From: Escherichia phage Ec_Makalu_002
Length of the DNA stretch: 64,000 nt
Sequence record: MN709127.1
Strand: one strand, 5' to 3'
Part shown: piece by piece, positions 1-64,000 of the stretch
How positions within the stretch are numbered: position 1 is the first letter of the stretch
Layout of the letters: every line of letters begins with the position of its first letter
Program-made: the position numbers and the translations under genes
Notes under the pieces: model-generated
Told to the model about the DNA's origin: nothing
What the model saw: the letters and a program-made list of their open reading frames with translations, nothing else
Database searches by the model: none

Positions 1-263
1 TCGGTAAAGAAACGACGCTCACCCGACCAAAACCACACACCAGAACAACCAATAGGGGATTCTTTTAACGTCATAGAGTCGAAATTACTACCAATAATAG
101 TAATTTCTCTAACATCACCATCATCGTCAAGGTCTTCTACCCTAAACGGGCGACCAGCCAACAAGTCAACAATACATCTGTTAATAGACGACGAAAATTT
201 AGTCAGTTCGGCTTTCGACGCTTCGCATTCAATCTTGTAAGTTTTACCAACTTCCCATTCCAT
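1..263 (-). CDS. hypothetical protein, N-terminal fragment (gene continues beyond window start)
   Basis: Minus-strand ATG near 263 preceded by GAGGTGA-like RBS overlapping nrdG stop; frame stays open to window edge (MEWEVGKTYKIECEAS...). Not in ORF track because truncated. Confidence 0.35.
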   Translation of the reverse strand, partial: MEWEVGKTYKIECEASKAELTKFSSSINRCIVDLLAGRPFRVEDLDDDGDVREITIIGSNFDSMTLKESPIGCSGVWFWSGERRFFT

Positions 264-273
264 AATAATCACC

Positions 274-783
274 TCAAATAATTTTCACGGGAATACTATT
301 AACAATCTTGTATTGTACTTGATTGTCAGACCCCCGCCACGGCTTCTTCGTTGGCATATCTTTAATATAACGCCCATCGATGAACATGTCAACCGATTCT
401 ACAATTTTTCTTTGCTCATCATTCAATTGGTCAAGGGTATAACCGGACCATAGCCAAATATCTTTATTTGGCATCCATGATTTTACTTCATCGATGATCC
501 GCTGTACACCCTTTAAATTGCGTTTATACAGCGGATCGCCACCTAAGAATGTTAGCCCCTGAATAAAATCAGGTCTAAGCAGATCCAGAATCAATCCCAT
601 TGTATCATCGGTGAATGGTTCCCCGTTCTTAGGATTGAGTATACTGGAATTAAAGCAACCATCACATGCGTGTGAACATCCGGTAACGTAAAGGGAGACT
701 CTCACTCCCTCACCGTTAACCATATCACAATCTTTAATATCGGCATAGCGTAGTTTGCCGTATGTATCAGAACTCATATTCAA
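274..783 (-). CDS. nrdG: anaerobic ribonucleotide reductase activating protein (radical SAM)
   Basis: 169 aa; CxxxCxxC radical-SAM cluster motif (CSHACDGC); adjacent to nrdD as in T4. Confidence 0.9.
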   Translation of the reverse strand: MNMSSDTYGKLRYADIKDCDMVNGEGVRVSLYVTGCSHACDGCFNSSILNPKNGEPFTDDTMGLILDLLRPDFIQGLTFLGGDPLYKRNLKGVQRIIDEVKSWMPNKDIWLWSGYTLDQLNDEQRKIVESVDMFIDGRYIKDMPTKKPWRGSDNQVQYKIVNSIPVKII

Positions 784-994
784 TTACCCCGAACTCGTTT
801 ACAATCTGCGCTTTATAGTAACCGCCGCGAGATGCCAATAGATAAGCTGGGCTTAGGTATTCGTATTCACGGATTTCTACTTGTGCGTTTTCAGTTTCCC
901 AAATCAGTAAAGTCCACATATTTGATTCTCCTGTAAAGTTGTATCTCGTCTTGATGAATATAGTATAGGGGATCTCGCGATCCCCGTCAAGCAT
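767..994 (-). CDS. small hypothetical protein (true start probably internal Met, ~50 aa)
   Basis: ORF-track 5' end overlaps a promoter/palindrome; internal ATG (MWTLLIWE...) follows a GGAGAATCAA RBS. Confidence 0.35.
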   Translation of the reverse strand: MLDGDREIPYTIFIKTRYNFTGESNMWTLLIWETENAQVEIREYEYLSPAYLLASRGGYYKAQIVNEFGVIEYEF

Positions 995-1546
995 TTATTT
1001 AAATTTTTCGAGAGATTTCAACCACAGGCGGCCTGGTAGGTACTCTCCGGCAAACATGAAATTGTCATCTGGATAAGAACGCAGCATATTCAAAATAAAC
1101 TTCCGGCACTCTTCGTAATCTTTACGTTTAAGATAAATCACATTCTCGCCAGTACCGATCACACCTTTGCTGTATCCATGCTCTTTACGCACAGACCATT
1201 GTACAGTATCCTTTTTAACCCGAATCACAACAGGTTCCCAATACCCAGCGCATCCGGCTACACCACACGAACAGGTGAGGAAGTATTGACCTTTTGCTTT
1301 GTTTTCCTCCCACCCGATATTAACCGGATGCCATTCGTGAAACAAGGCTAAAGCATCGTGTGTCTCTTCGATCTGTTTATTGTCAATTCTTACCGTAACC
1401 ATCCATACAGGGATCTTATTTGTTGGTTCATCATCATAACATGAATCATCATCAATATGTTCTAATGTCATATCAACATTAATTGATTTTGCGTGTTCCA
1501 TGTGTCGTTGTGCTTTACGTTTACGGTTTAATGATTTCATAGTCAC
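995..1546 (-). CDS. hypothetical protein
   Basis: 183 aa ORF tightly packed between neighbours on the same strand. Confidence 0.5.
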   Translation of the reverse strand: MTMKSLNRKRKAQRHMEHAKSINVDMTLEHIDDDSCYDDEPTNKIPVWMVTVRIDNKQIEETHDALALFHEWHPVNIGWEENKAKGQYFLTCSCGVAGCAGYWEPVVIRVKKDTVQWSVRKEHGYSKGVIGTGENVIYLKRKDYEECRKFILNMLRSYPDDNFMFAGEYLPGRLWLKSLEKFK

Positions 1547-1557
1547 CTCACATTATT

Positions 1558-2100
1558 TCAAAGATCGCGATATTGTACATTATGAAAGTGAGAACTTGCA
1601 TTACCAATATTGTAGATAATAAATTCTTCATCCGGCGCTTGCGCTACAAATTGAGTATGAGCAACCGCCACAACCTTAAAAATACGATCCGTGATCTTGT
1701 GTTTAATTTCGGCTCCTACTTCCATAGGAACATATTCATGTGTTTCTGTTTCAGTCGCAAAAAAGCCATCTTCTTCATAAGCACGAACAAATCGATCGCA
1801 ATCAGTACGCTTAACAAATTCAAGAGTATACAATTCTCGTGAATTGTCGGTATATACCAATACAGAATTATTCTGATAGCGAATCACATACAGGTTATTA
1901 TCATCGTCAATTACGCAAAAGCTACGGATTTGTGTTCCTTCTCCTTTACTCCAGCAGATATTAACTACCGTTCCTCTAATAAAAAAACTTTCCTTTAAAT
2001 TAAAACTAGCCAATGTGCTAGCGTGCATTTTAACAACAACACCATCACCAATTTCCAGTTTACGAAGTTTAACTTCTTTGCTCAGTACACAAAACATCAT
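1558..2100 (-). CDS. hypothetical protein
   Basis: 180 aa ORF with promoter plus RBS immediately upstream (2101-2162). Confidence 0.5.
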   Translation of the reverse strand: MMFCVLSKEVKLRKLEIGDGVVVKMHASTLASFNLKESFFIRGTVVNICWSKGEGTQIRSFCVIDDDNNLYVIRYQNNSVLVYTDNSRELYTLEFVKRTDCDRFVRAYEEDGFFATETETHEYVPMEVGAEIKHKITDRIFKVVAVAHTQFVAQAPDEEFIIYNIGNASSHFHNVQYRDL

Positions 2101-2129
2101 AATGTTGTCCTCTCTTTGTTTTCGATGTG

Positions 2130-2162
2130 AGCATTATACATGAGCTAATCATGTTGTCAACA
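2130..2162 (-). promoter_or_regulatory. sigma70-like early promoter (TTGACA-N17-TATAAT on minus strand)
   Basis: Reverse complement reads gtgTTGACAacatgattagctcatgTATAATgctc, followed by RBS and ATG at 2100. Confidence 0.6.
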
Positions 2163-2200
2163 CCCCAAAAACGAAAAAAGCCGACCCTTTCGGATCGGCT
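2163..2200 (-). terminator. rho-independent terminator downstream of nrdD
   Basis: Hairpin agccgatcc-gaaa-gggtcggct followed by a U-run on the minus-strand transcript. Confidence 0.6.
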
Positions 2201-2205
2201 GAAAA

Positions 2206-4068
2206 TTACATGTGCTTAACGCGGTTTACCATCTCGGAGTGTTTCCCGTGGTTAAATGGACGCAGATCAACAGATCCAAGATATCCACTAACGCGACGGA
2301 TGACATTCATCTTTTCCAGATTGTCATTGCCGCAATCAGGACAAACAAAACCAGACTCGGTCGCTCTCATTTCCTTAGTAGATCCGCATACATGACATAC
2401 ATCAGAAGGAGTATTAACACCGAAGTAGTGCAATTTATCCATTGCATAGTCTACTACAGTTTCAAGCCCTTTAATGTTGTTTTTCATGTCCGGGAACTCA
2501 ACATAAGAGATCATACCACCAGACGCCAGCCAGTGATAGTCTTTCTCAAAGTCGATTTTCTCAAACGGTGTAACTTTCCGGTCTACGTCAAGGTGGAATG
2601 AGTTGGTGTACCAATCTTTATCGGTAGCACCCTTAACAATACCAAATTGCTCTCGGTCCAGTCGATTAAATCGATAACAAAGGCTCTCGGCTGGCGTGCC
2701 GTAAAGACTAAACCCAAGTCCGGTTTCGTCCTTCCATTTTTCAGTATAATGACGCAGGATTTTAAGAATATGTTTACCGTATCGCTGCGCATCTTCCGAA
2801 TCAAACGGATGAACACCAAACAGGACGCTCAACACTTCATGTAAACCAATATACCCAAGAGAGATACTAGCGCGACCATCTTTCAGCACTTCCAAAATTT
2901 CATCGTTTTGATGAATACGGAAAAATGCACCTTCTGTATACAGCACCGGAGCAACATTGGCTTTAGCCCCTTTTAAAGCGTCTACGCGACTCATGAGCGC
3001 ATCAAAGCAAATAGGCAGACGATTAGCTAGCTCTTGTTCGAATAGCTCAATTCTGCGCATTACAGACGCTTTACCAGCACGACGCGCGGCAATAAGTGCA
3101 ATACGCGGAAGATTCAGAGTCACAACACCTAAGTTATTACGTCCGTCTAATACTTCTTCGCCTTTCTCATTATGCCACACACCCAGGAAGCTACGACAAC
3201 CCATCGGGCTAACCGGAACACTAGATCCAGTGATACTACGGTTATTCTTCGCAGAGATATAATCAGGGTAAAGACGCTTACTAGAACATTCCAATGCAAG
3301 TTGCTTAATATCGTAGTTCGGATCTTCCGGTTTAAGGTTTAATCCTTCTTCTAAGAACATCACCAGCTTAGGAAACACCGGAGTTATACCATCTTTACCT
3401 AAACCTTTAGTTCGAACTTTCAGGATCGCTTTCTGAATCAGTTTTTCTTCCCAGCTAGTACCCATACCAAAGGTTAAAGTCACAAAAGGTGTTTGACCGT
3501 TGGTAGAGAACAAAGTGTTGATCTCATATTCCAACGCCTGATATCCGTCTAGTGTTTCTTTTTCTGTCTTCTCTTGTGCATAGAGAGTATTAGCTTTGAT
3601 TCCGTAGGTTTCGGCATCAGCAAGATGTTTATGATATGTTTTCTTAACATACGGTGCTAACACCTGATCGATGTTTGCTATGGTAGTTCCGCCATATTGA
3701 TGACTTGCCACCTGTGCGATAATTTGAGCTGTTACAGCACATGCAACACCGATCGATTTAGGACTTTCGATTTGTGCGCTACCCAATTTAAAACCATTCT
3801 CTAACATGTCTTTGAGATTAACAAGACAGCAGTTAGTAAACGGCATAGCGGGTGCATAATCCATATCATGATAATGAATATCACCGTCTACATGCGCTTT
3901 ATAGATGTGCTCAGGTAACACGGTTTTAGCAATCTGTTTAGACACAGCACCAGCAATCAGATCTCGACGTGTCGGGAATGTTCGCGCGTCTTTGTTCGCG
4001 TTCTCTTTGCTTACTTCGTTTTCTTTACCCGTTGCGATCTCTGTAATGTCTTTGATTAGTTTTTCCAT
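2206..4068 (-). CDS. nrdD: anaerobic ribonucleoside-triphosphate reductase (glycyl radical enzyme), uninterrupted
   Basis: 620 aa; C-terminal CPDCG zinc motif and RVSGYLG glycyl-radical motif; single ORF, so no intron. Confidence 0.95.
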   Translation of the reverse strand: MEKLIKDITEIATGKENEVSKENANKDARTFPTRRDLIAGAVSKQIAKTVLPEHIYKAHVDGDIHYHDMDYAPAMPFTNCCLVNLKDMLENGFKLGSAQIESPKSIGVACAVTAQIIAQVASHQYGGTTIANIDQVLAPYVKKTYHKHLADAETYGIKANTLYAQEKTEKETLDGYQALEYEINTLFSTNGQTPFVTLTFGMGTSWEEKLIQKAILKVRTKGLGKDGITPVFPKLVMFLEEGLNLKPEDPNYDIKQLALECSSKRLYPDYISAKNNRSITGSSVPVSPMGCRSFLGVWHNEKGEEVLDGRNNLGVVTLNLPRIALIAARRAGKASVMRRIELFEQELANRLPICFDALMSRVDALKGAKANVAPVLYTEGAFFRIHQNDEILEVLKDGRASISLGYIGLHEVLSVLFGVHPFDSEDAQRYGKHILKILRHYTEKWKDETGLGFSLYGTPAESLCYRFNRLDREQFGIVKGATDKDWYTNSFHLDVDRKVTPFEKIDFEKDYHWLASGGMISYVEFPDMKNNIKGLETVVDYAMDKLHYFGVNTPSDVCHVCGSTKEMRATESGFVCPDCGNDNLEKMNVIRRVSGYLGSVDLRPFNHGKHSEMVNRVKHM

Positions 4069-4077
4069 TGTATCACC

Positions 4078-4104
4078 TATGAAAAAGCGGGATTTTCTCC
4101 CGCT
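4078..4104 (-). terminator. hairpin terminator/attenuator upstream of nrdD
   Basis: Stem-loop gcggga-gaaaa-tcccgc followed by T-run on the minus strand. Confidence 0.4.
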
Positions 4105-4113
4105 CGTTGATAG

Positions 4114-4608
4114 TTATTTTACCAGTTCTGCTAATTCTTTTTCTTTAGCTTCCAGTTCAGCCTTAAGCTGTTTAATCTCTTGTCGCTTCTTATTAGCGGC
4201 TTCCTGCTTACTATTTCGGATAATCTGATCTAGATACAACTCCCAATCCTGAATATTTTTGATAATATAACCGTCAACATTAATTGGTTGGATATTTAGT
4301 ACAGCTTCCAGTTTAGTCGCAAAAACTTTAATTGCTGGGGTGAAGTATTCATATTCGTTATCTTCAAACCAATAACCTAGACTTGCATTATCAATACGAA
4401 GACGAAGTTCAAGATCAAGGTCTTTATCTTCGGTGTATAGGTCTTTTACACCCCCCATCGAACCAACAACAACTTTAAAACGAATTTTATCAACACCACC
4501 AAACACATCAGTAAGGATACCAGCAATTGAACTATTAGCGCAAGATTGGTCGCTGAATGCGTCAAGGTTTTCTTTAGTTACAGTATACCAAACATCTTGT
4601 ACCCACAT
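4114..4608 (-). CDS. hypothetical protein with C-terminal coiled coil
   Basis: 164 aa; C-terminus KKRQEIKQLKAELEAKEKELAELVK. Confidence 0.5.
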   Translation of the reverse strand: MWVQDVWYTVTKENLDAFSDQSCANSSIAGILTDVFGGVDKIRFKVVVGSMGGVKDLYTEDKDLDLELRLRIDNASLGYWFEDNEYEYFTPAIKVFATKLEAVLNIQPINVDGYIIKNIQDWELYLDQIIRNSKQEAANKKRQEIKQLKAELEAKEKELAELVK

Positions 4609-4662
4609 AATATAATCCTCTCGTTGTTAAGTGGGAGTATTATAGCATACTCCCTTCGCATG

Positions 4663-5841
4663 TCAAGCACGAACTTTTTTCTTTACTGCTTTCACCTTCT
4701 GGCGAATTGCTCGAATCGCTTCGATCTCTTTTTCAGTCTCTTTAACAATTTCTTTGCGATTCTGAATATCTGTATCGAGATTATCATCAAGTTTAGGCAG
4801 CACGTCAATCAAGAACTTTTTAAAGTCTTTCAGGTTTCGGATAACCGCACCTTCACCCATTACCGCCACCCCTACACCATCCGGCAGATCACCAAACAGC
4901 TTAACCAGTTCAGATAGATGATCATGATCCTCTAGTGCTTCTTCCGGTTCAGATGGCAGTTCAACAAAGTTATAACGTTCATCATTGCTGATCAGATGAT
5001 ACCAGCAAAGCCCGAAAGATTTAGGAGTATATTCTACACCATCAACTTCAACCGCGTCAACACTTCCGAAAGGATCTACTTTAGTTACCTTAAATCCATG
5101 TTCCAGCTTTTGAACAATTTCAATAACATGGCTGGATACGGTTTCAGTGTTAAACCAATGAGGCAAATTATGCTGATTTGGCTTGTAGCGTTCGCCTACT
5201 TTAAATCGCTGACCTTCCGCTTGCATAGAATGAAATTGATGGTTGGTGATTTCCGCGAAGTATTCAAATTCGCCACCGTCAAACACACAAGCCCATTGAT
5301 CACAAAAACGATCTGCCTTAACGGTTTCACCTTTCGCGGTGATCATGGTAGCTGATCCGTGCAATTCTTCTTCAACCAAAAAGCCATATTCGACAAAATC
5401 AGCAAGTTTCATGGCTTCTTTGTGTTCTGGGTCATGCTCTCCCCAGAATCGCTTAAATTCTTGCAAACCTTCTGGGGTAAACGAATAACATTTACCTTTT
5501 TCAAAGTAAGTCGGCATTGCATCCTCTTTCTTGTTCATCGCTTCGTATGCCTCTTTTGAGATACGTTTAAAGTATTTGCGCTCATTGTGCATAATCATAG
5601 TAGACCAATAATAAACGATATCCTCAGCGGAATAAACTACATCTCCAGCTTCAATAGTAATAACATGACCGTGGTCATCTTTTTCTAATACTTTAAAGCC
5701 CTTTTCTACGATTTCAGCAACTCGAATATGACCACGGCGCGAAGCATCGGTCAGAATAATTGAATAGCGAGAAAAGTCTAGAAACTCATCTTTACCGCCT
5801 TCACGGAATGCATAGTAATGACCTTCAAAGAATTTAGCCAT
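4663..5841 (-). CDS. hypothetical protein, member of a tandem paralog family (two copies of the repeat domain)
   Basis: 392 aa; shares NGFKVL..VD..G and NERKYFKRI(S/T)K motifs with the ORFs at 5898-6482 and 6491-6811. Confidence 0.55.
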   Translation of the reverse strand: MAKFFEGHYYAFREGGKDEFLDFSRYSIILTDASRRGHIRVAEIVEKGFKVLEKDDHGHVITIEAGDVVYSAEDIVYYWSTMIMHNERKYFKRISKEAYEAMNKKEDAMPTYFEKGKCYSFTPEGLQEFKRFWGEHDPEHKEAMKLADFVEYGFLVEEELHGSATMITAKGETVKADRFCDQWACVFDGGEFEYFAEITNHQFHSMQAEGQRFKVGERYKPNQHNLPHWFNTETVSSHVIEIVQKLEHGFKVTKVDPFGSVDAVEVDGVEYTPKSFGLCWYHLISNDERYNFVELPSEPEEALEDHDHLSELVKLFGDLPDGVGVAVMGEGAVIRNLKDFKKFLIDVLPKLDDNLDTDIQNRKEIVKETEKEIEAIRAIRQKVKAVKKKVRA

Positions 5842-5897
5842 AATATAATCCTCTCGTTGTTTAGATGGGAGTATCTTACTACTCCCGTTTCATCATG

Positions 5898-6482
5898 TCA
5901 AGCGTTAAATGACTTTTTAATCTCTTTCAGTTCTTCCACTTTCTCGGCGCTGAATTTAGCGTAGGTATCATGTCGAATAATTTCACTTTCAAGAAAGGTT
6001 TCCAGTCGAGATCTATTTTCAATAAGGAACTCTTTCAGGTCTTCCGCGTTCTTGACAAAGATTTTATTGTCGGTAATGTCATCTTCAATCGCAAAGGAGA
6101 TAGAGCGAACTTTACCAAACAAGTTAATCAGATCTTCCAGAGATTCTTCTTTCTTAACTGGCTTCATTTCTTCAAACTGCTTTTTAGTGATGCGTTTAAA
6201 GTATTTGCGCTCGTTTGCAGCAATCAGAACAGATGCACCTTCATACCCATGAGTTTCTACCAGATACACACGCCCCATCGCATCAACAGTGAGAACTTTA
6301 AAGCCGTTACAAAGCACGTCATACAAGAACTTATTATGTTGCGGACATCGTTTGATAAATTCTGCGGCTGTTTCTGCACTACGGAAAGTGTAATAACGAC
6401 CTCGTTCAAAAACAGCATCATTTGAAGACTTAGCCGGATACAATTTATACGTTTTCTGTACCATAATATAATCCTCTATCAT
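5898..6482 (-). CDS. hypothetical protein, paralog family member
   Basis: 194 aa; CNGFKVLTVDAMGRVY and ANERKYFKRITKKQFEEM shared with neighbours; likely true start is the second Met. Confidence 0.55.
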   Translation of the reverse strand: MIEDYIMVQKTYKLYPAKSSNDAVFERGRYYTFRSAETAAEFIKRCPQHNKFLYDVLCNGFKVLTVDAMGRVYLVETHGYEGASVLIAANERKYFKRITKKQFEEMKPVKKEESLEDLINLFGKVRSISFAIEDDITDNKIFVKNAEDLKEFLIENRSRLETFLESEIIRHDTYAKFSAEKVEELKEIKKSFNA

Positions 6483-6490
6483 TTCACTAA

Positions 6491-6811
6491 TTAAACAGCA
6501 CGGAACAGAATGCGCTCACACGGAAGCAGCATAAATTCCCAACGCGGGTCAAAGTCTTTAGCGGTGTATGTTTTCCCATCAACCGCTATTTCACTTACAT
6601 AACCAACAGGTGACACTTTAAGAACAGTAAACCCATTCTTGATGACTTCGTAGGTATCTTTCACCCCTTCGTATTCATCATCTAAGAAGTCTTTATGTGC
6701 TTGCTCAGATTTAAAAACATAGGCCACACCGGATTTAAACATCTTACGCATTGTTGATTCTCCTTCTTGATTAGATGGGAGTATTTTACTACTCCCATTT
6801 CTTATTGTCAA
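6491..6811 (-). CDS. hypothetical protein, paralog family member (true start probably MRKMF, near 6751)
   Basis: NGFTVLKVSPVGYV motif; the 5' extension in the ORF track overlaps a promoter palindrome. Confidence 0.5.
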   Translation of the reverse strand: MTIRNGSSKILPSNQEGESTMRKMFKSGVAYVFKSEQAHKDFLDDEYEGVKDTYEVIKNGFTVLKVSPVGYVSEIAVDGKTYTAKDFDPRWEFMLLPCERILFRAV

Positions 6812-6814
6812 CTA

Positions 6815-7303
6815 CTATCTTAATCTTTGTATGAATTGTTTCTTATACTTCTTCGTGATTTCTTCTCGTGTATCAGCGTCGCAGTAATCGAAACCTTCTG
6901 CGTCCATAATAGCAACCATCTCCGCGCGTGTCAAGCGTGAAAATCGTTTTACTTTATCAACAGCATATTGAGGATGTAAATGATTGTTGGTGTAGTCTCC
7001 TTTGATGTAATTAACATAGTTTGTAGCCCAAACTACGAAATCAGCACCTAAAGCACCAACACCAAACCGCTTAAAGTCTCCGGTCAACGATCCTTCTAGG
7101 CGGTTGCAACACGAATGAAGCAATCCCCTTACACGTCCTTGACCTTTACCATCTAGATCGTGGTCGTGGTCAAGATGGTTTTTGCTCATATCCTCAAAAA
7201 GTGGCAATTGACAAAGGGGGCAAATGCCCCCTTGTTTTTCGAATAGTTCTTGTTTGTACTCTTTAGCACTCTTAGCAGTCAGTAACATAAATTCACCCTC
7301 CAA
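6815..7303 (-). CDS. 49: endonuclease VII (Holliday junction resolvase)
   Basis: 162 aa; CPLCQ...HLDHDHDL...GRVRGLL..CN zinc/HNH-like core; close match to T4 gp49 as recalled. Confidence 0.85.
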   Translation of the reverse strand: MEGEFMLLTAKSAKEYKQELFEKQGGICPLCQLPLFEDMSKNHLDHDHDLDGKGQGRVRGLLHSCCNRLEGSLTGDFKRFGVGALGADFVVWATNYVNYIKGDYTNNHLHPQYAVDKVKRFSRLTRAEMVAIMDAEGFDYCDADTREEITKKYKKQFIQRLR

Positions 7304-7312
7304 AGAAGGTAT

Positions 7313-7606
7313 TTAACCATTAATCTTGTTTTTGACTACAAAGGATCGGAACTCATCAAAGCCACCGATATAATCACCATTATAGAAAATCTGCGGCATG
7401 GTGGCAATAACTTCTACCCCTGCGCGATCCTGAATATCGGCAATGATAGAATCAATCTTTACAGGGCGACCGTTTTCGTCCACACCATCATTAACAGGAA
7501 TATAGATGTAAGGGATCTTGCGCGATTCACAAAGGCGCTTTGCGTTCTGGCAATACTTACAGTTGTAACCTTCAAAACCAAAAATTTCTACCATGTTATA
7601 CCTCAA
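7313..7606 (-). CDS. nrdC: glutaredoxin/thioredoxin
   Basis: 97 aa; CKYC redox motif; MPQIFYNGDYIGGFDEF resembles T4 NrdC. Confidence 0.8.
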   Translation of the reverse strand: MRYNMVEIFGFEGYNCKYCQNAKRLCESRKIPYIYIPVNDGVDENGRPVKIDSIIADIQDRAGVEVIATMPQIFYNGDYIGGFDEFRSFVVKNKING

Positions 7607-8415
7607 TCTACGTTAGTTACATAAACTTCTTGTGTATCAGAAGACTTGCCACCTGAACGATCTAGACAATAGGTCTTATTCAACAGGACGCAGTTTAAAT
7701 CATTCCGCTTGATAAAGTCAATAAGATGGTTATTGACCTTTCCCTTATGATGCGTGACATTACTGATACCAAACTGAACACCACGCGCCATAATAGATTC
7801 TACCCACCGATAGAATTTAATCTCTTCCTCATCACCCCAGAACTTATTATATTCAGCAGAAGTGATAAGGTACGGCGGGTCCAAATAAACAAAATCACCG
7901 GGCAAGATCTCGATCTCGTCATACCGTCCAGAAGTAAACTTGATTCGACCGTCTTTGGTTTCTTCCTTAAAATTCAAGACACGCTCTACCGCATTTTCGT
8001 TAAAAGTCCGGCGACCAAAGTTAGCATTAAATTCGCCCTTCCGGTTATGGCGGTTAATGTTGCTAAAACTATGCTGAATCAACACAAACAGCGATAGCGG
8101 ATCTGGATTCTCATTATACTTCTTACGGAATGCCATGTAAGCATCTTTATCATCACGAGACAAACCATTCTCGGAAATAATCCGCTTGATCGTAGAAACC
8201 GGGTCAGGACACGCATCAATGGCCTTGTAAGCGTCAATTAAACGATGGTCGTAGTCATTAGCCAGTACATCACCTTCAACATACAGAGACACGCTCAAGC
8301 CACCGCAAAAGGCATCAACAAAGCGGTTGTAGTGCTTAGGGAAATACTTACTAACACCAGGCAATAACTTTTCCTTATTGCCAGTATAGGGAATTAAACC
8401 TAATGCTTTCTTCAT
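7603..8415 (-). CDS. dam: DNA adenine methyltransferase
   Basis: 270 aa; FCGGLSV SAM-binding motif and DPPY catalytic motif; strong similarity to T4 Dam as recalled. Confidence 0.9.
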   Translation of the reverse strand: MKKALGLIPYTGNKEKLLPGVSKYFPKHYNRFVDAFCGGLSVSLYVEGDVLANDYDHRLIDAYKAIDACPDPVSTIKRIISENGLSRDDKDAYMAFRKKYNENPDPLSLFVLIQHSFSNINRHNRKGEFNANFGRRTFNENAVERVLNFKEETKDGRIKFTSGRYDEIEILPGDFVYLDPPYLITSAEYNKFWGDEEEIKFYRWVESIMARGVQFGISNVTHHKGKVNNHLIDFIKRNDLNCVLLNKTYCLDRSGGKSSDTQEVYVTNVD

Positions 8416-8846
8416 TATCCCTTCCTTAAATAAGTTCTTTCAGTTTCTACCAGTTCGAAAAATTCATCCCAATCACACGGAAAGTTACAGTTTCCAAAAT
8501 GGTCTTCGTTGTAGAGTTCTTCACCGGATGGCAACTTAATATCTGTTACAGTATACCAACCGCAGCAATCGCAATCACCCTCAACAACAGAAACCTTCGT
8601 AGGAATTTGCATCATTGCCAGATACAAAGGTACGTCAGACTGTTCAAAGATCATGTAACCTTCATGGTCAAACGAGACAAAATTGTCATCACCCAAAAAA
8701 GGAATGTAATGGTCATAATCGATGACAGGTTGACCGTGCAATTCCCATTCTACAATTTTAACAATACCACTAAACTTTATACCCATCATATCAACCATAA
8801 AATGGGTATCATCAATGTAAATCTTACTAGGTGTTGGATAAACCAT
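8415..8846 (-). CDS. hypothetical protein (Cys cluster GDCDCCGWY)
   Basis: 143 aa ORF, start overlaps upstream stop. Confidence 0.5.
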   Translation of the reverse strand: MVYPTPSKIYIDDTHFMVDMMGIKFSGIVKIVEWELHGQPVIDYDHYIPFLGDDNFVSFDHEGYMIFEQSDVPLYLAMMQIPTKVSVVEGDCDCCGWYTVTDIKLPSGEELYNEDHFGNCNFPCDWDEFFELVETERTYLRKG

Positions 8847-8856
8847 TATATAATCC

Positions 8857-9153
8857 TCATATCTCAGAGAATAGAATCTCTGTTAGCTTCACTGACTGCT
8901 CTCTGAATGTTAGCGTATACTCGAAAGGAAAGTCAACACCTAATTTCAGAAGAGAATAACCTACCGCCTCTTTATGCTTATCGGTTAGGGCGATCCTAAC
9001 CAATTCCCGTTGAATCTCTTTAGGCGGTGAATGGATAGTAACACGGGTATCATGTAATGTCCAGTCACCATTTCGAATTAAGATTAACGGTTTATCATCA
9101 TTGAAGATCACCGACCCCTTTCCGGTCGGTGAATGTTTTATATTAATCATCAA
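8857..9153 (-). CDS. hypothetical protein
   Basis: 98 aa ORF in a tightly packed minus-strand array. Confidence 0.45.
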   Translation of the reverse strand: MMINIKHSPTGKGSVIFNDDKPLILIRNGDWTLHDTRVTIHSPPKEIQRELVRIALTDKHKEAVGYSLLKLGVDFPFEYTLTFREQSVKLTEILFSEI

Positions 9154-9364
9154 ATTCTAAGAAATATTCTGGAACGATATAACCGTTAAAGTCATTGCAC
9201 TTATAAAAATGTGGTGCATTTAATGCTTGATGAGCATTAGTAAAGAGTTCACCCTCTAGAAACAGAATGTAATTAATCGGTCTAATACCGACAGAATCAG
9301 GGTCTAAACCTTTTTCTTTCAGTTCAGCCAGCGTTAAAACTCGTCCAGATCTTAACTTAGCCAT
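9143..9364 (-). CDS. hypothetical protein
   Basis: 73 aa ORF. Confidence 0.4.
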   Translation of the reverse strand: MAKLRSGRVLTLAELKEKGLDPDSVGIRPINYILFLEGELFTNAHQALNAPHFYKCNDFNGYIVPEYFLEFDD

Positions 9365-9650
9365 GATTTACCCCCAATTCATCAAGATTATGTCGCAGCA
9401 TTTCAGAGTATTTTTCTACTTCCTTAATCTTAGTGTGGATCTCCACGATCTCATCCACACTATCAGAAATTTTAATGGCATTCGCGAGCGTGCTTTTACC
9501 CGCTTTCACAGTCTCTTTCATTTCAACCAACATGTCCGCGTGTTTCAATAGTAATTCTTCACGTCGAACATAGGCGACGGTCAAAGCCTCATCAGCAAGT
9601 TCTAAAGCATTTTCAGCGACACCAACAACCATTTTACGAGTAGACAACAT
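9357..9650 (-). CDS. hypothetical protein
   Basis: 97 aa ORF. Confidence 0.45.
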   Translation of the reverse strand: MLSTRKMVVGVAENALELADEALTVAYVRREELLLKHADMLVEMKETVKAGKSTLANAIKISDSVDEIVEIHTKIKEVEKYSEMLRHNLDELGVNHG

Positions 9651-9664
9651 AAATTCACCTCACA

Positions 9665-9973
9665 TTATTTCACGTTAACGCCGTCATCAATCCAGCCGAC
9701 GCTATTTGGTTTAACAGTTTTACCATAGGATGCATACTTAATCAAGCATGGTTTAACATCATTATCAAATCTTCCTAAGCGCACTCCCAAATCAGGAATA
9801 TCCATGTATGCGGCTTTATATCCCCATGTACAATATTCAGCATCAATCTCAACCGGACGGCCTTTAAAAGCATATACTACACCGTGACGGTCAACGATAA
9901 CATAGCGATAGCCAGCCGGAAGATACACAGTTTCGCCATAAACTTTAACTGGAGTAGCAGAAGAGATAAACAT
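9665..9973 (-). CDS. hypothetical protein
   Basis: 102 aa ORF preceded by the CATAATATAATCCTC RBS-type leader. Confidence 0.45.
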   Translation of the reverse strand: MFISSATPVKVYGETVYLPAGYRYVIVDRHGVVYAFKGRPVEIDAEYCTWGYKAAYMDIPDLGVRLGRFDNDVKPCLIKYASYGKTVKPNSVGWIDDGVNVK

Positions 9974-10044
9974 AATATAATCCTCACATCGTTCATTTGA
10001 TGCGGCTATTATAGGATAACCGCATTTTCATGTCAACTGTTTTT

Positions 10045-10419
10045 TTAAAAATCTTCTTCCGGTTTATATCGACAGTCGTCTTCTTTTTTTGGAGTAAATC
10101 CGGTATGCTTGCGCGGCTTCGCTTCCGGTTTACCCGCAATTGATAGACCAAACCATTTAAGAAGTTTGTATGAGTAAGCGATGACCACAACCACCCACGT
10201 TATAGGCCAGATGATTGCAGCAATACAAAATGCTCCTGTATCGACCTCTTTGGTGTCCTTGTCGAATCTGGCATACAAGCAGAATATAAGATACGAGATC
10301 ATTGCACCAGTAGGCCAAATATAAAGCACATTAACAATATCTTGTGTTGTCACATTATCCTCCTTACATGTCTTGCAGTGCGTAAAAGCATTTATCTTCA
10401 TAGTCATAGAAAATGTCAA
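10045..10419 (-). CDS. small membrane protein (probable GTG start near 10353 after AAGGAGGA)
   Basis: Two hydrophobic helices; the ORF-track 5' extension overlaps the upstream gene. Confidence 0.4.
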   Translation of the reverse strand: MTFSMTMKINAFTHCKTCKEDNVTTQDIVNVLYIWPTGAMISYLIFCLYARFDKDTKEVDTGAFCIAAIIWPITWVVVVIAYSYKLLKWFGLSIAGKPEAKPRKHTGFTPKKEDDCRYKPEEDF

Positions 10420-10642
10420 AGTATGCTTTTTCTACATACTCGCCATTGATCCAAGCGGCAGTAACAATCAGGGTAGTCCAGTTAGATCCGCTCTCCACCG
10501 TAAAGGTTTTAATACCCAGCTTAACAGCCAAGTCACGAGCAAACTGATCGCAACCACGGCAGGAAGTGATATTGGAAGTTTTGATTTTGATGCCACCGCG
10601 AGTTTTAGAAATTTCTACTTTAGCGAAAGACAGGTTGCTCAT
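10364..10642 (-). CDS. hypothetical protein
   Basis: 92 aa; promoter/leader cassette immediately upstream. Confidence 0.45.
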   Translation of the reverse strand: MSNLSFAKVEISKTRGGIKIKTSNITSCRGCDQFARDLAVKLGIKTFTVESGSNWTTLIVTAAWINGEYVEKAYFDIFYDYEDKCFYALQDM

Positions 10643-10649
10643 TTTGATT

Positions 10650-10715
10650 CTCCTTAAGAAAGTGTGTTTCGTTTTGATGTGTGTAGTATAGGGGATCGGC
10701 GATCCCCTGTCAACA
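10650..10715 (-). promoter_or_regulatory. sigma70-like early promoter with GATC palindrome in spacer, plus conserved leader
   Basis: Reverse complement: TTGACA-ggggatcgccgatcccct-ATACTA ... catcaaaacgaaacacac ... GGAGAATCAAA-ATG. Confidence 0.55.
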
Positions 10716-10729
10716 ACTTTTTTATGATT

Positions 10730-11050
10730 TTAGTGAATTAACTCTACACCAAAATGAGGCACAGAGAACGCATTACGAAACACATATTCACCATGTTTAG
10801 GAATCGCCCCTAACCGCTCTATTTCGCTCGCCATCACGATAAACTGTTTATCTGGTGCATATGCCTTGTGTGCTTCAACAACGCACGGAAAACGCGTTTT
10901 AGAGAGTTCTGGATAGTTTTCTGAATCCAGAAGGACAATGAATACCCTGTTACATTGATTGTAGAATCCTGTTTTTGATTTCATCAAGTTTTCTTCTATG
11001 TTCAAGTCGTGCAATCTTCTTTTCATGATTTCGTTGGTTCTTGTCTTCAC
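10730..11050 (-). CDS. hypothetical protein, tandem paralog (true start probably MKSKTG)
   Basis: VFIVLLDSENYPE resembles MYLLLNDSGYTF of the upstream ORF. Confidence 0.4.
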   Translation of the reverse strand: MKTRTNEIMKRRLHDLNIEENLMKSKTGFYNQCNRVFIVLLDSENYPELSKTRFPCVVEAHKAYAPDKQFIVMASEIERLGAIPKHGEYVFRNAFSVPHFGVELIH

Positions 11051-11288
11051 AGTTTACCCACTCAACAAGATCTTTACCTAACTCAAAAGCCCATTCTCGG
11101 TCTTGCTTTACGTTTTGTAGGTATGGACTTTCCGACACTCGACGAAGTGATGTTGTCGTAACAAGAATGATCCCAGGAATGGTCGGATGCTCCTTACCAT
11201 ATACAATCGGACGGGAATCCCTTTCGACACCTTGTAAGAAGGTGTATCCTGAATCATTCAGCAACAAATACATTTTCGGTTCGTTCAT
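10950..11288 (-). CDS. hypothetical protein, tandem paralog
   Basis: 112 aa; overlaps the downstream paralog in a different frame. Confidence 0.4.
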   Translation of the reverse strand: MNEPKMYLLLNDSGYTFLQGVERDSRPIVYGKEHPTIPGIILVTTTSLRRVSESPYLQNVKQDREWAFELGKDLVEWVNCEDKNQRNHEKKIARLEHRRKLDEIKNRILQSM

Positions 11289-11554
11289 TACAGCTTCCTC
11301 AACCAGTTATTAAAGCGAGCAAACAATGATGCTTTTCGTGCTTCTTCTTCGGCTTTGCACGCACGCAAACCACTGAAACACCATTCATAATCATCACTGA
11401 AACATGATTCAACAGGAACACCCGCATTTCGTAGTTCTCTGGTCGTTATCATAAATCCTTGACATAATGGGCGACCTTCAACAATGATAGGAAGTTTAAC
11501 TTTTTTCATGAAAGTATACCCAGCACGGTCAATAATTTCAATTTTAATTTTCAT
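11288..11554 (-). CDS. hypothetical protein
   Basis: 88 aa ORF. Confidence 0.4.
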   Translation of the reverse strand: MKIKIEIIDRAGYTFMKKVKLPIIVEGRPLCQGFMITTRELRNAGVPVESCFSDDYEWCFSGLRACKAEEEARKASLFARFNNWLRKL

Positions 11555-11799
11555 TTTACGTTATCTCCATAGATCTTTCCATCAATATCAATTTCACCAG
11601 CGCGAACATCTAGGATAAGATGCGGTAGGTGTATGTAGTTTTCCCACCCTACGCGCTTCATTTCTTCTACGGTAACGTAAGCCCACCCGTTCGCTGTAAT
11701 AAAGTCTACTTCAACCTTGAGAGGAAAGCAAGACTTTTCTATGTCTTCGAATCCGACAATATGTTTTGTTGTTGAATATGGAATATATCCGGTGATCAT
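11551..11799 (-). CDS. hypothetical protein
   Basis: 82 aa ORF. Confidence 0.4.
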   Translation of the reverse strand: MITGYIPYSTTKHIVGFEDIEKSCFPLKVEVDFITANGWAYVTVEEMKRVGWENYIHLPHLILDVRAGEIDIDGKIYGDNVK

Positions 11800-12230
11800 T
11801 TTGTGATCTCCTTATACTCAACACACCATAAGCGGGTAGCCCATGATAAACGCTCATAACGCTGGCAGAAATCGGACCATAGATATTGTGCACCGTTCGG
11901 CATAGTTGAAATATGCGTTTTCTCTCCAACTTTCACGAAAGAAGTGTTCGATTTTGTGATCTCGACCGGAGTATATCCGAAAGCGGGTTCCAAGCCAACA
12001 TCTGAACTAAATGCCAATTTAACAGAATTTGTTTTTCTAACCGCTGTCCGGTTTCCTTCTGGGTATAGCACAGCAGGTTTAGCGCCTAAGCGGATAAACT
12101 CACTATTTTTAATAAACAGAATATCATGATAACCGTCATATTCCGACACTTCCATAGTAACAGGAAAATCGACATGTTCTAAACCTGGTAGATCTCGCAT
12201 ATCATAAAATGTAGCAATCAACTTTTTCAT
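11796..12230 (-). CDS. hypothetical protein, paralog of 12241-12486
   Basis: C-terminal VEITKSNTSFVKVGEKTHISTM...YLWSDFCQRYERLSWA matches the neighbouring 81 aa ORF. Confidence 0.5.
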   Translation of the reverse strand: MKKLIATFYDMRDLPGLEHVDFPVTMEVSEYDGYHDILFIKNSEFIRLGAKPAVLYPEGNRTAVRKTNSVKLAFSSDVGLEPAFGYTPVEITKSNTSFVKVGEKTHISTMPNGAQYLWSDFCQRYERLSWATRLWCVEYKEITK

Positions 12231-12240
12231 CTTGTATTCC

Positions 12241-12486
12241 TCACTCTTCTGTAATTACTTCATATTCAATTTTCCACACATCAATCGCCCAGCTTAAAAG
12301 CTCATACGATTTACAGAAAGATGACCAAATATACTGTTTTCCGTGCATCGTTGTTATGTGTGTATGCTCGCCAACTTCAACGAAAGACATATTTGACTTT
12401 GTGATAACTATAGGAATACGACCGAAAGGAGGCGGTATTACTGATTCGTTGGTCTTCATTCTATATTCCTCACTCTTCTGTTTCAT
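12241..12486 (-). CDS. hypothetical protein, short paralog of 11796-12230
   Basis: VITKSNMSFVEVGEHTHITTMHGKQYIWSSFCKSYELLSWA. Confidence 0.45.
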   Translation of the reverse strand: MKQKSEEYRMKTNESVIPPPFGRIPIVITKSNMSFVEVGEHTHITTMHGKQYIWSSFCKSYELLSWAIDVWKIEYEVITEE

Positions 12487-12706
12487 TTCTTTTATATGGT
12501 ACTATAACAGGATTAAGACAGCAAGCACCAATTACGTTATGAGCACCACAATTTAAGCATTTATAATCATGGAACTTGTTAAGGAATCGACCGAACTCAT
12601 AACCGACTAACGCCGCGTGCACTTGAGTCTCGATCTCATCCATATCAGCCAATGTTTTAACCTTCATAATATAATCCTCAAATGGTAGTTTTGCGAAGAT
12701 GGTCAT
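12470..12706 (-). CDS. hypothetical Cys-rich small protein
   Basis: 78 aa; CLNCGAHNVIGACC. Confidence 0.4.
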   Translation of the reverse strand: MTIFAKLPFEDYIMKVKTLADMDEIETQVHAALVGYEFGRFLNKFHDYKCLNCGAHNVIGACCLNPVIVPYKRNETEE

Positions 12707-12968
12707 TACATGCTTTTAATGCATCAGTCGCTGTGTCATAACGAGTATTATCATAGCACCAGTAACCATCTATCAACTGATAAATTAATCCATCCTTTTT
12801 AGCTTCGATGAAAGACAATTCTTTGAAAGTTTCTACTTTCTTTGCTGATAATCCACGATCACGGCGCTTATAGAGTTTAGCTAAAATGCGTTCAGCTTGT
12901 TCCTCTTTATCACCAGACAGATCCCAAATAATGTTGCGGATATGTTTGATTAATTGTTCAGTGGTCAT
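12678..12968 (-). CDS. hypothetical protein
   Basis: 96 aa ORF with promoter/leader cassette upstream (12960-13030). Confidence 0.4.
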   Translation of the reverse strand: MTTEQLIKHIRNIIWDLSGDKEEQAERILAKLYKRRDRGLSAKKVETFKELSFIEAKKDGLIYQLIDGYWCYDNTRYDTATDALKACNDHLRKTTI

Positions 12969-13069
12969 CTTTGATTCTCCTTAGTTGGTATGTGTGCATT
13001 ATAGCACTATGATTTTCATTGTCAACAACTAAAAACAAAAAAGGCTACCCCGAAGGATAGCCCATAAAA

Positions 13070-13849
13070 TTACACGCGAGCACCATAGATCGTGCCTACT
13101 TTATCCCAGCGAGGGGCATTGCCAGTAACAGCCTTACCAGCCGCCCCGCCATTATATTCCGATCCCTGTCCACGGATATTACATTTACCACCAGCACCAC
13201 CAGCATCACCACCGTTACCGCCATTATATACACCGTTGACAGACCCTTTACCTGGCGCGGAAATAGTACCAGCAGTAGCACCCCGTTCCATATTAGCAGA
13301 CCCGCCAGCAGCACCAAACGGACGACCACCGCCACCACCAAAGGTTAATTTCATTTGTGACATAGGAGACCAGTATCCGCCGCCACCGCCGCCACCGCCA
13401 CCGCAAATAGCGCCGTTATTTGTGATGCGTAAGCGTGTGCCTATACCGTTGTTAATTGCATTACCACCAGCACCACCAGCGGAGTTATTGCCACCATTAC
13501 CACCACGCCCCCAAACATGAACACCGGGGTTAATGATCAATGTTACATATTCGTTTGTTAACGAGCTAGGGAAGTCAAGACAAGGAACGCCAGTAGAATG
13601 GGAAACAATATTACCTGTGATAGTAATTACTACCGGAGTAGATCCTTGTGCTTTCATCCAGTTAATAAGAGTGTCTTTATTGTAAGAGTTACTAGCACCA
13701 ATGCTATAATGAATCTCTTTAGAGCGTCCGACCATCGCTGACATATACGCCGGACGGCCTAAGCGTACAGCTTGCATTGCGGCGCTCATCCACCGTTGAC
13801 CTGTTTCTGATACGGCAGATGAACCGACCCACCCAGAAGATATTGCCAT
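13070..13849 (-). CDS. glycine-rich protein (poly-Gly and GGxGG repeats in C-terminal two thirds)
   Basis: 259 aa; N-terminal ~110 aa of ordinary composition, then runs such as GGGGGGGGGYW and GGNGGDAGGAGG; terminator-like hairpin downstream (13030-13066). Confidence 0.55.
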   Translation of the reverse strand: MAISSGWVGSSAVSETGQRWMSAAMQAVRLGRPAYMSAMVGRSKEIHYSIGASNSYNKDTLINWMKAQGSTPVVITITGNIVSHSTGVPCLDFPSSLTNEYVTLIINPGVHVWGRGGNGGNNSAGGAGGNAINNGIGTRLRITNNGAICGGGGGGGGGYWSPMSQMKLTFGGGGGRPFGAAGGSANMERGATAGTISAPGKGSVNGVYNGGNGGDAGGAGGKCNIRGQGSEYNGGAAGKAVTGNAPRWDKVGTIYGARV

Positions 13850-13906
13850 AAAATTTCCTCACAAGAAAAGCCCCAATTAAGGGGCATTGTTGATTGATAA
13901 TATTAC

Positions 13907-14128
13907 TTAGATGATCTCAGCTTCACCATTCAGGAAGAAAGACCAAGTTTTGTTTGGGTAACGACGCGCCCATGATTCGGCGGTTTTAACACCAGCTTCG
14001 AACAATTGACGGCTGGTTACTTTAGCCATACCATCTTCGATGGCAACGTTTTCAATAATCATCGGGTACTTAGCGCCACGCATGAAACCGAAGCCAGCGG
14101 AAGATTTGATAATTTTAACAGTTGCCAT
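13907..14128 (-). CDS. hypothetical protein
   Basis: 73 aa; promoter/leader cassette upstream (14130-14210). Confidence 0.4.
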   Translation of the reverse strand: MATVKIIKSSAGFGFMRGAKYPMIIENVAIEDGMAKVTSRQLFEAGVKTAESWARRYPNKTWSFFLNGEAEII

Positions 14129-14217
14129 TTTTGATTCTCCTAGAAAGTGTATCTCGTTTCGATGGGTGTATTATGCAATAACACCGGATCGCTGTCAACA
14201 CTTTCTAAGAAAATTTT

Positions 14218-14502
14218 TTAAATTAATCGAAGATAGCCCAGAATTTCAGCACCTTTAGCCAGACCTAAAACTTCCCAATCAAGGTCGCCGTAGTCATAAT
14301 TTGCAACCATCAGTTCACCATTTTTCATGCAGCAATCATGAGAGAAAATTTGCCCTGCATAAACTACGATAGTAATAAACTTTCCTGATTCTGGCGGTGT
14401 GGAAGACAAAGCGACCATATGACCATTCAGCTTAGTCACCAGTGACGGAACAATAAAATTCGGGCTTACCTGAATGCCGTTAAATTCGTTTGTGTCTTTC
14501 AT
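14218..14502 (-). CDS. hypothetical protein
   Basis: 94 aa ORF. Confidence 0.4.
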   Translation of the reverse strand: MKDTNEFNGIQVSPNFIVPSLVTKLNGHMVALSSTPPESGKFITIVVYAGQIFSHDCCMKNGELMVANYDYGDLDWEVLGLAKGAEILGYLRLI

Positions 14503-14849
14503 GCCATACCCCTTAAAACACTAATAGCATAATCATGCTGGTTATTCATAATATCAATTGCATTGTGATAACGAGCTAAACCATCAAGGATAAATTCTTG
14601 TTTATCTTGTTTCAGCTTAGTATCACGCGCAGCCATAAGAGCATCGAGAACAGGTCCAAAGTGATTGTCCAATTCATCTTCGGTTGCAATGTTTCCTATT
14701 GCCTCGTCGATCCGTGATTCTAATGCTTGCTTTTCGTTGATCACTTGCTGGGTATATTCCAGAACATCAAGAATATCGCGGGTAACGTCGCCATGATAAG
14801 GTATTCCCGCATGAAGATGATCAATTAATCGCTGAATATCAATGTTCAA
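14499..14849 (-). CDS. hypothetical protein
   Basis: 116 aa ORF, start overlaps upstream stop. Confidence 0.45.
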   Translation of the reverse strand: MNIDIQRLIDHLHAGIPYHGDVTRDILDVLEYTQQVINEKQALESRIDEAIGNIATEDELDNHFGPVLDALMAARDTKLKQDKQEFILDGLARYHNAIDIMNNQHDYAISVLRGMA

Positions 14850-15184
14850 TTGTAGCCCTCCTCTGAAAGTACATCCCAGATAATCGGATCAAGGTGCATT
14901 AAATTCCACATAATAGAGTCATAACTACCGGAGCCATGAGTAAAAATTACATCACACTGGCGATAGGTCTTATGAAAATCGGTTGCACTCTTTGCATGAA
15001 TAGGCATATCGTCACCAGAAAGCACCAGACATTTAAGAATCATGATTCTGTTAGCGGATGGCGCGCCTTTAGTTGCTTCGGCGTATCTTTCGATGATCCG
15101 TTTCGCCTTTTCTTCGGTGATACGTCCAGACCAAATCCGGTTTCGGTATTGATTCATAATAATTTCAATCACATCATTTTGCAT
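14846..15184 (-). CDS. hypothetical protein
   Basis: 112 aa ORF. Confidence 0.45.
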   Translation of the reverse strand: MQNDVIEIIMNQYRNRIWSGRITEEKAKRIIERYAEATKGAPSANRIMILKCLVLSGDDMPIHAKSATDFHKTYRQCDVIFTHGSGSYDSIMWNLMHLDPIIWDVLSEEGYN

Positions 15185-15383
15185 TCTTTACAGTCTCCAT
15201 AATTGTTTTGTAAGCCAGTTTAAGATGATCACCGAAAAACTTTGCGGTGTTACCTTTCGGATCGCGAAGCATGGTTTCTACGATCTCATCGGCAGTAACA
15301 ATTTCTCCTTTCTTTGCTGCATGTTCTACCATATACTTCAAAGTTTCTTCGGAAGCAAGTGCTGCGGCTACTGGATTAATCAT
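15174..15383 (-). CDS. hypothetical protein
   Basis: 69 aa ORF with promoter/leader cassette upstream. Confidence 0.4.
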   Translation of the reverse strand: MINPVAAALASEETLKYMVEHAAKKGEIVTADEIVETMLRDPKGNTAKFFGDHLKLAYKTIMETVKNAK

Positions 15384-15445
15384 TTTGATTCTCCTTTGTT
15401 GTCGATGTGTGCATTATGCTATACTATATTCCGGTTGTCAACACC

Positions 15446-15478
15446 TAAAAACGAAAAAGCCACCCTTTCGGATGGCTT
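15446..15478 (-). terminator. rho-independent terminator
   Basis: Hairpin agccatcc-gaaa-gggtggct followed by UUUUUCGUUUUU on the minus-strand transcript. Confidence 0.6.
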
Positions 15479-15711
15479 TTGATTATATTTTATTCACGTC
15501 CATTTGTATAGTAGTGTTTGAATCGACCTTTGCTAAACTAGTTAAACATAGTAACCAATTCACCATCCCTTTCCAATGATAACCCTTCCTCGTCTTAGAC
15601 GGGTCTTCCGATTCGGCAGTAATTGAACACGCGAAAGTATGAGGAAGCCAAATAGTTGTGTTAATGCTAGTATTCTTTTACTTCTGGTATGCATCCACCC
15701 TGTGACTAACA

Positions 15712-16209
15712 TTAAGCTAGTCGAGTGAGTTTATAAATTGTTTTAAAGCATAGAATTTTGATATCGTCTAAAACGCTCTGTAACGAGCTATCAACATCAT
15801 TATAAATCTCACTAGCCATTTGCGTTAACTCTTGCAAATAGGCAATTTCGCTAATCTCCTTGCGGACGACCAACGTTGGCTGATAACGACCAGTGATCCC
15901 AATATTGGTTTCAGTGAAATTATCAACCAATTCTTGCATTTCAAGATAGAACTCTTCTAGAGCCTTATGTTTTGCATAAGATCCAGGACCAGTTACCCCA
16001 AAATGCGCAGAATGCATATAAGTAACACTCATCAGACATTCACCGATAAAGCGGTCAACTTTATTAGCTTTCCCATCTTCGGACGTCTTTCGAAAATCAC
16101 TGAATTTCATGTTCTCGATTCTCCACATTATGCAGCATAACAAATTGGTTTGCGGCATATTCCCCCATAATAAAACACTGCTTAGAATCCATACATTTAC
16201 TACGAGCAT
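15712..16209 (-). CDS. hypothetical protein (probable true start MKFSDF near 16110); position matches T4 rI.-1
   Basis: ORF-track N-terminus overlaps the upstream gene; internal Met preceded by GAGAATCGAGAAC. Confidence 0.45.
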   Translation of the reverse strand: MLVVNVWILSSVLLWGNMPQTNLLCCIMWRIENMKFSDFRKTSEDGKANKVDRFIGECLMSVTYMHSAHFGVTGPGSYAKHKALEEFYLEMQELVDNFTETNIGITGRYQPTLVVRKEISEIAYLQELTQMASEIYNDVDSSLQSVLDDIKILCFKTIYKLTRLA

Positions 16210-16399
16210 ACATCTTCATAATATGGGCATGAAACTTCTGGCTGGTTTCAATGGAAGGTGATATTTTGTTTACATATACTATCATTGCACCGTCGAAATA
16301 ATCAGTAAAGTCACCAGTTGGATCATATTGATCAGCACTGACACTTCCGACCGCAGTCAAGCATATTGCCGCTGTTAGAGTTTTACGAATAAATGACAT
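16097..16399 (-). CDS. rI: secreted small protein, RI (lysis-inhibition antiholin)-like
   Basis: N-terminal signal/anchor MSFIRKTLTAAICLTAVGSVSA; Cys pair in periplasmic domain; sits directly downstream of tk as rI does in T4. Confidence 0.4.
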   Translation of the reverse strand: MSFIRKTLTAAICLTAVGSVSADQYDPTGDFTDYFDGAMIVYVNKISPSIETSQKFHAHIMKMYARSKCMDSKQCFIMGEYAANQFVMLHNVENREHEIQ

Positions 16400-16467
16400 A
16401 AGTCATTCCCCCAGATTTAAAATATTCAGTTATATTTATAATCTGGGGCTTTATTTATGATTAACTC

Positions 16468-17064
16468 TTAGTTGGTAGTGCCATCAATAAAATGTTTACG
16501 GCACACAGAGACATATTTATCCTCTGCACCAACTTCTATTTGAGCACCATCGCGAATAACATTACCCTCTTTATCTACACGAAGGACCATTGTTGCTTTC
16601 TTGCCACAATGACAAATACCCTTCATTTCGACCAGTTTATCAGCAAATGCCATCAATGCAGCAGATCCTTCAAATAGATTGCCCTGAAAGTCAGTGCGAA
16701 GACCATAACACAGGACAGGGATATTTGCATCATCAACAAGCGCACACAAGCCTAAAACATGCTCTTTAGTCATAAATTGGGCTTCGTCTACAAAAACTGC
16801 ATCTGGACGCCATCGATCCGGTCTACGCTTACCTAACGATTCACGATAAACCAAGTCGAAAAGATCATCCGATTCAGTGAAGGTGATCGCTGGAGCACTT
16901 AGGCCAATTCGGGAAACAACTTCACTTTCTGAATCTCGATTATCAATCGCTGGCTTAAGAATTAATACTCGCATATCACGTTCGGTATAGTTATAAGCAC
17001 TTTGTAACAGGGAAGTTGATTTGCCAGCGTTCATAGATGCATAGTAGAAATATAATTGCGCCAT
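16468..17064 (-). CDS. tk: thymidine kinase
   Basis: 198 aa; P-loop SMNAGKST; zinc-ribbon cysteines CHCGKKA...C near C-terminus. Confidence 0.9.
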   Translation of the reverse strand: MAQLYFYYASMNAGKSTSLLQSAYNYTERDMRVLILKPAIDNRDSESEVVSRIGLSAPAITFTESDDLFDLVYRESLGKRRPDRWRPDAVFVDEAQFMTKEHVLGLCALVDDANIPVLCYGLRTDFQGNLFEGSAALMAFADKLVEMKGICHCGKKATMVLRVDKEGNVIRDGAQIEVGAEDKYVSVCRKHFIDGTTN

Positions 17065-17357
17065 TAATTAATCTCCAAAAATCCAGCAAGACCTAAGCCG
17101 ATATAAGTCCAAATACAAAGTAAAAAGAAGCAAACACCCATAACAAAGATAAATCCGCGTAGTGTCTTTGGATAACCTACCCAATATTCCCGACCATCTT
17201 CTAACCGGATCAGCTTATTTCCTTGAGAGTCCATATCAATTACAACATGTTTATTTCTGGATTGTAAAAGATATTGCTTGACAATCTCAATACCCGCCAT
17301 AATAACAATAACGAAATTGAAAGTCCACATAACAAGGTTAATGATAGTCTCAAACAT
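17064..17357 (-). CDS. membrane protein (two or more TM helices)
   Basis: 97 aa; hydrophobic N- and C-terminal segments. Confidence 0.45.
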   Translation of the reverse strand: MFETIINLVMWTFNFVIVIMAGIEIVKQYLLQSRNKHVVIDMDSQGNKLIRLEDGREYWVGYPKTLRGFIFVMGVCFFLLCIWTYIGLGLAGFLEIN

Positions 17358-17592
17358 TTTCTATCACCTCCACCCAATCCGGTGTTTCTTGAAACACTCC
17401 TTCGCCTTCATGGTGAATACATCCTTTGTTGCTGCAATACATCCACCAATCCCACATTCCCCACGGTAAACGCTGCATATCGTCGTTACAGCAAGTGAAG
17501 ATGATAGGCCAACCACATCTAACACATCGGCAGTTTTCCTTCATGTGAGCGGTATTAGGCTTCTTCATAGATGACTCCAATATAATCGACAT
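17350..17592 (-). CDS. Cys-rich small protein (zinc-finger-like)
   Basis: 80 aa; CRCVRCGW...CCND...CSNKGC. Confidence 0.4.
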   Translation of the reverse strand: MSIILESSMKKPNTAHMKENCRCVRCGWPIIFTCCNDDMQRLPWGMWDWWMYCSNKGCIHHEGEGVFQETPDWVEVIENV

Positions 17593-17795
17593 TTACATGT
17601 AGGGCAATGCGGTTCTTTAATATAATACCCGTCTGTCTTTGGAACACTAACAGGAGCGGTTTTTATATTGTATTCAGTGAAACAACGAAAACAAGTTACG
17701 TTTTCTACAGACTGACGTTTAACCCAATCGCCGGAATATAGATCATTTTTATTTGCCATATTCAACCACCACAATATTGATATCTGGAGTAGCAA
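17565..17795 (-). CDS. Cys-rich small protein (zinc-ribbon-like)
   Basis: 76 aa; CFRC...CPTCKC. Confidence 0.4.
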   Translation of the reverse strand: MLLQISILWWLNMANKNDLYSGDWVKRQSVENVTCFRCFTEYNIKTAPVSVPKTDGYYIKEPHCPTCKCRLYWSHL

Positions 17796-26220: not shown

Positions 26221-26243
26221 ACTTTTTTAAAAAAATTTTAGGC

Positions 26244-26271
26244 AATAAAAAAGCCACTCCGAAGAGTGGCT
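26244..26271 (-). terminator. rho-independent terminator
   Basis: Perfect hairpin agccactc-ttcg-gagtggct followed by UUUUUUAUU on the minus strand. Confidence 0.65.
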
Positions 26272-26419
26272 TATAGGGAAGGTAGCGAATCTTCCTTGTC
26301 TCCAACCTGCTAGCGGCCTAGCAAGTGAATGCTTTAGCGTACCGGATCGCCCATACGCTGCAATAAATGCGGCTAGGTGACGTCCAAATCATTCTAACCG
26401 CGCTGTCTTTAGTTCACTA
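26272..26419 (-). ncRNA. candidate structured small RNA / structured 3' UTR (non-coding, several hairpins, ends at terminator)
   Basis: ~150 nt without ORF; minus-strand hairpins gcgguuag...cuagccgc, agcgua...uacgcu, ugcuag-gccg-cuagca, ggaag...cuucc. Confidence 0.25.
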
Positions 26420-26638
26420 TTATTTATATCGCTTTCTCTCGCGACGTTTTTGATCTTCTTCCTTGATAGAGTTAAATGCATCAAAAAGACACATGACACT
26501 AATAATAAACATAACCGTATTTTCTACGATATCCCACGGCTTCGCATCAGTACAGATCCCCCAAACGGTAAGAAATGCAAATAAGGCAGAAGAGATCACA
26601 AGCATGATACTTGCTAAGACATAAAAGGTCATCTTCAT
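26420..26638 (-). CDS. small membrane protein
   Basis: 72 aa; hydrophobic helices; basic C-terminus RRERKRYK. Confidence 0.4.
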   Translation of the reverse strand: MKMTFYVLASIMLVISSALFAFLTVWGICTDAKPWDIVENTVMFIISVMCLFDAFNSIKEEDQKRRERKRYK

Positions 26639-26829
26639 GGTTTTACCTCAATTCTTCGATATTCATCACACATCCATGCAGTAAGCAAGAATCCCAACAC
26701 ATAAGCAACAAAATACGTTAATGCTTCTTCTGGTTCGGTGCTATGCGCCATCATCAGACCAGCGAGAAAGGTCTTAACAATTACATTTAAAATAATTAGC
26801 CACGCAAATAATTTCATCGTTTGCCCCAT
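26635..26829 (-). CDS. small membrane protein
   Basis: 64 aa, hydrophobic. Confidence 0.4.
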   Translation of the reverse strand: MGQTMKLFAWLIILNVIVKTFLAGLMMAHSTEPEEALTYFVAYVLGFLLTAWMCDEYRRIEVKP

Positions 26830-27053
26830 TTCGGTCGAGTCTTCTCAAACTTATACATTCCGTGACAATCTCGAATCATCCACGTAACAAGAGCACCACT
26901 CAACACCGACAGCACACAGAAGAAGTAAAACGGTCCGGTTGCATTATCAACATGAGCAAGCCATGTAAAGAATACACATGCTAAGAATGTAAAGAACATC
27001 ATAAAACACAAGAAAGCAAAATATTTTATGCTACTCATATCGCCACCATACAA
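26814..27053 (-). CDS. small membrane protein
   Basis: 79 aa, hydrophobic. Confidence 0.4.
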   Translation of the reverse strand: MYGGDMSSIKYFAFLCFMMFFTFLACVFFTWLAHVDNATGPFYFFCVLSVLSGALVTWMIRDCHGMYKFEKTRPKWGKR

Positions 27054-27141
27054 CAGATCATAAGAAACCCAAACGCAATAAGAATTGCATCAAATTTAGT
27101 GAACTCCGGTCCACCTATCAACATCATTCGTTCCTGTTCAG

Positions 27142-27339
27142 TCATAGATCACAGATCCATCTAAAAGCACCACATACAGCGATCAGGAGTGTAGGAACAC
27201 TTGAGAAGAAAACCAATGTACAAAAATCATCTAGTGTAATACCGGAATAACTACCGACTGCAATCACACCGATGATCAGACACAGAAAGAAAACAAATGC
27301 AATCAGAAACAAAGTATTGCTAAACAGTTTAGTGATCAT
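27142..27339 (-). CDS. small membrane protein
   Basis: 65 aa, hydrophobic. Confidence 0.4.
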   Translation of the reverse strand: MITKLFSNTLFLIAFVFFLCLIIGVIAVGSYSGITLDDFCTLVFFSSVPTLLIAVCGAFRWICDL

Positions 27340-27533
27340 TAGACACCCCCACGACGGTCAATTTCAAAAACTTTCTTATCACAGACAAAGCAGGTCACTA
27401 CAGCCTCATTGACTTCCGCAAATTGTTGTGTTACCCACTTAAGGTCAGAGCGAAACAATGTTTTGTTAATAACAAATGTTTTACCTTTCTTATCCTTACC
27501 CATAAATTTTGCTTTAACCATATCCAATTCCAT
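27339..27533 (-). CDS. hypothetical small protein
   Basis: 64 aa; CFVCDKK. Confidence 0.4.
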   Translation of the reverse strand: MELDMVKAKFMGKDKKGKTFVINKTLFRSDLKWVTQQFAEVNEAVVTCFVCDKKVFEIDRRGGV

Positions 27534-27542
27534 ATTATCACC

Positions 27543-27701
27543 TTATTTGCTAATCGCTAAACCTAATCCGAAGAGAGCACCAGACGCTACAGTATACCCG
27601 AAAGTTTCAAAGGCAGTCAAGATATCCAACCCACCAGCTAACAGAGTTGCAGTAAACAGAGTACCAGCTACGAACATAAAAGTTTTACCGATAAATTTCA
27701 T
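27543..27701 (-). CDS. small hydrophobic peptide (52 aa), below ORF-track size cut-off
   Basis: Hand translation MKFIGKTFMFVAGTLFTATLLAGGLDILTAFETFGYTVASGALFGLGLAISK; ATG follows GGAGAATCAAA RBS and promoter cassette (27700-27775). Confidence 0.4.
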   Translation of the reverse strand: MKFIGKTFMFVAGTLFTATLLAGGLDILTAFETFGYTVASGALFGLGLAISK

Positions 27702-27768
27702 TTTGATTCTCCTTTCGTTTGTTTGTTGGGGGTATCTTACTACCCCCGTTTCATGTTGTCAACTGTTT

Positions 27769-28146
27769 TTAAGAAAATTTTACTTCGTCTACAATGTCTT
27801 TCATGACATTGATTTCCATTCCGGTCAGAACACGTTGGAACATGTGCTGCACATACGCTTTCAGGTATTCATTTGATGGCTTGCTATCAAAAGTCTTTTT
27901 AGTGTAGTAGTCATCACCGAAAGCTACTGTAATTACATTTTCGTCGTCGTTCCAGGCAATATAAGCAAATTTGCCGTTATCCCAGAATCGAGCACTAATT
28001 GCTACTTTCGTTGAATCGAATCCTACTTCGCTGTGAGATTCAAGAACTACTTGCGTGCCAGTTTCTTTATGAATGTAGTAGCGGGATACTAAGTCAAAGT
28101 TACGGGTGTAGTGACATTCGAATTTATCTTTAAACATCATCATCAT
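27769..28146 (-). CDS. hypothetical protein
   Basis: 125 aa; promoter/leader cassette upstream (28140-28215). Confidence 0.45.
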   Translation of the reverse strand: MMMMFKDKFECHYTRNFDLVSRYYIHKETGTQVVLESHSEVGFDSTKVAISARFWDNGKFAYIAWNDDENVITVAFGDDYYTKKTFDSKPSNEYLKAYVQHMFQRVLTGMEINVMKDIVDEVKFS

Positions 28147-28219
28147 TTTTTGATTCTCCTAAGTGTGTTTCGTTTCGATGTGTGCATTATGCTATAGTCG
28201 TTTATGGTTGTCAACACAT

Positions 28220-28254
28220 AAAAACAAAAAAACCCCGAAAAAAAATTTCGGGGT
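28220..28254 (-). terminator. rho-independent terminator downstream of 57B
   Basis: Hairpin ccccgaaa-uuuu-uuucgggg followed by a long U-run on the minus strand. Confidence 0.65.
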
Positions 28255-28260
28255 ATAGAA

Positions 28261-28731
28261 TTACAGTTTGGTCGTCCACTCCAGATCTAGATCTTCGACA
28301 TATTCATGTGATCGGACAATCTCTAAATCGAACTCTAGGTCAGTGCCAAATTTACGCGCGCCAACATCATAAGAAAGCGTGATATGCGGTACATATTCAG
28401 GATAATCCCACGTCGCACCTAAAGCAGTTCCGATATCGTGTCTGAATTGCATGTAGTCGCTTTCAAATGCCAGCACAAGTGCATTAGTACCGGATTGAGT
28501 TTCAAACACTTTCAGATGGCACAGAGAGCCTAAGAACTTCTCCCCTTCTTCTGGGATAAACGGAACATAAACACGAGAATATAAGATCGTGCTATGAAGT
28601 TTATCACGAGGAACGGCATTAGGCAGATCGTAGAACTCCTGCAATTTTTCAATGCGGTCTAGTGTATCCTCAGTGAATTTAACCGCCGCATATGTACCTT
28701 TAACGGATTCTCGAAACGGGGTCATAATCAA
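28261..28731 (-). CDS. 57B: 2H phosphoesterase, T4 57B / Acb1-type (anti-CBASS cyclic-nucleotide nuclease family)
   Basis: 156 aa; two H-x-(T/S)-x motifs (HSTILY, HITLSY); located downstream of 57A and gene 1 as in T4. Confidence 0.65.
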   Translation of the reverse strand: MIMTPFRESVKGTYAAVKFTEDTLDRIEKLQEFYDLPNAVPRDKLHSTILYSRVYVPFIPEEGEKFLGSLCHLKVFETQSGTNALVLAFESDYMQFRHDIGTALGATWDYPEYVPHITLSYDVGARKFGTDLEFDLEIVRSHEYVEDLDLEWTTKL

Positions 28732-28994
28732 GCCTCCGTGATCAGTTCTACTTCCTCTTTATCGTCTTCCGCTGCCTCGTCTTTAGGGAGAAGTGCTTTT
28801 ACTTCTTCGACAATAGCATCAAGGGAAACAGTGCCGTTTTCGTCTGGCTGAATACCCAGAATGCGTACCAGTTCCATCAAGACACGCTCACGATCTTTCA
28901 GTTGGCCTTCTAAGAATGCGGCTTTTTCTTGAGTGTCAAACAGACGTACTTTCAGGACATTAATCATTTGTTCATGCTGATTGGACATATTCAC
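28728..28994 (-). CDS. 57A: tail fiber assembly chaperone
   Basis: 88 aa acidic coiled-coil protein; resembles T4 gp57A as recalled; adjacent to gene 1. Confidence 0.7.
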   Translation of the reverse strand: MNMSNQHEQMINVLKVRLFDTQEKAAFLEGQLKDRERVLMELVRILGIQPDENGTVSLDAIVEEVKALLPKDEAAEDDKEEVELITEA

Positions 28995-29020
28995 ATCTCC
29001 TACTTGTTGATAACTTTTTA

Positions 29021-29677
29021 TTAAAGGTTCGCGAGAATCGCGCTTTCAAATTCTTCTAATGTACCATTATTTATGATAATGGTTTCACCGTCAATAGGCA
29101 AAATTCCTTTTTCGGTGGAGTGAGTCGATACAATACCAGTATCACGCTGAATATGCAACACCTTAGCACCCATAGTACGCATGAGAGCAATTTCAATAGG
29201 CTGACGCACATCAACTACTACAAAATACCCTTCTTCATTTTTGCGCTTCATAAACTCATTCACGAAGAGATTACACCAATAAAGCGGATTAATCAAGTTA
29301 ACCATTATGTCAGTACCGAGAGTGGTTAACATGAGACGGATAGACCAGACGTTATTATGTTTTTCTCCGATCTCATTAACGACCTTGTAAATCTCAGCCA
29401 GACGGTCACATGTAAAGGAACTACCACCATACTTAGAATCTAGCATAAGCAGACACTGAATAAACCACTTATGCGCGGTGTAGGTATCAATACCTAGATC
29501 GGCTTCTCTGTCACGCCCTAACCCGTCAAAGTCAAGATAAGTCAGACCTAAGTCTGGTTGACATTCGCATAAGATTTCTTTGATCGGTGCTGCCAGCTGA
29601 TAACTGTGTCCATCAATGATTAACGCGGCAGTGTCTTTTCCTACGCGTTTTTTACCACAAAGTGCAATCAATTTCAT
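29021..29677 (-). CDS. 1: deoxynucleoside monophosphate kinase
   Basis: 218 aa; MKLIALCGKKRVGKDT P-loop N-terminus like T4 gp1. Confidence 0.85.
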   Translation of the reverse strand: MKLIALCGKKRVGKDTAALIIDGHSYQLAAPIKEILCECQPDLGLTYLDFDGLGRDREADLGIDTYTAHKWFIQCLLMLDSKYGGSSFTCDRLAEIYKVVNEIGEKHNNVWSIRLMLTTLGTDIMVNLINPLYWCNLFVNEFMKRKNEEGYFVVVDVRQPIEIALMRTMGAKVLHIQRDTGIVSTHSTEKGILPIDGETIIINNGTLEEFESAILANL

Positions 29678-29692
29678 AATATAAGCCTCTTG

Positions 29693-30283
29693 TTACTTTC
29701 TAAAAGCAGGGTGCATAGCTTTAATTCCTTCCACTCGCTGACGATCCGCCGCCTGAATTGCTGGGCGAGGAACGATCAGTTGACCATCACGTTCAATGCT
29801 CATTGTTTTAAATGGAAGAATTGCAGTACACACCAGAGATTCATGCATATCATCGGTGTATGTTAACTCAAGTTCCCCCAATTGTGAACACCAACAACCA
29901 TAAAAGTTAAAGGTGCATACAATGTTACGGCGTTCATTGTCCATCATGTGAACTTGAACGGCTTCCGGCATTGAATCCTTCCACGCGGTGGAGTTACCGT
30001 TATTGTAGTCTACTATAGAAAGCATCCATGTGTAAAGGTTTAGATAGCTTTCCAAATGCTCATCGACAATAAACCGGACTACCAGCGGGTCAAACTCTAC
30101 ATGACTGGAAGGATAATCAGCGACCGCCAAACCATATTGACCAGCAACTTGCTTAGTCGGTGGAATGGTTATAGCCGGAAGTGTAACACCTTGAGCATTT
30201 AAAGTAAAGCCTTTTGTTAGTTGACCATCTGGAATACTGATCTGCCAGTTACTAGGGTTAGCATAGTTAAAGAGATTAGACAT
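29693..30283 (-). CDS. 3: tail completion / sheath stabilizer protein (gp3-like)
   Basis: 196 aa; synteny between gene 1 and gene 2 as in T4; called mainly on position. Confidence 0.5.
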   Translation of the reverse strand: MSNLFNYANPSNWQISIPDGQLTKGFTLNAQGVTLPAITIPPTKQVAGQYGLAVADYPSSHVEFDPLVVRFIVDEHLESYLNLYTWMLSIVDYNNGNSTAWKDSMPEAVQVHMMDNERRNIVCTFNFYGCWCSQLGELELTYTDDMHESLVCTAILPFKTMSIERDGQLIVPRPAIQAADRQRVEGIKAMHPAFRK

Positions 30284-30472
30284 TACTGATTCCTCAAATG
30301 AAAATATTTATTAACAATTGTCGCTTTGCGACGTGCCGTAGGCACTGACTACTTTTTAACCGAAACAAATTTTTATTATTCTAAAGATCTTTCTTCGTTT
30401 TGGTTATGTTTTAACCAATAACTATATTTTTATACAGTAATAAATAAAACGGGTACTATACGAGGACTTCTT

Positions 30473-30727
30473 ATGACAGAAGACATTTTGTTAAAACTCT
30501 ATGATCGTTTGGATAACGAATTAGCAACATTGCGGGGTGAAGTTCTCTATTTGTCTAAATGTAATACAGATCTGCTTAAGCAGATTGCAGAAAGGGATGA
30601 CCAAATAAAATCCCTTTCAGGTGCATTACGTGACCGCGACAAGGCATTAGAGATTTTACAGCGTGTTACCAATAAGGAAGAATTAAAAGACTTCTTACAT
30701 GGTTATGCTCATGCTATCGATCTATAA
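30473..30727 (+). CDS. hypothetical coiled-coil protein on opposite strand
   Basis: 84 aa; GAGGA RBS 8 nt upstream; sits in an otherwise non-coding gap between genes 3 and 2. Confidence 0.4.
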   Translation: MTEDILLKLYDRLDNELATLRGEVLYLSKCNTDLLKQIAERDDQIKSLSGALRDRDKALEILQRVTNKEELKDFLHGYAHAIDL

Positions 30728-30753
30728 TAAAAAAGCCCGTCATTGACGGGCTT
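30726..30753 (-). terminator. terminator hairpin downstream of gene 2 (possibly bidirectional)
   Basis: Hairpin gcccguc-aau-gacgggc followed by UUUUUUAUU on the minus strand. Confidence 0.55.
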
Positions 30754-30757
30754 AATC

Positions 30758-31579
30758 TTATGCATCCTTCCAAACTTTCCTTGCGTCGTATTTCTTGCCT
30801 TTTGACATAAACTGATATGTAGGCATATAGATAATATTGCTCCAGTCTTTCGGGCTAATCTCAACAAGTTTTGTTTTAATGTGTCCCGGCAAGTATGCTT
30901 TGATCATGTGATCACTACCACGCATACCTTTTACATCGCTCCATTTGATTTTTAAGCGTGTTTTATTGCTCAAGGTAGGCGTAGATGCATATTGCTTTAA
31001 AAGTGCTTCCAGAAACTGCTGACGGGCTTTAGGCGTTACATAGTGTAAGTTAAGACCCAGCATTACAGTATTACCCGCCTTTGTCTTAGAATCACCCAGA
31101 CAAATGATCAGCGGGAAAACATCCCAATATGGCAAAGTGTCTTTATACTTCGCATCATACATAAAAGTATAGATTCGCCCTACTTGCGGTTTTACAATCT
31201 GGTGTCCCTTTATTCCCGCTTTTATTGTTTTGGTAAACCATTCCTGTGATTTTTCTTTAGGACGACTCTTTGATACAGCACGCATAGACGCACGAAAATC
31301 ATTAATCATCATCATTGCGCGTTGCTGCTTATTGAGACCCTTTGCACCTTTCCCTTTTAGTTTTTCAACTTCTATTGCTGTTTTAATTTCGCTGGCATAA
31401 CGAGACATACTTTTAGTGAAAGTCGCATAGGCTATTCCCTTAGAATCTGCAAATGCTTTAGCTGTCATGCCTTTGGCTTTTGCTTTCGCAAATTCTACAC
31501 CCAATTCGACCCACTGTTTAGACTTTCGCTTTTGGGGAGACGGCTTTTCGTCTTCTGTGATTATTTCAAATACGCTCAT
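30758..31579 (-). CDS. 2: DNA end protector protein gp2 (start at internal Met MSVFEII, ~273 aa)
   Basis: ORF track gives 30758-31711; internal ATG near 31579 follows GAGGATAATATT RBS; resulting size matches T4 gp2; synteny. Confidence 0.7.
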   Translation of the reverse strand: MSVFEIITEDEKPSPQKRKSKQWVELGVEFAKAKAKGMTAKAFADSKGIAYATFTKSMSRYASEIKTAIEVEKLKGKGAKGLNKQQRAMMMINDFRASMRAVSKSRPKEKSQEWFTKTIKAGIKGHQIVKPQVGRIYTFMYDAKYKDTLPYWDVFPLIICLGDSKTKAGNTVMLGLNLHYVTPKARQQFLEALLKQYASTPTLSNKTRLKIKWSDVKGMRGSDHMIKAYLPGHIKTKLVEISPKDWSNIIYMPTYQFMSKGKKYDARKVWKDA

Positions 31580-31613
31580 AATATTATCCTCTATGTTTAT
31601 GTATGTTACACAC

Positions 31614-31642
31614 TTGACAATCCTCTTTGCTATTGCTAAAAT
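31614..31642 (+). promoter_or_regulatory. sigma70-like promoter for HNH endonuclease gene
   Basis: TTGACA-N17-TAAAAT upstream of RBS AGGAG and ATG at 31706. Confidence 0.5.
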
Positions 31643-31705
31643 GCAGACGAAAATAAACAGCGATACTTGTTGATAAATATCATTATACCATAGGAGTAAC
31701 CTTAG

Positions 31706-32728
31706 ATGCAAGATATTAAGAACAAAATTTTGATGCAGTTTCCGAATGCAGATATCAAGTATTTAGAAAAGTATCTAGAAATTTGTGCAAACCCAGATAA
31801 GGATGGGGAATTAGAGAGGCATCATATTCTACCAAAATCAATTTGGAAGGAATATGAAGACCTTAAAATTCATGATTTTAATGCTGTTCACTTGAACACC
31901 GTTCGTCATATGATGGCACACTACTATTTCAGTAAAGCAACAAATTCCATTTGGAAGTCTGTTGTTATGATGTTTAATACCAGAATTGATATTATGAAGG
32001 AATTGCCAGAAGATATTGTGTTGAAACTTGCTGGTATATCAGAAGAGGCAAAGCGAAAACATGTATACACGGAAGAATCTAGACTGAAAATGTCGGAATC
32101 ACAAAAACGTTTCATGGCTTCTCTTGATGAAGAAGAATTAAAACGTCGCCATAAGAAAAGAACTGATTCCGTTAAAGAACATTTTAGAAACTTGAGCGAT
32201 GAAGAACGAGAAAGAAAGTATAAAGAACGTGGCAAGAAAATATCAAAGGCGTTAAGTAATAGATCAGAGGAAAAACTTAAATTACGAAGAGAAAGGCTTC
32301 TACAAACTATAAACTCAAAGTCAGACGAAGAAAAACAAAGAATCGCCAAACTACTTTCAGATTCACAAAAACCGAAAGAAACATGGGGAAAATTTGATGA
32401 GTTATATGCATTATGGATTGATCTGAATATGCCTGGTCAATATGTATTCAAGCGCGAGGCCATTAAACGTGGATACCCAGATAGGTCATATGATTACATC
32501 GTTAAAGAAATGAAAAATAAGTACATAAAGGAGAATGGAAACGACATAATAAAATTAAATCCCAGAAAAAATTCTGGTGTCTGGGTATATTATGACGAAA
32601 TATATAAGCTGTGGAAAGAAAATGGTATGCCTAGCGATAGAAAAACAAGAAAAATAGCGGTCGAGAATGGGTATCCCGACCAATGCTATCAAACTATAGT
32701 AAAAGACTTTAAGAACTCACTTATTTAA
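31706..32728 (+). CDS. free-standing HNH homing endonuclease (Mob-like)
   Basis: 340 aa; ELERHHILPKSIW...N...H HNH core; Lys/Glu-rich linker; duplicated C-terminal GYPD(R/Q)xY DNA-binding-like repeats. Confidence 0.7.
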   Translation: MQDIKNKILMQFPNADIKYLEKYLEICANPDKDGELERHHILPKSIWKEYEDLKIHDFNAVHLNTVRHMMAHYYFSKATNSIWKSVVMMFNTRIDIMKELPEDIVLKLAGISEEAKRKHVYTEESRLKMSESQKRFMASLDEEELKRRHKKRTDSVKEHFRNLSDEERERKYKERGKKISKALSNRSEEKLKLRRERLLQTINSKSDEEKQRIAKLLSDSQKPKETWGKFDELYALWIDLNMPGQYVFKREAIKRGYPDRSYDYIVKEMKNKYIKENGNDIIKLNPRKNSGVWVYYDEIYKLWKENGMPSDRKTRKIAVENGYPDQCYQTIVKDFKNSLI

Positions 32729-33190
32729 ACCTTTAAAACCGAACACTTTTTTTAATGTGTGTTCGGTTATGATTTTAAATTCCATATTATGTTTTTTACA
32801 CAATGCTACTGCCGCTGCCCACTTTTCGGTATTTTTCGTCCACGTCCAAGCCTCCATCATATAACGCTGCTTTGTTTTAGTCGTTAATCGCTTTGGCTTT
32901 TCTGGTGGTCTAGTCTCTTTGGCTGGCTTAATTTCCCATAAATGCTCTTTTCCATCATCAAACTTAACATAAACATCAACAAAATATCTGTGACGCTTAC
33001 CGTCTGTTGATGAATTGTAAGGAATTACAACGGTCTCAGATCCCCATTTAACCACATGAGGATTACGGTCACACCATTTAAAAACATGCAATTCCCAGCT
33101 TGAACGGTATGTGATTTTCCGTATATCCCCTTTATACTTTTCCTTATTCTCAGGAACATACTTGCCCTTATAAGTGTTAGATCCTCCCAT
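32717..33190 (-). CDS. 4: head completion protein gp4-like
   Basis: 157 aa; synteny (last minus-strand gene before late gene 53). Confidence 0.55.
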   Translation of the reverse strand: MGGSNTYKGKYVPENKEKYKGDIRKITYRSSWELHVFKWCDRNPHVVKWGSETVVIPYNSSTDGKRHRYFVDVYVKFDDGKEHLWEIKPAKETRPPEKPKRLTTKTKQRYMMEAWTWTKNTEKWAAAVALCKKHNMEFKIITEHTLKKVFGFKGLNK

Positions 33191-33205
33191 TTTAGCACCC
33201 TTTAT

Positions 33206-33213
33206 TATAAATA
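33206..33213 (+). promoter_or_regulatory. T4-type late promoter (TATAAATA) for gene 53
   Basis: TATAAATA ~35 nt upstream of the gene 53 ATG. Confidence 0.55.
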
Positions 33214-33245
33214 CATAATACTATTTATCAATTGAGGGTGCTAAA

Positions 33246-33800
33246 ATGCTCTTTTCTTTCTTCCCTGCCATAGAATACAACGGCAAGATGATTACTGACA
33301 TTGTGCGCAATTACCGCGCATATTTCAACGCAATAATTTCTGATTATAACATACAAACATATTACATTCAAGGTAGTCCACGACCGGAACAAGTTGCATA
33401 TGAAGTATACGGAAACCAGCAACTTTATTGGATCTTGCTGATGCTTAATGACGTATACGATCCGTTTCATGACTGGATCACCGATCAAGAGACAGCATAT
33501 GAATCAGCCGAACAACGATATGCAAATGTAGGAGGAAATCAAGTATTATATCACGTTGATATTGACGGAAACAAGTATTGGAATCTTACCGAATATCCGA
33601 AAGGGTCAAGCAATTGGTACGACAAAGGGGATATTCATCACCGTCATTTGCAGTTTCATGGTGCACTGTCGGCTGTAGACACACTGGAAGATGCGATCCT
33701 CCGCAATGAGGAACGACGCAAGATCAAGATCATAGATCCTACACAAATTAAACAATTTATTAACGCATTCATTCGAGAAATGGAAAAGGCTGATGTGTAA
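33246..33800 (+). CDS. 53: baseplate wedge protein gp53
   Basis: 184 aa; first gene of the late baseplate cluster; synteny. Confidence 0.65.
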   Translation: MLFSFFPAIEYNGKMITDIVRNYRAYFNAIISDYNIQTYYIQGSPRPEQVAYEVYGNQQLYWILLMLNDVYDPFHDWITDQETAYESAEQRYANVGGNQVLYHVDIDGNKYWNLTEYPKGSSNWYDKGDIHHRHLQFHGALSAVDTLEDAILRNEERRKIKIIDPTQIKQFINAFIREMEKADV

Positions 33801-33811
33801 GGTGATTAATT

Positions 33812-35611
33812 ATGCTAATGTTTAATAACTCCGTTAAATGGTTTACCGGAATTGTGGAAAATAGGGAAGACCCGTTAATGTTAGGCCGAGTTCAGGTCAG
33901 GATTCATGGTATACATCCTTCGCTATCCGCACACGGTGACATTCAAGGTCTTCCAACCGAAGATCTATTATGGATTACGCCAGTGCAGGATATTACTAGC
34001 GCGGCGATATCAGGTATCGGACAAAGCCCTACTGGTATTGTTGAAGGTTCAATGGTATTTGGTTTGGCCTTAGATGAACGTTATTTAAACTGCGTTATTC
34101 TGGGTACTATTGCCGGACAATATACAGAGAAACCACTCACTACAGAAGGTTTTTGCGACCCTTCTGGTGCATACCCGCGCTATATTGGTAATGATGTTAA
34201 TATTCTTGCCCGTGGCGGCATTAACCCAGAAACCGGACAAACAACAAAACCTGATAGTGTCTATATTCGAGATGAAAACACTGGAGTTGCAGTAAATCCA
34301 GACGACGAGCCATTAGATCAAATTCCGGTTGATGATAATCCTGATTTTACAATAGAAAAAATGCTGCGGGGCGATGAGGGATATCGCGAGAAATGGTATC
34401 TTGATTCAGAAGGATATCCGACAATAGGCATCGGGCATTTGATCATTTATAAGAAAACCAGTGATCTGGGTATTATCAATAATGAACTTTCTAAGCTGGT
34501 AGGGCGTGAAGTTACAAACGGAAGACTTACCGCCGAAGAAGTTAGCAAAGTATTTGCTGACGATATAGAAAAAACTCGTCGTGATATGCGCAAACATCCA
34601 CGAATTGCACCTGTCTATAATAAATGTAATGCTTCTCGTCGTATGGCATTAGAAAATATGGCGTTTCAAATGGGTGTTGGTGGATTGGGTAAATTTAAGA
34701 ATAGTCTTGCTGCAATGCTGGCGGAAGAATGGAAACAAGCCTATGATGGATTACGTCAATCAGTATGGGCTAATCAAACTCCGGGACGCTCCAGCCGTGT
34801 TTCTAAAATTATTCTTACTGGCAACTTAGAATCCTATGGCGTAATTGCTCCTAAGAAAGAGGAATCTGTTTCCGATGATCCGCGAGCACGTTTGAGAAAT
34901 GCCCGTATTGCTGCCTATAAGACGCAGAGAGCAGAAGAAGACCCAGAAGCACCGTTTACCCCACAAGACACACGAATCATGTTTAAAGAGCCTAAGAGTT
35001 CGTATTCTGCAAGATATCCATATAACCACGTATACGAATCAGAGAGCGGTCATATTATCGAGATTGATGATACTCCTTCTCATGAGCGGTATCATCGTAA
35101 ACATCCTTCTGGTACATTTGAAGAAACCAGACCGGACGGAACGAGGGTAGAAAAGATTGAAGGTGATGATTATTTGATCGTTAAGCAAGGCCGCAAAGTC
35201 AACGTTAAAGGCAATCTGCAAGTTGTTGTTGAAGGTGACGCGCAAGTTTATTATATGGGTAATGTGATGCAAACCGTTGATGGTAACGTCACTGAATTTA
35301 TTCGTGGTAATGTTAATCAGACAGTTGAAGGTACAGCTAATATGCATGTTGTCGGTGATGTTACCGCGCAACTTGACGCTAATTTGACGGCTAACGTCAA
35401 GGGCAATGCTGAATTAATGATCGAGGGTAACACTACCGAGACAATTAAAGGTAACTATGATTTAACCGTTGAAGGTAATTTTAATATGACCGTCAATGGT
35501 ACTAAATCAGATCAGGTTAATGGTGACTGGTCCCGTAATTGTGGTGCAAGCGTTAAAGATATTGCATCCGGTACAGTTAAAATTGATGGTAGCCGTATTG
35601 ATCTTGGGTGA
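33812..35611 (+). CDS. 5: baseplate hub / tail-associated lysozyme gp5
   Basis: 599 aa; lysozyme core DSEGYPTIGIGHLI; C-terminal VxGxxxxx beta-helix repeats. Confidence 0.9.
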   Translation: MLMFNNSVKWFTGIVENREDPLMLGRVQVRIHGIHPSLSAHGDIQGLPTEDLLWITPVQDITSAAISGIGQSPTGIVEGSMVFGLALDERYLNCVILGTIAGQYTEKPLTTEGFCDPSGAYPRYIGNDVNILARGGINPETGQTTKPDSVYIRDENTGVAVNPDDEPLDQIPVDDNPDFTIEKMLRGDEGYREKWYLDSEGYPTIGIGHLIIYKKTSDLGIINNELSKLVGREVTNGRLTAEEVSKVFADDIEKTRRDMRKHPRIAPVYNKCNASRRMALENMAFQMGVGGLGKFKNSLAAMLAEEWKQAYDGLRQSVWANQTPGRSSRVSKIILTGNLESYGVIAPKKEESVSDDPRARLRNARIAAYKTQRAEEDPEAPFTPQDTRIMFKEPKSSYSARYPYNHVYESESGHIIEIDDTPSHERYHRKHPSGTFEETRPDGTRVEKIEGDDYLIVKQGRKVNVKGNLQVVVEGDAQVYYMGNVMQTVDGNVTEFIRGNVNQTVEGTANMHVVGDVTAQLDANLTANVKGNAELMIEGNTTETIKGNYDLTVEGNFNMTVNGTKSDQVNGDWSRNCGASVKDIASGTVKIDGSRIDLG

Positions 35612-35616
35612 GGTAA

Positions 35617-36186
35617 TTGATGGTTGAAATTCTTCCTATGAGTTCAAAATTGGAGGATATCAGCGAGCGAGAAATCTTTGAGGTGGTGTTCTCTTATAAA
35701 GCAACGCCACCGGATGCAAATACCACATACACGATTAAAGAGTTTAAGATCAGCGAGTATCGCCCTAATAAGGGCGTTACCGTTGAAGAAACTAAAATAT
35801 CTGGTGAGTATCGGGATAGTTTTTCGCTTGGCGCGGATTCTCTTAAATATATAACGAAAGATCGAATTAAAAAATCTGCCGGAAGTTTTGATGATTTACC
35901 AGATCCAACTACAGCAGATCTATATTATTTTAACGCTCCTACACGTCTACAGGAGGTTTATACTTATAAAGTAACCCTAACCTATATCCAATCTGTTTCA
36001 GAGTCTTCTGGCGGTTCCGGTGAAGGAAATAGTGGTGGTTCTAACAGTCGAGAGGGTGCTGGTGAAACTAATCCGCCTCCGGTAGTAACCGAGCACACAA
36101 TAGAGAAAGTTTATACTCAAACCGTTTTTGGAAATTGGGATGTGTGGAGTAAACAGTTAAGAGATTATGTACATAGGGGTGTTTAA
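35617..36186 (+). CDS. 5.1: gp5.1-like hypothetical protein
   Basis: 189 aa; synteny between gene 5 and 5.4. Confidence 0.45.
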
Positions 36187-36479
36187 TGGCTGGATTATCC
36201 TACGATAAAGCTAAAACTACAGGGCACGGAAACTACCCACCTACGGTAATTAATGCAACTCAATCTAAGGTATTTGTTGAGGGTATCCCTGTATTAGTCG
36301 AAGGAGACCCAATTACACCACATACAAAAACAACAAAACCTTATGATACACACGGGGGAACTACGGTCGCCAGTACCCCGAAAGTATTTGTTACCGGAAA
36401 GAAAGCAATTCAAATGGCAGATCGTATTAGCTGTGGCGATACCGTCGCTATGGCATCACCGAAGGTATTCATAAAATGA
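36186..36479 (+). CDS. 5.4: PAAR-repeat baseplate spike tip protein gp5.4
   Basis: 97 aa, same length as T4 gp5.4; PAAR-like Gly/Thr/Val-rich sequence. Confidence 0.7.
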
Positions 36480-38380
36480 CAAAGCAAAAGATTACACAAA
36501 TTCCTGATATTTTTAATGCTGCTACATTCGATGAAATTAAAAGCGCATTAACCGACTGGATGAGAAACCAGGAAGAATTTAAAGATTTTGATTTTAATGG
36601 TGCTGGTATTAACGTATTGATGGACTTGCTCGCATATAACACTCTGTATATTCAGCAATTCGCCAACGCCGCGCTATATGAATCTTTTATCAGAACGGCA
36701 ATTAAGCGTAGTTCAGTTGTTCAAGCCGCGCAAGATTTAGGATATTTGCCAGCGAGTAAAACTAGTGCATCGACTACAATTATGTTGCATGTTTCCCATC
36801 CACGAAATCCGGCAAGTATTCGAATCCCACGAGGGACTAAATTTATTGCAAGTGTGGATCGCCAGACTTCTTACCCATTTGTTACTACAGAAGACGTTGT
36901 GAGCGTTTTAGGTTCAAATGGTTTATATACGCCTATGCTTAAAGTCGCACAAGGTCGTATTGTTCGTACAGAAATGTTATTTGATCCGAAGAAACAAATT
37001 CTGATCCGTGACCCTGATATTGACCGCGCTCAGGTTAAATTGTGGGTGGACGGTGCTGAATGGAAAGACTGGACACGAGAAAGTATTGTTAATGCAACTG
37101 GCGCAAGCAATATTTTCTATATGCGTGAAACCGTAGACGGACATACAGAAATTTTCTTTGGTGAAGGTGAATCAACCTTATCTGCGGCTGGCGGGGCGCT
37201 GGAAGCAAATTATATTGGTGGACTTAAGCCGTCAACTGGCGCTAATATTGTTATCGAATATATCAGCACTAAGGGCGCGGAAGCAAACGGTTCAGTTAAT
37301 TTCACATACGCGGATACCCTTGCATCTATCTCTATTGTTAAAATTATTGAGAATCCGACAAATGATCGTGATTATGTCGGTGCAGATGGTGGTGGTGATC
37401 CTGAATCAATCGAACGTATCCGTGAACTTGCTCCGGTAATGCGTGAATCTCAGCGTCGTTGTGTAACTGCTTCCGACTACGAGGCTTTTGTTTCTAGCCG
37501 TTTTGGTAGTATTGTTCAGGCTGTACAATGTTTCACCGACCGAGAAAAACCGGGTTATGCTTTTGTTGCTGTTAAGCCTAAATCTGGCTTGCGTTTGACA
37601 ACTGTTCAAAAAGAAGATATGCGGGATTATCTGGCAAAATATAACCTTGCCCCTATCACACCGAGCATCATTGACCCTAACTATCTGTATATTAAACAGA
37701 ATATTAAAGTTTCCTATTCAATCAATGACTTGTCAGAATCAGAGCAGTGGTTGCGCGGTGCGGTTATTGATCAGATTGATGCATATTATACCGACGAAGT
37801 GGAAATTTTTAACCAGACCTTTAGTAAGTCTAAAATGCTTGCGCGTATTGACAAAGCTGATGTATCTGTGATAGGTTCTAGTGCAGAAATCGAGATGGTG
37901 CGAGAGATCGACAACTTCTATAAAGCACCGATGGCTGGAATCAAGTTTTTAAACCAGTATAAGAGCGGAATCAAGTCTAGTTCATTCAACTTCGAAAAGG
38001 ACGACAAGCAATATCCGATCCATTATGTAAGTACAGAAATGAACAAAGAATCCGGTTTAGCTAAATTGCTGGTTGGACCTTTCCCTGTTGGTTCTGCAAT
38101 CGCTTTACCGCACTATTCCGGCACTGATTTTGATAAAGAGGTTATCGACGGTGCGGACCTATACTTTGAGGTTGGAGAGGTTCAGCATTATGACGACCTT
38201 ATTTCATGGGATCTGGGTAAACTGAATATCAATAGCGATCGCTTTACTGGTTCATATATTGAGTTGACAGCTAAACCGATTGCTGATAACATCTTTACTA
38301 AAGACGGTTCTTTGATCGTGTTTGAAAACGATCTCCGTCCTCAGTACACAACTATTAGTCTGGAGGCAATTGCTCAATGA
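36476..38380 (+). CDS. 6: baseplate wedge protein gp6
   Basis: 634 aa; size and synteny. Confidence 0.8.
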
Positions 38381-41300
38381 TTAAAGCGCCTAGTGTAACT
38401 AGCTTGACAATAGAAAAATTGTCTGCTAATCAGGCGTATATCACATGGGATGACGTAGGCGAAAACTTCTTTTATTTTGTGGAGTTAGCCGAAACCAGAA
38501 CACGAGACGGGGAGATCATCCCCGTCGATGAGTTAAGCTGGGTAAACCTGGGATATACTGCCGAACAAAACTGGTTTGAGGATAAAAGCCTTTTTCCAGA
38601 ATATTATTACAAGTTTCGTGTAGCAGTAGCCGCAGAAGGATTTGAACAAAGTAAATGGGTTGAGACAGAAGAGTTTCAGACATTTAAAACAAACGCATAT
38701 AATTTTTCTATGATGCGAGAGTTCAACCTTGCAAACGAGTTTATAAAGGAAAAATTTACATACGATAATAGAGAGTATGTCAAGTTTAATACTGACCTGA
38801 TTCAAGCATCATTGATGAAGGAAGATTTTGTCTTTAGTCCTGAATATGCAAACATGACAAATATCTCAAACTACATTGTAGTTGATGAGAACTTTCATGA
38901 AATACAGGATCACATAGAAAAAGTTTGTATTGATATAAACCGCACTATGTTAGCGGAAATGAACGGTGTTTTGTACCTTTTCGAACGGTTCCAGCCGATC
39001 GTGAAAGTGTCAAATGATAAAGGTCAATCATGGAAAGCATACAAGGCTTTTAATGACCGTGTAGGCAATCCGGTTTCCCGTACATGCGTTTATCAGTCTA
39101 AAACCACTACTTACGTTTTAGGATATGATCGAATCTTTTACGGACGACAAGCGAGCGATACTCGATGGAGCGCGGACGATGTTCGATTTAGTGATGACAC
39201 GATCACTTTTGCAAAGGTTGGTGACGAGAACGATTTAGGCTTTGACGTTGAGGTCTTTGGTGTATTTTCCAGATTAACAGGGGACACCACAAAATACGCC
39301 GAAGCTATGGCGTGCAGTGATGACTATTTGTGGGTTGGTGCTAAAGATGTTATTCGCCGGATTCGTCTTAAGAATACTCCAGTTGATACCGTACAGGGTT
39401 CGCCTACGTTTGGCGAAAAAATATTCGATCCTGATGTTATCCGAGTAACAGGAAATGATAAAGCTGTCATTCAGAAAATGGATGTGATCGACGGTAAATT
39501 GCTTGTATTTGTTACTGGTGAAGTTAAACAGCGTTATCAAGATCCAACTAAACCAGAAAACGTTGTTCCGTCAGATGATGCGGGTGTATACTTAATAGGG
39601 AGTGATGGTCTGTCTTTTCAGAGAGTATTTGGCAACACTCCGCAGGAAAGGGAATATATTCAGCACGGGTTCAGTAATATGTCAACCAATGGTGATGAGG
39701 TGTTCATAAGCCATTATAATCATCACTTCGAAAGCATTTTACCTGATCCAGAAACTGCCGCAAAATATGAATTAGGCGAAGCTGTGAAATATTCTCAGGA
39801 GCCAACTTATCTAACTGATAAGAAAATACATCAAACTACTTTCAGAGCAAGTTATGATGATTTGCGTATTTGGGAGTTAGGACCGCAAGCGTATTATAAT
39901 GAGGCTGATTATACATGGATGCGTCGAAACGGTGTCCGTGTGTGGATCACAAATGATAATCGCCCGTTGGTTGTTTATCCAGAGGTTATCTATACTCAAG
40001 AAGTTGATACATCTGGCATTCTTGACCAAAACAGGGTTAACCGAGAGGTTTATGATAAGGGGACAGTGACCTGTTATCTTAACAATGTTAAATTTGAAGG
40101 GTTCAAACAATATGCATCCGGTGTAATGTTCCATAAAAACACGGGAGAGATCATTGGATTCTATCAATTTAATTATCGTGTTCGTGACCAAGTTGGTGTA
40201 TATTGGAAACCTACAAATGTAGCATTTGTTGCTGAATTACAAAATCAGGTTCGAGAGGTTCCCTGGGTTCCTGTTCATTATGACAGAGAGCAAGACCCAG
40301 ATTTACGGCCTTTACTGAATAAGATGACCCCGGATAGCTTTTTGCTTGAGAACGAAAATTTCAGAAAATTCTCTGAATATTATCTGCAATTCTTAAGTGA
40401 TGGTTCAGGAACATATTATAATAAACTAAAAAATCTGATTAAAAACAAATACCCACGCGAGCAAGATGCATATGAGTATCTTTGGCCAGAGATGAACAAA
40501 CGAAACATCTATGCAGATAAAAACAAGCGAGATGCGGTAGTAAGATTCTTCGAATCCCGCAAATCAGATTTTTATTCCACTAAGGGCGTGGAGGCTTCTT
40601 ATAAGTTCTTGTTTAAGTTACTTTATAATGAAGATGTGGAAATTGAGGTTGAATCGCAAGCCGGACTAGAGTATGATATTGTTGTTAGTTCAACGAACAT
40701 TGACGAGGATATCGTAGGTCGCACGATCTATACTCCAACCGGACGGGCTAACGTGACGTATCTTGAAAGGGAATATGAAGGTGGTCGCCTACGCTGGCGA
40801 GTAACCATTCATAACCTGATCGGGCGGTTCGAAGAAGGTCAAGTGATCAAATCAGAGAAAACAGCGTTTGAAGGGATGATCCTTGTTGGTGTACGTGGTA
40901 AAGAGTTGTTGAGTAGTTCAATCGACTATATCAACCGCTCACGAAGCCAATACACCATGAAGATTAAAAGTGCATTACCAGTTTCGCGCTATGCAAATGA
41001 TGTAATGCGATTCGTTCATCCTGTCGGCTTTGGGTTTATCGGTGTTACCCTGCTTACGATGTTCATTAACAGCGGGTTGAGCATGAAGCACACCGAGACT
41101 ATAATTCAATCTCTGAAAAATTATAAGTTTGACAGCGGATTGCCTAGCGTGTATCCTGATCGGGTGGCAGACCTTGACGTTGACGGAAACATTAAGAAAG
41201 ACCCGCTTACCGGAAAAGCATTATATTTGACTTCACCTTTAATCGGTGAAGAATTTCCGGTTCCTCCTGAATATGATCAGGAGAACAGCGAATTGTTCCA

Positions 41301-41463
41301 CGGACTTAAAGCAAGCGAACGAAGATTTGCAATGAGTCCACTGTTTGACCAGTCGGCGGTATCATTCTCTATGTTCCGTGAACTTGTAGATAAACGGTTG
41401 AAGGATAATATAGGGAATCCACGCGATCCGAAGAATCCGACACAGAGGAAAATTAATGGCTAA
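38377..41463 (+). CDS. 7: baseplate wedge initiator gp7
   Basis: 1028 aa (T4 gp7 ~1032); synteny. Confidence 0.85.
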   Translation: MIKAPSVTSLTIEKLSANQAYITWDDVGENFFYFVELAETRTRDGEIIPVDELSWVNLGYTAEQNWFEDKSLFPEYYYKFRVAVAAEGFEQSKWVETEEFQTFKTNAYNFSMMREFNLANEFIKEKFTYDNREYVKFNTDLIQASLMKEDFVFSPEYANMTNISNYIVVDENFHEIQDHIEKVCIDINRTMLAEMNGVLYLFERFQPIVKVSNDKGQSWKAYKAFNDRVGNPVSRTCVYQSKTTTYVLGYDRIFYGRQASDTRWSADDVRFSDDTITFAKVGDENDLGFDVEVFGVFSRLTGDTTKYAEAMACSDDYLWVGAKDVIRRIRLKNTPVDTVQGSPTFGEKIFDPDVIRVTGNDKAVIQKMDVIDGKLLVFVTGEVKQRYQDPTKPENVVPSDDAGVYLIGSDGLSFQRVFGNTPQEREYIQHGFSNMSTNGDEVFISHYNHHFESILPDPETAAKYELGEAVKYSQEPTYLTDKKIHQTTFRASYDDLRIWELGPQAYYNEADYTWMRRNGVRVWITNDNRPLVVYPEVIYTQEVDTSGILDQNRVNREVYDKGTVTCYLNNVKFEGFKQYASGVMFHKNTGEIIGFYQFNYRVRDQVGVYWKPTNVAFVAELQNQVREVPWVPVHYDREQDPDLRPLLNKMTPDSFLLENENFRKFSEYYLQFLSDGSGTYYNKLKNLIKNKYPREQDAYEYLWPEMNKRNIYADKNKRDAVVRFFESRKSDFYSTKGVEASYKFLFKLLYNEDVEIEVESQAGLEYDIVVSSTNIDEDIVGRTIYTPTGRANVTYLEREYEGGRLRWRVTIHNLIGRFEEGQVIKSEKTAFEGMILVGVRGKELLSSSIDYINRSRSQYTMKIKSALPVSRYANDVMRFVHPVGFGFIGVTLLTMFINSGLSMKHTETIIQSLKNYKFDSGLPSVYPDRVADLDVDGNIKKDPLTGKALYLTSPLIGEEFPVPPEYDQENSELFHGLKASERRFAMSPLFDQSAVSFSMFRELVDKRLKDNIGNPRDPKNPTQRKING

Positions 41464-42451
41464 TGAAAATAGTGTGATCTATCGCTCAATCATTACTAGT
41501 AAATTCAGAACGGAAAAACTTCTGAATTTCTATAATTCTGTAGGCGATGGGGCAAATCAAATTACAATTTATGGAACGTTTGGACGTTCGGAGCCGTGGT
41601 CAGAAAACGAAAAAGAGGTGGGCTTTGCCCCACCTTATCCGACCGATTCAACGGCTGGTGTTGTTGACATGTGGACCCATATGATGGGGGCGGTTAAGAT
41701 TAATAAATCACTTCTTGATGCGGTTATCCCTCGTAAAGATTGGGGTGATACCGGACAGGATAACCCGCGCACATTCTTTATCAATGACATTGTTGTTGTC
41801 AACTCAGCACCATATAACCGAACTGATGTTGGTAGCGGCTGGATGGTGTATCGCGTAACCGATGTTCCTGATCGCGGTTACTGCTCGATTTCAAGCATTG
41901 ACGCTAAAGTCGAGTGTTTGAAGTTGGGCGGAAAGTGGACACCTACTCATGAATCAATCGCGCCACCTGTAGGAAAGGGCGATTCTATTGATATGGGTGA
42001 TGGGTATCGTTGGGAATATCTGTACACAATTCCACCTGATGCGGCGATCAACCGTTGCACCAATGAACATATTGTTGTACCGTTCCCCGATGAACTGCGA
42101 CAAGATCCGGCGCGCTGGGGCTACGACAATGTGATCACATGGTATAATGACTATAATCTGCTTTATCGGCTGAAAGTAGTAACTTTGCGTTTTCAGGCTT
42201 ATATGGACTCTGCGCAATTCCCAACTACCGCGTTAGTGGGTAACACTGGTTTCCGTCAGTTAAGCATTATCCTTAACCCATTGGAAAAGAAAGCACGCCC
42301 TAGCGATCCAGACGTTAAAGCGGTTCAAGATAAGTACCGTCCGCAAGACTTAGAGCCACACTCAGGAGAAATGATCTACATGGAAAACCGACAACCTATC
42401 GTTCGGTCATTAGATCAAACAGAACTTGTTTCTGTACTGTTTGAGTTCTAA
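41456..42451 (+). CDS. 8: baseplate wedge protein gp8
   Basis: 331 aa (T4 ~334); synteny. Confidence 0.8.
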   Translation: MANENSVIYRSIITSKFRTEKLLNFYNSVGDGANQITIYGTFGRSEPWSENEKEVGFAPPYPTDSTAGVVDMWTHMMGAVKINKSLLDAVIPRKDWGDTGQDNPRTFFINDIVVVNSAPYNRTDVGSGWMVYRVTDVPDRGYCSISSIDAKVECLKLGGKWTPTHESIAPPVGKGDSIDMGDGYRWEYLYTIPPDAAINRCTNEHIVVPFPDELRQDPARWGYDNVITWYNDYNLLYRLKVVTLRFQAYMDSAQFPTTALVGNTGFRQLSIILNPLEKKARPSDPDVKAVQDKYRPQDLEPHSGEMIYMENRQPIVRSLDQTELVSVLFEF

Positions 42452-42463
42452 GTGTATGATTTA

Positions 42464-42497
42464 AAAGCCAATTCGAGAGAGTTGGCTTTTTCTATTT
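42464..42497 (+). terminator. rho-independent terminator after gene 8
   Basis: Hairpin agccaa-uucgagagag-uuggcu followed by UUUUUCUAUUUU. Confidence 0.6.
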
Positions 42498-42503
42498 TGG
42501 GTG

Positions 42504-42531
42504 TTGACAATCTTGTCTGATAAGGTATAAT
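42504..42531 (+). promoter_or_regulatory. sigma70-like promoter (TTGACA-N16-TATAAT) driving the inserted three-gene island
   Basis: gTTGACAatcttgtctgataaggTATAATg, then RBS GGAGG and ATG at 42561. Confidence 0.6.
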
Positions 42532-42560
42532 GCTCACATCTAAACAACGGAGGATAAATT

Positions 42561-42818
42561 ATGGCACGTCGTAAATTTACAGATAATTGTGAAGCAATTC
42601 AGGTATCCCCTTGCGGTTGGGATGTGATCGCGAACGGTGAAAAGATCGGAGAGATCATCGATCATACTCATTCATCACTAGCCGATTACACCGATGAACT
42701 ATGGGAGGGTATCAACTTCATGAATGACACTAAACGATTCAAGACTATCGACGAAGCTATCTATTTTGTGTATAATCCAACTTTCGGTATGTGGACTGAT
42801 AGAAAATGGCACGCGTAA
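42561..42818 (+). CDS. hypothetical protein (island gene 1)
   Basis: 85 aa; starts MAR; stop overlaps next start. Confidence 0.5.
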   Translation: MARRKFTDNCEAIQVSPCGWDVIANGEKIGEIIDHTHSSLADYTDELWEGINFMNDTKRFKTIDEAIYFVYNPTFGMWTDRKWHA

Positions 42819-43135
42819 ATATTAAACGGCATTATACAATGGGTAAACCAAAACATCCAATGCATAAAGTGTTTTGGGGCTTACATCTTCAAGAAAAATG
42901 GCATGATAACTATTGGTTTTGTGACCATGATAAGAAGTGGCATTCTCAAGATGAAGTTAATGCGATGATGGAACAGGGTATAAAGTTTAATTACTCTAAT
43001 TATGACCATAGCATTACTTGTATTCGAAAAATGAAACGGTTTATTCGAAAGAATCCACAATTTAAAAACTTTGTGTTCTTTATGTCTCATGTTTATTTGG
43101 GGCATAGCGTTACCGTAACAGCAAAGGTTAAATAA
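42806..43135 (+). CDS. hypothetical protein (island gene 2), His/Trp-rich
   Basis: 109 aa; starts MAR; translationally coupled to flanking genes. Confidence 0.5.
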   Translation: MARVNIKRHYTMGKPKHPMHKVFWGLHLQEKWHDNYWFCDHDKKWHSQDEVNAMMEQGIKFNYSNYDHSITCIRKMKRFIRKNPQFKNFVFFMSHVYLGHSVTVTAKVK

Positions 43136-43974
43136 TGGCACGACTTTCCAAACAAGAACAAAAATTACACGATCGGGCAATGGAGCTAATCAATTCAGAC
43201 CGCCCATTGACATATGAAGAAAAGGAGTTTTGCTATAATAACTATCATGGAGATGGTCTAGGTGGTTCCGGTGCATTCTTTACCCCAGAGGGGCTTGCGT
43301 GGGATTTTACCATTGACGCACACTGCACCGGAAAAGTATTAGATTTGTGTGCTGGGATCGGTCGCTTATCTTTCTGTATGTTACATCGATGCAGACCAGA
43401 AAAGATCGTATGCGTCGAACTCAATCCAGAATTTTCGCGGATTGGCAAGCGACTATTACCGGAGGCAGAATGGATCACCAGCGATATATTCGAATTTGAG
43501 TCAAACGAAAAATTCGATGTGGTGATCAGCAATCCACCTTTCGGTAAAATCAATACAACCGACACAAAGGATGTATTTGAATACACAGGCGGCGAATTTG
43601 AATTTAAGGTTATGACGTTAGGCCAGAAGTTTTCCGATGTAGGTTATTTTATTGTTCCTTCTGGTTCCGCTGGGTTTGCGTATTCTGGTAGACCTTATTA
43701 TGATGGATCAGTGAAGTCTAATAAATATCTAAAGTGGAGCAAACAAACTGGTCTTGTGACTTATGCCGGATGTGGGATCGATACATCAATTTATCGCGAT
43801 GAATGGCACTGCACCAACGTTTTAACAGAAGTGGTTGAGGTTCGGTATTACGAGAAAGAAGCCGTAGAAGCGCCTAAATCGCGTCCTAACGAACAAATAG
43901 AAGAAAGTAAGGAGATTACCTTACCAGAACAGGAAAGCGAGTCTGGTACGCTCTCAGACTTGTTTGACATTTAA
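43135..43974 (+). CDS. SAM-dependent methyltransferase with NPPF motif (putative N6-adenine or N-methyl transferase)
   Basis: 279 aa; motif I VLDLCAGIGRLS and motif IV VISNPPFGK. Confidence 0.7.
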   Translation: MARLSKQEQKLHDRAMELINSDRPLTYEEKEFCYNNYHGDGLGGSGAFFTPEGLAWDFTIDAHCTGKVLDLCAGIGRLSFCMLHRCRPEKIVCVELNPEFSRIGKRLLPEAEWITSDIFEFESNEKFDVVISNPPFGKINTTDTKDVFEYTGGEFEFKVMTLGQKFSDVGYFIVPSGSAGFAYSGRPYYDGSVKSNKYLKWSKQTGLVTYAGCGIDTSIYRDEWHCTNVLTEVVEVRYYEKEAVEAPKSRPNEQIEESKEITLPEQESESGTLSDLFDI

Positions 43975-43976
43975 TT

Positions 43977-44006
43977 AAAAGCCGTCCTTGTGGGCGGCTT
44001 TTTTGT
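43977..44006 (+). terminator. rho-independent terminator closing the island
   Basis: Hairpin agccguc-cuugug-ggcggcu followed by UUUUUUG. Confidence 0.6.
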
Positions 44007-44014
44007 ATGTATTT

Positions 44015-44022
44015 TATAAATA
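44015..44022 (+). promoter_or_regulatory. T4-type late promoter (TATAAATA) for gene 9
   Basis: TATAAATA ~28 nt upstream of the gene 9 ATG. Confidence 0.55.
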
Positions 44023-44049
44023 ATACATCATAACATGAGGAATTAAACA

Positions 44050-44904
44050 ATGGCACAAGTTCCAAAGAAAAGAATAGACACAGGTACTGTCGGCAATCCA
44101 TCGACTGGCGATATCTTATATGATGGCGGTAATAAAATTAACGATAACTTTGATTCAATATATGACGCATTTGCTGATCAGCGGTTTAAAGACGTAGACC
44201 ACGGCGTGGGAAGAATGGTTATTCATGCAACCGGATACTATCAGAAACATCCACGTCAAAGCTACGCTGGTTCCGCTGTTGAGATTGGGAGTCTACACGA
44301 TATCGATACAACTCAAGGCGCACTTATTGCTATTCTACCTAAAGCAAAGGTCGGCGAGGGTGTTGTATTCATAAATAGTAACGGTAGCCTTTCAACGACT
44401 ACACCGCTCAATATTCGAACTCAAGCAGGTGATTCTATTAGCGGGTATTCCGGTGATGCTACAATAACACAACCATTTTCAAAAGTCACTGTTTGGTGTA
44501 CTGCCGTTGAAGGTAGTCGCGTAACGTGGCGATTGGGTATCGAAAGTATGTTTACCGATACAACAACGCCATTGGATAAAACAGTTAACGTAACTGGAGT
44601 AGCAACAAACGTTGCTATTGCCGCAAAAACAGAATACGTTTCCATCAAATTATTAACTACCGCTAGCAATACATCCGGTTCAAAAATGCGTTCAAGTGAA
44701 ACGCTACTGATGATTGATTCTAAAGCCGGAAAAGTTTATGCGACGGAATATGCAGTTTTGCAGAAGACAGAAGATGAACTATACACGGTTCGTTATTTCA
44801 TCGGTTCCGGCGATAAAGTATATGCAGAGTATAAGGCTACTGGCGAAAATATTCGTTTAGCAGTTAAAGCCGTAGACACTATTAAAATCGGGGTTGCTAC
44901 ATGA
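44050..44904 (+). CDS. 9: baseplate wedge / long tail fiber socket protein gp9
   Basis: 284 aa (T4 288); synteny. Confidence 0.8.
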   Translation: MAQVPKKRIDTGTVGNPSTGDILYDGGNKINDNFDSIYDAFADQRFKDVDHGVGRMVIHATGYYQKHPRQSYAGSAVEIGSLHDIDTTQGALIAILPKAKVGEGVVFINSNGSLSTTTPLNIRTQAGDSISGYSGDATITQPFSKVTVWCTAVEGSRVTWRLGIESMFTDTTTPLDKTVNVTGVATNVAIAAKTEYVSIKLLTTASNTSGSKMRSSETLLMIDSKAGKVYATEYAVLQKTEDELYTVRYFIGSGDKVYAEYKATGENIRLAVKAVDTIKIGVAT

Positions 44905-46703
44905 AACAATTAATTAATATCGGTAACGTTGTTGATGACGGTACAGGTGATTATCTAAGAAAAGGTGGTCAAAAGATTAATGACAACTTTTCTGAACTTT
45001 ATACTAAGCTGGGGGATGGTGATATCCCTCATGCATCCGGCGCGTGGAAAACTCACACACAACCAGTATTAAAACCAAATTTTGGTGATGCATGGGCGAT
45101 TAATACAACGAACAACGCTGTTTCTGTTGAATTGCCTAAAGGAAGCGCGAGTGATTATAATAAAACAATTAAACTTCGTGATGTTTGGCGCTCATGGGCT
45201 GCACATAACGTAACGTTGAAGCCAGCACAAGGTGATACCATTAAGGGATCTCCAATCGACCGTGAGTTGTATAAAGATTTCATGGATGTTGAATTGGTTT
45301 ATTGTGCGCCTGGACGTTGGGAATATGTCGAAAATAAACGAGTAGATACTATCACCACTTCCGATTTAAGCACAGTTGCCAAAGAAGTTTATATTGCAAC
45401 CGAAGGACAAACAGACTTCCCTAATGTTTTTGGTTCCAATACTTACAATATTCGAAATGTTGAAGTGTATTATCGCGGTAACTTGCTTTATTATGGCAAG
45501 GATTTAACCGATGATTCTAACTATGGTTCAATCGGTGAAAACGGTGATATTGTTCCGCTGGACGGTAAAAGCATTAAATTACGCTTCCCTTGTTCGGCTG
45601 GTGATACCATTCAAATCATAACTTATATGGACGGTATCGCATCCTTCCGGTCAAGCTATATTACTCATACAATCCGCGTTTATGAAACAGGAATGACCAC
45701 TTTGGAATCCATCCCCGGTGAAGTTTGGGTTGGTGAACTAGCTAATAAGAAAGAATTTACTAATGCTGAATTAGGTGTAAGTAAGCGAGATCTTATTAAT
45801 CCAAATTCATTTGAATTGCTGATCAACGGCACACAAATGATTAAAGCGGGTGATGCGGATTTACCTTCCTTTATTTGTGAAGGCGCTGACGGTGAAACGG
45901 AAGAAACCTGCGTACTTGCTGGCGGTCAATGGGTGGAATCTGGGGAAGATTATTCATTGATGTTCGACGAAAACAGCGTGGTGACTGGTATTAAATTATC
46001 TAAAGCACTAGATAACCGAGATACTATCACAATTCGCTGGTTTAATAATGATATCGGAACATTAATGGAATGGGACGGTGTAGGCGGTATTAAAGAAAAA
46101 GCAGATAAAATCTATCTTAATAACGAAGATGAAGTTACTCTGACAAATCGAATTGAATATACCGATTTCCAAAATCCAAGCCAAGCAACTAAACGCCCAA
46201 TGGAAGATTATACAGGTCGTGTGATGGATATCTATTCCATATTCGATATTTTCTATCCTATAGGCACAATTTATGAAAATGCGCATAACCCAGCTAACCC
46301 AGCGACCTATATGGGATTTGGTACATGGGTACGTTATGCAGAAAAAGAATTTTTAGTTGGTTGGTCTTCTGACGCAAGCGATCAAAACTTCGCACTAAAC
46401 AACAACGATCTTGATACACATGGTCAACCTACACACACCGCAGGTGGTAACGGTGGTGATGTTGCATACCAGATCAAGAAAAATATGATTCCTGAATTAC
46501 AGAGCGACGTTCGAGTTCTTGTAAAAGATGATAACGGAAATATTATCATTGGTGGTTGTCAGGTAGACCCTGATGCAGTAGGTCCAGCGTTTACCAAATA
46601 TCGAGAAGATAATGTTAAAGTTAATCAGGGAAATACCGACCCATCAATGATTGGTATTCTTCCTCCATACAGAACTGTCTATCGTTGGCTAAGGGTAGGT
46701 TAA
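44901..46703 (+). CDS. 10: baseplate wedge protein gp10
   Basis: 600 aa (T4 602); synteny. Confidence 0.8.
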   Translation: MKQLINIGNVVDDGTGDYLRKGGQKINDNFSELYTKLGDGDIPHASGAWKTHTQPVLKPNFGDAWAINTTNNAVSVELPKGSASDYNKTIKLRDVWRSWAAHNVTLKPAQGDTIKGSPIDRELYKDFMDVELVYCAPGRWEYVENKRVDTITTSDLSTVAKEVYIATEGQTDFPNVFGSNTYNIRNVEVYYRGNLLYYGKDLTDDSNYGSIGENGDIVPLDGKSIKLRFPCSAGDTIQIITYMDGIASFRSSYITHTIRVYETGMTTLESIPGEVWVGELANKKEFTNAELGVSKRDLINPNSFELLINGTQMIKAGDADLPSFICEGADGETEETCVLAGGQWVESGEDYSLMFDENSVVTGIKLSKALDNRDTITIRWFNNDIGTLMEWDGVGGIKEKADKIYLNNEDEVTLTNRIEYTDFQNPSQATKRPMEDYTGRVMDIYSIFDIFYPIGTIYENAHNPANPATYMGFGTWVRYAEKEFLVGWSSDASDQNFALNNNDLDTHGQPTHTAGGNGGDVAYQIKKNMIPELQSDVRVLVKDDNGNIIIGGCQVDPDAVGPAFTKYREDNVKVNQGNTDPSMIGILPPYRTVYRWLRVG

Positions 46704-46704
46704 T

Positions 46705-47349
46705 ATGATTTCGAAAACACGTTCAAAAGCTAGTGTATTTTCCAGCGATGCGGCGTTTATTTCATACGATCCAGGATCGAAAGATCCTGTTATCGGTGGT
46801 TCTCGTCCAATTGGTGGCGTTAATGTCGATCAATCAAGAAAAGGTTCCTATGTAAGCAACGTTCAATCTGCAATTGATGACCTTTATTCATTGTCAATGA
46901 TCCGAATTGGTGATGTGTTGGTTACAACCAACTCAACTCCACCACAAGCCGCAGGACAGATTGAAACTCTGTCATTTTCTGGTTCTGTTAACAATCAGCA
47001 TAATCCAGACGCAAACAAAGTATTAATTGATGTTTTGGGTTATCCATTTATTGTTGATGTTGGTTCTTCCGGCGTTTCTCTATGTGAGAAAGTAACGGAA
47101 AAATTTACCGAACTAATGAATAAAAACATTATGTTCAAAGAAGTAAAAAGAAAAGGAAGTAGCAACGACCAATTAGAAATTCATTATATCGATTCTCTTG
47201 AACACCCACCAACCGATATTAACAAGTACGGAATTACAATCACAGGAAATGTTGATTCCCCTTCCCGTGTTGGTTATGGTTCATGGTCTCGCATGGGTAC
47301 AGAAGAGAAATTTGGAACTACCCTATATTATTTCAAACGTATTGCATAA
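46705..47349 (+). CDS. 11: baseplate wedge protein gp11
   Basis: 214 aa (T4 219); synteny. Confidence 0.75.
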   Translation: MISKTRSKASVFSSDAAFISYDPGSKDPVIGGSRPIGGVNVDQSRKGSYVSNVQSAIDDLYSLSMIRIGDVLVTTNSTPPQAAGQIETLSFSGSVNNQHNPDANKVLIDVLGYPFIVDVGSSGVSLCEKVTEKFTELMNKNIMFKEVKRKGSSNDQLEIHYIDSLEHPPTDINKYGITITGNVDSPSRVGYGSWSRMGTEEKFGTTLYYFKRIA

Positions 47350-47360
47350 GGTGATGTATA

Positions 47361-48761
47361 ATGTCAAACAATACTATTAACCATGTAAAAGACGATGCTC
47401 AATACGTCAAGTTTAACCCTGTAAATGATTGGCCTCAAAGCATTACCAACGTACAAGCGGCTTTAGCCGCTATTAATGGCTTTGCCGTAAATGGATTACC
47501 GGACGCTACGGAAGATACAGCCGGGATCGCTGCAATCGCAACTCAGGAAGAAGTAAACGACGGGGTAGTAGACAATAAGATCGTGACTCCAAAAACACTG
47601 GCTGTTAAAATGTCACGTCCAGATGCTACAAAAGAAGTAAAAGGCATTACCCGATTTGCCACAATGGAAGAATCGCTGCAAGAGAGCAACGAGAACATGG
47701 CAATCGGTCCAGACACACTAAACCATTACTTCACCACTAAAAAGGCGTCAGAGAGCGTTCAGGGGACTATTAAGATATGTTCTCTTGAGGCGGCAAAGAT
47801 TGGCAGTGATGACACAATGGCAGTAACACCGAAAAAGATGCACACTGCCATTGCACAGATTGTACCGGGATTAATTCCAGATCAAAACACAGCAACCGAA
47901 AGCGCACAGGGTTTAGTTCAGTTAGCAACCAGTGCGCAGGTTTTACAAGGCCAGATTCGAGAAGGTTTTGCAATTAGTCCTTATGCATTTGCAAATGCTC
48001 GCGCCAATGAGAATCAGGCGGGTACTGTTAAGATCGCCAGTCAGTCACAGATGAATGCTGGTTCAGATGATACTGTAGTTGTTTCTGCTAAGAAGTTTGC
48101 AAGCACTAAGGCAACAACGTCTCAATACGGTATTGTTAAACTACGAGACACCGTAGGAAGTGAGGCTAATGCTGCACTATCAGCAAATGCTAAGGTTCTT
48201 CCTAGCACTGGCGGTACGGTAAGCGGAAACGTCTATAAAGGTTCAAACTCAGACGGCAACCAGTTTGTTACTAAAAATGAATTAGCGAATCACGCAATGC
48301 CAATTGGTGGTATTATCCTTTCTGGATTCAATGCCGACCGAGGTGACTTTCTGATCTGTAATGGTCGTTCACTGAATAAAAATCAATATCCGCAATTATT
48401 TTCTGCGATTGGTTATACCTTTGGTGGTTCAGGTGACAATTTTAACATTCCTGATATGCGCGGTTTAGTTGCTCGTGGTTGCGATCATGGAAGAAACCTT
48501 GATCCAGGTCGTCGATTTGGTTCTTATCAAGAAGACGCAATGCAGAGAATTACTGGTAAATTCCCTGTAGCTGACCGCTGGCGCGGTTGGTATGGTGGCG
48601 CATTTACTGCACAGCGCGGTCAATGGAGCACGAACTATAAAAATGGTGGGGGTGATGATTGGGGTTCTACTGTTAACTTTGACTCAGGAAGATCCGTAAG
48701 AACGGCTAACGAGACTCGCGTCAAGAGTCTGGCATTAAACTATATCATAAGGGTGCGCTAA
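47361..48761 (+). CDS. 12: short tail fiber protein gp12
   Basis: 466 aa; Gly/Thr/Ala-rich repetitive fibre sequence; synteny. Confidence 0.75.
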   Translation: MSNNTINHVKDDAQYVKFNPVNDWPQSITNVQAALAAINGFAVNGLPDATEDTAGIAAIATQEEVNDGVVDNKIVTPKTLAVKMSRPDATKEVKGITRFATMEESLQESNENMAIGPDTLNHYFTTKKASESVQGTIKICSLEAAKIGSDDTMAVTPKKMHTAIAQIVPGLIPDQNTATESAQGLVQLATSAQVLQGQIREGFAISPYAFANARANENQAGTVKIASQSQMNAGSDDTVVVSAKKFASTKATTSQYGIVKLRDTVGSEANAALSANAKVLPSTGGTVSGNVYKGSNSDGNQFVTKNELANHAMPIGGIILSGFNADRGDFLICNGRSLNKNQYPQLFSAIGYTFGGSGDNFNIPDMRGLVARGCDHGRNLDPGRRFGSYQEDAMQRITGKFPVADRWRGWYGGAFTAQRGQWSTNYKNGGGDDWGSTVNFDSGRSVRTANETRVKSLALNYIIRVR

Positions 48762-50530
48762 TGATTGAACAATTAAACATCCACGAGATCCCACACGTTG
48801 ACGGTGTACCAAGCGAAGGACAGCACCGTATTAATTGGATCAAGAATGGCGAATGTTTAAGCGCAGCAACGACACAGACTGGCAATGACGGGACGCTTAA
48901 CCGCGCCCCGGTTGCAATTCAAGAAAACGTTGCACGCGTAAACGAAAACGCAAAATCAACCGTCGCTAAAGTTAACGAGGTTGTAACGGCGGTTAACGAT
49001 ATTAAAACAACTTTAGGGGTAATTTCTGACGGAAGTATCATTGATGTGGTTAACCAGACTGTCGCAAAAGTTGAATCCGTCGAAGAGAACTTAGGAGAAA
49101 CAGCAAGAACTCTGCAAACAACGGTAGACGCTGTATCAGAACTTAACATCAAGATTGGTGATCGCCCCGCTGCCGATCCGAGCACAAGAACAATCTATGA
49201 TGACATTTCTTTCATCAAACAAGAAATGGGTTCTTATCCTAACTTTAATATCAATGGTTCCCCTGATGCTGGCAGTTCCGGTTCTGGCATCAAATACCGA
49301 GTTATTCAGAATACCGCAGCATTAAATGACCACGGTCGCCGAATCGTTCAGCTTGAAAACGACTGGCAAGATTCTGACGTAGGCGAGTTAACAAGACAAG
49401 TTAACAAAATGCGCAGTGAGATCGGCGACACGTCTCTTGCCACACAAGAAAATGTGTATGTTCGTCTCCGCACCAACGCAAGAAACATTGCTAACCTATC
49501 AAACGAAGTTCTAGAAGTCAAGAAAGCAATTTTGTTTGATTCAATCCCTGATATCGGGACTAAAGTCACTACGCTGGGCACTAATTATGAACTTCTAAAC
49601 AATGATGTTAATGGTGTAGATTCCGGTATTCGTCCTCGTCTTCTGGCTGTCGAGAATAAGATCGGAACGCCTCAATCGGCAGGAAGCATTGATTATCGAT
49701 TAACCAACACAGAGCGAGAATTTTTAGATCTTAAACAGGTTGTTGGTGTAAGCGGTGCTGACGGTTTGCGCGGTGAAGTTGTTCGACTTTCCAATGAGAT
49801 TGGCACTGACAGCGATCGACATACTCTAGCCGGACGTATTAAAGTTGTAGAAAACACTCAGGGTCGGTTAGAAGCAAGCGTACAGGACATGGAACAGCTT
49901 GTAGGTGATCGCGAATCAGGTTTGACCGCTGGCGTTATTAAACTATCAAGTGATATCTATGGCGATGATGGTTCAGAAGATCCATTTACTCAGAAAGGCG
50001 TGATTAAAATCGTCAAAGAGCTACAAACATCTAACGGAAACAAAGTAGATGATGTACCTGATGACGGTTTCCATTATCTTCGTAAACGCGGAGAATGGGT
50101 GCAAGTTGCATATGCTGCTGGAGCATTTAAAAATACCGCAGATATTACGGTTGAACTTGACGAACAGGATGTTTATAAACAGATTCCACTTAACGACATG
50201 GCGGCAGAAGTTAATGCTCGTCAAATGGTTAAGAGCGAATCTCTTGTTACGGTTAACGACAAAGGCTTATTCCGTTGTGATTTCCGTTGTTCTGTAAATG
50301 CGGCACATAACGCTACTTTCGTAGTCGGTATTGCTAAAAATGGTCTGATTGTACATGAGGTACGAAATGGTCATTATGGAGCTGATGATTTAATTAGCTA
50401 TTCTACCAGTGCTTTCCTAAATATTGAAAAGGGCGACCGGATCGATATTCGCATTAAGGGCGTATCCGAAGAAGCATTAGCGCAACAGCTACAAATTAAA
50501 GAGTTCCTCTTTGGAATTTCTCCGGTATAA
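48761..50530 (+). CDS. wac: fibritin (whisker, neck) with foldon-like segment plus extra C-terminal globular domain
   Basis: 589 aa; long coiled coil; foldon-like PDDGFHYLRKRGEWVQV; ~140 aa C-terminal extension. Confidence 0.75.
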   Translation: MIEQLNIHEIPHVDGVPSEGQHRINWIKNGECLSAATTQTGNDGTLNRAPVAIQENVARVNENAKSTVAKVNEVVTAVNDIKTTLGVISDGSIIDVVNQTVAKVESVEENLGETARTLQTTVDAVSELNIKIGDRPAADPSTRTIYDDISFIKQEMGSYPNFNINGSPDAGSSGSGIKYRVIQNTAALNDHGRRIVQLENDWQDSDVGELTRQVNKMRSEIGDTSLATQENVYVRLRTNARNIANLSNEVLEVKKAILFDSIPDIGTKVTTLGTNYELLNNDVNGVDSGIRPRLLAVENKIGTPQSAGSIDYRLTNTEREFLDLKQVVGVSGADGLRGEVVRLSNEIGTDSDRHTLAGRIKVVENTQGRLEASVQDMEQLVGDRESGLTAGVIKLSSDIYGDDGSEDPFTQKGVIKIVKELQTSNGNKVDDVPDDGFHYLRKRGEWVQVAYAAGAFKNTADITVELDEQDVYKQIPLNDMAAEVNARQMVKSESLVTVNDKGLFRCDFRCSVNAAHNATFVVGIAKNGLIVHEVRNGHYGADDLISYSTSAFLNIEKGDRIDIRIKGVSEEALAQQLQIKEFLFGISPV

Positions 50531-50538
50531 GAAATTAA

Positions 50539-50565
50539 AGGGGCGTTAAGCCCCTTTTCCGTTTA
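50539..50565 (+). terminator. terminator/attenuator hairpin after wac
   Basis: Hairpin aggggc-guuaa-gccccu followed by UUUCCGUUU. Confidence 0.45.
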
Positions 50566-50576
50566 TAGGTGATATT

Positions 50577-51509
50577 ATGTCAGGATATGTAACCAATAAC
50601 CCAAGAGAATTAAAAGACGCTATTCTGCGTCGTTTAGGCGCACCAGTAATTAACGTAGAAGTCACAGAAGACCAGATTTACGATTGTATTCAGAGAGCAC
50701 TAGAACTCTATGGGGAATATCATTTCGATGGTGTGAATAAAGGATATAAAGTATTTCGTGTTAGTGCAGAGCAAGCGCAACATGGGGTATTTGATTTAAG
50801 CGATTCTGGAGTATTTGCAGTAACTAAAATAATTCGAACAAACGTAGGTAGCGCGGCTACGATGGATGGCACTGCCGTTTATCCGTGGTTTACCGACTTT
50901 CTGTTGGGTTTAGCTGGTGTAAATGGCGGTTTAGGATCTGGATGTAGTAAATTTTATGGTCCAAATGCAATGGGCGGTGATCTAGGATATTTCGAACAGC
51001 TTATGAGCTATCGAGCCACTATGCAAAATATGCTTAATCCACTGCCAGACTATTGGTATAATAGCGCAAACGGACAACTTAAGATTACAGGAAACTTCCG
51101 AGAAGGTGATCTCATTGTTGTTGAATTATATGTTAAAAGCTATGTAGACGTTCCTGATATGATCGGCGCGGTTGCTGGTTATGCTCATGCTGGAGGATGT
51201 TCTACCGCTGGCGGGATTAGCGCCGTTTATGATAATCCAACTGCTGGTTTAAGCGGGATTGTTGCTGGCATGGGACCGATCAGTGAGAACAAGCAGGGCG
51301 CATATAATAACCGTTGGGTTAAAGACATGGCAACCGCTTTCACTAAGGAGGTGTGGGGGTCCATCATGGCTAAACATCAAGGTCTGCAATTACCAGGTGG
51401 TGTCACTGTTGATGGTATCCGAATCATTGAAGAAGCACGCGCCGACATTGAGAAATTGCGACAAGAACTACTTGACTTAGATCCACCATTTGGTATACTA
51501 ATGATATAA
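50577..51509 (+). CDS. 13: neck protein gp13
   Basis: 310 aa (T4 309); synteny. Confidence 0.8.
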
Positions 51510-51562
51510 AATAAATATGGGTATATGATAACATATACCCTATGTAATATCGGAGATACTAA

Positions 51563-52378
51563 ATGGAACATTATGTATACAAAATAACCAACAAAATAAA
51601 CGATAAGATTTATGTCGGTGTTCGGTCTTGTGATGGATTAGCCGAAGACGATACAAAATACATGGGAAGTGGAAAAATAATAAAACAAGCTATTAAACAT
51701 CATGGATTAGAAAATTTCACCAAAGAGATATTGTCAAAATTTGATAGCAGAGAAGATGCGGATAAAGAAGAGTCAAGGATTGTTACGGTTGATTTTGTCA
51801 AGAGAGAAGACACGTATAATATAGCAGAAGGCGGTGGAACTGTTTGTATGTGGAAGGTTTCTGATGAAGCAAAGATAGAAGAAATGAGAAAAAAGATCTC
51901 AGAGAAAAATACTGGAAGAAAACATACTAAAGATACAAGACAAAAGATGTCCGCATCTCAAAAGGGAAGGAAGCATACGGAAGAAACAAAAGAAAAGATG
52001 AGGCAAAATAACTTAGGAAAAGTTATTGCAGAAGAGACAAAAGAAAAGTTAAGGATGATTAATTTAGGAAAAAGACACACAGAAGAAACGCGAAGAAAAA
52101 TGTCTGATTCACATAAGGGTCTATCCTTATCCGATGAGGTGAAGGATAAGATAAGACAAAAACACACAGGACGTGTTTTTACTAAAGAATGGAGAGAAAG
52201 AATTAGCAAATCTAGAATCGGAATAACTAGCACTAGATCAAGAAGAATAAGCATCAACGGAGTGATATACAATAGCATAGGAGAAGCTGTTATAAAATTA
52301 AACGTTAAGAGAGGATTGATTGTCGGAAGACTTAAATCAAATACCGATAAAAACAAAAATTATTTCTTCGTAGATTAA
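51563..52378 (+). CDS. free-standing GIY-YIG homing endonuclease (Seg-like)
   Basis: 271 aa; N-terminal YVYKITNKINDKIYVGV GIY-YIG motif; repeated KGxKHTEETKEKM NUMOD3-like units. Confidence 0.75.
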   Translation: MEHYVYKITNKINDKIYVGVRSCDGLAEDDTKYMGSGKIIKQAIKHHGLENFTKEILSKFDSREDADKEESRIVTVDFVKREDTYNIAEGGGTVCMWKVSDEAKIEEMRKKISEKNTGRKHTKDTRQKMSASQKGRKHTEETKEKMRQNNLGKVIAEETKEKLRMINLGKRHTEETRRKMSDSHKGLSLSDEVKDKIRQKHTGRVFTKEWRERISKSRIGITSTRSRRISINGVIYNSIGEAVIKLNVKRGLIVGRLKSNTDKNKNYFFVD

Positions 52379-52414
52379 TAAATTGGGGGAGTATTCCCCC
52401 ATTTGGAGTAACAT

Positions 52415-53155
52415 ATGTTTAACAACACTCTTTTTGCTCGCCTTGAATCGCAAAAGGATTATGAGAATACACGACAAACAGAGATTCTCAATCCTTATGT
52501 GAACTTTCACAAATATACAAATACTCAGACGTTAGCCGACGTTATGGTCGCCGAAGCTATTCAGATGCGAGGTGTAGAATTATATTACATCCCTCGTGAA
52601 TTTGTCAAACCAGATATGATCTTTGGTGAGGATGTTCAAAGCAAATTTACTAAAGCATGGAAATTTGCGGCTTATATTAACTCATTTGATGGGTATGAAG
52701 GAGCGGGTAATTTCTTCTCTAGTTTCGGGTATCAAGCTAATGATGAATTAACCATAACCATAAATCCAAATTTATTCAAACATCAAGTAGATAACCAAGA
52801 GCCTAAATCCGGTGATTTATTTTACATTCCTATGAGCAATGATTTATTTGAAATCTCATATGTAGAGCCATATCAGCCGTTTTTTCAGGCTGGCAAAAAT
52901 GCCATGCGTAAAATTATTGCAGAGAAATTCGTGTATAGCGGTGAGGAATTGCGACCAGAATTACAACGCAATGAGGGAATTAATGTTGATGAGTTTGCGG
53001 ATCTGGATCTTGCACCGATCACTAATCTGGACGGGTTAACAGATATCAACTTAGATCAGTACAAAGAAGATAAGCAATTCAGAAGCGAAGGACAAGATTT
53101 TATTGACCCATTTGACCCAATTAATGGCACTGGTTCACCTTTTGCTAATTTTTGA
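52415..53155 (+). CDS. 14: neck protein gp14
   Basis: 246 aa (T4 256); synteny. Confidence 0.75.
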
Positions 53156-54015
53156 TAAATACTCATAAACAAGGGGGTCAAATGTTCGGTTGGCACTATA
53201 ATTCGTCAATTAGAAGGTATATTGTATTGCTGGGTAATTTATTTTCCGGCGTACAAATTAAAAGGGTGCGTAGTGACGGTGAGCGTTTTATTAAAGTTCC
53301 TATCACCTACGCAAAGAAAGAAAAATTCATGATGAGTCTGGACAAATATAACAATATCTTAAGCGAGGAAGACGTCGCAAAGGTAGAAACTATTTTACCT
53401 CGTATGTGTCTTTCTTTGATTGATATGACATACGCCCAGAACTTTAAAACCAATATTGCAAATAAGACAGTACCAAAATATACGGCTGATGGAATCAGGA
53501 GCGTAACACAATATAACCCCGTACCATATAAGTTTACTTTCGAGTTAGGGATTTATACGCGTAACGAAGATGATATGTTTCAGATAATTGAACAGATTCT
53601 TCCTTACTTCCAGCCTCATTTTAACTGTAAGATTAAAGAACTACACGGTAATGATGTATGGATTGATCGAGATATTCAGGTCACAATTAGTTCTATTACT
53701 CCAGATGAACAGGTAGGCGAAGATAAGTTTTCTCGTCGTCGTCTTGAGTGGACCATTATGTTTGAGTTCATCGGGTTTATCTATCCTCCAGCCACCGACG
53801 TTAAGGGGGAAATCAGAACGATTTATCTTGATTTTCATGCTAATTCTCGTGAATTAAATCCTAGCGGTAATTTTGAATCTGTGGATCATGAAGTTGTTAA
53901 ACGTGATGTTGAGCAAGAAGAATGGGACGGAACTATCAAAGAATCATATTCTAGTGATATTCCAATACCAGTTGCACCGACTCCACCGGGTCCACGTATT
54001 GTAAGAGAATTTTAA
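53152..54015 (+). CDS. 15: tail sheath stabilizer / tail completion protein gp15
   Basis: 287 aa (T4 272); synteny. Confidence 0.75.
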
Positions 54016-54028
54016 GAGGTAATTTATT

Positions 54029-57339
<3,311 letters not shown>

Positions 57340-57373
57340 ATACGATAATGCATAAAAAGATGAGGAAATTCTA

Positions 57374-59374
57374 ATGACTCTATTATCACCGGGTTTCGAA
57401 ACGAAAGAAACTACTCTCTCCACTACCATTGTGCAATCTGCGACTGGTCGCGCGGCACTGGTAGGTAAATTCCAATGGGGTCCAGCTTTCCAGATTATTC
57501 AAGTAACTAATGAAGTTGAATTAGTTAATAAATTTGGTCAGCCGGATAATAACACCGCAGACTATTTCATGAGCGGGGCTAACTTCCTCCAGTACGGTAA
57601 TGATCTGCGTGTTGTTCGTGTATTGAATAAAGAAAAAGCGAAAAACGCAACCGCACTGGCTGGTAACATCGAGTTTGAAATCACAAACGAAGGTTCAAAC
57701 TATGAAGTAGGCGATACCATCAAGATTAAACATAACCGTCAAGATATTGAAACGGCAGGTAAAGTAACTAAAGTTGATGGTGATGGTAAAGTTAAGGGCG
57801 TATTTATCCCAACTGGTAAAATTATCGCTCACGCTAAAGCAATCGGTGTATATCCAGAACTTGATGGCGGTTGGACGGCAGAGTTCACTTCTTCGTCAGG
57901 TAACGGTAGTGCGGCGCTGTCAGTAACTAAAATTGTTACTGATTCCGGTCTTCTGTTAACGGATCTGGAAACTTCCCGCGCCAATATCACAAATCAAACT
58001 TTCTTGACTAAACTCCAGAAGTATGATATGCCAGCGGTAAGCGCGATCTATGCTGGTGAGATTGGCAACTCGCTGGAAGTTGAAATTCTGGCACGTAGTG
58101 CGTTTAAGAACACTGCACCGGATCTGACCATGTATCCTTATGGTGGCGAGCGCACCGCAGCACGCAACCTGATTCCATATGCACCGCAGAATGATAATCA
58201 ATATGCATTTATTGTTCGTCGCGATGGTGTTGTGGTAGAATCCTATGTACTGTCTACTCTGAAAGGGGATAAAGACGTATACGGCAATTCTATCTACATG
58301 GACGACTTCTTTGCTCGTGGTTCTAGCCAGTACATCTATGCAACCGCTCAAGGGTGGGTAGATGGTTTCAGTGGTATTATCTCTCTTGCTGGTGGTGTTT
58401 CTGCTAACGAGGCAACGACTGGTGGAGTTGGTGCTGATCCGTTCATCGGTGCGATGATGCAAGGTTGGGATCTGTTTGCTGAACGTGAATCTATTCACGT
58501 AAACCTTCTGATCGCTGGTGCATGTGCTGGCGAAGGCGATGCGTTCTCTACCGTACAGAAACATGCTGTTTCCATCGGTGATGAGCGTCAGGATTGCTTA
58601 GTAATGGTTTCTCCGCCGCGTAGCACTGTTGTTAATATTCCGGTGACTACTGCAATTGATAATCTGATTGCATGGCGCGAAGGTTCAGGAAACTATAATG
58701 AAAACAACATGAACATTAATACCACTTACGCGGTTATTGATGGTAACTACAAATATCAGTATGACAAATACAACGACGTAAACCGTTGGGTTCCGTTGGC
58801 TGCTGATATTGCTGGTTTGTGCGCTCGTACTGATGCTGTATCCCAGCCGTGGATGAGTCCGGCAGGTTATAACCGTGGTCAGATCATGAACGTGGTTAAA
58901 CTGGCAATTGAGCCTCGCAAGGCGCACCGCGATCGTCTGTATCAGGCCGCAATTAACCCGGTGATCGGTGCTGGTGGTGAAGGGTTTATCCTGATGGGTG
59001 ATAAAACCGCTACGACTGTTCCCAGCCCGTTTGACCGCATTAACGTTCGTCGTCTGTTTAACATGCTGAAAAAGAATATCGGCGATTCAAGCAAATACAA
59101 ACTGTTTGAAAACAACGATAACTTTACTCGCGCTTCTTTCCGTATGGAGGTTTCGCAATATCTCAGCACGATTCGCTCTCTGGGCGGCATTTATGACTTC
59201 CGAGTACAATGCGACACCACGAATAACACGCCGGATGTAATTGATCGTAACGAATTTGTTGCTAGTATGTTCATCAAACCAGCAAAATCGATCAACTATA
59301 TCATGCTCAATTTCACTGCTGTTGCAACGGGTTCTGATTTTGACGAAATTATCGGTCCAGCTAACCAGGCATAA
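57374..59374 (+). CDS. 18: tail sheath protein gp18
   Basis: 666 aa; N-terminus MTLLSPGFETKETT and C-terminal region match T4 gp18 closely as recalled. Confidence 0.95.
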   Translation: MTLLSPGFETKETTLSTTIVQSATGRAALVGKFQWGPAFQIIQVTNEVELVNKFGQPDNNTADYFMSGANFLQYGNDLRVVRVLNKEKAKNATALAGNIEFEITNEGSNYEVGDTIKIKHNRQDIETAGKVTKVDGDGKVKGVFIPTGKIIAHAKAIGVYPELDGGWTAEFTSSSGNGSAALSVTKIVTDSGLLLTDLETSRANITNQTFLTKLQKYDMPAVSAIYAGEIGNSLEVEILARSAFKNTAPDLTMYPYGGERTAARNLIPYAPQNDNQYAFIVRRDGVVVESYVLSTLKGDKDVYGNSIYMDDFFARGSSQYIYATAQGWVDGFSGIISLAGGVSANEATTGGVGADPFIGAMMQGWDLFAERESIHVNLLIAGACAGEGDAFSTVQKHAVSIGDERQDCLVMVSPPRSTVVNIPVTTAIDNLIAWREGSGNYNENNMNINTTYAVIDGNYKYQYDKYNDVNRWVPLAADIAGLCARTDAVSQPWMSPAGYNRGQIMNVVKLAIEPRKAHRDRLYQAAINPVIGAGGEGFILMGDKTATTVPSPFDRINVRRLFNMLKKNIGDSSKYKLFENNDNFTRASFRMEVSQYLSTIRSLGGIYDFRVQCDTTNNTPDVIDRNEFVASMFIKPAKSINYIMLNFTAVATGSDFDEIIGPANQA

Positions 59375-59408
59375 TCAGTAAATTAGCATAGATTAAAAGT
59401 TAAGTCAA

Positions 59409-59427
59409 GCGGGGAGAAAATCCCCGC
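59409..59427 (+). promoter_or_regulatory. intergenic RNA stem-loop between genes 18 and 19
   Basis: gcggggagaaaatccccgc (7 bp GC-rich stem); near-identical copy after gene 19. Confidence 0.45.
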
Positions 59428-59447
59428 TCTATTAAGGAATATCAATT

Positions 59448-59942
59448 ATGGCACTCGATTTGAATGATATTACACGCGGTTTCGAGTCTGGCGATTTTGC
59501 TCGTCCTAACCTGTTTGAAGTTGAGATCCCGTATCTGGGGCAAAACTTTAAGCTGATGTGTAAGGCTGCTACTGTCCCGGCTGCTACCGTAGAAAAAATT
59601 GCTGTAGGCTATCAAAACCGTAAAATTAACATCGCTGGCGACCGTGTATACGACGACTGGACCATCACTGTATTCAACGATGACGCACACAAGATCCGTG
59701 ATGCTATCGTTGCATGGAGCGATCAGACACATGGCACTGGTTCGGCGATCACGGGTGCAACTCCTGCACAATATAAGAAACAAGCTATTGTTCGTCAACT
59801 TAACCGTAACACCGAATCAACTAGCGAAAAAACATTGTACGGTATTTTCCCTACCAACGTTGGTGAAGTAACCCTCGATTGGGAACAAAACAACGAAGTT
59901 GAAACGTTTGAAGTTACTTTTGCTATCGATTGGGTAGAATAA
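59448..59942 (+). CDS. 19: tail tube protein gp19
   Basis: 164 aa; FESGDFARPNLFEVEIPYLGQNF resembles T4 gp19. Confidence 0.95.
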   Translation: MALDLNDITRGFESGDFARPNLFEVEIPYLGQNFKLMCKAATVPAATVEKIAVGYQNRKINIAGDRVYDDWTITVFNDDAHKIRDAIVAWSDQTHGTGSAITGATPAQYKKQAIVRQLNRNTESTSEKTLYGIFPTNVGEVTLDWEQNNEVETFEVTFAIDWVE

Positions 59943-59954
59943 ATATATTATCAT

Positions 59955-59973
59955 GCGGGGAGAAGTTCCCCGC
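59955..59973 (+). promoter_or_regulatory. intergenic RNA stem-loop between genes 19 and 20
   Basis: gcggggagaagttccccgc; second copy of the stem-loop. Confidence 0.45.
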
Positions 59974-60000
59974 CTAATTTCTCCCAATTCGAGGTGAATA

Positions 60001-61566
60001 ATGTTTAGTAGATTAAAAATGCTTGCGCGTTGGGCTGATTTTGACAACGACAAATACGAAGAACAAATTAAAGATAAAGCAGAGTCTATCGCCGCACCTA
60101 AAAACAATGATGGTGCTACGGAAGTAGAAATTAACGATAATTCACCTGCTAGCTCGTGGAACTCTCTTACCCAGCAATTTTACAGCACCGACCAGAAAAT
60201 CAGCACAACTAAGCAATTAGTTAACACATATCGCGGTTTGATGAATAACCATGAAGTCGAAAACGCTGTACAAAATATCGTTAACGATGCGATTGTATTT
60301 GAAGAAGGTCATGAAGTTGTTTCATTAAATCTTGAGGCGACTGGCTTTAGTGAATCTGTAAAAGAGCGCATTCATGAAGAATTTAAAGATCTTTTAAACA
60401 CTATCCAGTTTGATAGGCGCGGTCAGGATATGTTCCGTCGCTGGTATGTCGATTCGCGTATTTTCTTCCATAAAATCATCGGCAAAAATCCAAAAGATGG
60501 TATCATAGAATTACGCCAGCTTGATCCACGAAATCTTGAATATGTTCGCGAGATCATTACAGAAGACACACCGGAAGGTAAAATTTATAAAGCAACGAAA
60601 GAATATTTCATTTACACTGTAGGTAATAGCTCTTATTGCGCAGGTGGTCAAGTATTCTCTCCTAACAGTCGCGTTAAAATCCCGCGTAGTGCTATTACAT
60701 ACGCTCACAGCGGCTTGATGGATTGCGATGATAAATATATCATTGGTTATTTGCATCGGGCTGTTAAGCCAGCAAACCAGCTTAAATTGTTGGAAGACGC
60801 AATGGTCGTTTATCGTATCACGCGTGCACCGGAACGCCGAGTGTTCTTTATTGATACCGGAAACATGAACAACCGCAAGGCTGCACAGCACATGAACTCA
60901 GTGGCACAGTCTTTTAAAAACCGCGTTGTTTATGATGCATCGACTGGTAAACTTAAAAACCAGCAAGCAAATCTATCAATGACAGAGGACTACTGGTTAC
61001 AGCGTCGAGATGGTAAAGCAATAACCGACGTTACTACTTTACCTGGTGCATCCGGTATGAGTGATATCGATGATATTCGCTACTTTAACCGTAAATTGTA
61101 TGAAGCGTTGCGTGTACCATTGTCACGCAGTAATCTCTCCGATGCTAATATGGTGATCGGTGGTGACGGTTCAGAAATTACTCGCGATGAGTTGGAATTT
61201 TCGAAATTCATTAGAACTCTGCAATCACAGTTTTCGGAAGTATTGCGCGATCCTCTGAAATATAATCTGATTCTCAAAAATGTAATTACGGAAGATGATT
61301 GGGATCGTGAAATAAATAATATCAAGGTGGTTTTCCATCGGGACTCTTATTATACAGAAGTTAAAGACGCGGAAATTTTAGAACGTCGAATCGGTCTAAT
61401 CGAACGTATTACACCTTACATTGGTAAATATTTCTCTAACCAGACAGTGATGCGTGACATTCTGAAATATACCGATGACCAGATGGACACCGAGAAGAAA
61501 CAGATCGAAGAAGAAGCGAACGATCCGCGCTTTAAACAAACTCCCGATGAAATAGAGGATTTTTAA
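60001..61566 (+). CDS. 20: portal vertex protein gp20
   Basis: 521 aa; RRWYVDSRIFFHKII and GYLHRAVKPANQLKLLEDA segments match T4 gp20 as recalled. Confidence 0.95.
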   Translation: MFSRLKMLARWADFDNDKYEEQIKDKAESIAAPKNNDGATEVEINDNSPASSWNSLTQQFYSTDQKISTTKQLVNTYRGLMNNHEVENAVQNIVNDAIVFEEGHEVVSLNLEATGFSESVKERIHEEFKDLLNTIQFDRRGQDMFRRWYVDSRIFFHKIIGKNPKDGIIELRQLDPRNLEYVREIITEDTPEGKIYKATKEYFIYTVGNSSYCAGGQVFSPNSRVKIPRSAITYAHSGLMDCDDKYIIGYLHRAVKPANQLKLLEDAMVVYRITRAPERRVFFIDTGNMNNRKAAQHMNSVAQSFKNRVVYDASTGKLKNQQANLSMTEDYWLQRRDGKAITDVTTLPGASGMSDIDDIRYFNRKLYEALRVPLSRSNLSDANMVIGGDGSEITRDELEFSKFIRTLQSQFSEVLRDPLKYNLILKNVITEDDWDREINNIKVVFHRDSYYTEVKDAEILERRIGLIERITPYIGKYFSNQTVMRDILKYTDDQMDTEKKQIEEEANDPRFKQTPDEIEDF

Positions 61567-61806
61567 ATGAAACAATTTATCGAAGCAATTAAAACTCGCG
61601 ATCTAACGCTGATCGAAAAAGAATTTGATAAGATCATGGAGGCTAAAAAAGCCCAGATCATCGAATCCCAGCGTGTCGAAATCGCATCCAGTATCATGAT
61701 CGAAGGTGAAGAAGAAAAAGACCGCGATGATGAGGAAGATATGGAAGATGAGGACGACGAAGACGAAGATCGCAAAGACGATAAAAAAGACAAAGAAGAC
61801 GAATAA
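61567..61806 (+). CDS. 67: prohead core protein gp67 (acidic)
   Basis: 79 aa; highly acidic DE-rich C-terminus; synteny. Confidence 0.8.
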   Translation: MKQFIEAIKTRDLTLIEKEFDKIMEAKKAQIIESQRVEIASSIMIEGEEEKDRDDEEDMEDEDDEDEDRKDDKKDKEDE

Positions 61807-61818
61807 TAGGAAGCCAAC

Positions 61819-62226
61819 ATGATTAAAGATTTTACTCCTAAAGCTGACTTAGAAACTTTTCTGCCGGAAGCACAGGAAAAATTGGACATGTTGGCTATGT
61901 TTGAGTCAGAAGAACTATTGAAAATCGTTGAAGGTATCGCCGAAGATGAGCCAGAATTGGCTGTAGCAATGTTGTCTATTATCGACGGAATTACTGTAAA
62001 CGAAGCAATGGTTAAACATGTAAACGCACGCGGGGAAGTTGCACGCAAGAAAGATCGCAAAACCCGTGAGCGTAATGCTTACATGACTACTGGCCTAAGC
62101 AAAGCTAAACGCCGTCAAATTGCCCGTCGTGCTGCAAAAACCAAACGCGCAAATCCATCTATCGAACGTCATGCGGAACGTAAGCGCAAAAAAGCAATGC
62201 GTAAACGTAAGGCGTTAGGATTATAA
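61819..62226 (+). CDS. 68: prohead core protein gp68
   Basis: 135 aa; basic C-terminus; synteny. Confidence 0.75.
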   Translation: MIKDFTPKADLETFLPEAQEKLDMLAMFESEELLKIVEGIAEDEPELAVAMLSIIDGITVNEAMVKHVNARGEVARKKDRKTRERNAYMTTGLSKAKRRQIARRAAKTKRANPSIERHAERKRKKAMRKRKALGL

Positions 62227-62237
62227 CAGGAAACAAC

Positions 62238-62933
62238 ATGGAAAAGAACGAATTACTGATCGAACAATGGGGCGTTCCTTGTGCTCGCGGTAGTTCGTCA
62301 TTGCTTGAATCATTTGATGATAAGGCTACAGGAAATCTCTATATTCAAGGGATTTTCCTGCAAGCCGAAACGGTAAACCGCAATAAACGCTGGTATCCTC
62401 GCAGTGTTCTAGAAAATGCGGTTACTAAATACATACATGAACAAGTTGAGACACATCAAGCTCTAGGCGAACTTAATCACCCAGCAAGAGCAATGCCAGA
62501 TCCATCTAATGCTTGCATCATAATTGAAAAATTATGGTGGGAAGGTAATAACGTGATGGGTAAAGCCCGTGTTATTGAAGGGGATAAAGGCGCAGGTGAT
62601 AAACTTGCTGCACTGATTCGCGCTGGCTGGATTCCTGGCGTTTCCTCCCGTGGGTTGGGTCGGTTGAAAGACTCTGGTCGCGGATACAATATTGTACAGG
62701 AAGGTTTTGTGTTGACGGTTGGTGTTGATGTTGTTTGGGGTCCAAGCGCACCAGATGCGTGGGTAACTCCTGTGGTTGAGTCAACGGATATCGATTCTAG
62801 CGCGTCAGACGCACCAGAAAGTGATAAAACCGAAAAAGTGACTAACCCTACAGCCCCACAACAAAACATCGTAGAATTGAATAATAGCGCGTTTATGGCG
62901 CTCGCAGAAGCGTTATCTAAACGTTATAAATAA
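62238..62933 (+). CDS. 21: prohead core scaffold protease gp21
   Basis: 231 aa; synteny upstream of scaffold gene 22 and gene 23. Confidence 0.85.
   Translation: MEKNELLIEQWGVPCARGSSSLLESFDDKATGNLYIQGIFLQAETVNRNKRWYPRSVLENAVTKYIHEQVETHQALGELNHPARAMPDPSNACIIIEKLWWEGNNVMGKARVIEGDKGAGDKLAALIRAGWIPGVSSRGLGRLKDSGRGYNIVQEGFVLTVGVDVVWGPSAPDAWVTPVVESTDIDSSASDAPESDKTEKVTNPTAPQQNIVELNNSAFMALAEALSKRYK
62925..62932 (+). promoter_or_regulatory. T4-type late promoter (TATAAATA) for gene 22
   Basis: TATAAATA within the 3' end of gene 21, ~33 nt upstream of the gene 22 ATG. Confidence 0.5.
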
Positions 62934-62964
62934 TAACGTCGTTATCAACAAGAAGGTTATAACC

Positions 62965-63759
62965 ATGCTTAAAGAAATGCTGCTCGAAGAAGCAAAACAG
63001 ATCACCGTAGACGTTGCTCTCGATGACCTGTTTGAATCCGTCGAACTGTCGCCGGAAGTAAAAGAAAATTTTGGTACTATCTACGCTCAGGCGGTAAAAG
63101 CTAATGCTGTTGCTCTGGCAGAAAGCCACATTGAAAAAATCGCCGCTAAAGCCGATGAACTGGTAGAATCAAAGGTCGAAGAAGCACGTACCGAGATTGA
63201 AACCAAACTATACGAAGATGCAGATAAATTCCTGAATCACTTAGGCGCTAAATGGCTGGCAGAAAATAAAGAAGCCGTCACCCGTAATATTAAAGCGGAT
63301 CTGTGCGAATCCCTGATTGGTTCTCTGAAAGATGTTTTCGTTACTCACAATGTTGTAGTACCGGAAGAATCTGTAGACGTTGTTGCGGAACTTGACGAAG
63401 CACTCAAAGAAGAAAAAGAAAAAACCTCTGAACTCTTTGATGCCAAACTGCAACTTGAAAGCGAAATTCGTGGCATGAAGCGCGAACAAGCGATCAATGA
63501 AAGCACTCGTGATCTTTCCGATACTCAGAAAGAAAAAGTAACCGCGCTGATTGAAGGTCTGGAATATAGCGAAACTTTCGATAAGAAATTAACTGCAATT
63601 GTCGAAATGGTTGCTAAGAAAGAAGACAAACCAGCGAAGATTGAAGAATCACTAAATACTGATGCCGACAAGCTGAATGTTATTGCAGAAGCTGTCGAAG
63701 AATCAGAGAAAAAGGCAACTGTAGATTCCGGCGTATCCCGCTACCTGAATTTCATCTAA
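62965..63759 (+). CDS. 22: prohead core scaffold protein gp22
   Basis: 264 aa; acidic, helical, low complexity; synteny. Confidence 0.85.
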   Translation: MLKEMLLEEAKQITVDVALDDLFESVELSPEVKENFGTIYAQAVKANAVALAESHIEKIAAKADELVESKVEEARTEIETKLYEDADKFLNHLGAKWLAENKEAVTRNIKADLCESLIGSLKDVFVTHNVVVPEESVDVVAELDEALKEEKEKTSELFDAKLQLESEIRGMKREQAINESTRDLSDTQKEKVTALIEGLEYSETFDKKLTAIVEMVAKKEDKPAKIEESLNTDADKLNVIAEAVEESEKKATVDSGVSRYLNFI

Positions 63760-63777
63760 TGTAATTCAAATCTACTT

Positions 63778-63785
63778 TATAAATA
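63778..63785 (+). promoter_or_regulatory. T4-type late promoter (TATAAATA) for gene 23
   Basis: TATAAATA ~34 nt upstream of the gene 23 ATG. Confidence 0.6.
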
Positions 63786-63818
63786 CTTTAGGTTAACAAC
63801 AAACAAGGTTTAAAGAAC

Positions 63819-64000
63819 ATGAAAACTACCAAAGAACTGATGGAAAAATGGTCCCCGCTGCTGGAGAACGAAAAACTGCCGGAAATCGCAACTGCGTCTA
63901 AGCAGAAACTGGTTGCTAAAATTCTGGAATCTCAGGAAGCGGATTTTGCTGTAGACCCGATCTATAAGGATGAAAAAGTTGTTGAAGCATTCGGTGGCTT
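63819..64000 (+). CDS. 23: major capsid protein gp23, N-terminal fragment (continues beyond window)
   Basis: MKTTKELMEKWSPLLENEKLPEIA...YKDEKVVEAFGG matches the T4 gp23 N-terminal propeptide region. Confidence 0.9.
   Translation, partial: MKTTKELMEKWSPLLENEKLPEIATASKQKLVAKILESQEADFAVDPIYKDEKVVEAFGG

What the first reader, a model, noticed from the sequence alone, without database searches (positions are those of the whole stretch)
31706..32728. HNH homing endonuclease with duplicated C-terminal DNA-binding repeats, on the opposite strand between genes 2 and 4, with its own sigma70 promoter
An HNH core (ELERHHILPKSIW...) is followed by a Lys/Glu-rich linker and two copies of a ~35 aa GYPD(R/Q)xY-containing module. 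It is transcribed against the flanking genes from a TTGACA-N17-TAAAAT promoter. Genes 2 and 4 are adjacent in T4, so this is a Mob-like selfish insertion.
Basis: partly seen in the sequence, partly recalled or inferred. Interest (0 to 1): 0.5.

Follow-up and report, generated by a model that had tools for sequence, protein, structure and literature searches.

The report
MobD-type homing endonuclease gene insertion
This is a selfish "homing endonuclease" gene of the known T4 MobD type, wedged between two head genes of an RB49-like coliphage; it brought a foreign piece of the neighbouring gene with it, which makes it a clean but ordinary example of how such genes spread.

Summary
The ORF at 31706..32728 (+, 340 aa) is real. 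It lies antiparallel between gene 2 (30758..31579, -) and gene 4 (32717..33190, -) of a Krischvirus (RB49-like) genome. In RB49 the two genes are 11 bp apart; here a ~1.12-kb insert fills that spacer. Only 2 of 58 related phage records carry the insert.

The "Lys/Glu linker" is five degenerate NUMOD3-like helices. The duplicated C-terminal unit is real (z = 18) but is about 46-54 aa long. It is absent from Pfam and occurs in 1-3 copies in relatives, including GIY-YIG enzymes.

All carriers share a foreign 375-bp tract of gene 4, about 22% diverged. Its closest relative is a metagenomic phage that has a related endonuclease beside gene 4. The cassette sits in different Krischvirus backbones, as expected for homing with co-conversion.

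Verdict: reader supported; new member of a known kind; modest interest.

The parts
31595..32716 (.). Inserted DNA (~1.12 kb) replacing the 11-bp gene 4/gene 2 spacer of insert-free Krischviruses. It has no target-site duplication and no terminal inverted repeats.
   Evidence: blastn against RB49: window 29200-31594 aligns to RB49 locus 1-2395, and 32730-34800 to 2405-4475. No flanking repeats were found.
31614..31642 (+). Sigma-70-type (phage early) promoter: TTGACA, 17 nt, TAAAAT, with a TGn extended -10.
   Evidence: Such near-consensus sites are 7-fold enriched in the window. The hexamers are unchanged in 7 of the 8 other copies examined.
31692..31696 (+). Shine-Dalgarno AGGAG, 9 nt before the ATG.
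   Evidence: Sequence. The 5' UTR has no significant structure that would hide it (z +0.23).
31706..32728 (+). Endonuclease ORF, 340 aa plus stop codon.
   Evidence: It is stop-free in all 8 other copies compared.
31748..31960 (+). HNH (beta-beta-alpha-metal) nuclease domain, aa ~15-85, with motif residues H39 H40 N59 H68 H72.
32057..32368 (+). Lys/Glu-rich linker: five helices, each opening with an S/T-x-E-E cap. These are degenerate NUMOD3-like repeats.
32366..32527 (+). C-terminal module, copy 1 (aa 221-274): W..FDELY.LW...MPG...F...AI..GYPD..Y..IV.
   Evidence: Internal repeat, z = 18. Module HMM hit at aa 225-270, 1e-18. Aligns to the T4 MobD C-terminus at E 4e-8.
32561..32725 (+). C-terminal module, copy 2 (aa 286-340).
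   Evidence: aa 292-336, 3e-23. Aligns to the T4 MobD C-terminus at E 5e-4.
32717..33091 (-). Foreign tract of gene 4 (codons ~34-158). It is co-inherited with the ORF and about 22% diverged from the allele of insert-free Krischviruses.
   Evidence: 79-83 mismatches per 362 nt against every insert-free genome, but 1-2 per 375 against every carrier. 70 codons differ from RB49, 49 of them synonymous. The tract is 91.7% nt and 100% aa identical to gene 4 of metagenomic contig L018, while the first 99 nt of gene 4 are 98% RB49-like.
30758..31579 (-). Gene 2 (DNA end protector). It is now separated from gene 4 by the insert, and its Shine-Dalgarno sequence is retained at the left junction.
32717..33190 (-). 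Gene 4 (head completion), a chimera: RB49-like for codons 1-33, foreign for the rest.
32737..32768 (+). 10-bp hairpin followed by AUGAUUUUAAAUU, starting 9 nt after the ORF's stop codon. It is a possible terminator of the endonuclease transcript and lies within the last codons of gene 4.
   Evidence: dG -15 kcal/mol, z -3.3, 0 of 200 shuffles. Its stem codons are partly present in insert-free genomes too, so it is not specific to the insert.

Best explanation
The ORF encodes an intact free-standing homing endonuclease of the T4 MobD family.

Anatomy. An N-terminal HNH (beta-beta-alpha-metal) nuclease domain is tethered through five NUMOD3-like helices to two tandem ~46-aa three-helix modules. 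These are inferred to bind DNA.

Proposed mechanism. The gene is transcribed early by unmodified host RNA polymerase from its own sigma-70 promoter, antisense to the late gene 4 -> gene 2 unit. In a mixed infection the enzyme nicks or cuts the insert-free allele of a co-infecting Krischvirus. The most likely target is the 3' two-thirds of gene 4, or else the intact gene 4/gene 2 junction. Recombination-dependent repair then copies the endonuclease gene from the carrier genome, together with the adjoining 375-bp foreign tract of gene 4. The carrier is immune to its own enzyme because that tract is about 22% diverged and the junction is interrupted.

Shown here: gene anatomy, family membership, precise intergenic insertion, sporadic distribution, the linked foreign tract, and presence of the cassette in different backbones.

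Inferred, not shown: nuclease activity, nick versus double-strand break, the position of the target, the DNA-binding role of the modules, and promoter use.
For: Family and fold:
- PHROG 655 'homing endonuclease' 6e-15 and phrog_12434 HNH 4e-6.
- 4492 relatives at E<=1e-3. Of 77 aligned, 39 carry Pfam NUMOD3 and 6 carry Pfam HNH.
- The family profile matches T4 MobD over residues 2-255 of 259 (prob 99.9%, E 1.1e-33).
- H39/H40/N59/H68/H72 are all present and conserved in 67-73 of 77 relatives.

Mobility:
- The insert fills the 11-bp spacer exactly.
- It is in 2 of 58 related phage records.
- In the 8 metagenomic contexts displayed (22 carrying contigs read) it has the same position.
- The foreign gene-4 tract is present in every carrier and absent from every insert-free genome.
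- A relative of the tract's source, contig L018, has been identified.
- The window's flanks are identical to insert-free Makalu_003 (1/837 and 0/709 mismatches), yet its cassette is ~99% identical to that of carriers with 1.4-4% different flanks. The right-hand crossover lies within 25 bp of the tract end.

Integrity and expression:
- All 8 other copies compared are stop-free, with 3-6 synonymous against 2-3 non-synonymous codon differences.
- The promoter is near-consensus and conserved.

Module: it also occurs on GIY-YIG endonucleases, as expected for a portable DNA-targeting unit.

Precedent: T4 MobE nicks the neighbouring gene and is inherited with flanking polymorphisms (PMC2790892).
Against: - No activity has ever been shown for T4 MobD itself: activity 'ND', target unknown (PMC2988022, Table 1).
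- Pfam HNH and NUMOD3 models are below threshold for this protein.
- No solved structure is detectable by sequence. Foldseek against the PDB found nothing.
- Ordinary homologous recombination in T4-type phages could also move the cassette between backbones.
- All carriers share one identical tract boundary. This fits a single ancestral acquisition and does not by itself prove repeated homing.
- Too few substitutions exist between copies for a real selection test.
Confidence: 0.75

Rival explanations
1. Defunct or decaying endonuclease gene. The ORF descends from a MobD-type endonuclease but no longer cuts. It persists and moves between Krischvirus backbones only by the ordinary high-frequency recombination of T4-type phages, hitch-hiking with the foreign gene-4 tract.
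For: - T4 MobA-D have no demonstrated activity, and defunct endonucleases such as I-TevIII persist in T4.
- All carriers share one tract boundary, which is compatible with a single acquisition.
- The element is rare, in 2 of 58 records.
Against: - All five catalytic-motif residues are intact.
- All 8 other copies compared are stop-free, and synonymous changes are at least as frequent as non-synonymous ones, although 81% of random changes would be non-synonymous.
- The promoter and Shine-Dalgarno sequence are conserved.
- The cassette is ~99% identical across backbones that differ by 1.4-4%, pointing to recent transfer.
Confidence: 0.13
2. Promoter-plus-ORF cassette of the PeSL or 'moron' type. 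In this reading the insert was shuffled in by recombination between early-promoter/stem-loop elements, as described for RB49 and phi1. The encoded protein would then serve some accessory role rather than its own mobility.
For: - RB49-type phages shuffle ORFs flanked by sigma-70 promoter/stem-loop cassettes (PMC2839356).
- This insert brings its own near-consensus sigma-70 promoter.
Against: - The promoter region has no significant stem-loop (z -0.9) and no G-run/C-run stem.
- The empty site in RB49 is an 11-bp spacer with no such element.
- The site lies in the conserved late structural module, not in a hyperplastic region.
- The linked 375-bp foreign tract in gene 4 is not explained by exchange between promoter elements.
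- The protein belongs to a nuclease family.
Confidence: 0.04
3. Domesticated nuclease or DNA-binding protein with a phage-beneficial role, for example excluding competing phages, acting on host DNA, or regulating the antisense late genes 4 and 2. Mobility would then be secondary.
For: - Early expression from its own promoter.
- Antisense placement across the 3' end of gene 4, with a 12-nt overlap.
- Homing endonucleases are known to cause marker exclusion between T-even phages.
Against: - Absence from 56 of 58 related phages shows it is dispensable.
- No feature distinguishes it from ordinary free-standing endonuclease genes.
- Marker exclusion is a consequence of homing, not an alternative to it.
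Confidence: 0.05

Closest known systems
Phage T4 MobD (NP_049710, 259 aa; free-standing HNH endonuclease gene between nrdC.11 and mobD.1)
   Same: - The family profile matches MobD end to end (hhalign 99.9%, E 1.1e-33).
- The architecture is the same: N-terminal HH-N-H motif, central NUMOD3-type repeats, and a C-terminal W..YD.LY.LW...P...F......GYP..Y module. Both copies in this protein hit that module by BLASTP (4e-8 and 5e-4).
- Both are free-standing and intergenic.
   Different: - MobD has one C-terminal module; this protein has two.
- MobD is a promoterless cassette co-directional with its neighbours. This gene has its own sigma-70 promoter and is antiparallel to both neighbours.
- The insertion site differs (gene 4/gene 2 junction).
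- Outside the C-terminal module, pairwise similarity is not detectable by BLASTP.
- MobD's activity and target are unknown.
Phage T4 MobE (free-standing HNH endonuclease between nrdA and nrdB)
   Same: It is the only Mob protein with demonstrated function. It nicks the adjacent gene (nrdB) of the endonuclease-less phage, and its inheritance depends on the HNH motif and is accompanied by flanking polymorphisms (PMC2790892). This is the model for the mechanism proposed here, in which the target lies in the neighbouring gene 4 and a linked tract is co-converted.
   Different: MobE is promoterless, co-transcribed with nrdA, and regulated by an internal terminator and an RBS hairpin. No RBS hairpin is present here. 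It occupies a different locus, and direct homology to MobE was not tested here.
Solved HNH nucleases (GVE2 phage HNH, PDB 5h0o) and intron-encoded I-HmuI-type enzymes with NUMOD extensions
   Different: There is no sequence-level match to any solved structure. This gene is free-standing, not intron-encoded. The C-terminal modules have no counterpart in Pfam or in the PDB by sequence.
Seg-type GIY-YIG free-standing endonucleases of T4-like phages
   Same: They have the same lifestyle. Some GIY-YIG relatives (P0065, P0117, P0144, P0147) carry the same ~46-aa C-terminal module. The window itself has a Seg-like gene at 51563..52378.
   Different: The catalytic domain is different (GIY-YIG, not HNH).
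PeSL promoter/stem-loop ORF cassettes of RB49 and phi1 (PMC2839356)
   Same: Sporadically present ORF that brings its own sigma-70 consensus early promoter, in the same phage genus.
   Different: There is no stem-loop component and no resident element at the empty site. The site lies in the conserved late module. The insert is accompanied by a foreign tract in the flanking gene.

Membership tests
HNH (beta-beta-alpha-metal) nuclease superfamily | Catalytic motif: His-His at the end of strand 1, a structural Asn, and His (x3) His on the following helix. | tested here: met
   H39 H40 ... N59 ... H68 x3 H72 are present and conserved in 73, 67, 69, 73 and 68 of 77 relatives. The correspondence to the colicin-type HH-N-H-x3-H pattern is from my own knowledge.
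HNH (beta-beta-alpha-metal) nuclease superfamily | Two-strand hairpin plus helix fold matching a solved HNH nuclease. | tested here: met
HNH (beta-beta-alpha-metal) nuclease superfamily | Score above the curated threshold of a Pfam HNH model. | tested here: not met
   PF01844 scores 12.3 bits against a 21.4 cut-off (E 0.2); AHH scores E 0.17. Six of 77 relatives match PF01844 at E<=0.01; T4 MobD scores 18.1 bits, also below the cut-off.
HNH (beta-beta-alpha-metal) nuclease superfamily | Metal-dependent DNA nicking or cleavage. | not testable with these tools
   Needs a biochemical assay.
T4 MobD family of free-standing HNH endonucleases | Full-length homology to T4 MobD. | tested here: met
   hhalign of the 77-sequence family profile (query first) against T4 MobD: prob 99.9%, E 1.1e-33, MobD residues 2-255 of 259. 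Pairwise BLASTP detects only the C-terminal module.
T4 MobD family of free-standing HNH endonucleases | Architecture: HNH, then NUMOD3-type repeats, then the C-terminal W..DEL..LW...GYP module. | tested here: met
   This protein has a second copy of the module, as do 16 of 72 module-bearing proteins in the set.
Homing endonuclease gene (functional class) | Sporadic presence at an otherwise conserved, precisely defined site. | tested here: met
   Present in 2 of 58 related records. It fills the 11-bp gene 4/gene 2 spacer, and the 8 metagenomic contexts displayed (22 carrying contigs read) show the same position.
Homing endonuclease gene (functional class) | Co-conversion of flanking sequence with the gene. 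| tested here: met
   The 375-bp foreign gene-4 tract is perfectly linked to the insert. The cassette is found in a Makalu_003-like backbone with crossovers less than 354 bp to the left and less than 25 bp to the right.
Homing endonuclease gene (functional class) | Site-specific cleavage of the gene-less allele, and nuclease-dependent over-inheritance in mixed infection. | not testable with these tools
   Needs cleavage mapping and phage crosses.
NUMOD3 DNA-binding repeats (PF07460) | Match to the Pfam model above threshold. | tested here: inconclusive
   This protein scores 11 bits against a 20.4 cut-off (E 0.44, first repeat only). 39 of 77 relatives match the model, and the MobD alignment places such repeats in the central region. 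AF2 gives five helices with about 20-23-aa periodicity.
PeSL regulatory cassette (RB49/phi1) | Sigma-70 consensus promoter combined with a stable stem-loop, with a homologous element at the recombination site. | tested here: not met
   The promoter is present. The stem-loop is absent (dG -9.2, z -0.9). There is no element in the RB49 spacer.
Transposable element / insertion sequence | Target-site duplication and terminal inverted repeats. | tested here: not met
   No direct or inverted repeats at the insert ends.

The most novel reading that the evidence does not exclude
The ~46-aa W-x3-DEL-x3-W ... F-x8-GYPD-x2-Y unit may be a not-yet-catalogued portable DNA-binding module. It is absent from Pfam and has no PDB relative by sequence. 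It is shared by HNH (Mob-type) and GIY-YIG (Seg-type) homing endonucleases and used in 1-3 tandem copies, perhaps to set target length. In addition, this endonuclease may travel as a two-part cassette with a cleavage-resistant 'immunity' allele of an essential head gene taken from another phage lineage. Its spread would then replace two-thirds of gene 4 across Krischviruses.
Probability: 0.45. Interest if true: 0.45.

Novelty: new member of a known kind. Interest (0 to 1): 0.3.

Why it matters
It adds a well-delimited natural example of a free-standing HNH endonuclease cassette. The example comes with an identifiable empty site, a linked foreign tract in an essential head gene, a relative of the donor lineage, and the same cassette in different backbones.

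That makes the long-uncharacterised MobD family directly testable: the substrate to try is the RB49 gene 4/gene 2 region. It also gives a natural one-module versus two-module comparison for an unannotated DNA-binding unit.

For phage-therapy genomics, the gene is labelled 'hypothetical protein' in both GenBank carriers. It can be annotated as a homing endonuclease, and gene 4 of these phages should be recognised as a chimera. None of this changes what is known about how such elements work.

Tried and rejected
Searches that found nothing useful:
- Pfam, direct scan: no domain at E<=1 for the whole protein; only sub-threshold HNH, AHH and NUMOD3 hits when the domains were scanned alone.
- NCBIfam: nothing meaningful.
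- Sequence search of the PDB with the protein, the family profile and the module profile: nothing.
- IMG/VR scan for close relatives: none.
- No closer donor for the gene-4 tract among 50,697 phage records or in the protein database. Only contig L018 is close.

Hypotheses tested and rejected:
- RBS-sequestering hairpin, as in mobE or I-TevI: not present (z +0.23).
- PeSL stem-loop at the promoter: not present.
- Late promoter TATAAATA on the minus strand inside the insert, which could re-start gene 2 transcription: none; only one-mismatch variants.
- Transposon-type repeats at the insert ends: none.

Not verifiable:
- Whether the window is phage Ec_Makalu_002. The accession I recalled (MN709127) is not in the collection, and the paper's supplement has no gene table.

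Not to be used:
- One binomial p-value printed used illustrative rather than observed counts.

Full report
**What is at the coordinates.** The ORF at 31706..32728 (+) is real. It encodes 340 aa and starts at an ATG 9 nt after an AGGAG. It lies between two minus-strand genes:
- Gene 2, DNA end protector, 30758..31579 (PHROG 429, 2e-72).
- Gene 4, head completion, 32717..33190 (PHROG 218, 1e-60; Pfam TnsA-like_N).

Gene 53 (Pfam Phage_gp53, 4e-59) and the ORF aligning to RB49 gene 5 follow on the plus strand. The last 12 nt of the ORF overlap the 3' end of gene 4 on the opposite strand.

The window is a Krischvirus (RB49-like T4-type coliphage). The region is 98.4% identical to phage PHB13 and 97.9% to phage Cognac.

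**The insertion.** In RB49, gene 4 and gene 2 are 11 bp apart. In T4 they overlap by one base. Aligning the window to RB49 shows about 1.12 kb (31595..32716) in place of that spacer. The Shine-Dalgarno sequence and ATG of gene 2 are preserved at the left junction. There is no target-site duplication and there are no terminal inverted repeats.

Distribution:
- Of 58 related phage records, only PHB13 and Cognac carry the insert. Both label the ORF 'hypothetical protein'.
- A 99%-identical protein was read on 22 metagenomic contigs; the 8 contexts displayed all show gene 2 | ORF | gene 4.

**The protein.** Pfam and NCBIfam give nothing at curated thresholds. Scanned alone, the N-terminal domain scores 12.3 bits on PF01844 (cut-off 21.4), and the first linker repeat scores 11 bits on NUMOD3 (cut-off 20.4). 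Other evidence is consistent:
- PHROG 655 'homing endonuclease' scores 6e-15 and phrog_12434 'HNH endonuclease' 4e-6.
- tblastn finds ~25%-identical genes annotated as MobD-like or homing endonucleases in many T4-like phages.
- An exhaustive profile search finds 4492 relatives at E<=1e-3. Among 77 aligned relatives, 39 carry Pfam NUMOD3 and 6 carry Pfam HNH.
- The family profile matches T4 MobD end to end (hhalign 99.9%, E 1.1e-33).
- The residues H39, H40, N59, H68 and H72 are all present and are conserved in 67-73 of 77 relatives. From my own knowledge, this is the HH-N-H-x3-H pattern of colicin-type HNH nucleases.

With the 77-sequence alignment, AlphaFold2 gives a confident model (mean pLDDT 91.8). 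It contains:
- a two-strand-plus-helix core at residues 36-79;
- five consecutive helices over residues 123-221, each opening with an S/T-x-E-E cap;
- two three-helix bundles, at 230-277 and 291-339.

**The duplicated module.** The two C-terminal copies (aa 221-274 and 286-339) align without gaps at z = 18 against shuffles. So the duplication is real, but the unit is about 46-54 aa rather than 35.
- A model of the unit finds it in 72 of 154 proteins (the 153 collected relatives plus the window protein): 56 with one copy, 13 with two, 3 with three.
- T4 MobD has one copy, and both copies here hit it.
- The unit also sits at the C-terminus of GIY-YIG proteins.
- It has no Pfam model and no PDB relative by sequence.

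It therefore behaves like the known nuclease-associated modular DNA-binding domains, but is not one of the catalogued ones. The duplication is a common variation in the family, not a peculiarity of this gene.

**Evidence that the cassette moves.** Every insert-free Krischvirus differs from the window by 79-83 mismatches in the 362 nt of gene 4 next to the insert (about 22%). Divergence falls to 0-2% immediately beyond window position ~33091. Gene 2, on the other side, shows no such tract. Every carrier shares the divergent tract, with 1-2 mismatches in 375 nt.

Against RB49, 70 codons differ, 49 of them synonymously. The first 33 codons of gene 4 are RB49-like, so gene 4 is a chimera.

The only close relative of the tract is a 1.4-kb metagenomic contig, L018:
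- Its gene 4 is 100% identical in protein and 91.7% in DNA over the tract.
- It is only 68% identical in DNA over the first 99 nt, where the window is 98% RB49-like.
- L018 carries a related endonuclease (31% identical, one C-terminal module) immediately upstream of that gene 4.

The window's flanks are essentially identical to the insert-free phage Makalu_003 (1/837 and 0/709 mismatches). Its cassette is about 99% identical to that of carriers whose flanks differ by 1.4-4%. Informative sites place the crossovers less than 354 bp left of the insert and within 25 bp of the right end of the tract.

The block 31595..33091 has thus been transferred as a unit between backbones. This is the pattern expected from break-induced gene conversion, in which homology resumes only beyond the diverged tract.

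**Expression signals.**
- Promoter: TTGACA-N17-TAAAAT with a TGn extension sits at 31614-31642. Sites this close to consensus number 22 in the window against about 3 expected. Almost all the others lie on the minus strand of the early region. The hexamers are unchanged in seven of eight other copies. RB49-type phages are known to use sigma-70 consensus early promoters (PMC2839356).
- 5' UTR: no structure hides the ribosome-binding site.
- Possible terminator: a 10-bp hairpin with a U-rich tail follows the stop codon, inside the last codons of gene 4. Part of the stem exists in insert-free genomes too.
- Minus strand: the insert contains no TATAAATA late promoter. It does contain a strong hairpin plus U-run 35 nt after the gene 4 stop codon. 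Gene 2 presumably depends on read-through across the insert.

**Most likely mechanism and rivals.** The best reading (confidence 0.75) is an active MobD-family homing endonuclease made early in infection. It nicks or cuts the insert-free allele in or next to the 3' two-thirds of gene 4. It is then copied, together with the resistant gene-4 tract, by recombination-dependent repair. T4 MobE provides the precedent: it nicks the neighbouring gene and shows HNH-dependent inheritance with flanking polymorphisms (PMC2790892).

Nuclease activity, cut position and DNA binding by the modules are inferred, not shown.

Rivals:
- A defunct endonuclease carried by ordinary recombination (0.13). Against it: the intact motif, intact ORFs, conserved expression signals and recent transfer.
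- A PeSL or moron-type cassette (0.04). Against it: no stem-loop, no resident element at the empty site, and the foreign tract.
- A domesticated function (0.05). Against it: absence from 56 of 58 relatives.

**Comparison with what is known, and novelty.** This is a new member of the MobD family at a site not listed for T4 endonucleases (PMC2988022, Table 1). It differs from T4 MobD in three ways:
- it has its own promoter;
- it lies antiparallel inside a late operon;
- it carries a second C-terminal module.

A paper on Nepalese Krischviruses reports an 'HNH-type homing endonuclease (ORF131)' in phage Ec_Makalu_002 that is absent from Makalu_001 and Makalu_003 (PMC11611945). Given the Makalu_003-like flanks, the window may be that phage, and the gene may already be labelled as such. 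I could not verify this.

Interest is modest. The mechanism class is textbook. The useful parts are the clean natural co-conversion record and a concrete substrate for testing the uncharacterised MobD family and its unannotated module.

Noticed in passing
window 51563..52378 (+): A second free-standing endonuclease gene: 271 aa with a SegE-type GIY-YIG domain, NUMOD3 repeats and an I-TevI-type DNA-binding domain. It lies between late structural ORFs 50577..51509 and 52415..53155. Its distribution among relatives was not examined.
   Followed up: partly
L002 1559-2587 (-) (phage Cognac) and L009 323-1351 (-) (phage pEJ01); window-equivalent 30700-30900: These two phages carry a different 342-aa ORF inserted just downstream of gene 2. 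It has a CapR homology domain (PF21817, 2e-14) and a weak zinc-ribbon hit. A locally diverged patch at the 3' end of gene 2 goes with it. Phage MIZ4 has the patch but no ORF. This may be another mobile cassette or its footprint.
   Followed up: partly
L018 45-1013 and 1006-1428 (Logan SRR23924984): A 322-aa relative of the endonuclease (31% identical, one C-terminal module) sits immediately upstream of, and co-directional with, a gene 4. That gene 4's allele matches the foreign tract of the window (100% aa, 91.7% nt). Gene 4 is thus flanked by MobD-type genes at either end in two lineages. The contig ends inside gene 4, so what lies downstream is unknown.
   Followed up: partly
window 32658..32682 (-): A strong hairpin (dG -18.1, z -4.2) followed by a U-run on the late-transcript strand, 35 nt after the gene 4 stop codon and inside the insert. 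With no late promoter in the insert, it could reduce gene 2 expression in carriers.
   Followed up: no
window 31688-31701: Four of the ten or so differences between the window's insert and the other copies cluster within 14 bp around the Shine-Dalgarno sequence: AGGAGT here against AGGAGG elsewhere. This may tune translation.
   Followed up: no
window 392..28214 (-): Seventeen of the 22 near-consensus sigma-70 promoter matches (>=11/12) in the window lie on the minus strand of the first 28 kb (20 are on the minus strand overall). This is consistent with the dense early-promoter (PeSL-type) organisation described for RB49 and phi1.
   Followed up: no
window 32717..33190 (-): Gene 4 (head completion protein) matches the Pfam TnsA-like endonuclease N-terminal domain at 5e-21. 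This is a fold relationship of the head-completion protein itself, unrelated to the inserted gene.
   Followed up: no

Follow-up and report, generated by a model that had tools for sequence, protein, structure and literature searches.

The neck-whisker fibritin (Wac) encoded in the window, the 64,000-nucleotide stretch of DNA analysed here, retains its foldon and continues beyond it into a head (residues 450–589) that is predicted with high confidence to adopt a C1q/TNF-type jelly roll. On this foldon-bearing Krischvirus fibritin, we consider it an evenly balanced proposition that the head forms a knob with two roles: a nucleus for folding and registration of the trimer, and a docking point for the long tail fibre (LTF) of the same phage. 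The expanded C-terminus of RB49-type fibritins has already been described, and the fold assignment is modestly new rather than surprising.

The wac gene and the architecture of its product

The wac coding sequence (fibritin, neck whisker; 48761..50530, on the + strand like every feature below) opens with an ATG that overlaps the gp12 stop codon (TAATG) and encodes 589 aa, exactly the open reading frame that the initial annotation had called fibritin. The gene has gp12, for the short tail fibre, on one side and gp13, for the neck, on the other, which is the location of a fibritin gene, and its product matches both PHROG 1056 ('fibritin neck whisker'; residues 1–581, E 2.8e-185) and Pfam Fibritin_C. 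Identity is 98.8% to the Wac of JEP8/ECD7 and 95.6% to that of RB49 (589 aa). The source phage is a Krischvirus, an RB49-like coliphage, and RB49-type fibritin is of the same protein class as the window Wac, with the same gp12–wac–gp13 synteny. A GC-rich stem-loop (AAAGGGGC-GTTAA-GCCCCTTT, 50537..50557) follows 7 nt past the wac stop codon; in Makalu_003 and G2494 a terminator is annotated at the corresponding position.

T4 fibritin (PDB 1aa0, 2bsg, 3j2o) has in common with the window Wac an N-terminal neck-binding domain, a segmented coiled coil, a foldon and the location between genes 12 and 13. The N-terminal domain (about residues 1–50, 48761..48910), placed by alignment to the N-terminus of T4 fibritin, keeps P11, V13, D14, G15, P17, E19, G20, Q21, W26, I27, N29 and G30, among other residues invariant with T4, and these ~50 aa would bind the neck, a role carried over from T4 (PMC3797505). 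The shaft (about residues 51–432, 48911..50056) was placed by phmmer, which aligned residues 6–431 with the T4 fibritin chains 3j2o/2bsg (E 1.4e-49). Homology suggests that the shaft, which is about 38 residues shorter than that of T4, is a segmented coiled coil, and that the window Wac is a homotrimeric, neck-attached whisker. By its position in the T4 fibritin alignment, the equivalent of T4 whisker helix α11 spans about residues 356–381 (49826..49903).

The foldon-like β-hairpin (residues 433–449, PDDGFHYLRKRGEWVQV, 50057..50107) was identified through Pfam Fibritin_C and through residues shared with T4. PF07921 (Fibritin_C) matches residues 368–451 (E 4.7e-30; 104 bits, cut-off 21; profile positions 2–92 of 93), and in a five-sequence alignment P433, D435, Y439, R441, W446 and V447 are unchanged with respect to the T4 foldon. 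Furthermore, this is the best-conserved C-terminal segment between two Krischvirus clades (0.90). Judged by its sequence, the foldon is genuine, and was kept rather than replaced by the added head. T4 fibritin (487 aa) stops about 4 residues past its foldon, whereas the window Wac runs 140 residues further; the ~100 additional residues first estimated come to 102, and the earlier reading of a foldon followed by a further domain, not by the C-terminus, holds.

Predicted fold of the C-terminal head

The head (50108..50527), in which the strings GLFRC...VRNG and LNIEKGDRIDIRIKG are located, had been proposed as a possible C1q/TNF-like jelly roll from the pattern of these strings, and structure prediction supports this proposal. 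In an AF2 model of the monomer, computed from a nine-row alignment of which one row (P0011) was not demonstrably homologous, the head is predicted as a jelly-roll β-sandwich of about ten strands that is superposable on C1q/TNF domains; a single-sequence AF2 model was poor (pLDDT 47.7). C1q/TNF heads, such as that of BclA, are obligate and very stable trimers. Because the stalk is a trimeric coiled coil plus foldon, the head should form a compact three-fold distal knob with both its termini at the stalk end.

We compared the head with known families at the sequence level. Against Pfam BclA_C (PF18573), which is matched by five of the nine head-family members, the window head scored 21.1 bits (E 3e-4; domain residues 8–124, profile positions 4–113 of 128), below the gathering threshold of 38 bits, which suggests remote homology short of family membership. 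Similarly, Pfam C1q (PF00386) was matched by three of the nine members (best E 0.0097), with the RB49-like P0003 reaching 14 bits against a threshold of 23.7 bits, and the window protein itself gave no match to it at E ≤ 10. Searches of the PDB by sequence, using the single head or a profile, returned chance matches only, e.g. a TCR beta chain and ribosomal protein L15. Sequence identity of the window head to the BclA C-terminal domain and C1q globular heads (PDB 1wck, 3twi, 6z6v, 4oul) is 9–19%, and their stalk is collagen-like, whereas that of the window Wac is a coiled coil with a foldon.

TNF/C1q-like knobs are present on the Sf6/HS1 tail needle (3rwn), PRD1 P5 (1yq5), the tail fibres of cyanophages A4 and A-1(L) (9k09, 8ke9), the lactococcal phage 1358 receptor-binding protein (4l92), TM4 gp23 (9n6a) and the phi812 central spike (9eul). 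The window Wac resembles them as a fibre, here probably trimeric, capped by an exchangeable TNF-like knob; those knobs, however, sit on host-facing tail or vertex fibres, whereas this one sits on a neck whisker, and no sequence relationship of the window head to them was detectable. Many phage proteins in BFVD also pair collagen or fibre repeats with a C1q/TNF-like head. Among fibritins, the JS98-type (double foldon) and the RB43-type (Ig-like domains), examples of which were recovered as P0009 and P0010, are built likewise, their N-terminus and shaft conserved and their distal module exchanged, although their distal folds differ from the window head. The expanded, non-T4 C-terminus of RB49-type fibritin was called 'alien' or 'unrelated', noted as required for folding and, in these descriptions, given no fold (Letarov & Krisch 2013, PMC3797505; Letarov et al. 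2005, J Bacteriol 187:1055, as relayed in PMC3797505 and PMC9569957), whereas here the foldon is seen to be kept and a C1q/TNF fold is assigned. Our literature search found no paper giving the fold of this C-terminus.

Distribution and evolution of the head

The full-length head is present in close relatives, in 57 Krischvirus records (all at least 81% identical), and a diverged head is found in the fibritins of Serratia and Cronobacter phages (eight Serratia records and Cronobacter VP8). The family was seen on fibritins only and never on tail fibres. When the head, by itself or as a profile, served as query in a word-indexed homolog search, two 110-aa fragments were all that came back; such head-only metagenome 'proteins', suspected to reflect gene splitting or internal initiation, instead result from gene calling on the downstream side of an N-run in a scaffold. 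Two further candidates were rejected: P0004, a 696-aa repeat protein (exhaustive phmmer E 1.4e-8 over 6 stretches), whose score was summed over repeats and which had an hhalign probability of 1.8%, and the fibritin head of Providencia phage PSTCR6 (P0011), whose hhalign probability was 2.7% once it was left out of the profile.

The window head is 82.9% identical to that of RB49 and 90.7% to that of JSE, placing it in the RB49-type C-terminal class. Unlike the head of RB49 fibritin, it is, in its sequence, a mosaic of RB49 and JSE alleles: the run of informative sites flips at about residues 488–490 (50223..50230), with RB49-lineage sequence to the left and JSE-lineage sequence to the right. 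The JSE-type tract (50230..50530) is 99.7% identical to JSE and 79.6% to RB49 at the nucleotide level, and its right end is undefined, gp13 being about 98% identical in both lineages. Within Krischvirus the head falls into two allele classes (78% aa identical), with the distal two-thirds swapped. Recombination within the domain can thus exchange the head. No change in gp36 accompanies the swap; gp36 of ECD7, JEP8 and PHB13 is 99.6–99.8% identical to that of RB49. A homing endonuclease next door was considered as a co-conversion cause and is not supported as such, as JEP8 has the JSE-type tract without the endonuclease.

The rate at which the head changes bears on whether the knob could be an auxiliary adhesin or lectin for a glycan of the host surface or environment (LPS/O-antigen, capsule, mucin), with the six whiskers as extra contacting fibres; adhesin activity is known from many fibres on bacterial surfaces and many receptor-binding proteins of phages that have a C1q/TNF-like end. 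Across 17 Krischvirus genes, the head is under purifying selection (dN/dS 0.18), its proportion of variable sites (36%) is close to that of the shaft (35%), and tests for hypervariability and positive selection revealed neither. With two allele classes and at least 81% identity in the 57 records, the head is not diversifying and lacks the high diversity tracking host specificity that marks a receptor-binding tip; in the same phages the gp37 tip is far more variable (54% to 100%, and 65% to 91% where the Wac shafts are near-identical). Among phages carrying the window's head allele, gp37 tips are 65% to 90% identical to that of RB49, and therefore the head type is no guide to the receptor type. 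Confinement of the family to fibritins likewise speaks against an adhesin, as does the analogous TNF-like knob of the P22/Sf6 tail needle, which did not set host specificity (PMC3741392). The head thus appears to evolve like a structural or partner-binding part, its slow change argues against a host-range adhesin, and we regard the adhesin role as improbable.

Candidate roles of the knob

We examined the distribution of gp36, which has 496 aa in RB49 compared with 221 aa in T4. A search with 92A1 as query (E ≤ 1e-8; every match with at least 80% coverage) detected the ~300-aa gp36 extension in 67 of 50,697 phage records (58 Krischvirus, eight Serratia and Cronobacter VP8); the head-bearing records are 57 Krischvirus, the same eight Serratia and VP8, an exact co-occurrence. 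Skers, the Krischvirus without a head match, was considered as a counter-example, and is uninformative because its record is without the entire gp9–gp16 block. In 92A1, a Serratia phage, gp15 shares 66.7% identity with its counterparts in head-less Winklervirus, Erwinia and Yersinia phages, against 57% with RB49 and 56% with T4; for gp13 the values are 65% with RB49 and 69% with T4. In the head-less relatives CBH8 and MHG19, the match to the gp36 extension was confined to a short motif. The lineages, few of them independent and with kinship judged from how two core genes rank by identity and not from a phylogeny, thus appear not to be nearest relatives, which suggests that the co-distribution is not merely the backbone of one clade.

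In the dual role introduced at the outset, the knob would nucleate C-terminal folding and set the register of the Wac trimer, and would dock the phage's own LTF, with the ~300-residue gp36 extension as the likeliest contact. The trimerisation role comes from the literature on RB49 fibritin, for which biochemical trimer evidence was reported, and which requires the expanded C-terminus to trimerise, the foldon alone being insufficient (PMC3797505). The docking role is suggested by the co-distribution, and co-variation of the whisker-tip C-terminus with gp36 was proposed in 2005 (Letarov et al., as relayed in PMC3797505 and PMC9569957). In T4, the gp35 kneecap's CBM-like domain grips whisker shaft helix α11 and not the C-terminal tip (bioRxiv 10.64898/2026.03.06.709160); a tip contact is therefore not required, which counts against docking, as does the swap of the distal head within Krischvirus with gp36 unchanged. 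The α11–kneecap contact is probably conserved in the window phage: ENTQGRLEA (364–372) in the α11 equivalent is invariant between two Krischvirus clades, and homology between the gp35 proteins of RB49 and T4 extends over both domains, whereas three of the four kneecap-contact residues differ (N/Q/N/Q in T4, A/Q/D/E in the window). A knob–LTF contact would add to this T4-type contact and may aid LTF attachment and retraction.

Alternatively, the knob could be a folding and stability cap only, a C-terminal trimerisation domain that replaces a weakened foldon and has no specific partner. The obligate, very stable trimers of C1q/TNF heads would suit such a cap, and so would the interchangeability of other-lineage head alleles on the RB49-type shaft with gp36 unaltered. 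The dependence of RB49 fibritin trimerisation on the expanded C-terminus (PMC3797505) and the location of the T4 LTF contact on the shaft point in the same direction. However, the foldon is still strongly conserved, which would be odd if it were redundant, 140 aa are costly where T4 manages with 27 residues, and a pure cap would leave unexplained why head and gp36 extension co-occur exactly in lineages that are not sisters; we consider a cap without a partner unlikely. Somewhat more doubtful still is that the knob is a true ligand-binding head for a bacterial or mucosal glycan, or an ion- or pH-sensitive element of a fibre-retraction switch; if so, the whiskers of Krischvirus and the related Serratia and Cronobacter phages would be an extra environment- or host-sensing adhesin, beyond an aid to tail-fibre assembly. 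We give almost no credence to an artefact of annotation or sequence (e.g. read-through, or fusion with an ORF downstream), whose sole hint is the 110-aa head-only metagenome calls downstream of a run of Ns, whereas 17 of 17 examined Krischvirus genes run uninterrupted for 1770 nt and are under purifying selection.

The predicted jelly roll provides a concrete fold for a part of RB49-type fibritin that the searchable literature labels just 'alien' or 'unrelated', and the foldon with its C1q-like head would be a natural, very stable trimerisation cassette of possible practical use. The fibre tip is otherwise of an ordinary phage kind, and views of T4-like virion architecture are not overturned. 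That head and gp36 extension co-distribute exactly lends fresh genomic support to the 2005 hypothesis that the tip of the whisker interacts with the knee of the tail fibre, and the two modules to examine for this interaction, the knob and the gp36 extension, are now named.

Foldon and further domain in Wac

The wac ORF (48761..50530, plus strand, ATG start) encodes a fibritin of 589 aa, and its start codon overlaps the stop (TAATG) of the preceding 466-aa ORF. The product of that ORF is a short tail fibre of gp12 type with a phage tail Collar domain, and the gene downstream of wac codes for a neck protein of gp13 type (310 aa). PHROG 1056 (fibritin neck whisker) matched Wac residues 1-581 (E 2.8e-185). 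Through tblastn, 98.8% identity was observed with JEP8, PHB13, 011D4 and ECD7, and 95.6% with RB49, all matches lying under features annotated as wac or fibritin; by this similarity, the window is assigned to Krischvirus.

T4 fibritin is 487 aa long, so the initial annotation was right to call the protein ~100 aa longer. Wac residues 6-431 aligned with T4 fibritin structures (E 1.4e-49), Pfam Fibritin_C matched residues 368-451 (104 bits), and foldon residues P433, D435, Y439, R441, W446 and V447 were invariant among the window, RB49, JSE, Serratia phage 92A1 and T4. After the foldon, Wac continues for 140 residues (450-589) vs four in T4, confirming that the foldon-like segment leads into a further domain rather than the C-terminus. 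The proposed comparison of wac length in related phages gave 1770 nt for 17/17 Krischvirus genes.

Letarov and Krisch (PMC3797505, citing Letarov et al. 2005) sort fibritins by C-terminal type, the RB49 type among them, and the C-terminal moiety of RB49-like Wac has been described as "unrelated" to that of T4 (PMC9569957); the expanded RB49-type C-terminus is therefore already known. The literature searched on fibritin fold and Krischvirus assigned no fold to this moiety; within it, neither the C1q/TNF fold nor the fact that the foldon is retained seems to have been described.

Distribution and fold of the head

By sequence alone, the head (residues 450-589) is nearly an orphan: sequence search gave no PDB match to it, and exhaustive phmmer against 1.84 billion cluster representatives returned, apart from the head's own cluster, only two that are credible, each of ~590-aa fibritins. 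A third match, to a repeat protein, was spurious. Among annotated phages, the head was found in 57 Krischvirus records, showing that the domain is kept in close relatives, and a diverged head (~25-30% identity) occurs in fibritins of Serratia phages 92A1, WSPA, 4S, PS2, Muldoon and SP1 and of Cronobacter phage vB_Cdu_VP8. The Fibritin_C/foldon region precedes it in every case examined.

We scanned nine head-family members against Pfam and obtained sub-threshold but recurrent matches: BclA_C (PF18573) matched 5/9, the window head at E 3e-4 and 21 bits (cut-off, 38 bits) with nearly the whole domain spanned, and C1q (PF00386) matched 3/9. The head falls below the Pfam thresholds of both and is thus not placed in either family. 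Foldseek searches against PDB and BFVD with the predicted head model, a monomer from a shallow alignment, agreed on a C1q/TNF-like fold; one alignment row (Providencia PSTCR6) was not demonstrably homologous to the head family. TWEAK, APRIL and cerebellin were named in the fold comparison, and Foldseek also placed this type of head at the end of numerous phage fibres, collagen repeats being common in them. Together, the Foldseek and Pfam agreement supports, at fold level, the C1q/TNF guess of the initial annotation.

The best viral structural match was BFVD entry A0A1J0MHA5 of Klebsiella phage KPV15 (TM 0.83, 20% identity), a stand-alone uncharacterised protein of 159 aa from a T4-like phage. 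Published work gives KP15-type phages the RB43 (Ig-like) fibritin class, so this entry may represent a free C1q-like module in another Straboviridae lineage.

Lineages, recombination and neighbouring elements

The 17 wac genes split deeply, by shaft, into an RB49-type and a JSE-type lineage (~78% aa identity and dS ~1.6-2 between them), and gp12 (47361-48761) co-segregates with these. Given this co-segregation, the LPS-sugar-specific k-mers that a 2026 receptor-prediction study reported from gp12 as well as from the adjacent genes for fibritin and baseplate wedge (bioRxiv 10.64898/2026.04.02.716166), could in the case of fibritin reflect linkage rather than function.

Window DNA is 99% RB49-like from gp12 into wac up to nt ~50223, and 99.7% JSE-like from there to the gene end, where RB49 is only 79.6% identical, placing the crossover point inside the head at 50223-50230. 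The right-hand junction of the JSE-type tract is invisible because gp13 is ~98% identical in both lineages. JEP8 carries the same tract with a switch ~10-15 codons earlier (residues ~474-481 vs ~489), so at least two separate crossovers have taken place inside the head, within ~50 nt. In a metagenome scaffold (L021), a run of Ns (assembly gap) begins at residue ~474, where JEP8 switches, and could be due to a mixture of alleles in the sample.

Judged from these alignments, the head is not hypervariable: variable sites numbered 50/140 vs 155/449 elsewhere in Wac, dN/dS was 0.18 (shaft, 0.09), and between-clade identity was ~0.75 (shaft, ~0.78), with the foldon as the most conserved C-terminal element (0.90). 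The least conserved part of Wac between the two lineages is the last shaft segment ahead of the foldon, residues 397-421 (nt ~49949-50023; 0.44 vs ~0.78 overall), flanked by the foldon and a conserved segment equivalent to T4 shaft helix alpha11.

A perfect 8-bp GC-rich hairpin (50537-50557), 7 nt 3' of the wac stop and followed by TTTTCCGTTT, was scored solely on the minus strand by a terminator scan, but in the records of relatives it is annotated as a terminator of the plus strand; gp13 begins 20 nt later. Between gp13 and gp14 lies a free-standing GIY-YIG homing endonuclease (51563-52378, plus strand) with SegE-type GIY-YIG, NUMOD3 and I-TevI DNA-binding domains, around which GC falls to 0.33 (51500-52500). 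It shares 96.6% nt identity with that of MIZ4 at the same site; RB49, JEP8 and JSE lack it at this position. Different endonucleases occur at or near this site in the krischviruses phiS (SegC) and G5211, and in JSE and G2494 an endonuclease gene separates gp14 from gp15; this variety marks the gp13-gp15 interval as an insertion hotspot.

Role of the knob

The best-supported model, to which we give middling confidence, is that the knob would act both as a trimer-registering cap, as known from the literature, and as a module docking the phage's own long tail fibre (LTF), most likely at the gp36 extension. In T4, where a study of the virion has resolved how whisker and LTF touch (bioRxiv 10.64898/2026.03.06.709160), the resolved site is on the shaft, not at the whisker tip. 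RB49 gp35 is homologous over both kneecap domains (E 2e-25), so the shaft contact could be inherited in the RB49 class. Two features set that class apart, the knob and the length of gp36 (496 aa vs 221 aa in T4), whose extra ~300 residues contain repeats of gp36-like motifs.

We tested gp36 co-variation at two depths. ECD7, JEP8, PHB13 and 011D4, which have the recombinant head of the window, carry gp36 99.6-99.8% identical to that of RB49; hence, allele-level co-variation was absent among these four. Across 50,697 phage records, the gp36 extension was found in 67 (58 Krischvirus, eight Serratia phage and Cronobacter VP8), and the nine non-Krischvirus records are exactly those whose fibritin bears the head. 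Among the Krischvirus records, 57/58 have the head; the exception, Escherichia phage vB_EcoM_Skers (MW748999.1; L023 1-14000, "complete genome"), has gp8 followed almost at once by the large terminase and is ~9-10 kb shorter than relatives, without gp9, gp10, gp11, gp12, wac, gp13, gp14, gp15 and gp16. Genes of this block are essential, so the gap is very likely an assembly deletion. In gp15, 92A1 comes nearest to Winklervirus, Erwinia, Yersinia and Mosig-like phages without the head (62-67%) and reaches only 57% identity with RB49 and 56% with T4; for gp13 the figures are 65% with RB49 and 69% with T4. The gp36 extension is lacking in these head-less relatives. These identity ranks of two genes, which are not a phylogeny, are suggestive that the co-occurrence of head and extension reflects more than a backbone shared by one clade.

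RB49 gp36 (L005 14157-15647, 496 aa) resembles a T4 gp36 made longer by internal repetition: motifs GDT(M/L)TG..L.AP and Y.E.NKP..AD recur ~three times each. In 92A1 (L022 877-3816), the homologous region lies inside one ORF of ~982 aa annotated "tail fiber protein", which may be a fusion of gp36 with gp37 or a merger made in annotation, and the PS2 homologue is annotated "split hinge connector".

That the knob is purely a stability cap would fit its interchangeable alleles and the T4 shaft contact; this reading, which leaves the retained foldon and the gp36 co-distribution unexplained, we consider unlikely. A host or environment adhesin is likewise improbable: the C1q/TNF fold is often used in receptor-binding tips, but the head evolves slowly, is restricted to fibritins, and does not track gp37 type. 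The receptor tip proper, formed by the last 299 aa of gp37, spans 54-100% identity in these phages, and still 65-91% where Wac shafts are at least 97% identical.

One instructive parallel is the tail needle of P22/Sf6: this trimeric coiled coil comes with different tips, and one of these, a TNF-like knob, did not determine host specificity (PMC3741392). The finding itself is real: a C1q/TNF-like knob, whose function we infer, on a phage fibre, carried by a protein with a C-terminus already recognised as unusual.

Follow-up and report, generated by a model that had tools for sequence, protein, structure and literature searches.

A predicted free-standing GIY-YIG homing endonuclease gene between neck genes 13 and 14 of a Krischvirus, and the recoded gene 13 tail linked to it

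Introduction

Neck genes 13 and 14 of phage T4 are contiguous, as the original prediction on the DNA studied here had assumed: gene 13 runs to 94553 and gene 14 begins at 94555, and a table of the T4 homing endonucleases has no entry at this position (PMC2988022). In Escherichia phage Ec_Makalu_002, a Krischvirus (RB49-like phage), an open reading frame (ORF) separates the two genes. What does this ORF encode, how did it come to lie there, and which sequences around it could matter for its expression and its spread? We address these questions in a window of 64,000 nt (the whole stretch of DNA that was analysed, sequence record MN709127.1); all positions are those of the window.

Results

Gene order at the locus

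The ORF has exactly the predicted coordinates and strand (Table 1), and the gene order around it is wac-13-14-15-16-17. Genes 13 and 14 are complete on either side, and the ORF is placed between the stop codon of gene 13 and the ribosome-binding site (RBS) of gene 14, so that it is intergenic and free-standing. An Rfam search for a group I intron or another RNA family at the locus gave no match (the sole hit had E=0.92). A Seg-like homing endonuclease annotation is already found in GenBank for Ec_Makalu_001, KFS-EC, MIZ4/5 and PHB13.

Table 1. Features at and around the gene 13/14 junction of the window
Feature	Position (nt)	Strand	Residues	Details
Gene 13	50577..51509	+		neck protein gp13, head-tail adaptor; PHROG 211, E=3.6e-40; annotated as gp13 in RB49 and relatives
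Recoded patch	51471..51509	+		covers the final 13 codons of gene 13; candidate for a promoter and/or a cleavage-resistant form of the target
Sigma-70-type promoter-like site	51472..51499	+		TTGACT (51472-77), 16-nt spacer, TGn (51491-93), TATACT (51494-99)
Late-promoter-like motif	51510..51517	+		AATAAATA; matches RB49-type (A/T)ATAAATA; weak candidate
Left hairpin	51519..51540	+		GGGTATATG-ATAA-CATATACCC; in the endonuclease leader, 12 nt 5' of the RBS; cassette-borne
Ribosome-binding site	51552..51555	+		GGAG; 7 nt 5' of ATG; annotated as RBS in Ec_Makalu_001
Predicted homing endonuclease ORF	51563..52378	+	271 aa	between gp13 and gp14
GIY-YIG domain	51563-51838	+	aa 1-92	
NUMOD3 helix array	51863-52219	+	aa 101-219	
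C-terminal DNA-binding domain	52223-52375	+	aa 221-271	beta-beta-HTH-beta
Right hairpin	52384..52401	+		TGGGGGA-GTAT-TCCCCCA; native to the gene 13/14 intergenic region; insertion point immediately 5'
Gene 14	52415..53155	+		neck protein gp14; Pfam T4_neck-protein, 9e-102

Domains, motifs and fold of the protein

The ORF product begins with MEHYVYKITNKINDKIYVGV. The N-terminal GIY-YIG motif that had been read from its translation (YVYKITNKINDKIYVGV) is found at aa 4-20, with YVY (aa 4-6) and YVG (aa 17-19) as counterparts of GIY and YIG, and the domain is also detected by profile search: Pfam assigns aa 4-78 to SegE_GIY-YIG (2.1e-5, slightly over the curated cut-off). Other matches are to NUMOD3 (Pfam, E=2.2e-12), I-TevI_DNA-bd (Pfam, aa 221-268, 2.9e-6) and the 'homing endonuclease' family PHROG 314 (1.4e-58). 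A PDB search with the single sequence finds a marginal match to 1I3J only (E=0.17); a family profile built from 39 homologues matches both halves of I-TevI and nothing else, namely the catalytic domain (1LN0, 6.8e-10; 1MK0, 1.2e-8) and the DNA-binding domain (1I3J, 4.7e-7).

The NUMOD3-like repeats of the original prediction (KGRKHTEETKEKM, located at aa 134-146) extend to six units in a strict 17-aa register (aa 118, 135, 152, 169, 186 and 203 in a register search), with a consensus of G(K/R)xH(T/S)xE(T/E)xxK(M/L/I). This helix array forms the linker of the protein; a linker zinc finger is absent, the whole protein having two cysteines only (C23 and C95).

An AlphaFold model computed with 56 sequences has a mean pLDDT of 92.8 (about 95-98 over aa 1-90). 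In it, aa 1-92 form a beta-beta-alpha-beta-alpha domain and aa 95-97 a short disordered hinge, followed by seven helices that repeat every 17 residues; aa 228-270 fold into a small beta-beta-HTH-beta domain. The best Foldseek matches of this model in the PDB are 1I3J, 1MK0 and 1LN0 (probability about 1), followed by I-HmuI; for the GIY-YIG fold, 1MK0/1LN0 are matched with a probability of 0.99-1.0 and a target TM of 0.62, and the GIY-YIG domain of UvrC is also listed. Pfam, PHROG, the family profile and Foldseek all agree with the Seg/I-TevI type that had been proposed.

The residues of the catalytic motif are intact. Y6, Y17, E70 and G91 are invariant in family alignments of 39 and 56 sequences, and G19, N86, Y85 and G35 are nearly invariant; Y6, Y17, G19, E70 and N86 align with Y6, Y17, G19, E75 and N90 of I-TevI. 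Two residues past the YIG glycine all Krischvirus copies have an arginine (R21, in YVGVRSC), where T4 SegA-E have a histidine. R27 of I-TevI sits in an insertion relative to the family profile and has no clear equivalent. Among T4 proteins SegB is the best match (39% identity over 191 aa, E=5e-30), followed by SegD (39%), SegC (40%), SegE (43%) and SegA (36%); the identity to I-TevI is 24% over the full length. Since the protein matches I-TevI and the Seg proteins and Rfam finds no intron, we assign it to the free-standing Seg-type GIY-YIG endonucleases; it is an uncharacterised new Seg family member whose NUMOD3 array is unusually long, and it is predicted to be an active nuclease. Profile, structure and comparative evidence (see below) are concordant and support reading the ORF as a free-standing homing endonuclease gene of the Seg/I-TevI GIY-YIG type, inserted at the gene 13/14 junction.

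Occupied and empty junctions

The original prediction of a mobile insertion is borne out by the gene 13/14 junction of related phages, which is polymorphic for the presence of the ORF. The ORF is missing from most relatives: 41 phage records have the empty RB49 junction (100 nt) intact, with 100% identity in 28, and the cassette is found in six (Ec_Makalu_001, KFS-EC (twice), MIZ4, MIZ5 and PHB13). An exact look-up of the protein of the window returned no record, because its serine at position 71 (A71S) is private to this copy. When the form with A71 is used as the query, it is found on 24 contigs of public assemblies, whose backgrounds vary in other insertions, and it lies between gp13 and gp14 in all ten places listed. 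Site specificity is strict.

By alignment, the net insertion is 869 nt, between the stop codon of gene 13 and the hairpin TGGGGGAGTATTCCCCCA, or 913 nt if the rewritten gene 13 tail (see below) is included. Gene 14 begins as in RB49, its first 60 nt being identical and its first 330 nt differing at one position only.

The original prediction also pointed to two palindromic hairpins that flank the ORF. Both exist, and only the left one is borne by the insert. The right hairpin (-12.9 kcal/mol, z=-1.4, unexceptional) is unchanged in RB49 and at all empty sites; as it is present in all insert-free relatives it is native and lies outside the insert, which rules it out as a part or a terminal repeat of the insert. 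The left hairpin (-12.5 kcal/mol, z=-2.9) is missing from empty sites, and it has an invariant stem and a loop that occurs in two forms, which are reverse complements of each other. It is located downstream of a putative early transcription start (about 51506, see below) and also scores as a minus-strand terminator. We rejected a role as a strong + strand terminator of gene 13: there is no T-tract on the + strand, and such a terminator is not expected because the essential gene 14 has no promoter motif in the cassette and needs read-through. We likewise rejected sequestration of the RBS, as known for I-TevI or segB, the RBS (51552-55) being outside the stem. The leader of the cassette mimics the native layout of the junction: stop codon, a few A/T bases, hairpin, GGAG and ATG.

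The direct repeat formed by TCCACCATTTGG (51482) and TCCCCCATTTGG (52395) was also considered as a possible target-site duplication. We rejected it: chance would give about 1-2 matches of this quality (11/12) in 1.2 kb, and similar ones are found elsewhere.

The recoded tail of gene 13

The hairpins had been proposed as regulatory or target-related elements. A likelier candidate for such an element is the recoded stretch of the last 13 codons of gene 13, hereafter the patch. It emerged from a comparison of the flanks of five carriers and six non-carriers over about 4 kb (2.4 kb on the left and roughly 1.5 kb on the right). There are 12 fixed differences between carriers and non-carriers in the 2.4-kb left flank, all inside the patch, and none elsewhere in the 2.4 kb on the left or the roughly 1.5 kb on the right. 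At 51471-51476 carriers have CTTGAC and non-carriers GAATTA, which changes gp13 from EL to LD; six consecutive third-codon positions (51485, 88, 91, 94, 97 and 51500) are changed, as are the last codon and the stop codon (51506, 51508).

The linkage between the patch and an endonuclease cassette is perfect. The patch shows 0 differences among 13 carriers, and exactly 8 records of the phage collection contain it, each with an intact homing endonuclease gene directly downstream: six hold the cassette of the window type and the other two are G37-3 and G5211. An exact search for the patch among the IMG/VR viral contigs gave 0 hits. Because no other carrier-linked difference lies nearby, we consider the patch a candidate for a cleavage-resistant form of the endonuclease target. 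The cleavage site would be placed at or near the junction; in T4, the cuts made by free-standing endonucleases often fall hundreds to thousands of bp away from the gene (PMC2988022), so the target could also lie beyond the roughly 4 kb that we compared.

Promoter-like sites

The patch contains a sigma-70-type promoter-like site (Table 1), which in our scan matches the consensus at 10/12 positions and has an extended -10 element, with a predicted start at about 51506. No qualifying site is found in the RB49 allele (best score 0), and 8/12 of the fixed substitutions create consensus promoter positions. In a simulation, 0.2% of random variants with 14 substitutions and 1.4% of random synonymous recodings of the RB49 tail acquired a site of at least 10/12; if TG is required in addition, these values become 0.003% and 0%, respectively. 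The simulation was devised after the site had been seen, and promoter-like matches across the whole region are not above chance (seven found versus 10.5 expected), so we treat the promoter as putative.

Phages of the RB49 type have no MotA and no middle promoters, and their early -35 elements prefer GTTGAC (PMC1524935). In T4, segA, segG, mobC and mobD are each served by a promoter of their own that lies in the 3' end of the preceding gene; such endonuclease-specific promoters are middle or late, never early, and seven seg/mob genes are promoter-less cassettes (PMC2988022).

A second motif, AATAAATA, follows directly after gene 13 and is kept in all carriers. Late promoters of the RB49 type tolerate A at the first position (PMC1524935). 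Motifs of this kind occur at chance level, so its presence gives no evidence of function; it would place transcript starts within the 5' arm of the left hairpin. The exact T4 late promoter TATAAATA is not found near the endonuclease gene. There is no gene 14 promoter motif inside the cassette and no intervening terminator on the + strand, which is consistent with expression of gene 14 by late read-through.

Other cassettes at the same junction

The gene 13/14 junction of relatives is a hotspot where four or more different GIY-YIG cassettes are found, of which one is decaying. In an earlier count, Phi1 had a single seg-like gene and RB49 had none (Petrov et al. 2010, PMC2993671). The Phi1-type 'SegC' (194 aa; Phi1, ECD7, kvi and phiS) has its own TTGACT...TATGAT promoter within a leader hairpin and an untouched gene 13 tail; its stop codon overlaps the start of gene 14, whose 5' region is diverged (about 420 nt are foreign in Phi1). 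The E26-type protein (298 aa) is 37% identical to that of the window, and TTTACA-17-TATAAT is located within a hairpin of very high stability (-21 kcal/mol, z=-5). A fifth cassette type is found between genes 14 and 15 in TB34, FL20, SAP, AV108 and MIZ4/5.

The remaining type is a SegF-like gene inserted inside the native right hairpin. In G37-3 and G5211 the patch is followed by an RB49-type stop codon, half of the native hairpin and then this different GIY-YIG gene (214 aa), which uses the GGAG of the hairpin arm as RBS and is accompanied by a foreign tract of about 120 nt at the 5' end of gene 14. The same gene occurs in Brandy (98% nt identity), where it is frame-shifted and the gene 13 tail is un-recoded. 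Since the patch occurs in G37-3 and G5211 without the endonuclease gene of the window type, it is separable from that cassette. There are two readings of this arrangement: the patch could be a scar, left when a SegF-like cassette replaced one of the window type, or it could be a promoter module for whichever promoter-less endonuclease follows.

These other cassettes also bear on whether the patch has any function. It is possible, although we doubt it, that the patch is a stretch of gene 13 from a diverged donor, co-converted with the cassette and hitch-hiking with it, and thus neither a promoter nor a resistance determinant; the endonuclease gene would then be expressed only by late read-through from gene 13 to 14 (and perhaps from AATAAATA) and the carrier protected by the split recognition site only. 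The foreign gene 14 tracts of other junction cassettes (about 120 nt in G37-3/Brandy and about 420 nt in Phi1) do resemble such co-conversion, six of the changes in the patch are plain synonymous third-position changes, three of them outside the promoter hexamers, and the seven promoter-less seg/mob genes of T4 (PMC2988022) are a precedent for a cassette lacking a promoter. The tract is, however, very short and sharp-edged, and in the phage collection this tail is never part of a generally diverged gene 13. Moreover, the six-base block alters gp13 from EL to LD and creates TTGAC, the residue pair LD at this place being absent from RB49 (ELELLD) and T4 (ELYLLD), and random or synonymous recoding seldom gives a site of at least 10/12 (0.2-2%). 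We keep the patch as a putative promoter and candidate resistant target.

A more far-reaching version, which we offer as speculation and think rather improbable, is that the 39-nt patch is a portable module that combines an early promoter with a cleavage-resistant target, possibly also an operator for autorepression, and that has been re-used by the SegF-like endonuclease. The operator would follow from the homology of the patch to the target, as in I-TevI, and the cost to the phage would be the two amino-acid changes in gp13. The SegF-like endonuclease of G37-3 and G5211 is unrelated and promoter-less, and the patch-less copy in Brandy has decayed.

Recent spread and selection

Within its sub-lineage the cassette differs at 0-4 positions per 913 nt, whereas flanking genes differ by up to 16%. 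In the 370 nt directly upstream, the nearest relative of each compared carrier is a non-carrier and not another carrier: there are 0 differences between the window and ELT4, 0 between KFS-EC and MIZ6, and three between Makalu_001 and Makalu_003 (ELT4, MIZ6 and Makalu_003 being the non-carriers). Eight further independent contigs, compared with the window, give the same picture: 0 differences in the patch (39 nt), 1-4 in the leader and ORF (874 nt), 1-31 in upstream gene 13 (370 nt) and 24-67 in the start of gene 14 (417 nt). A near-identical cassette in far more diverged flanks indicates recent horizontal spread. The cassette has two sub-lineages, separated by 22-24 synonymous and 3-5 non-synonymous differences; the resulting pN/pS (0.03-0.05, about 0.04) indicates that the ORF is under purifying selection, and it is full length in 14/14 copies examined.

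Such strong selection would also fit a gene that is no longer mobile, i.e. a domesticated DNA-binding or nuclease protein that benefits the phage through competitor exclusion or regulation of the neck genes, its patchy distribution being due to ordinary Krischvirus recombination. The flanks of Krischvirus genes are generally mosaic, and I-TevI is also a transcriptional autorepressor (PMC2988022), a role for which the homology of the putative promoter to the putative target would be suited here. We consider domestication unlikely, since only about 10% of related genomes are carriers and the cassette is much less diverged than its flanks, which speaks for recent spread rather than long residence; the presence of at least four cassettes and a frame-shifted copy (in Brandy) is what a cycle of invasion, decay and replacement is expected to leave. 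Competitor exclusion, for its part, shares the cleavage mechanism of homing and is not really a rival to it.

It is very unlikely that the copy in the window is a catalytically dead or decaying fossil of a past invasion, as might be suspected from its private A71S beside the catalytic Glu, from the degenerate copy of another endonuclease gene at the same junction in Brandy and from the uncertain equivalent of R27, because all copies are full length with all motif residues intact, pN/pS is about 0.04, the model is confident throughout (pLDDT 92.8) and A71S is a conservative change in a non-conserved column.

Discussion

Taken together, the evidence favours a Seg-type GIY-YIG cassette that spreads among Krischvirus by intronless homing, with self-protection by a split site and recoding, and with a promoter in the patch; we put the probability of this reading at about 0.8. 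During mixed infection, the HTH domain and the six NUMOD3 minor-groove helices of the enzyme would recognise a long site, and the gene 13/14 junction of a co-infecting phage without the insert would be cut; recombination repair from the carrier genome would copy the cassette in. The carrier would escape cleavage of its own site through two changes, the junction being split by the insertion and the final 13 codons of gene 13 being recoded. The patch would at the same time provide a sigma-70-type early promoter for the endonuclease gene, embedded in an essential upstream gene, and the endonuclease gene would probably also be read through from gene 13 late in infection.

The identification of the gene changes little by itself, because Seg-like endonucleases are common in T4-like phages and the GenBank label already exists. 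The merit of the locus is in the promoter-like recoding of gene 13 and in the hotspot with multiple cassettes. A 36-nt junction in one genus provides a natural data set: it can be empty or occupied by one of at least four GIY-YIG cassettes, with a decaying copy among them and a fifth type one gene downstream, in dozens of sequenced backgrounds. Invasion, replacement and decay of selfish endonuclease genes are thus directly testable at this junction, which is also suited to the study of how a promoter and self-immunity may be supplied by rewriting an essential host gene. For the genomics of phage therapy, such cassettes probably drive localized marker exclusion and mosaicism within the neck/packaging module of Krischvirus.

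Among known systems, T4 SegB and the other SegA-E proteins are the closest: they too are encoded by free-standing intergenic ORFs of a T4-like phage with a sporadic distribution among relatives, and they share an N-terminal GIY-YIG domain with a Y-x-GSG motif, NUMOD3 repeats and a C-terminal DNA-binding domain. The protein of the window differs from them in its low identity to any characterised Seg (<45%), in its length (271 aa with six NUMOD3 units, versus 140-223 aa), in the arginine instead of histidine after the YIG motif and in its site, as the gene 13/14 junction of T4 is empty. With I-TevI of the T4 td intron (PDB 1LN0/1MK0 and 1I3J) it shares the two-domain logic and similar folds at both ends, and maybe a promoter that overlaps a target-like sequence; unlike I-TevI, it is not intron-encoded, and its linker is an array of 6-7 NUMOD3 helices with no zinc finger. 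The 'SegC' of Phi1 is from the same genus, junction and protein family (49% identity over the catalytic domain), but is shorter (194 aa), has its own promoter embedded in a hairpin and leaves the gene 13 tail un-recoded.

The leader of seg43(25) of Aeromonas phage 25 also has a stable, non-sequestering hairpin just upstream of the RBS, which is unexplained there (PMC2988022). As for segA, segG, mobC and mobD of T4, the putative endonuclease-specific promoter is in the 3' end of the upstream gene (PMC2988022). Those T4 promoters are middle or late, whereas the site in the window is of the sigma-70/early type, and, unlike in the T4 cases, the comparison of carriers and non-carriers shows that this promoter-like site arose by a cassette-linked recoding of the host gene that includes two amino-acid changes.

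Endonuclease genes and an intein-like insert in relatives and in the window

Three further types of GIY-YIG cassette, diverged from one another, were found at the gene 13/14 junction of related phages, and each of the three has its own recoded or foreign flanking tract on the gene 14 side (coordinates are listed in the table below). The frameshift in the Brandy cassette indicates a decaying homing endonuclease gene. We also observed an additional GIY-YIG endonuclease gene, encoding 251 aa, between genes 14 and 15 in TB34, FL20, SAP, AV108 and MIZ4/5; it is absent from the window, and MIZ4/5 have both this gene and the window-type cassette. The window endonuclease itself has Ser at codon 71, adjoining the catalytic Glu70, whereas all other copies examined (13 out of 13) have Ala.

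The large terminase gp17 of the window has 938 aa instead of ∼607 aa. It contains an intein-like insert with LAGLIDADG motifs, which splits the Walker A P-loop exactly (SRQLGK/ALDVNT...EFIPTHN/TTAV, where slashes mark the insert boundaries); position 1 of the insert is a non-canonical Ala and the +1 residue is Thr. Among the genomes compared, Ec_Makalu_003 has the insert as well, as do some metagenomic contigs; RB49, Makalu_001 and KFS-EC lack it. One contig (L023) encodes a gp17 version of 829 aa.

Two strongly divergent allele classes of wac (fibritin) were seen when the window was compared with L004, L005, L021–L023 and L025–L027 (>300 differences per 1.45 kb), and in these phages the allele class is distributed independently of the endonuclease cassette.

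Features in the window (MN709127.1) and in compared loci
Feature	Source	Coordinates	Strand	Remark
wac (fibritin)	window	49077-50530
Left hairpin loop	window	51528-51531
Endonuclease codon 71	window	51773-51775
Native hairpin	window	52384-52401
Sigma-70 consensus site	window	52608-52579	minus	inside gene 14; TTGACA-18-TATAAT, 12/12 perfect
gp17 gene	window	54523-57339
Intein-like insert	window	about 55033-56025		331 aa, in gp17
GIY-YIG cassette	Phi1 (L012)	2316-2900		gene 13/14 junction
GIY-YIG cassette	E26 (L002)	2495-3391		gene 13/14 junction
GIY-YIG cassette	G37-3 (L019)	2648-3292		gene 13/14 junction
GIY-YIG cassette	Brandy (L013)	about 2267-2910		gene 13/14 junction; frame-shifted
251-aa GIY-YIG gene	TB34 (L007)	3251-4006		between genes 14 and 15
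251-aa GIY-YIG gene	MIZ4 (L005)	4120-4875		between genes 14 and 15

Antisense promoter-like site and hairpin inversions

Across all 12 Krischvirus loci that were compared, the sigma-70 consensus site in gene 14 is unchanged; it is oriented antisense to the late neck genes. In carriers of the window-type cassette, and only there, the native hairpin (also present in empty sites) and the T-rich cassette end together score as a minus-strand terminator shortly downstream of this site; the cassette-borne left hairpin likewise scores as one. Both hairpins vary among the window and loci L004, L005, L006 and L021–L027: the left hairpin loop has two forms (ATAA and TTAT), the native hairpin has two variants (GGGGGAGTATTCCCCC and GGGGGAATACTCCCCC), and within each pair the two are exact reverse complements. 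In both cases the loop variants are small flip-flop inversions of the hairpin itself, not independent point mutations.
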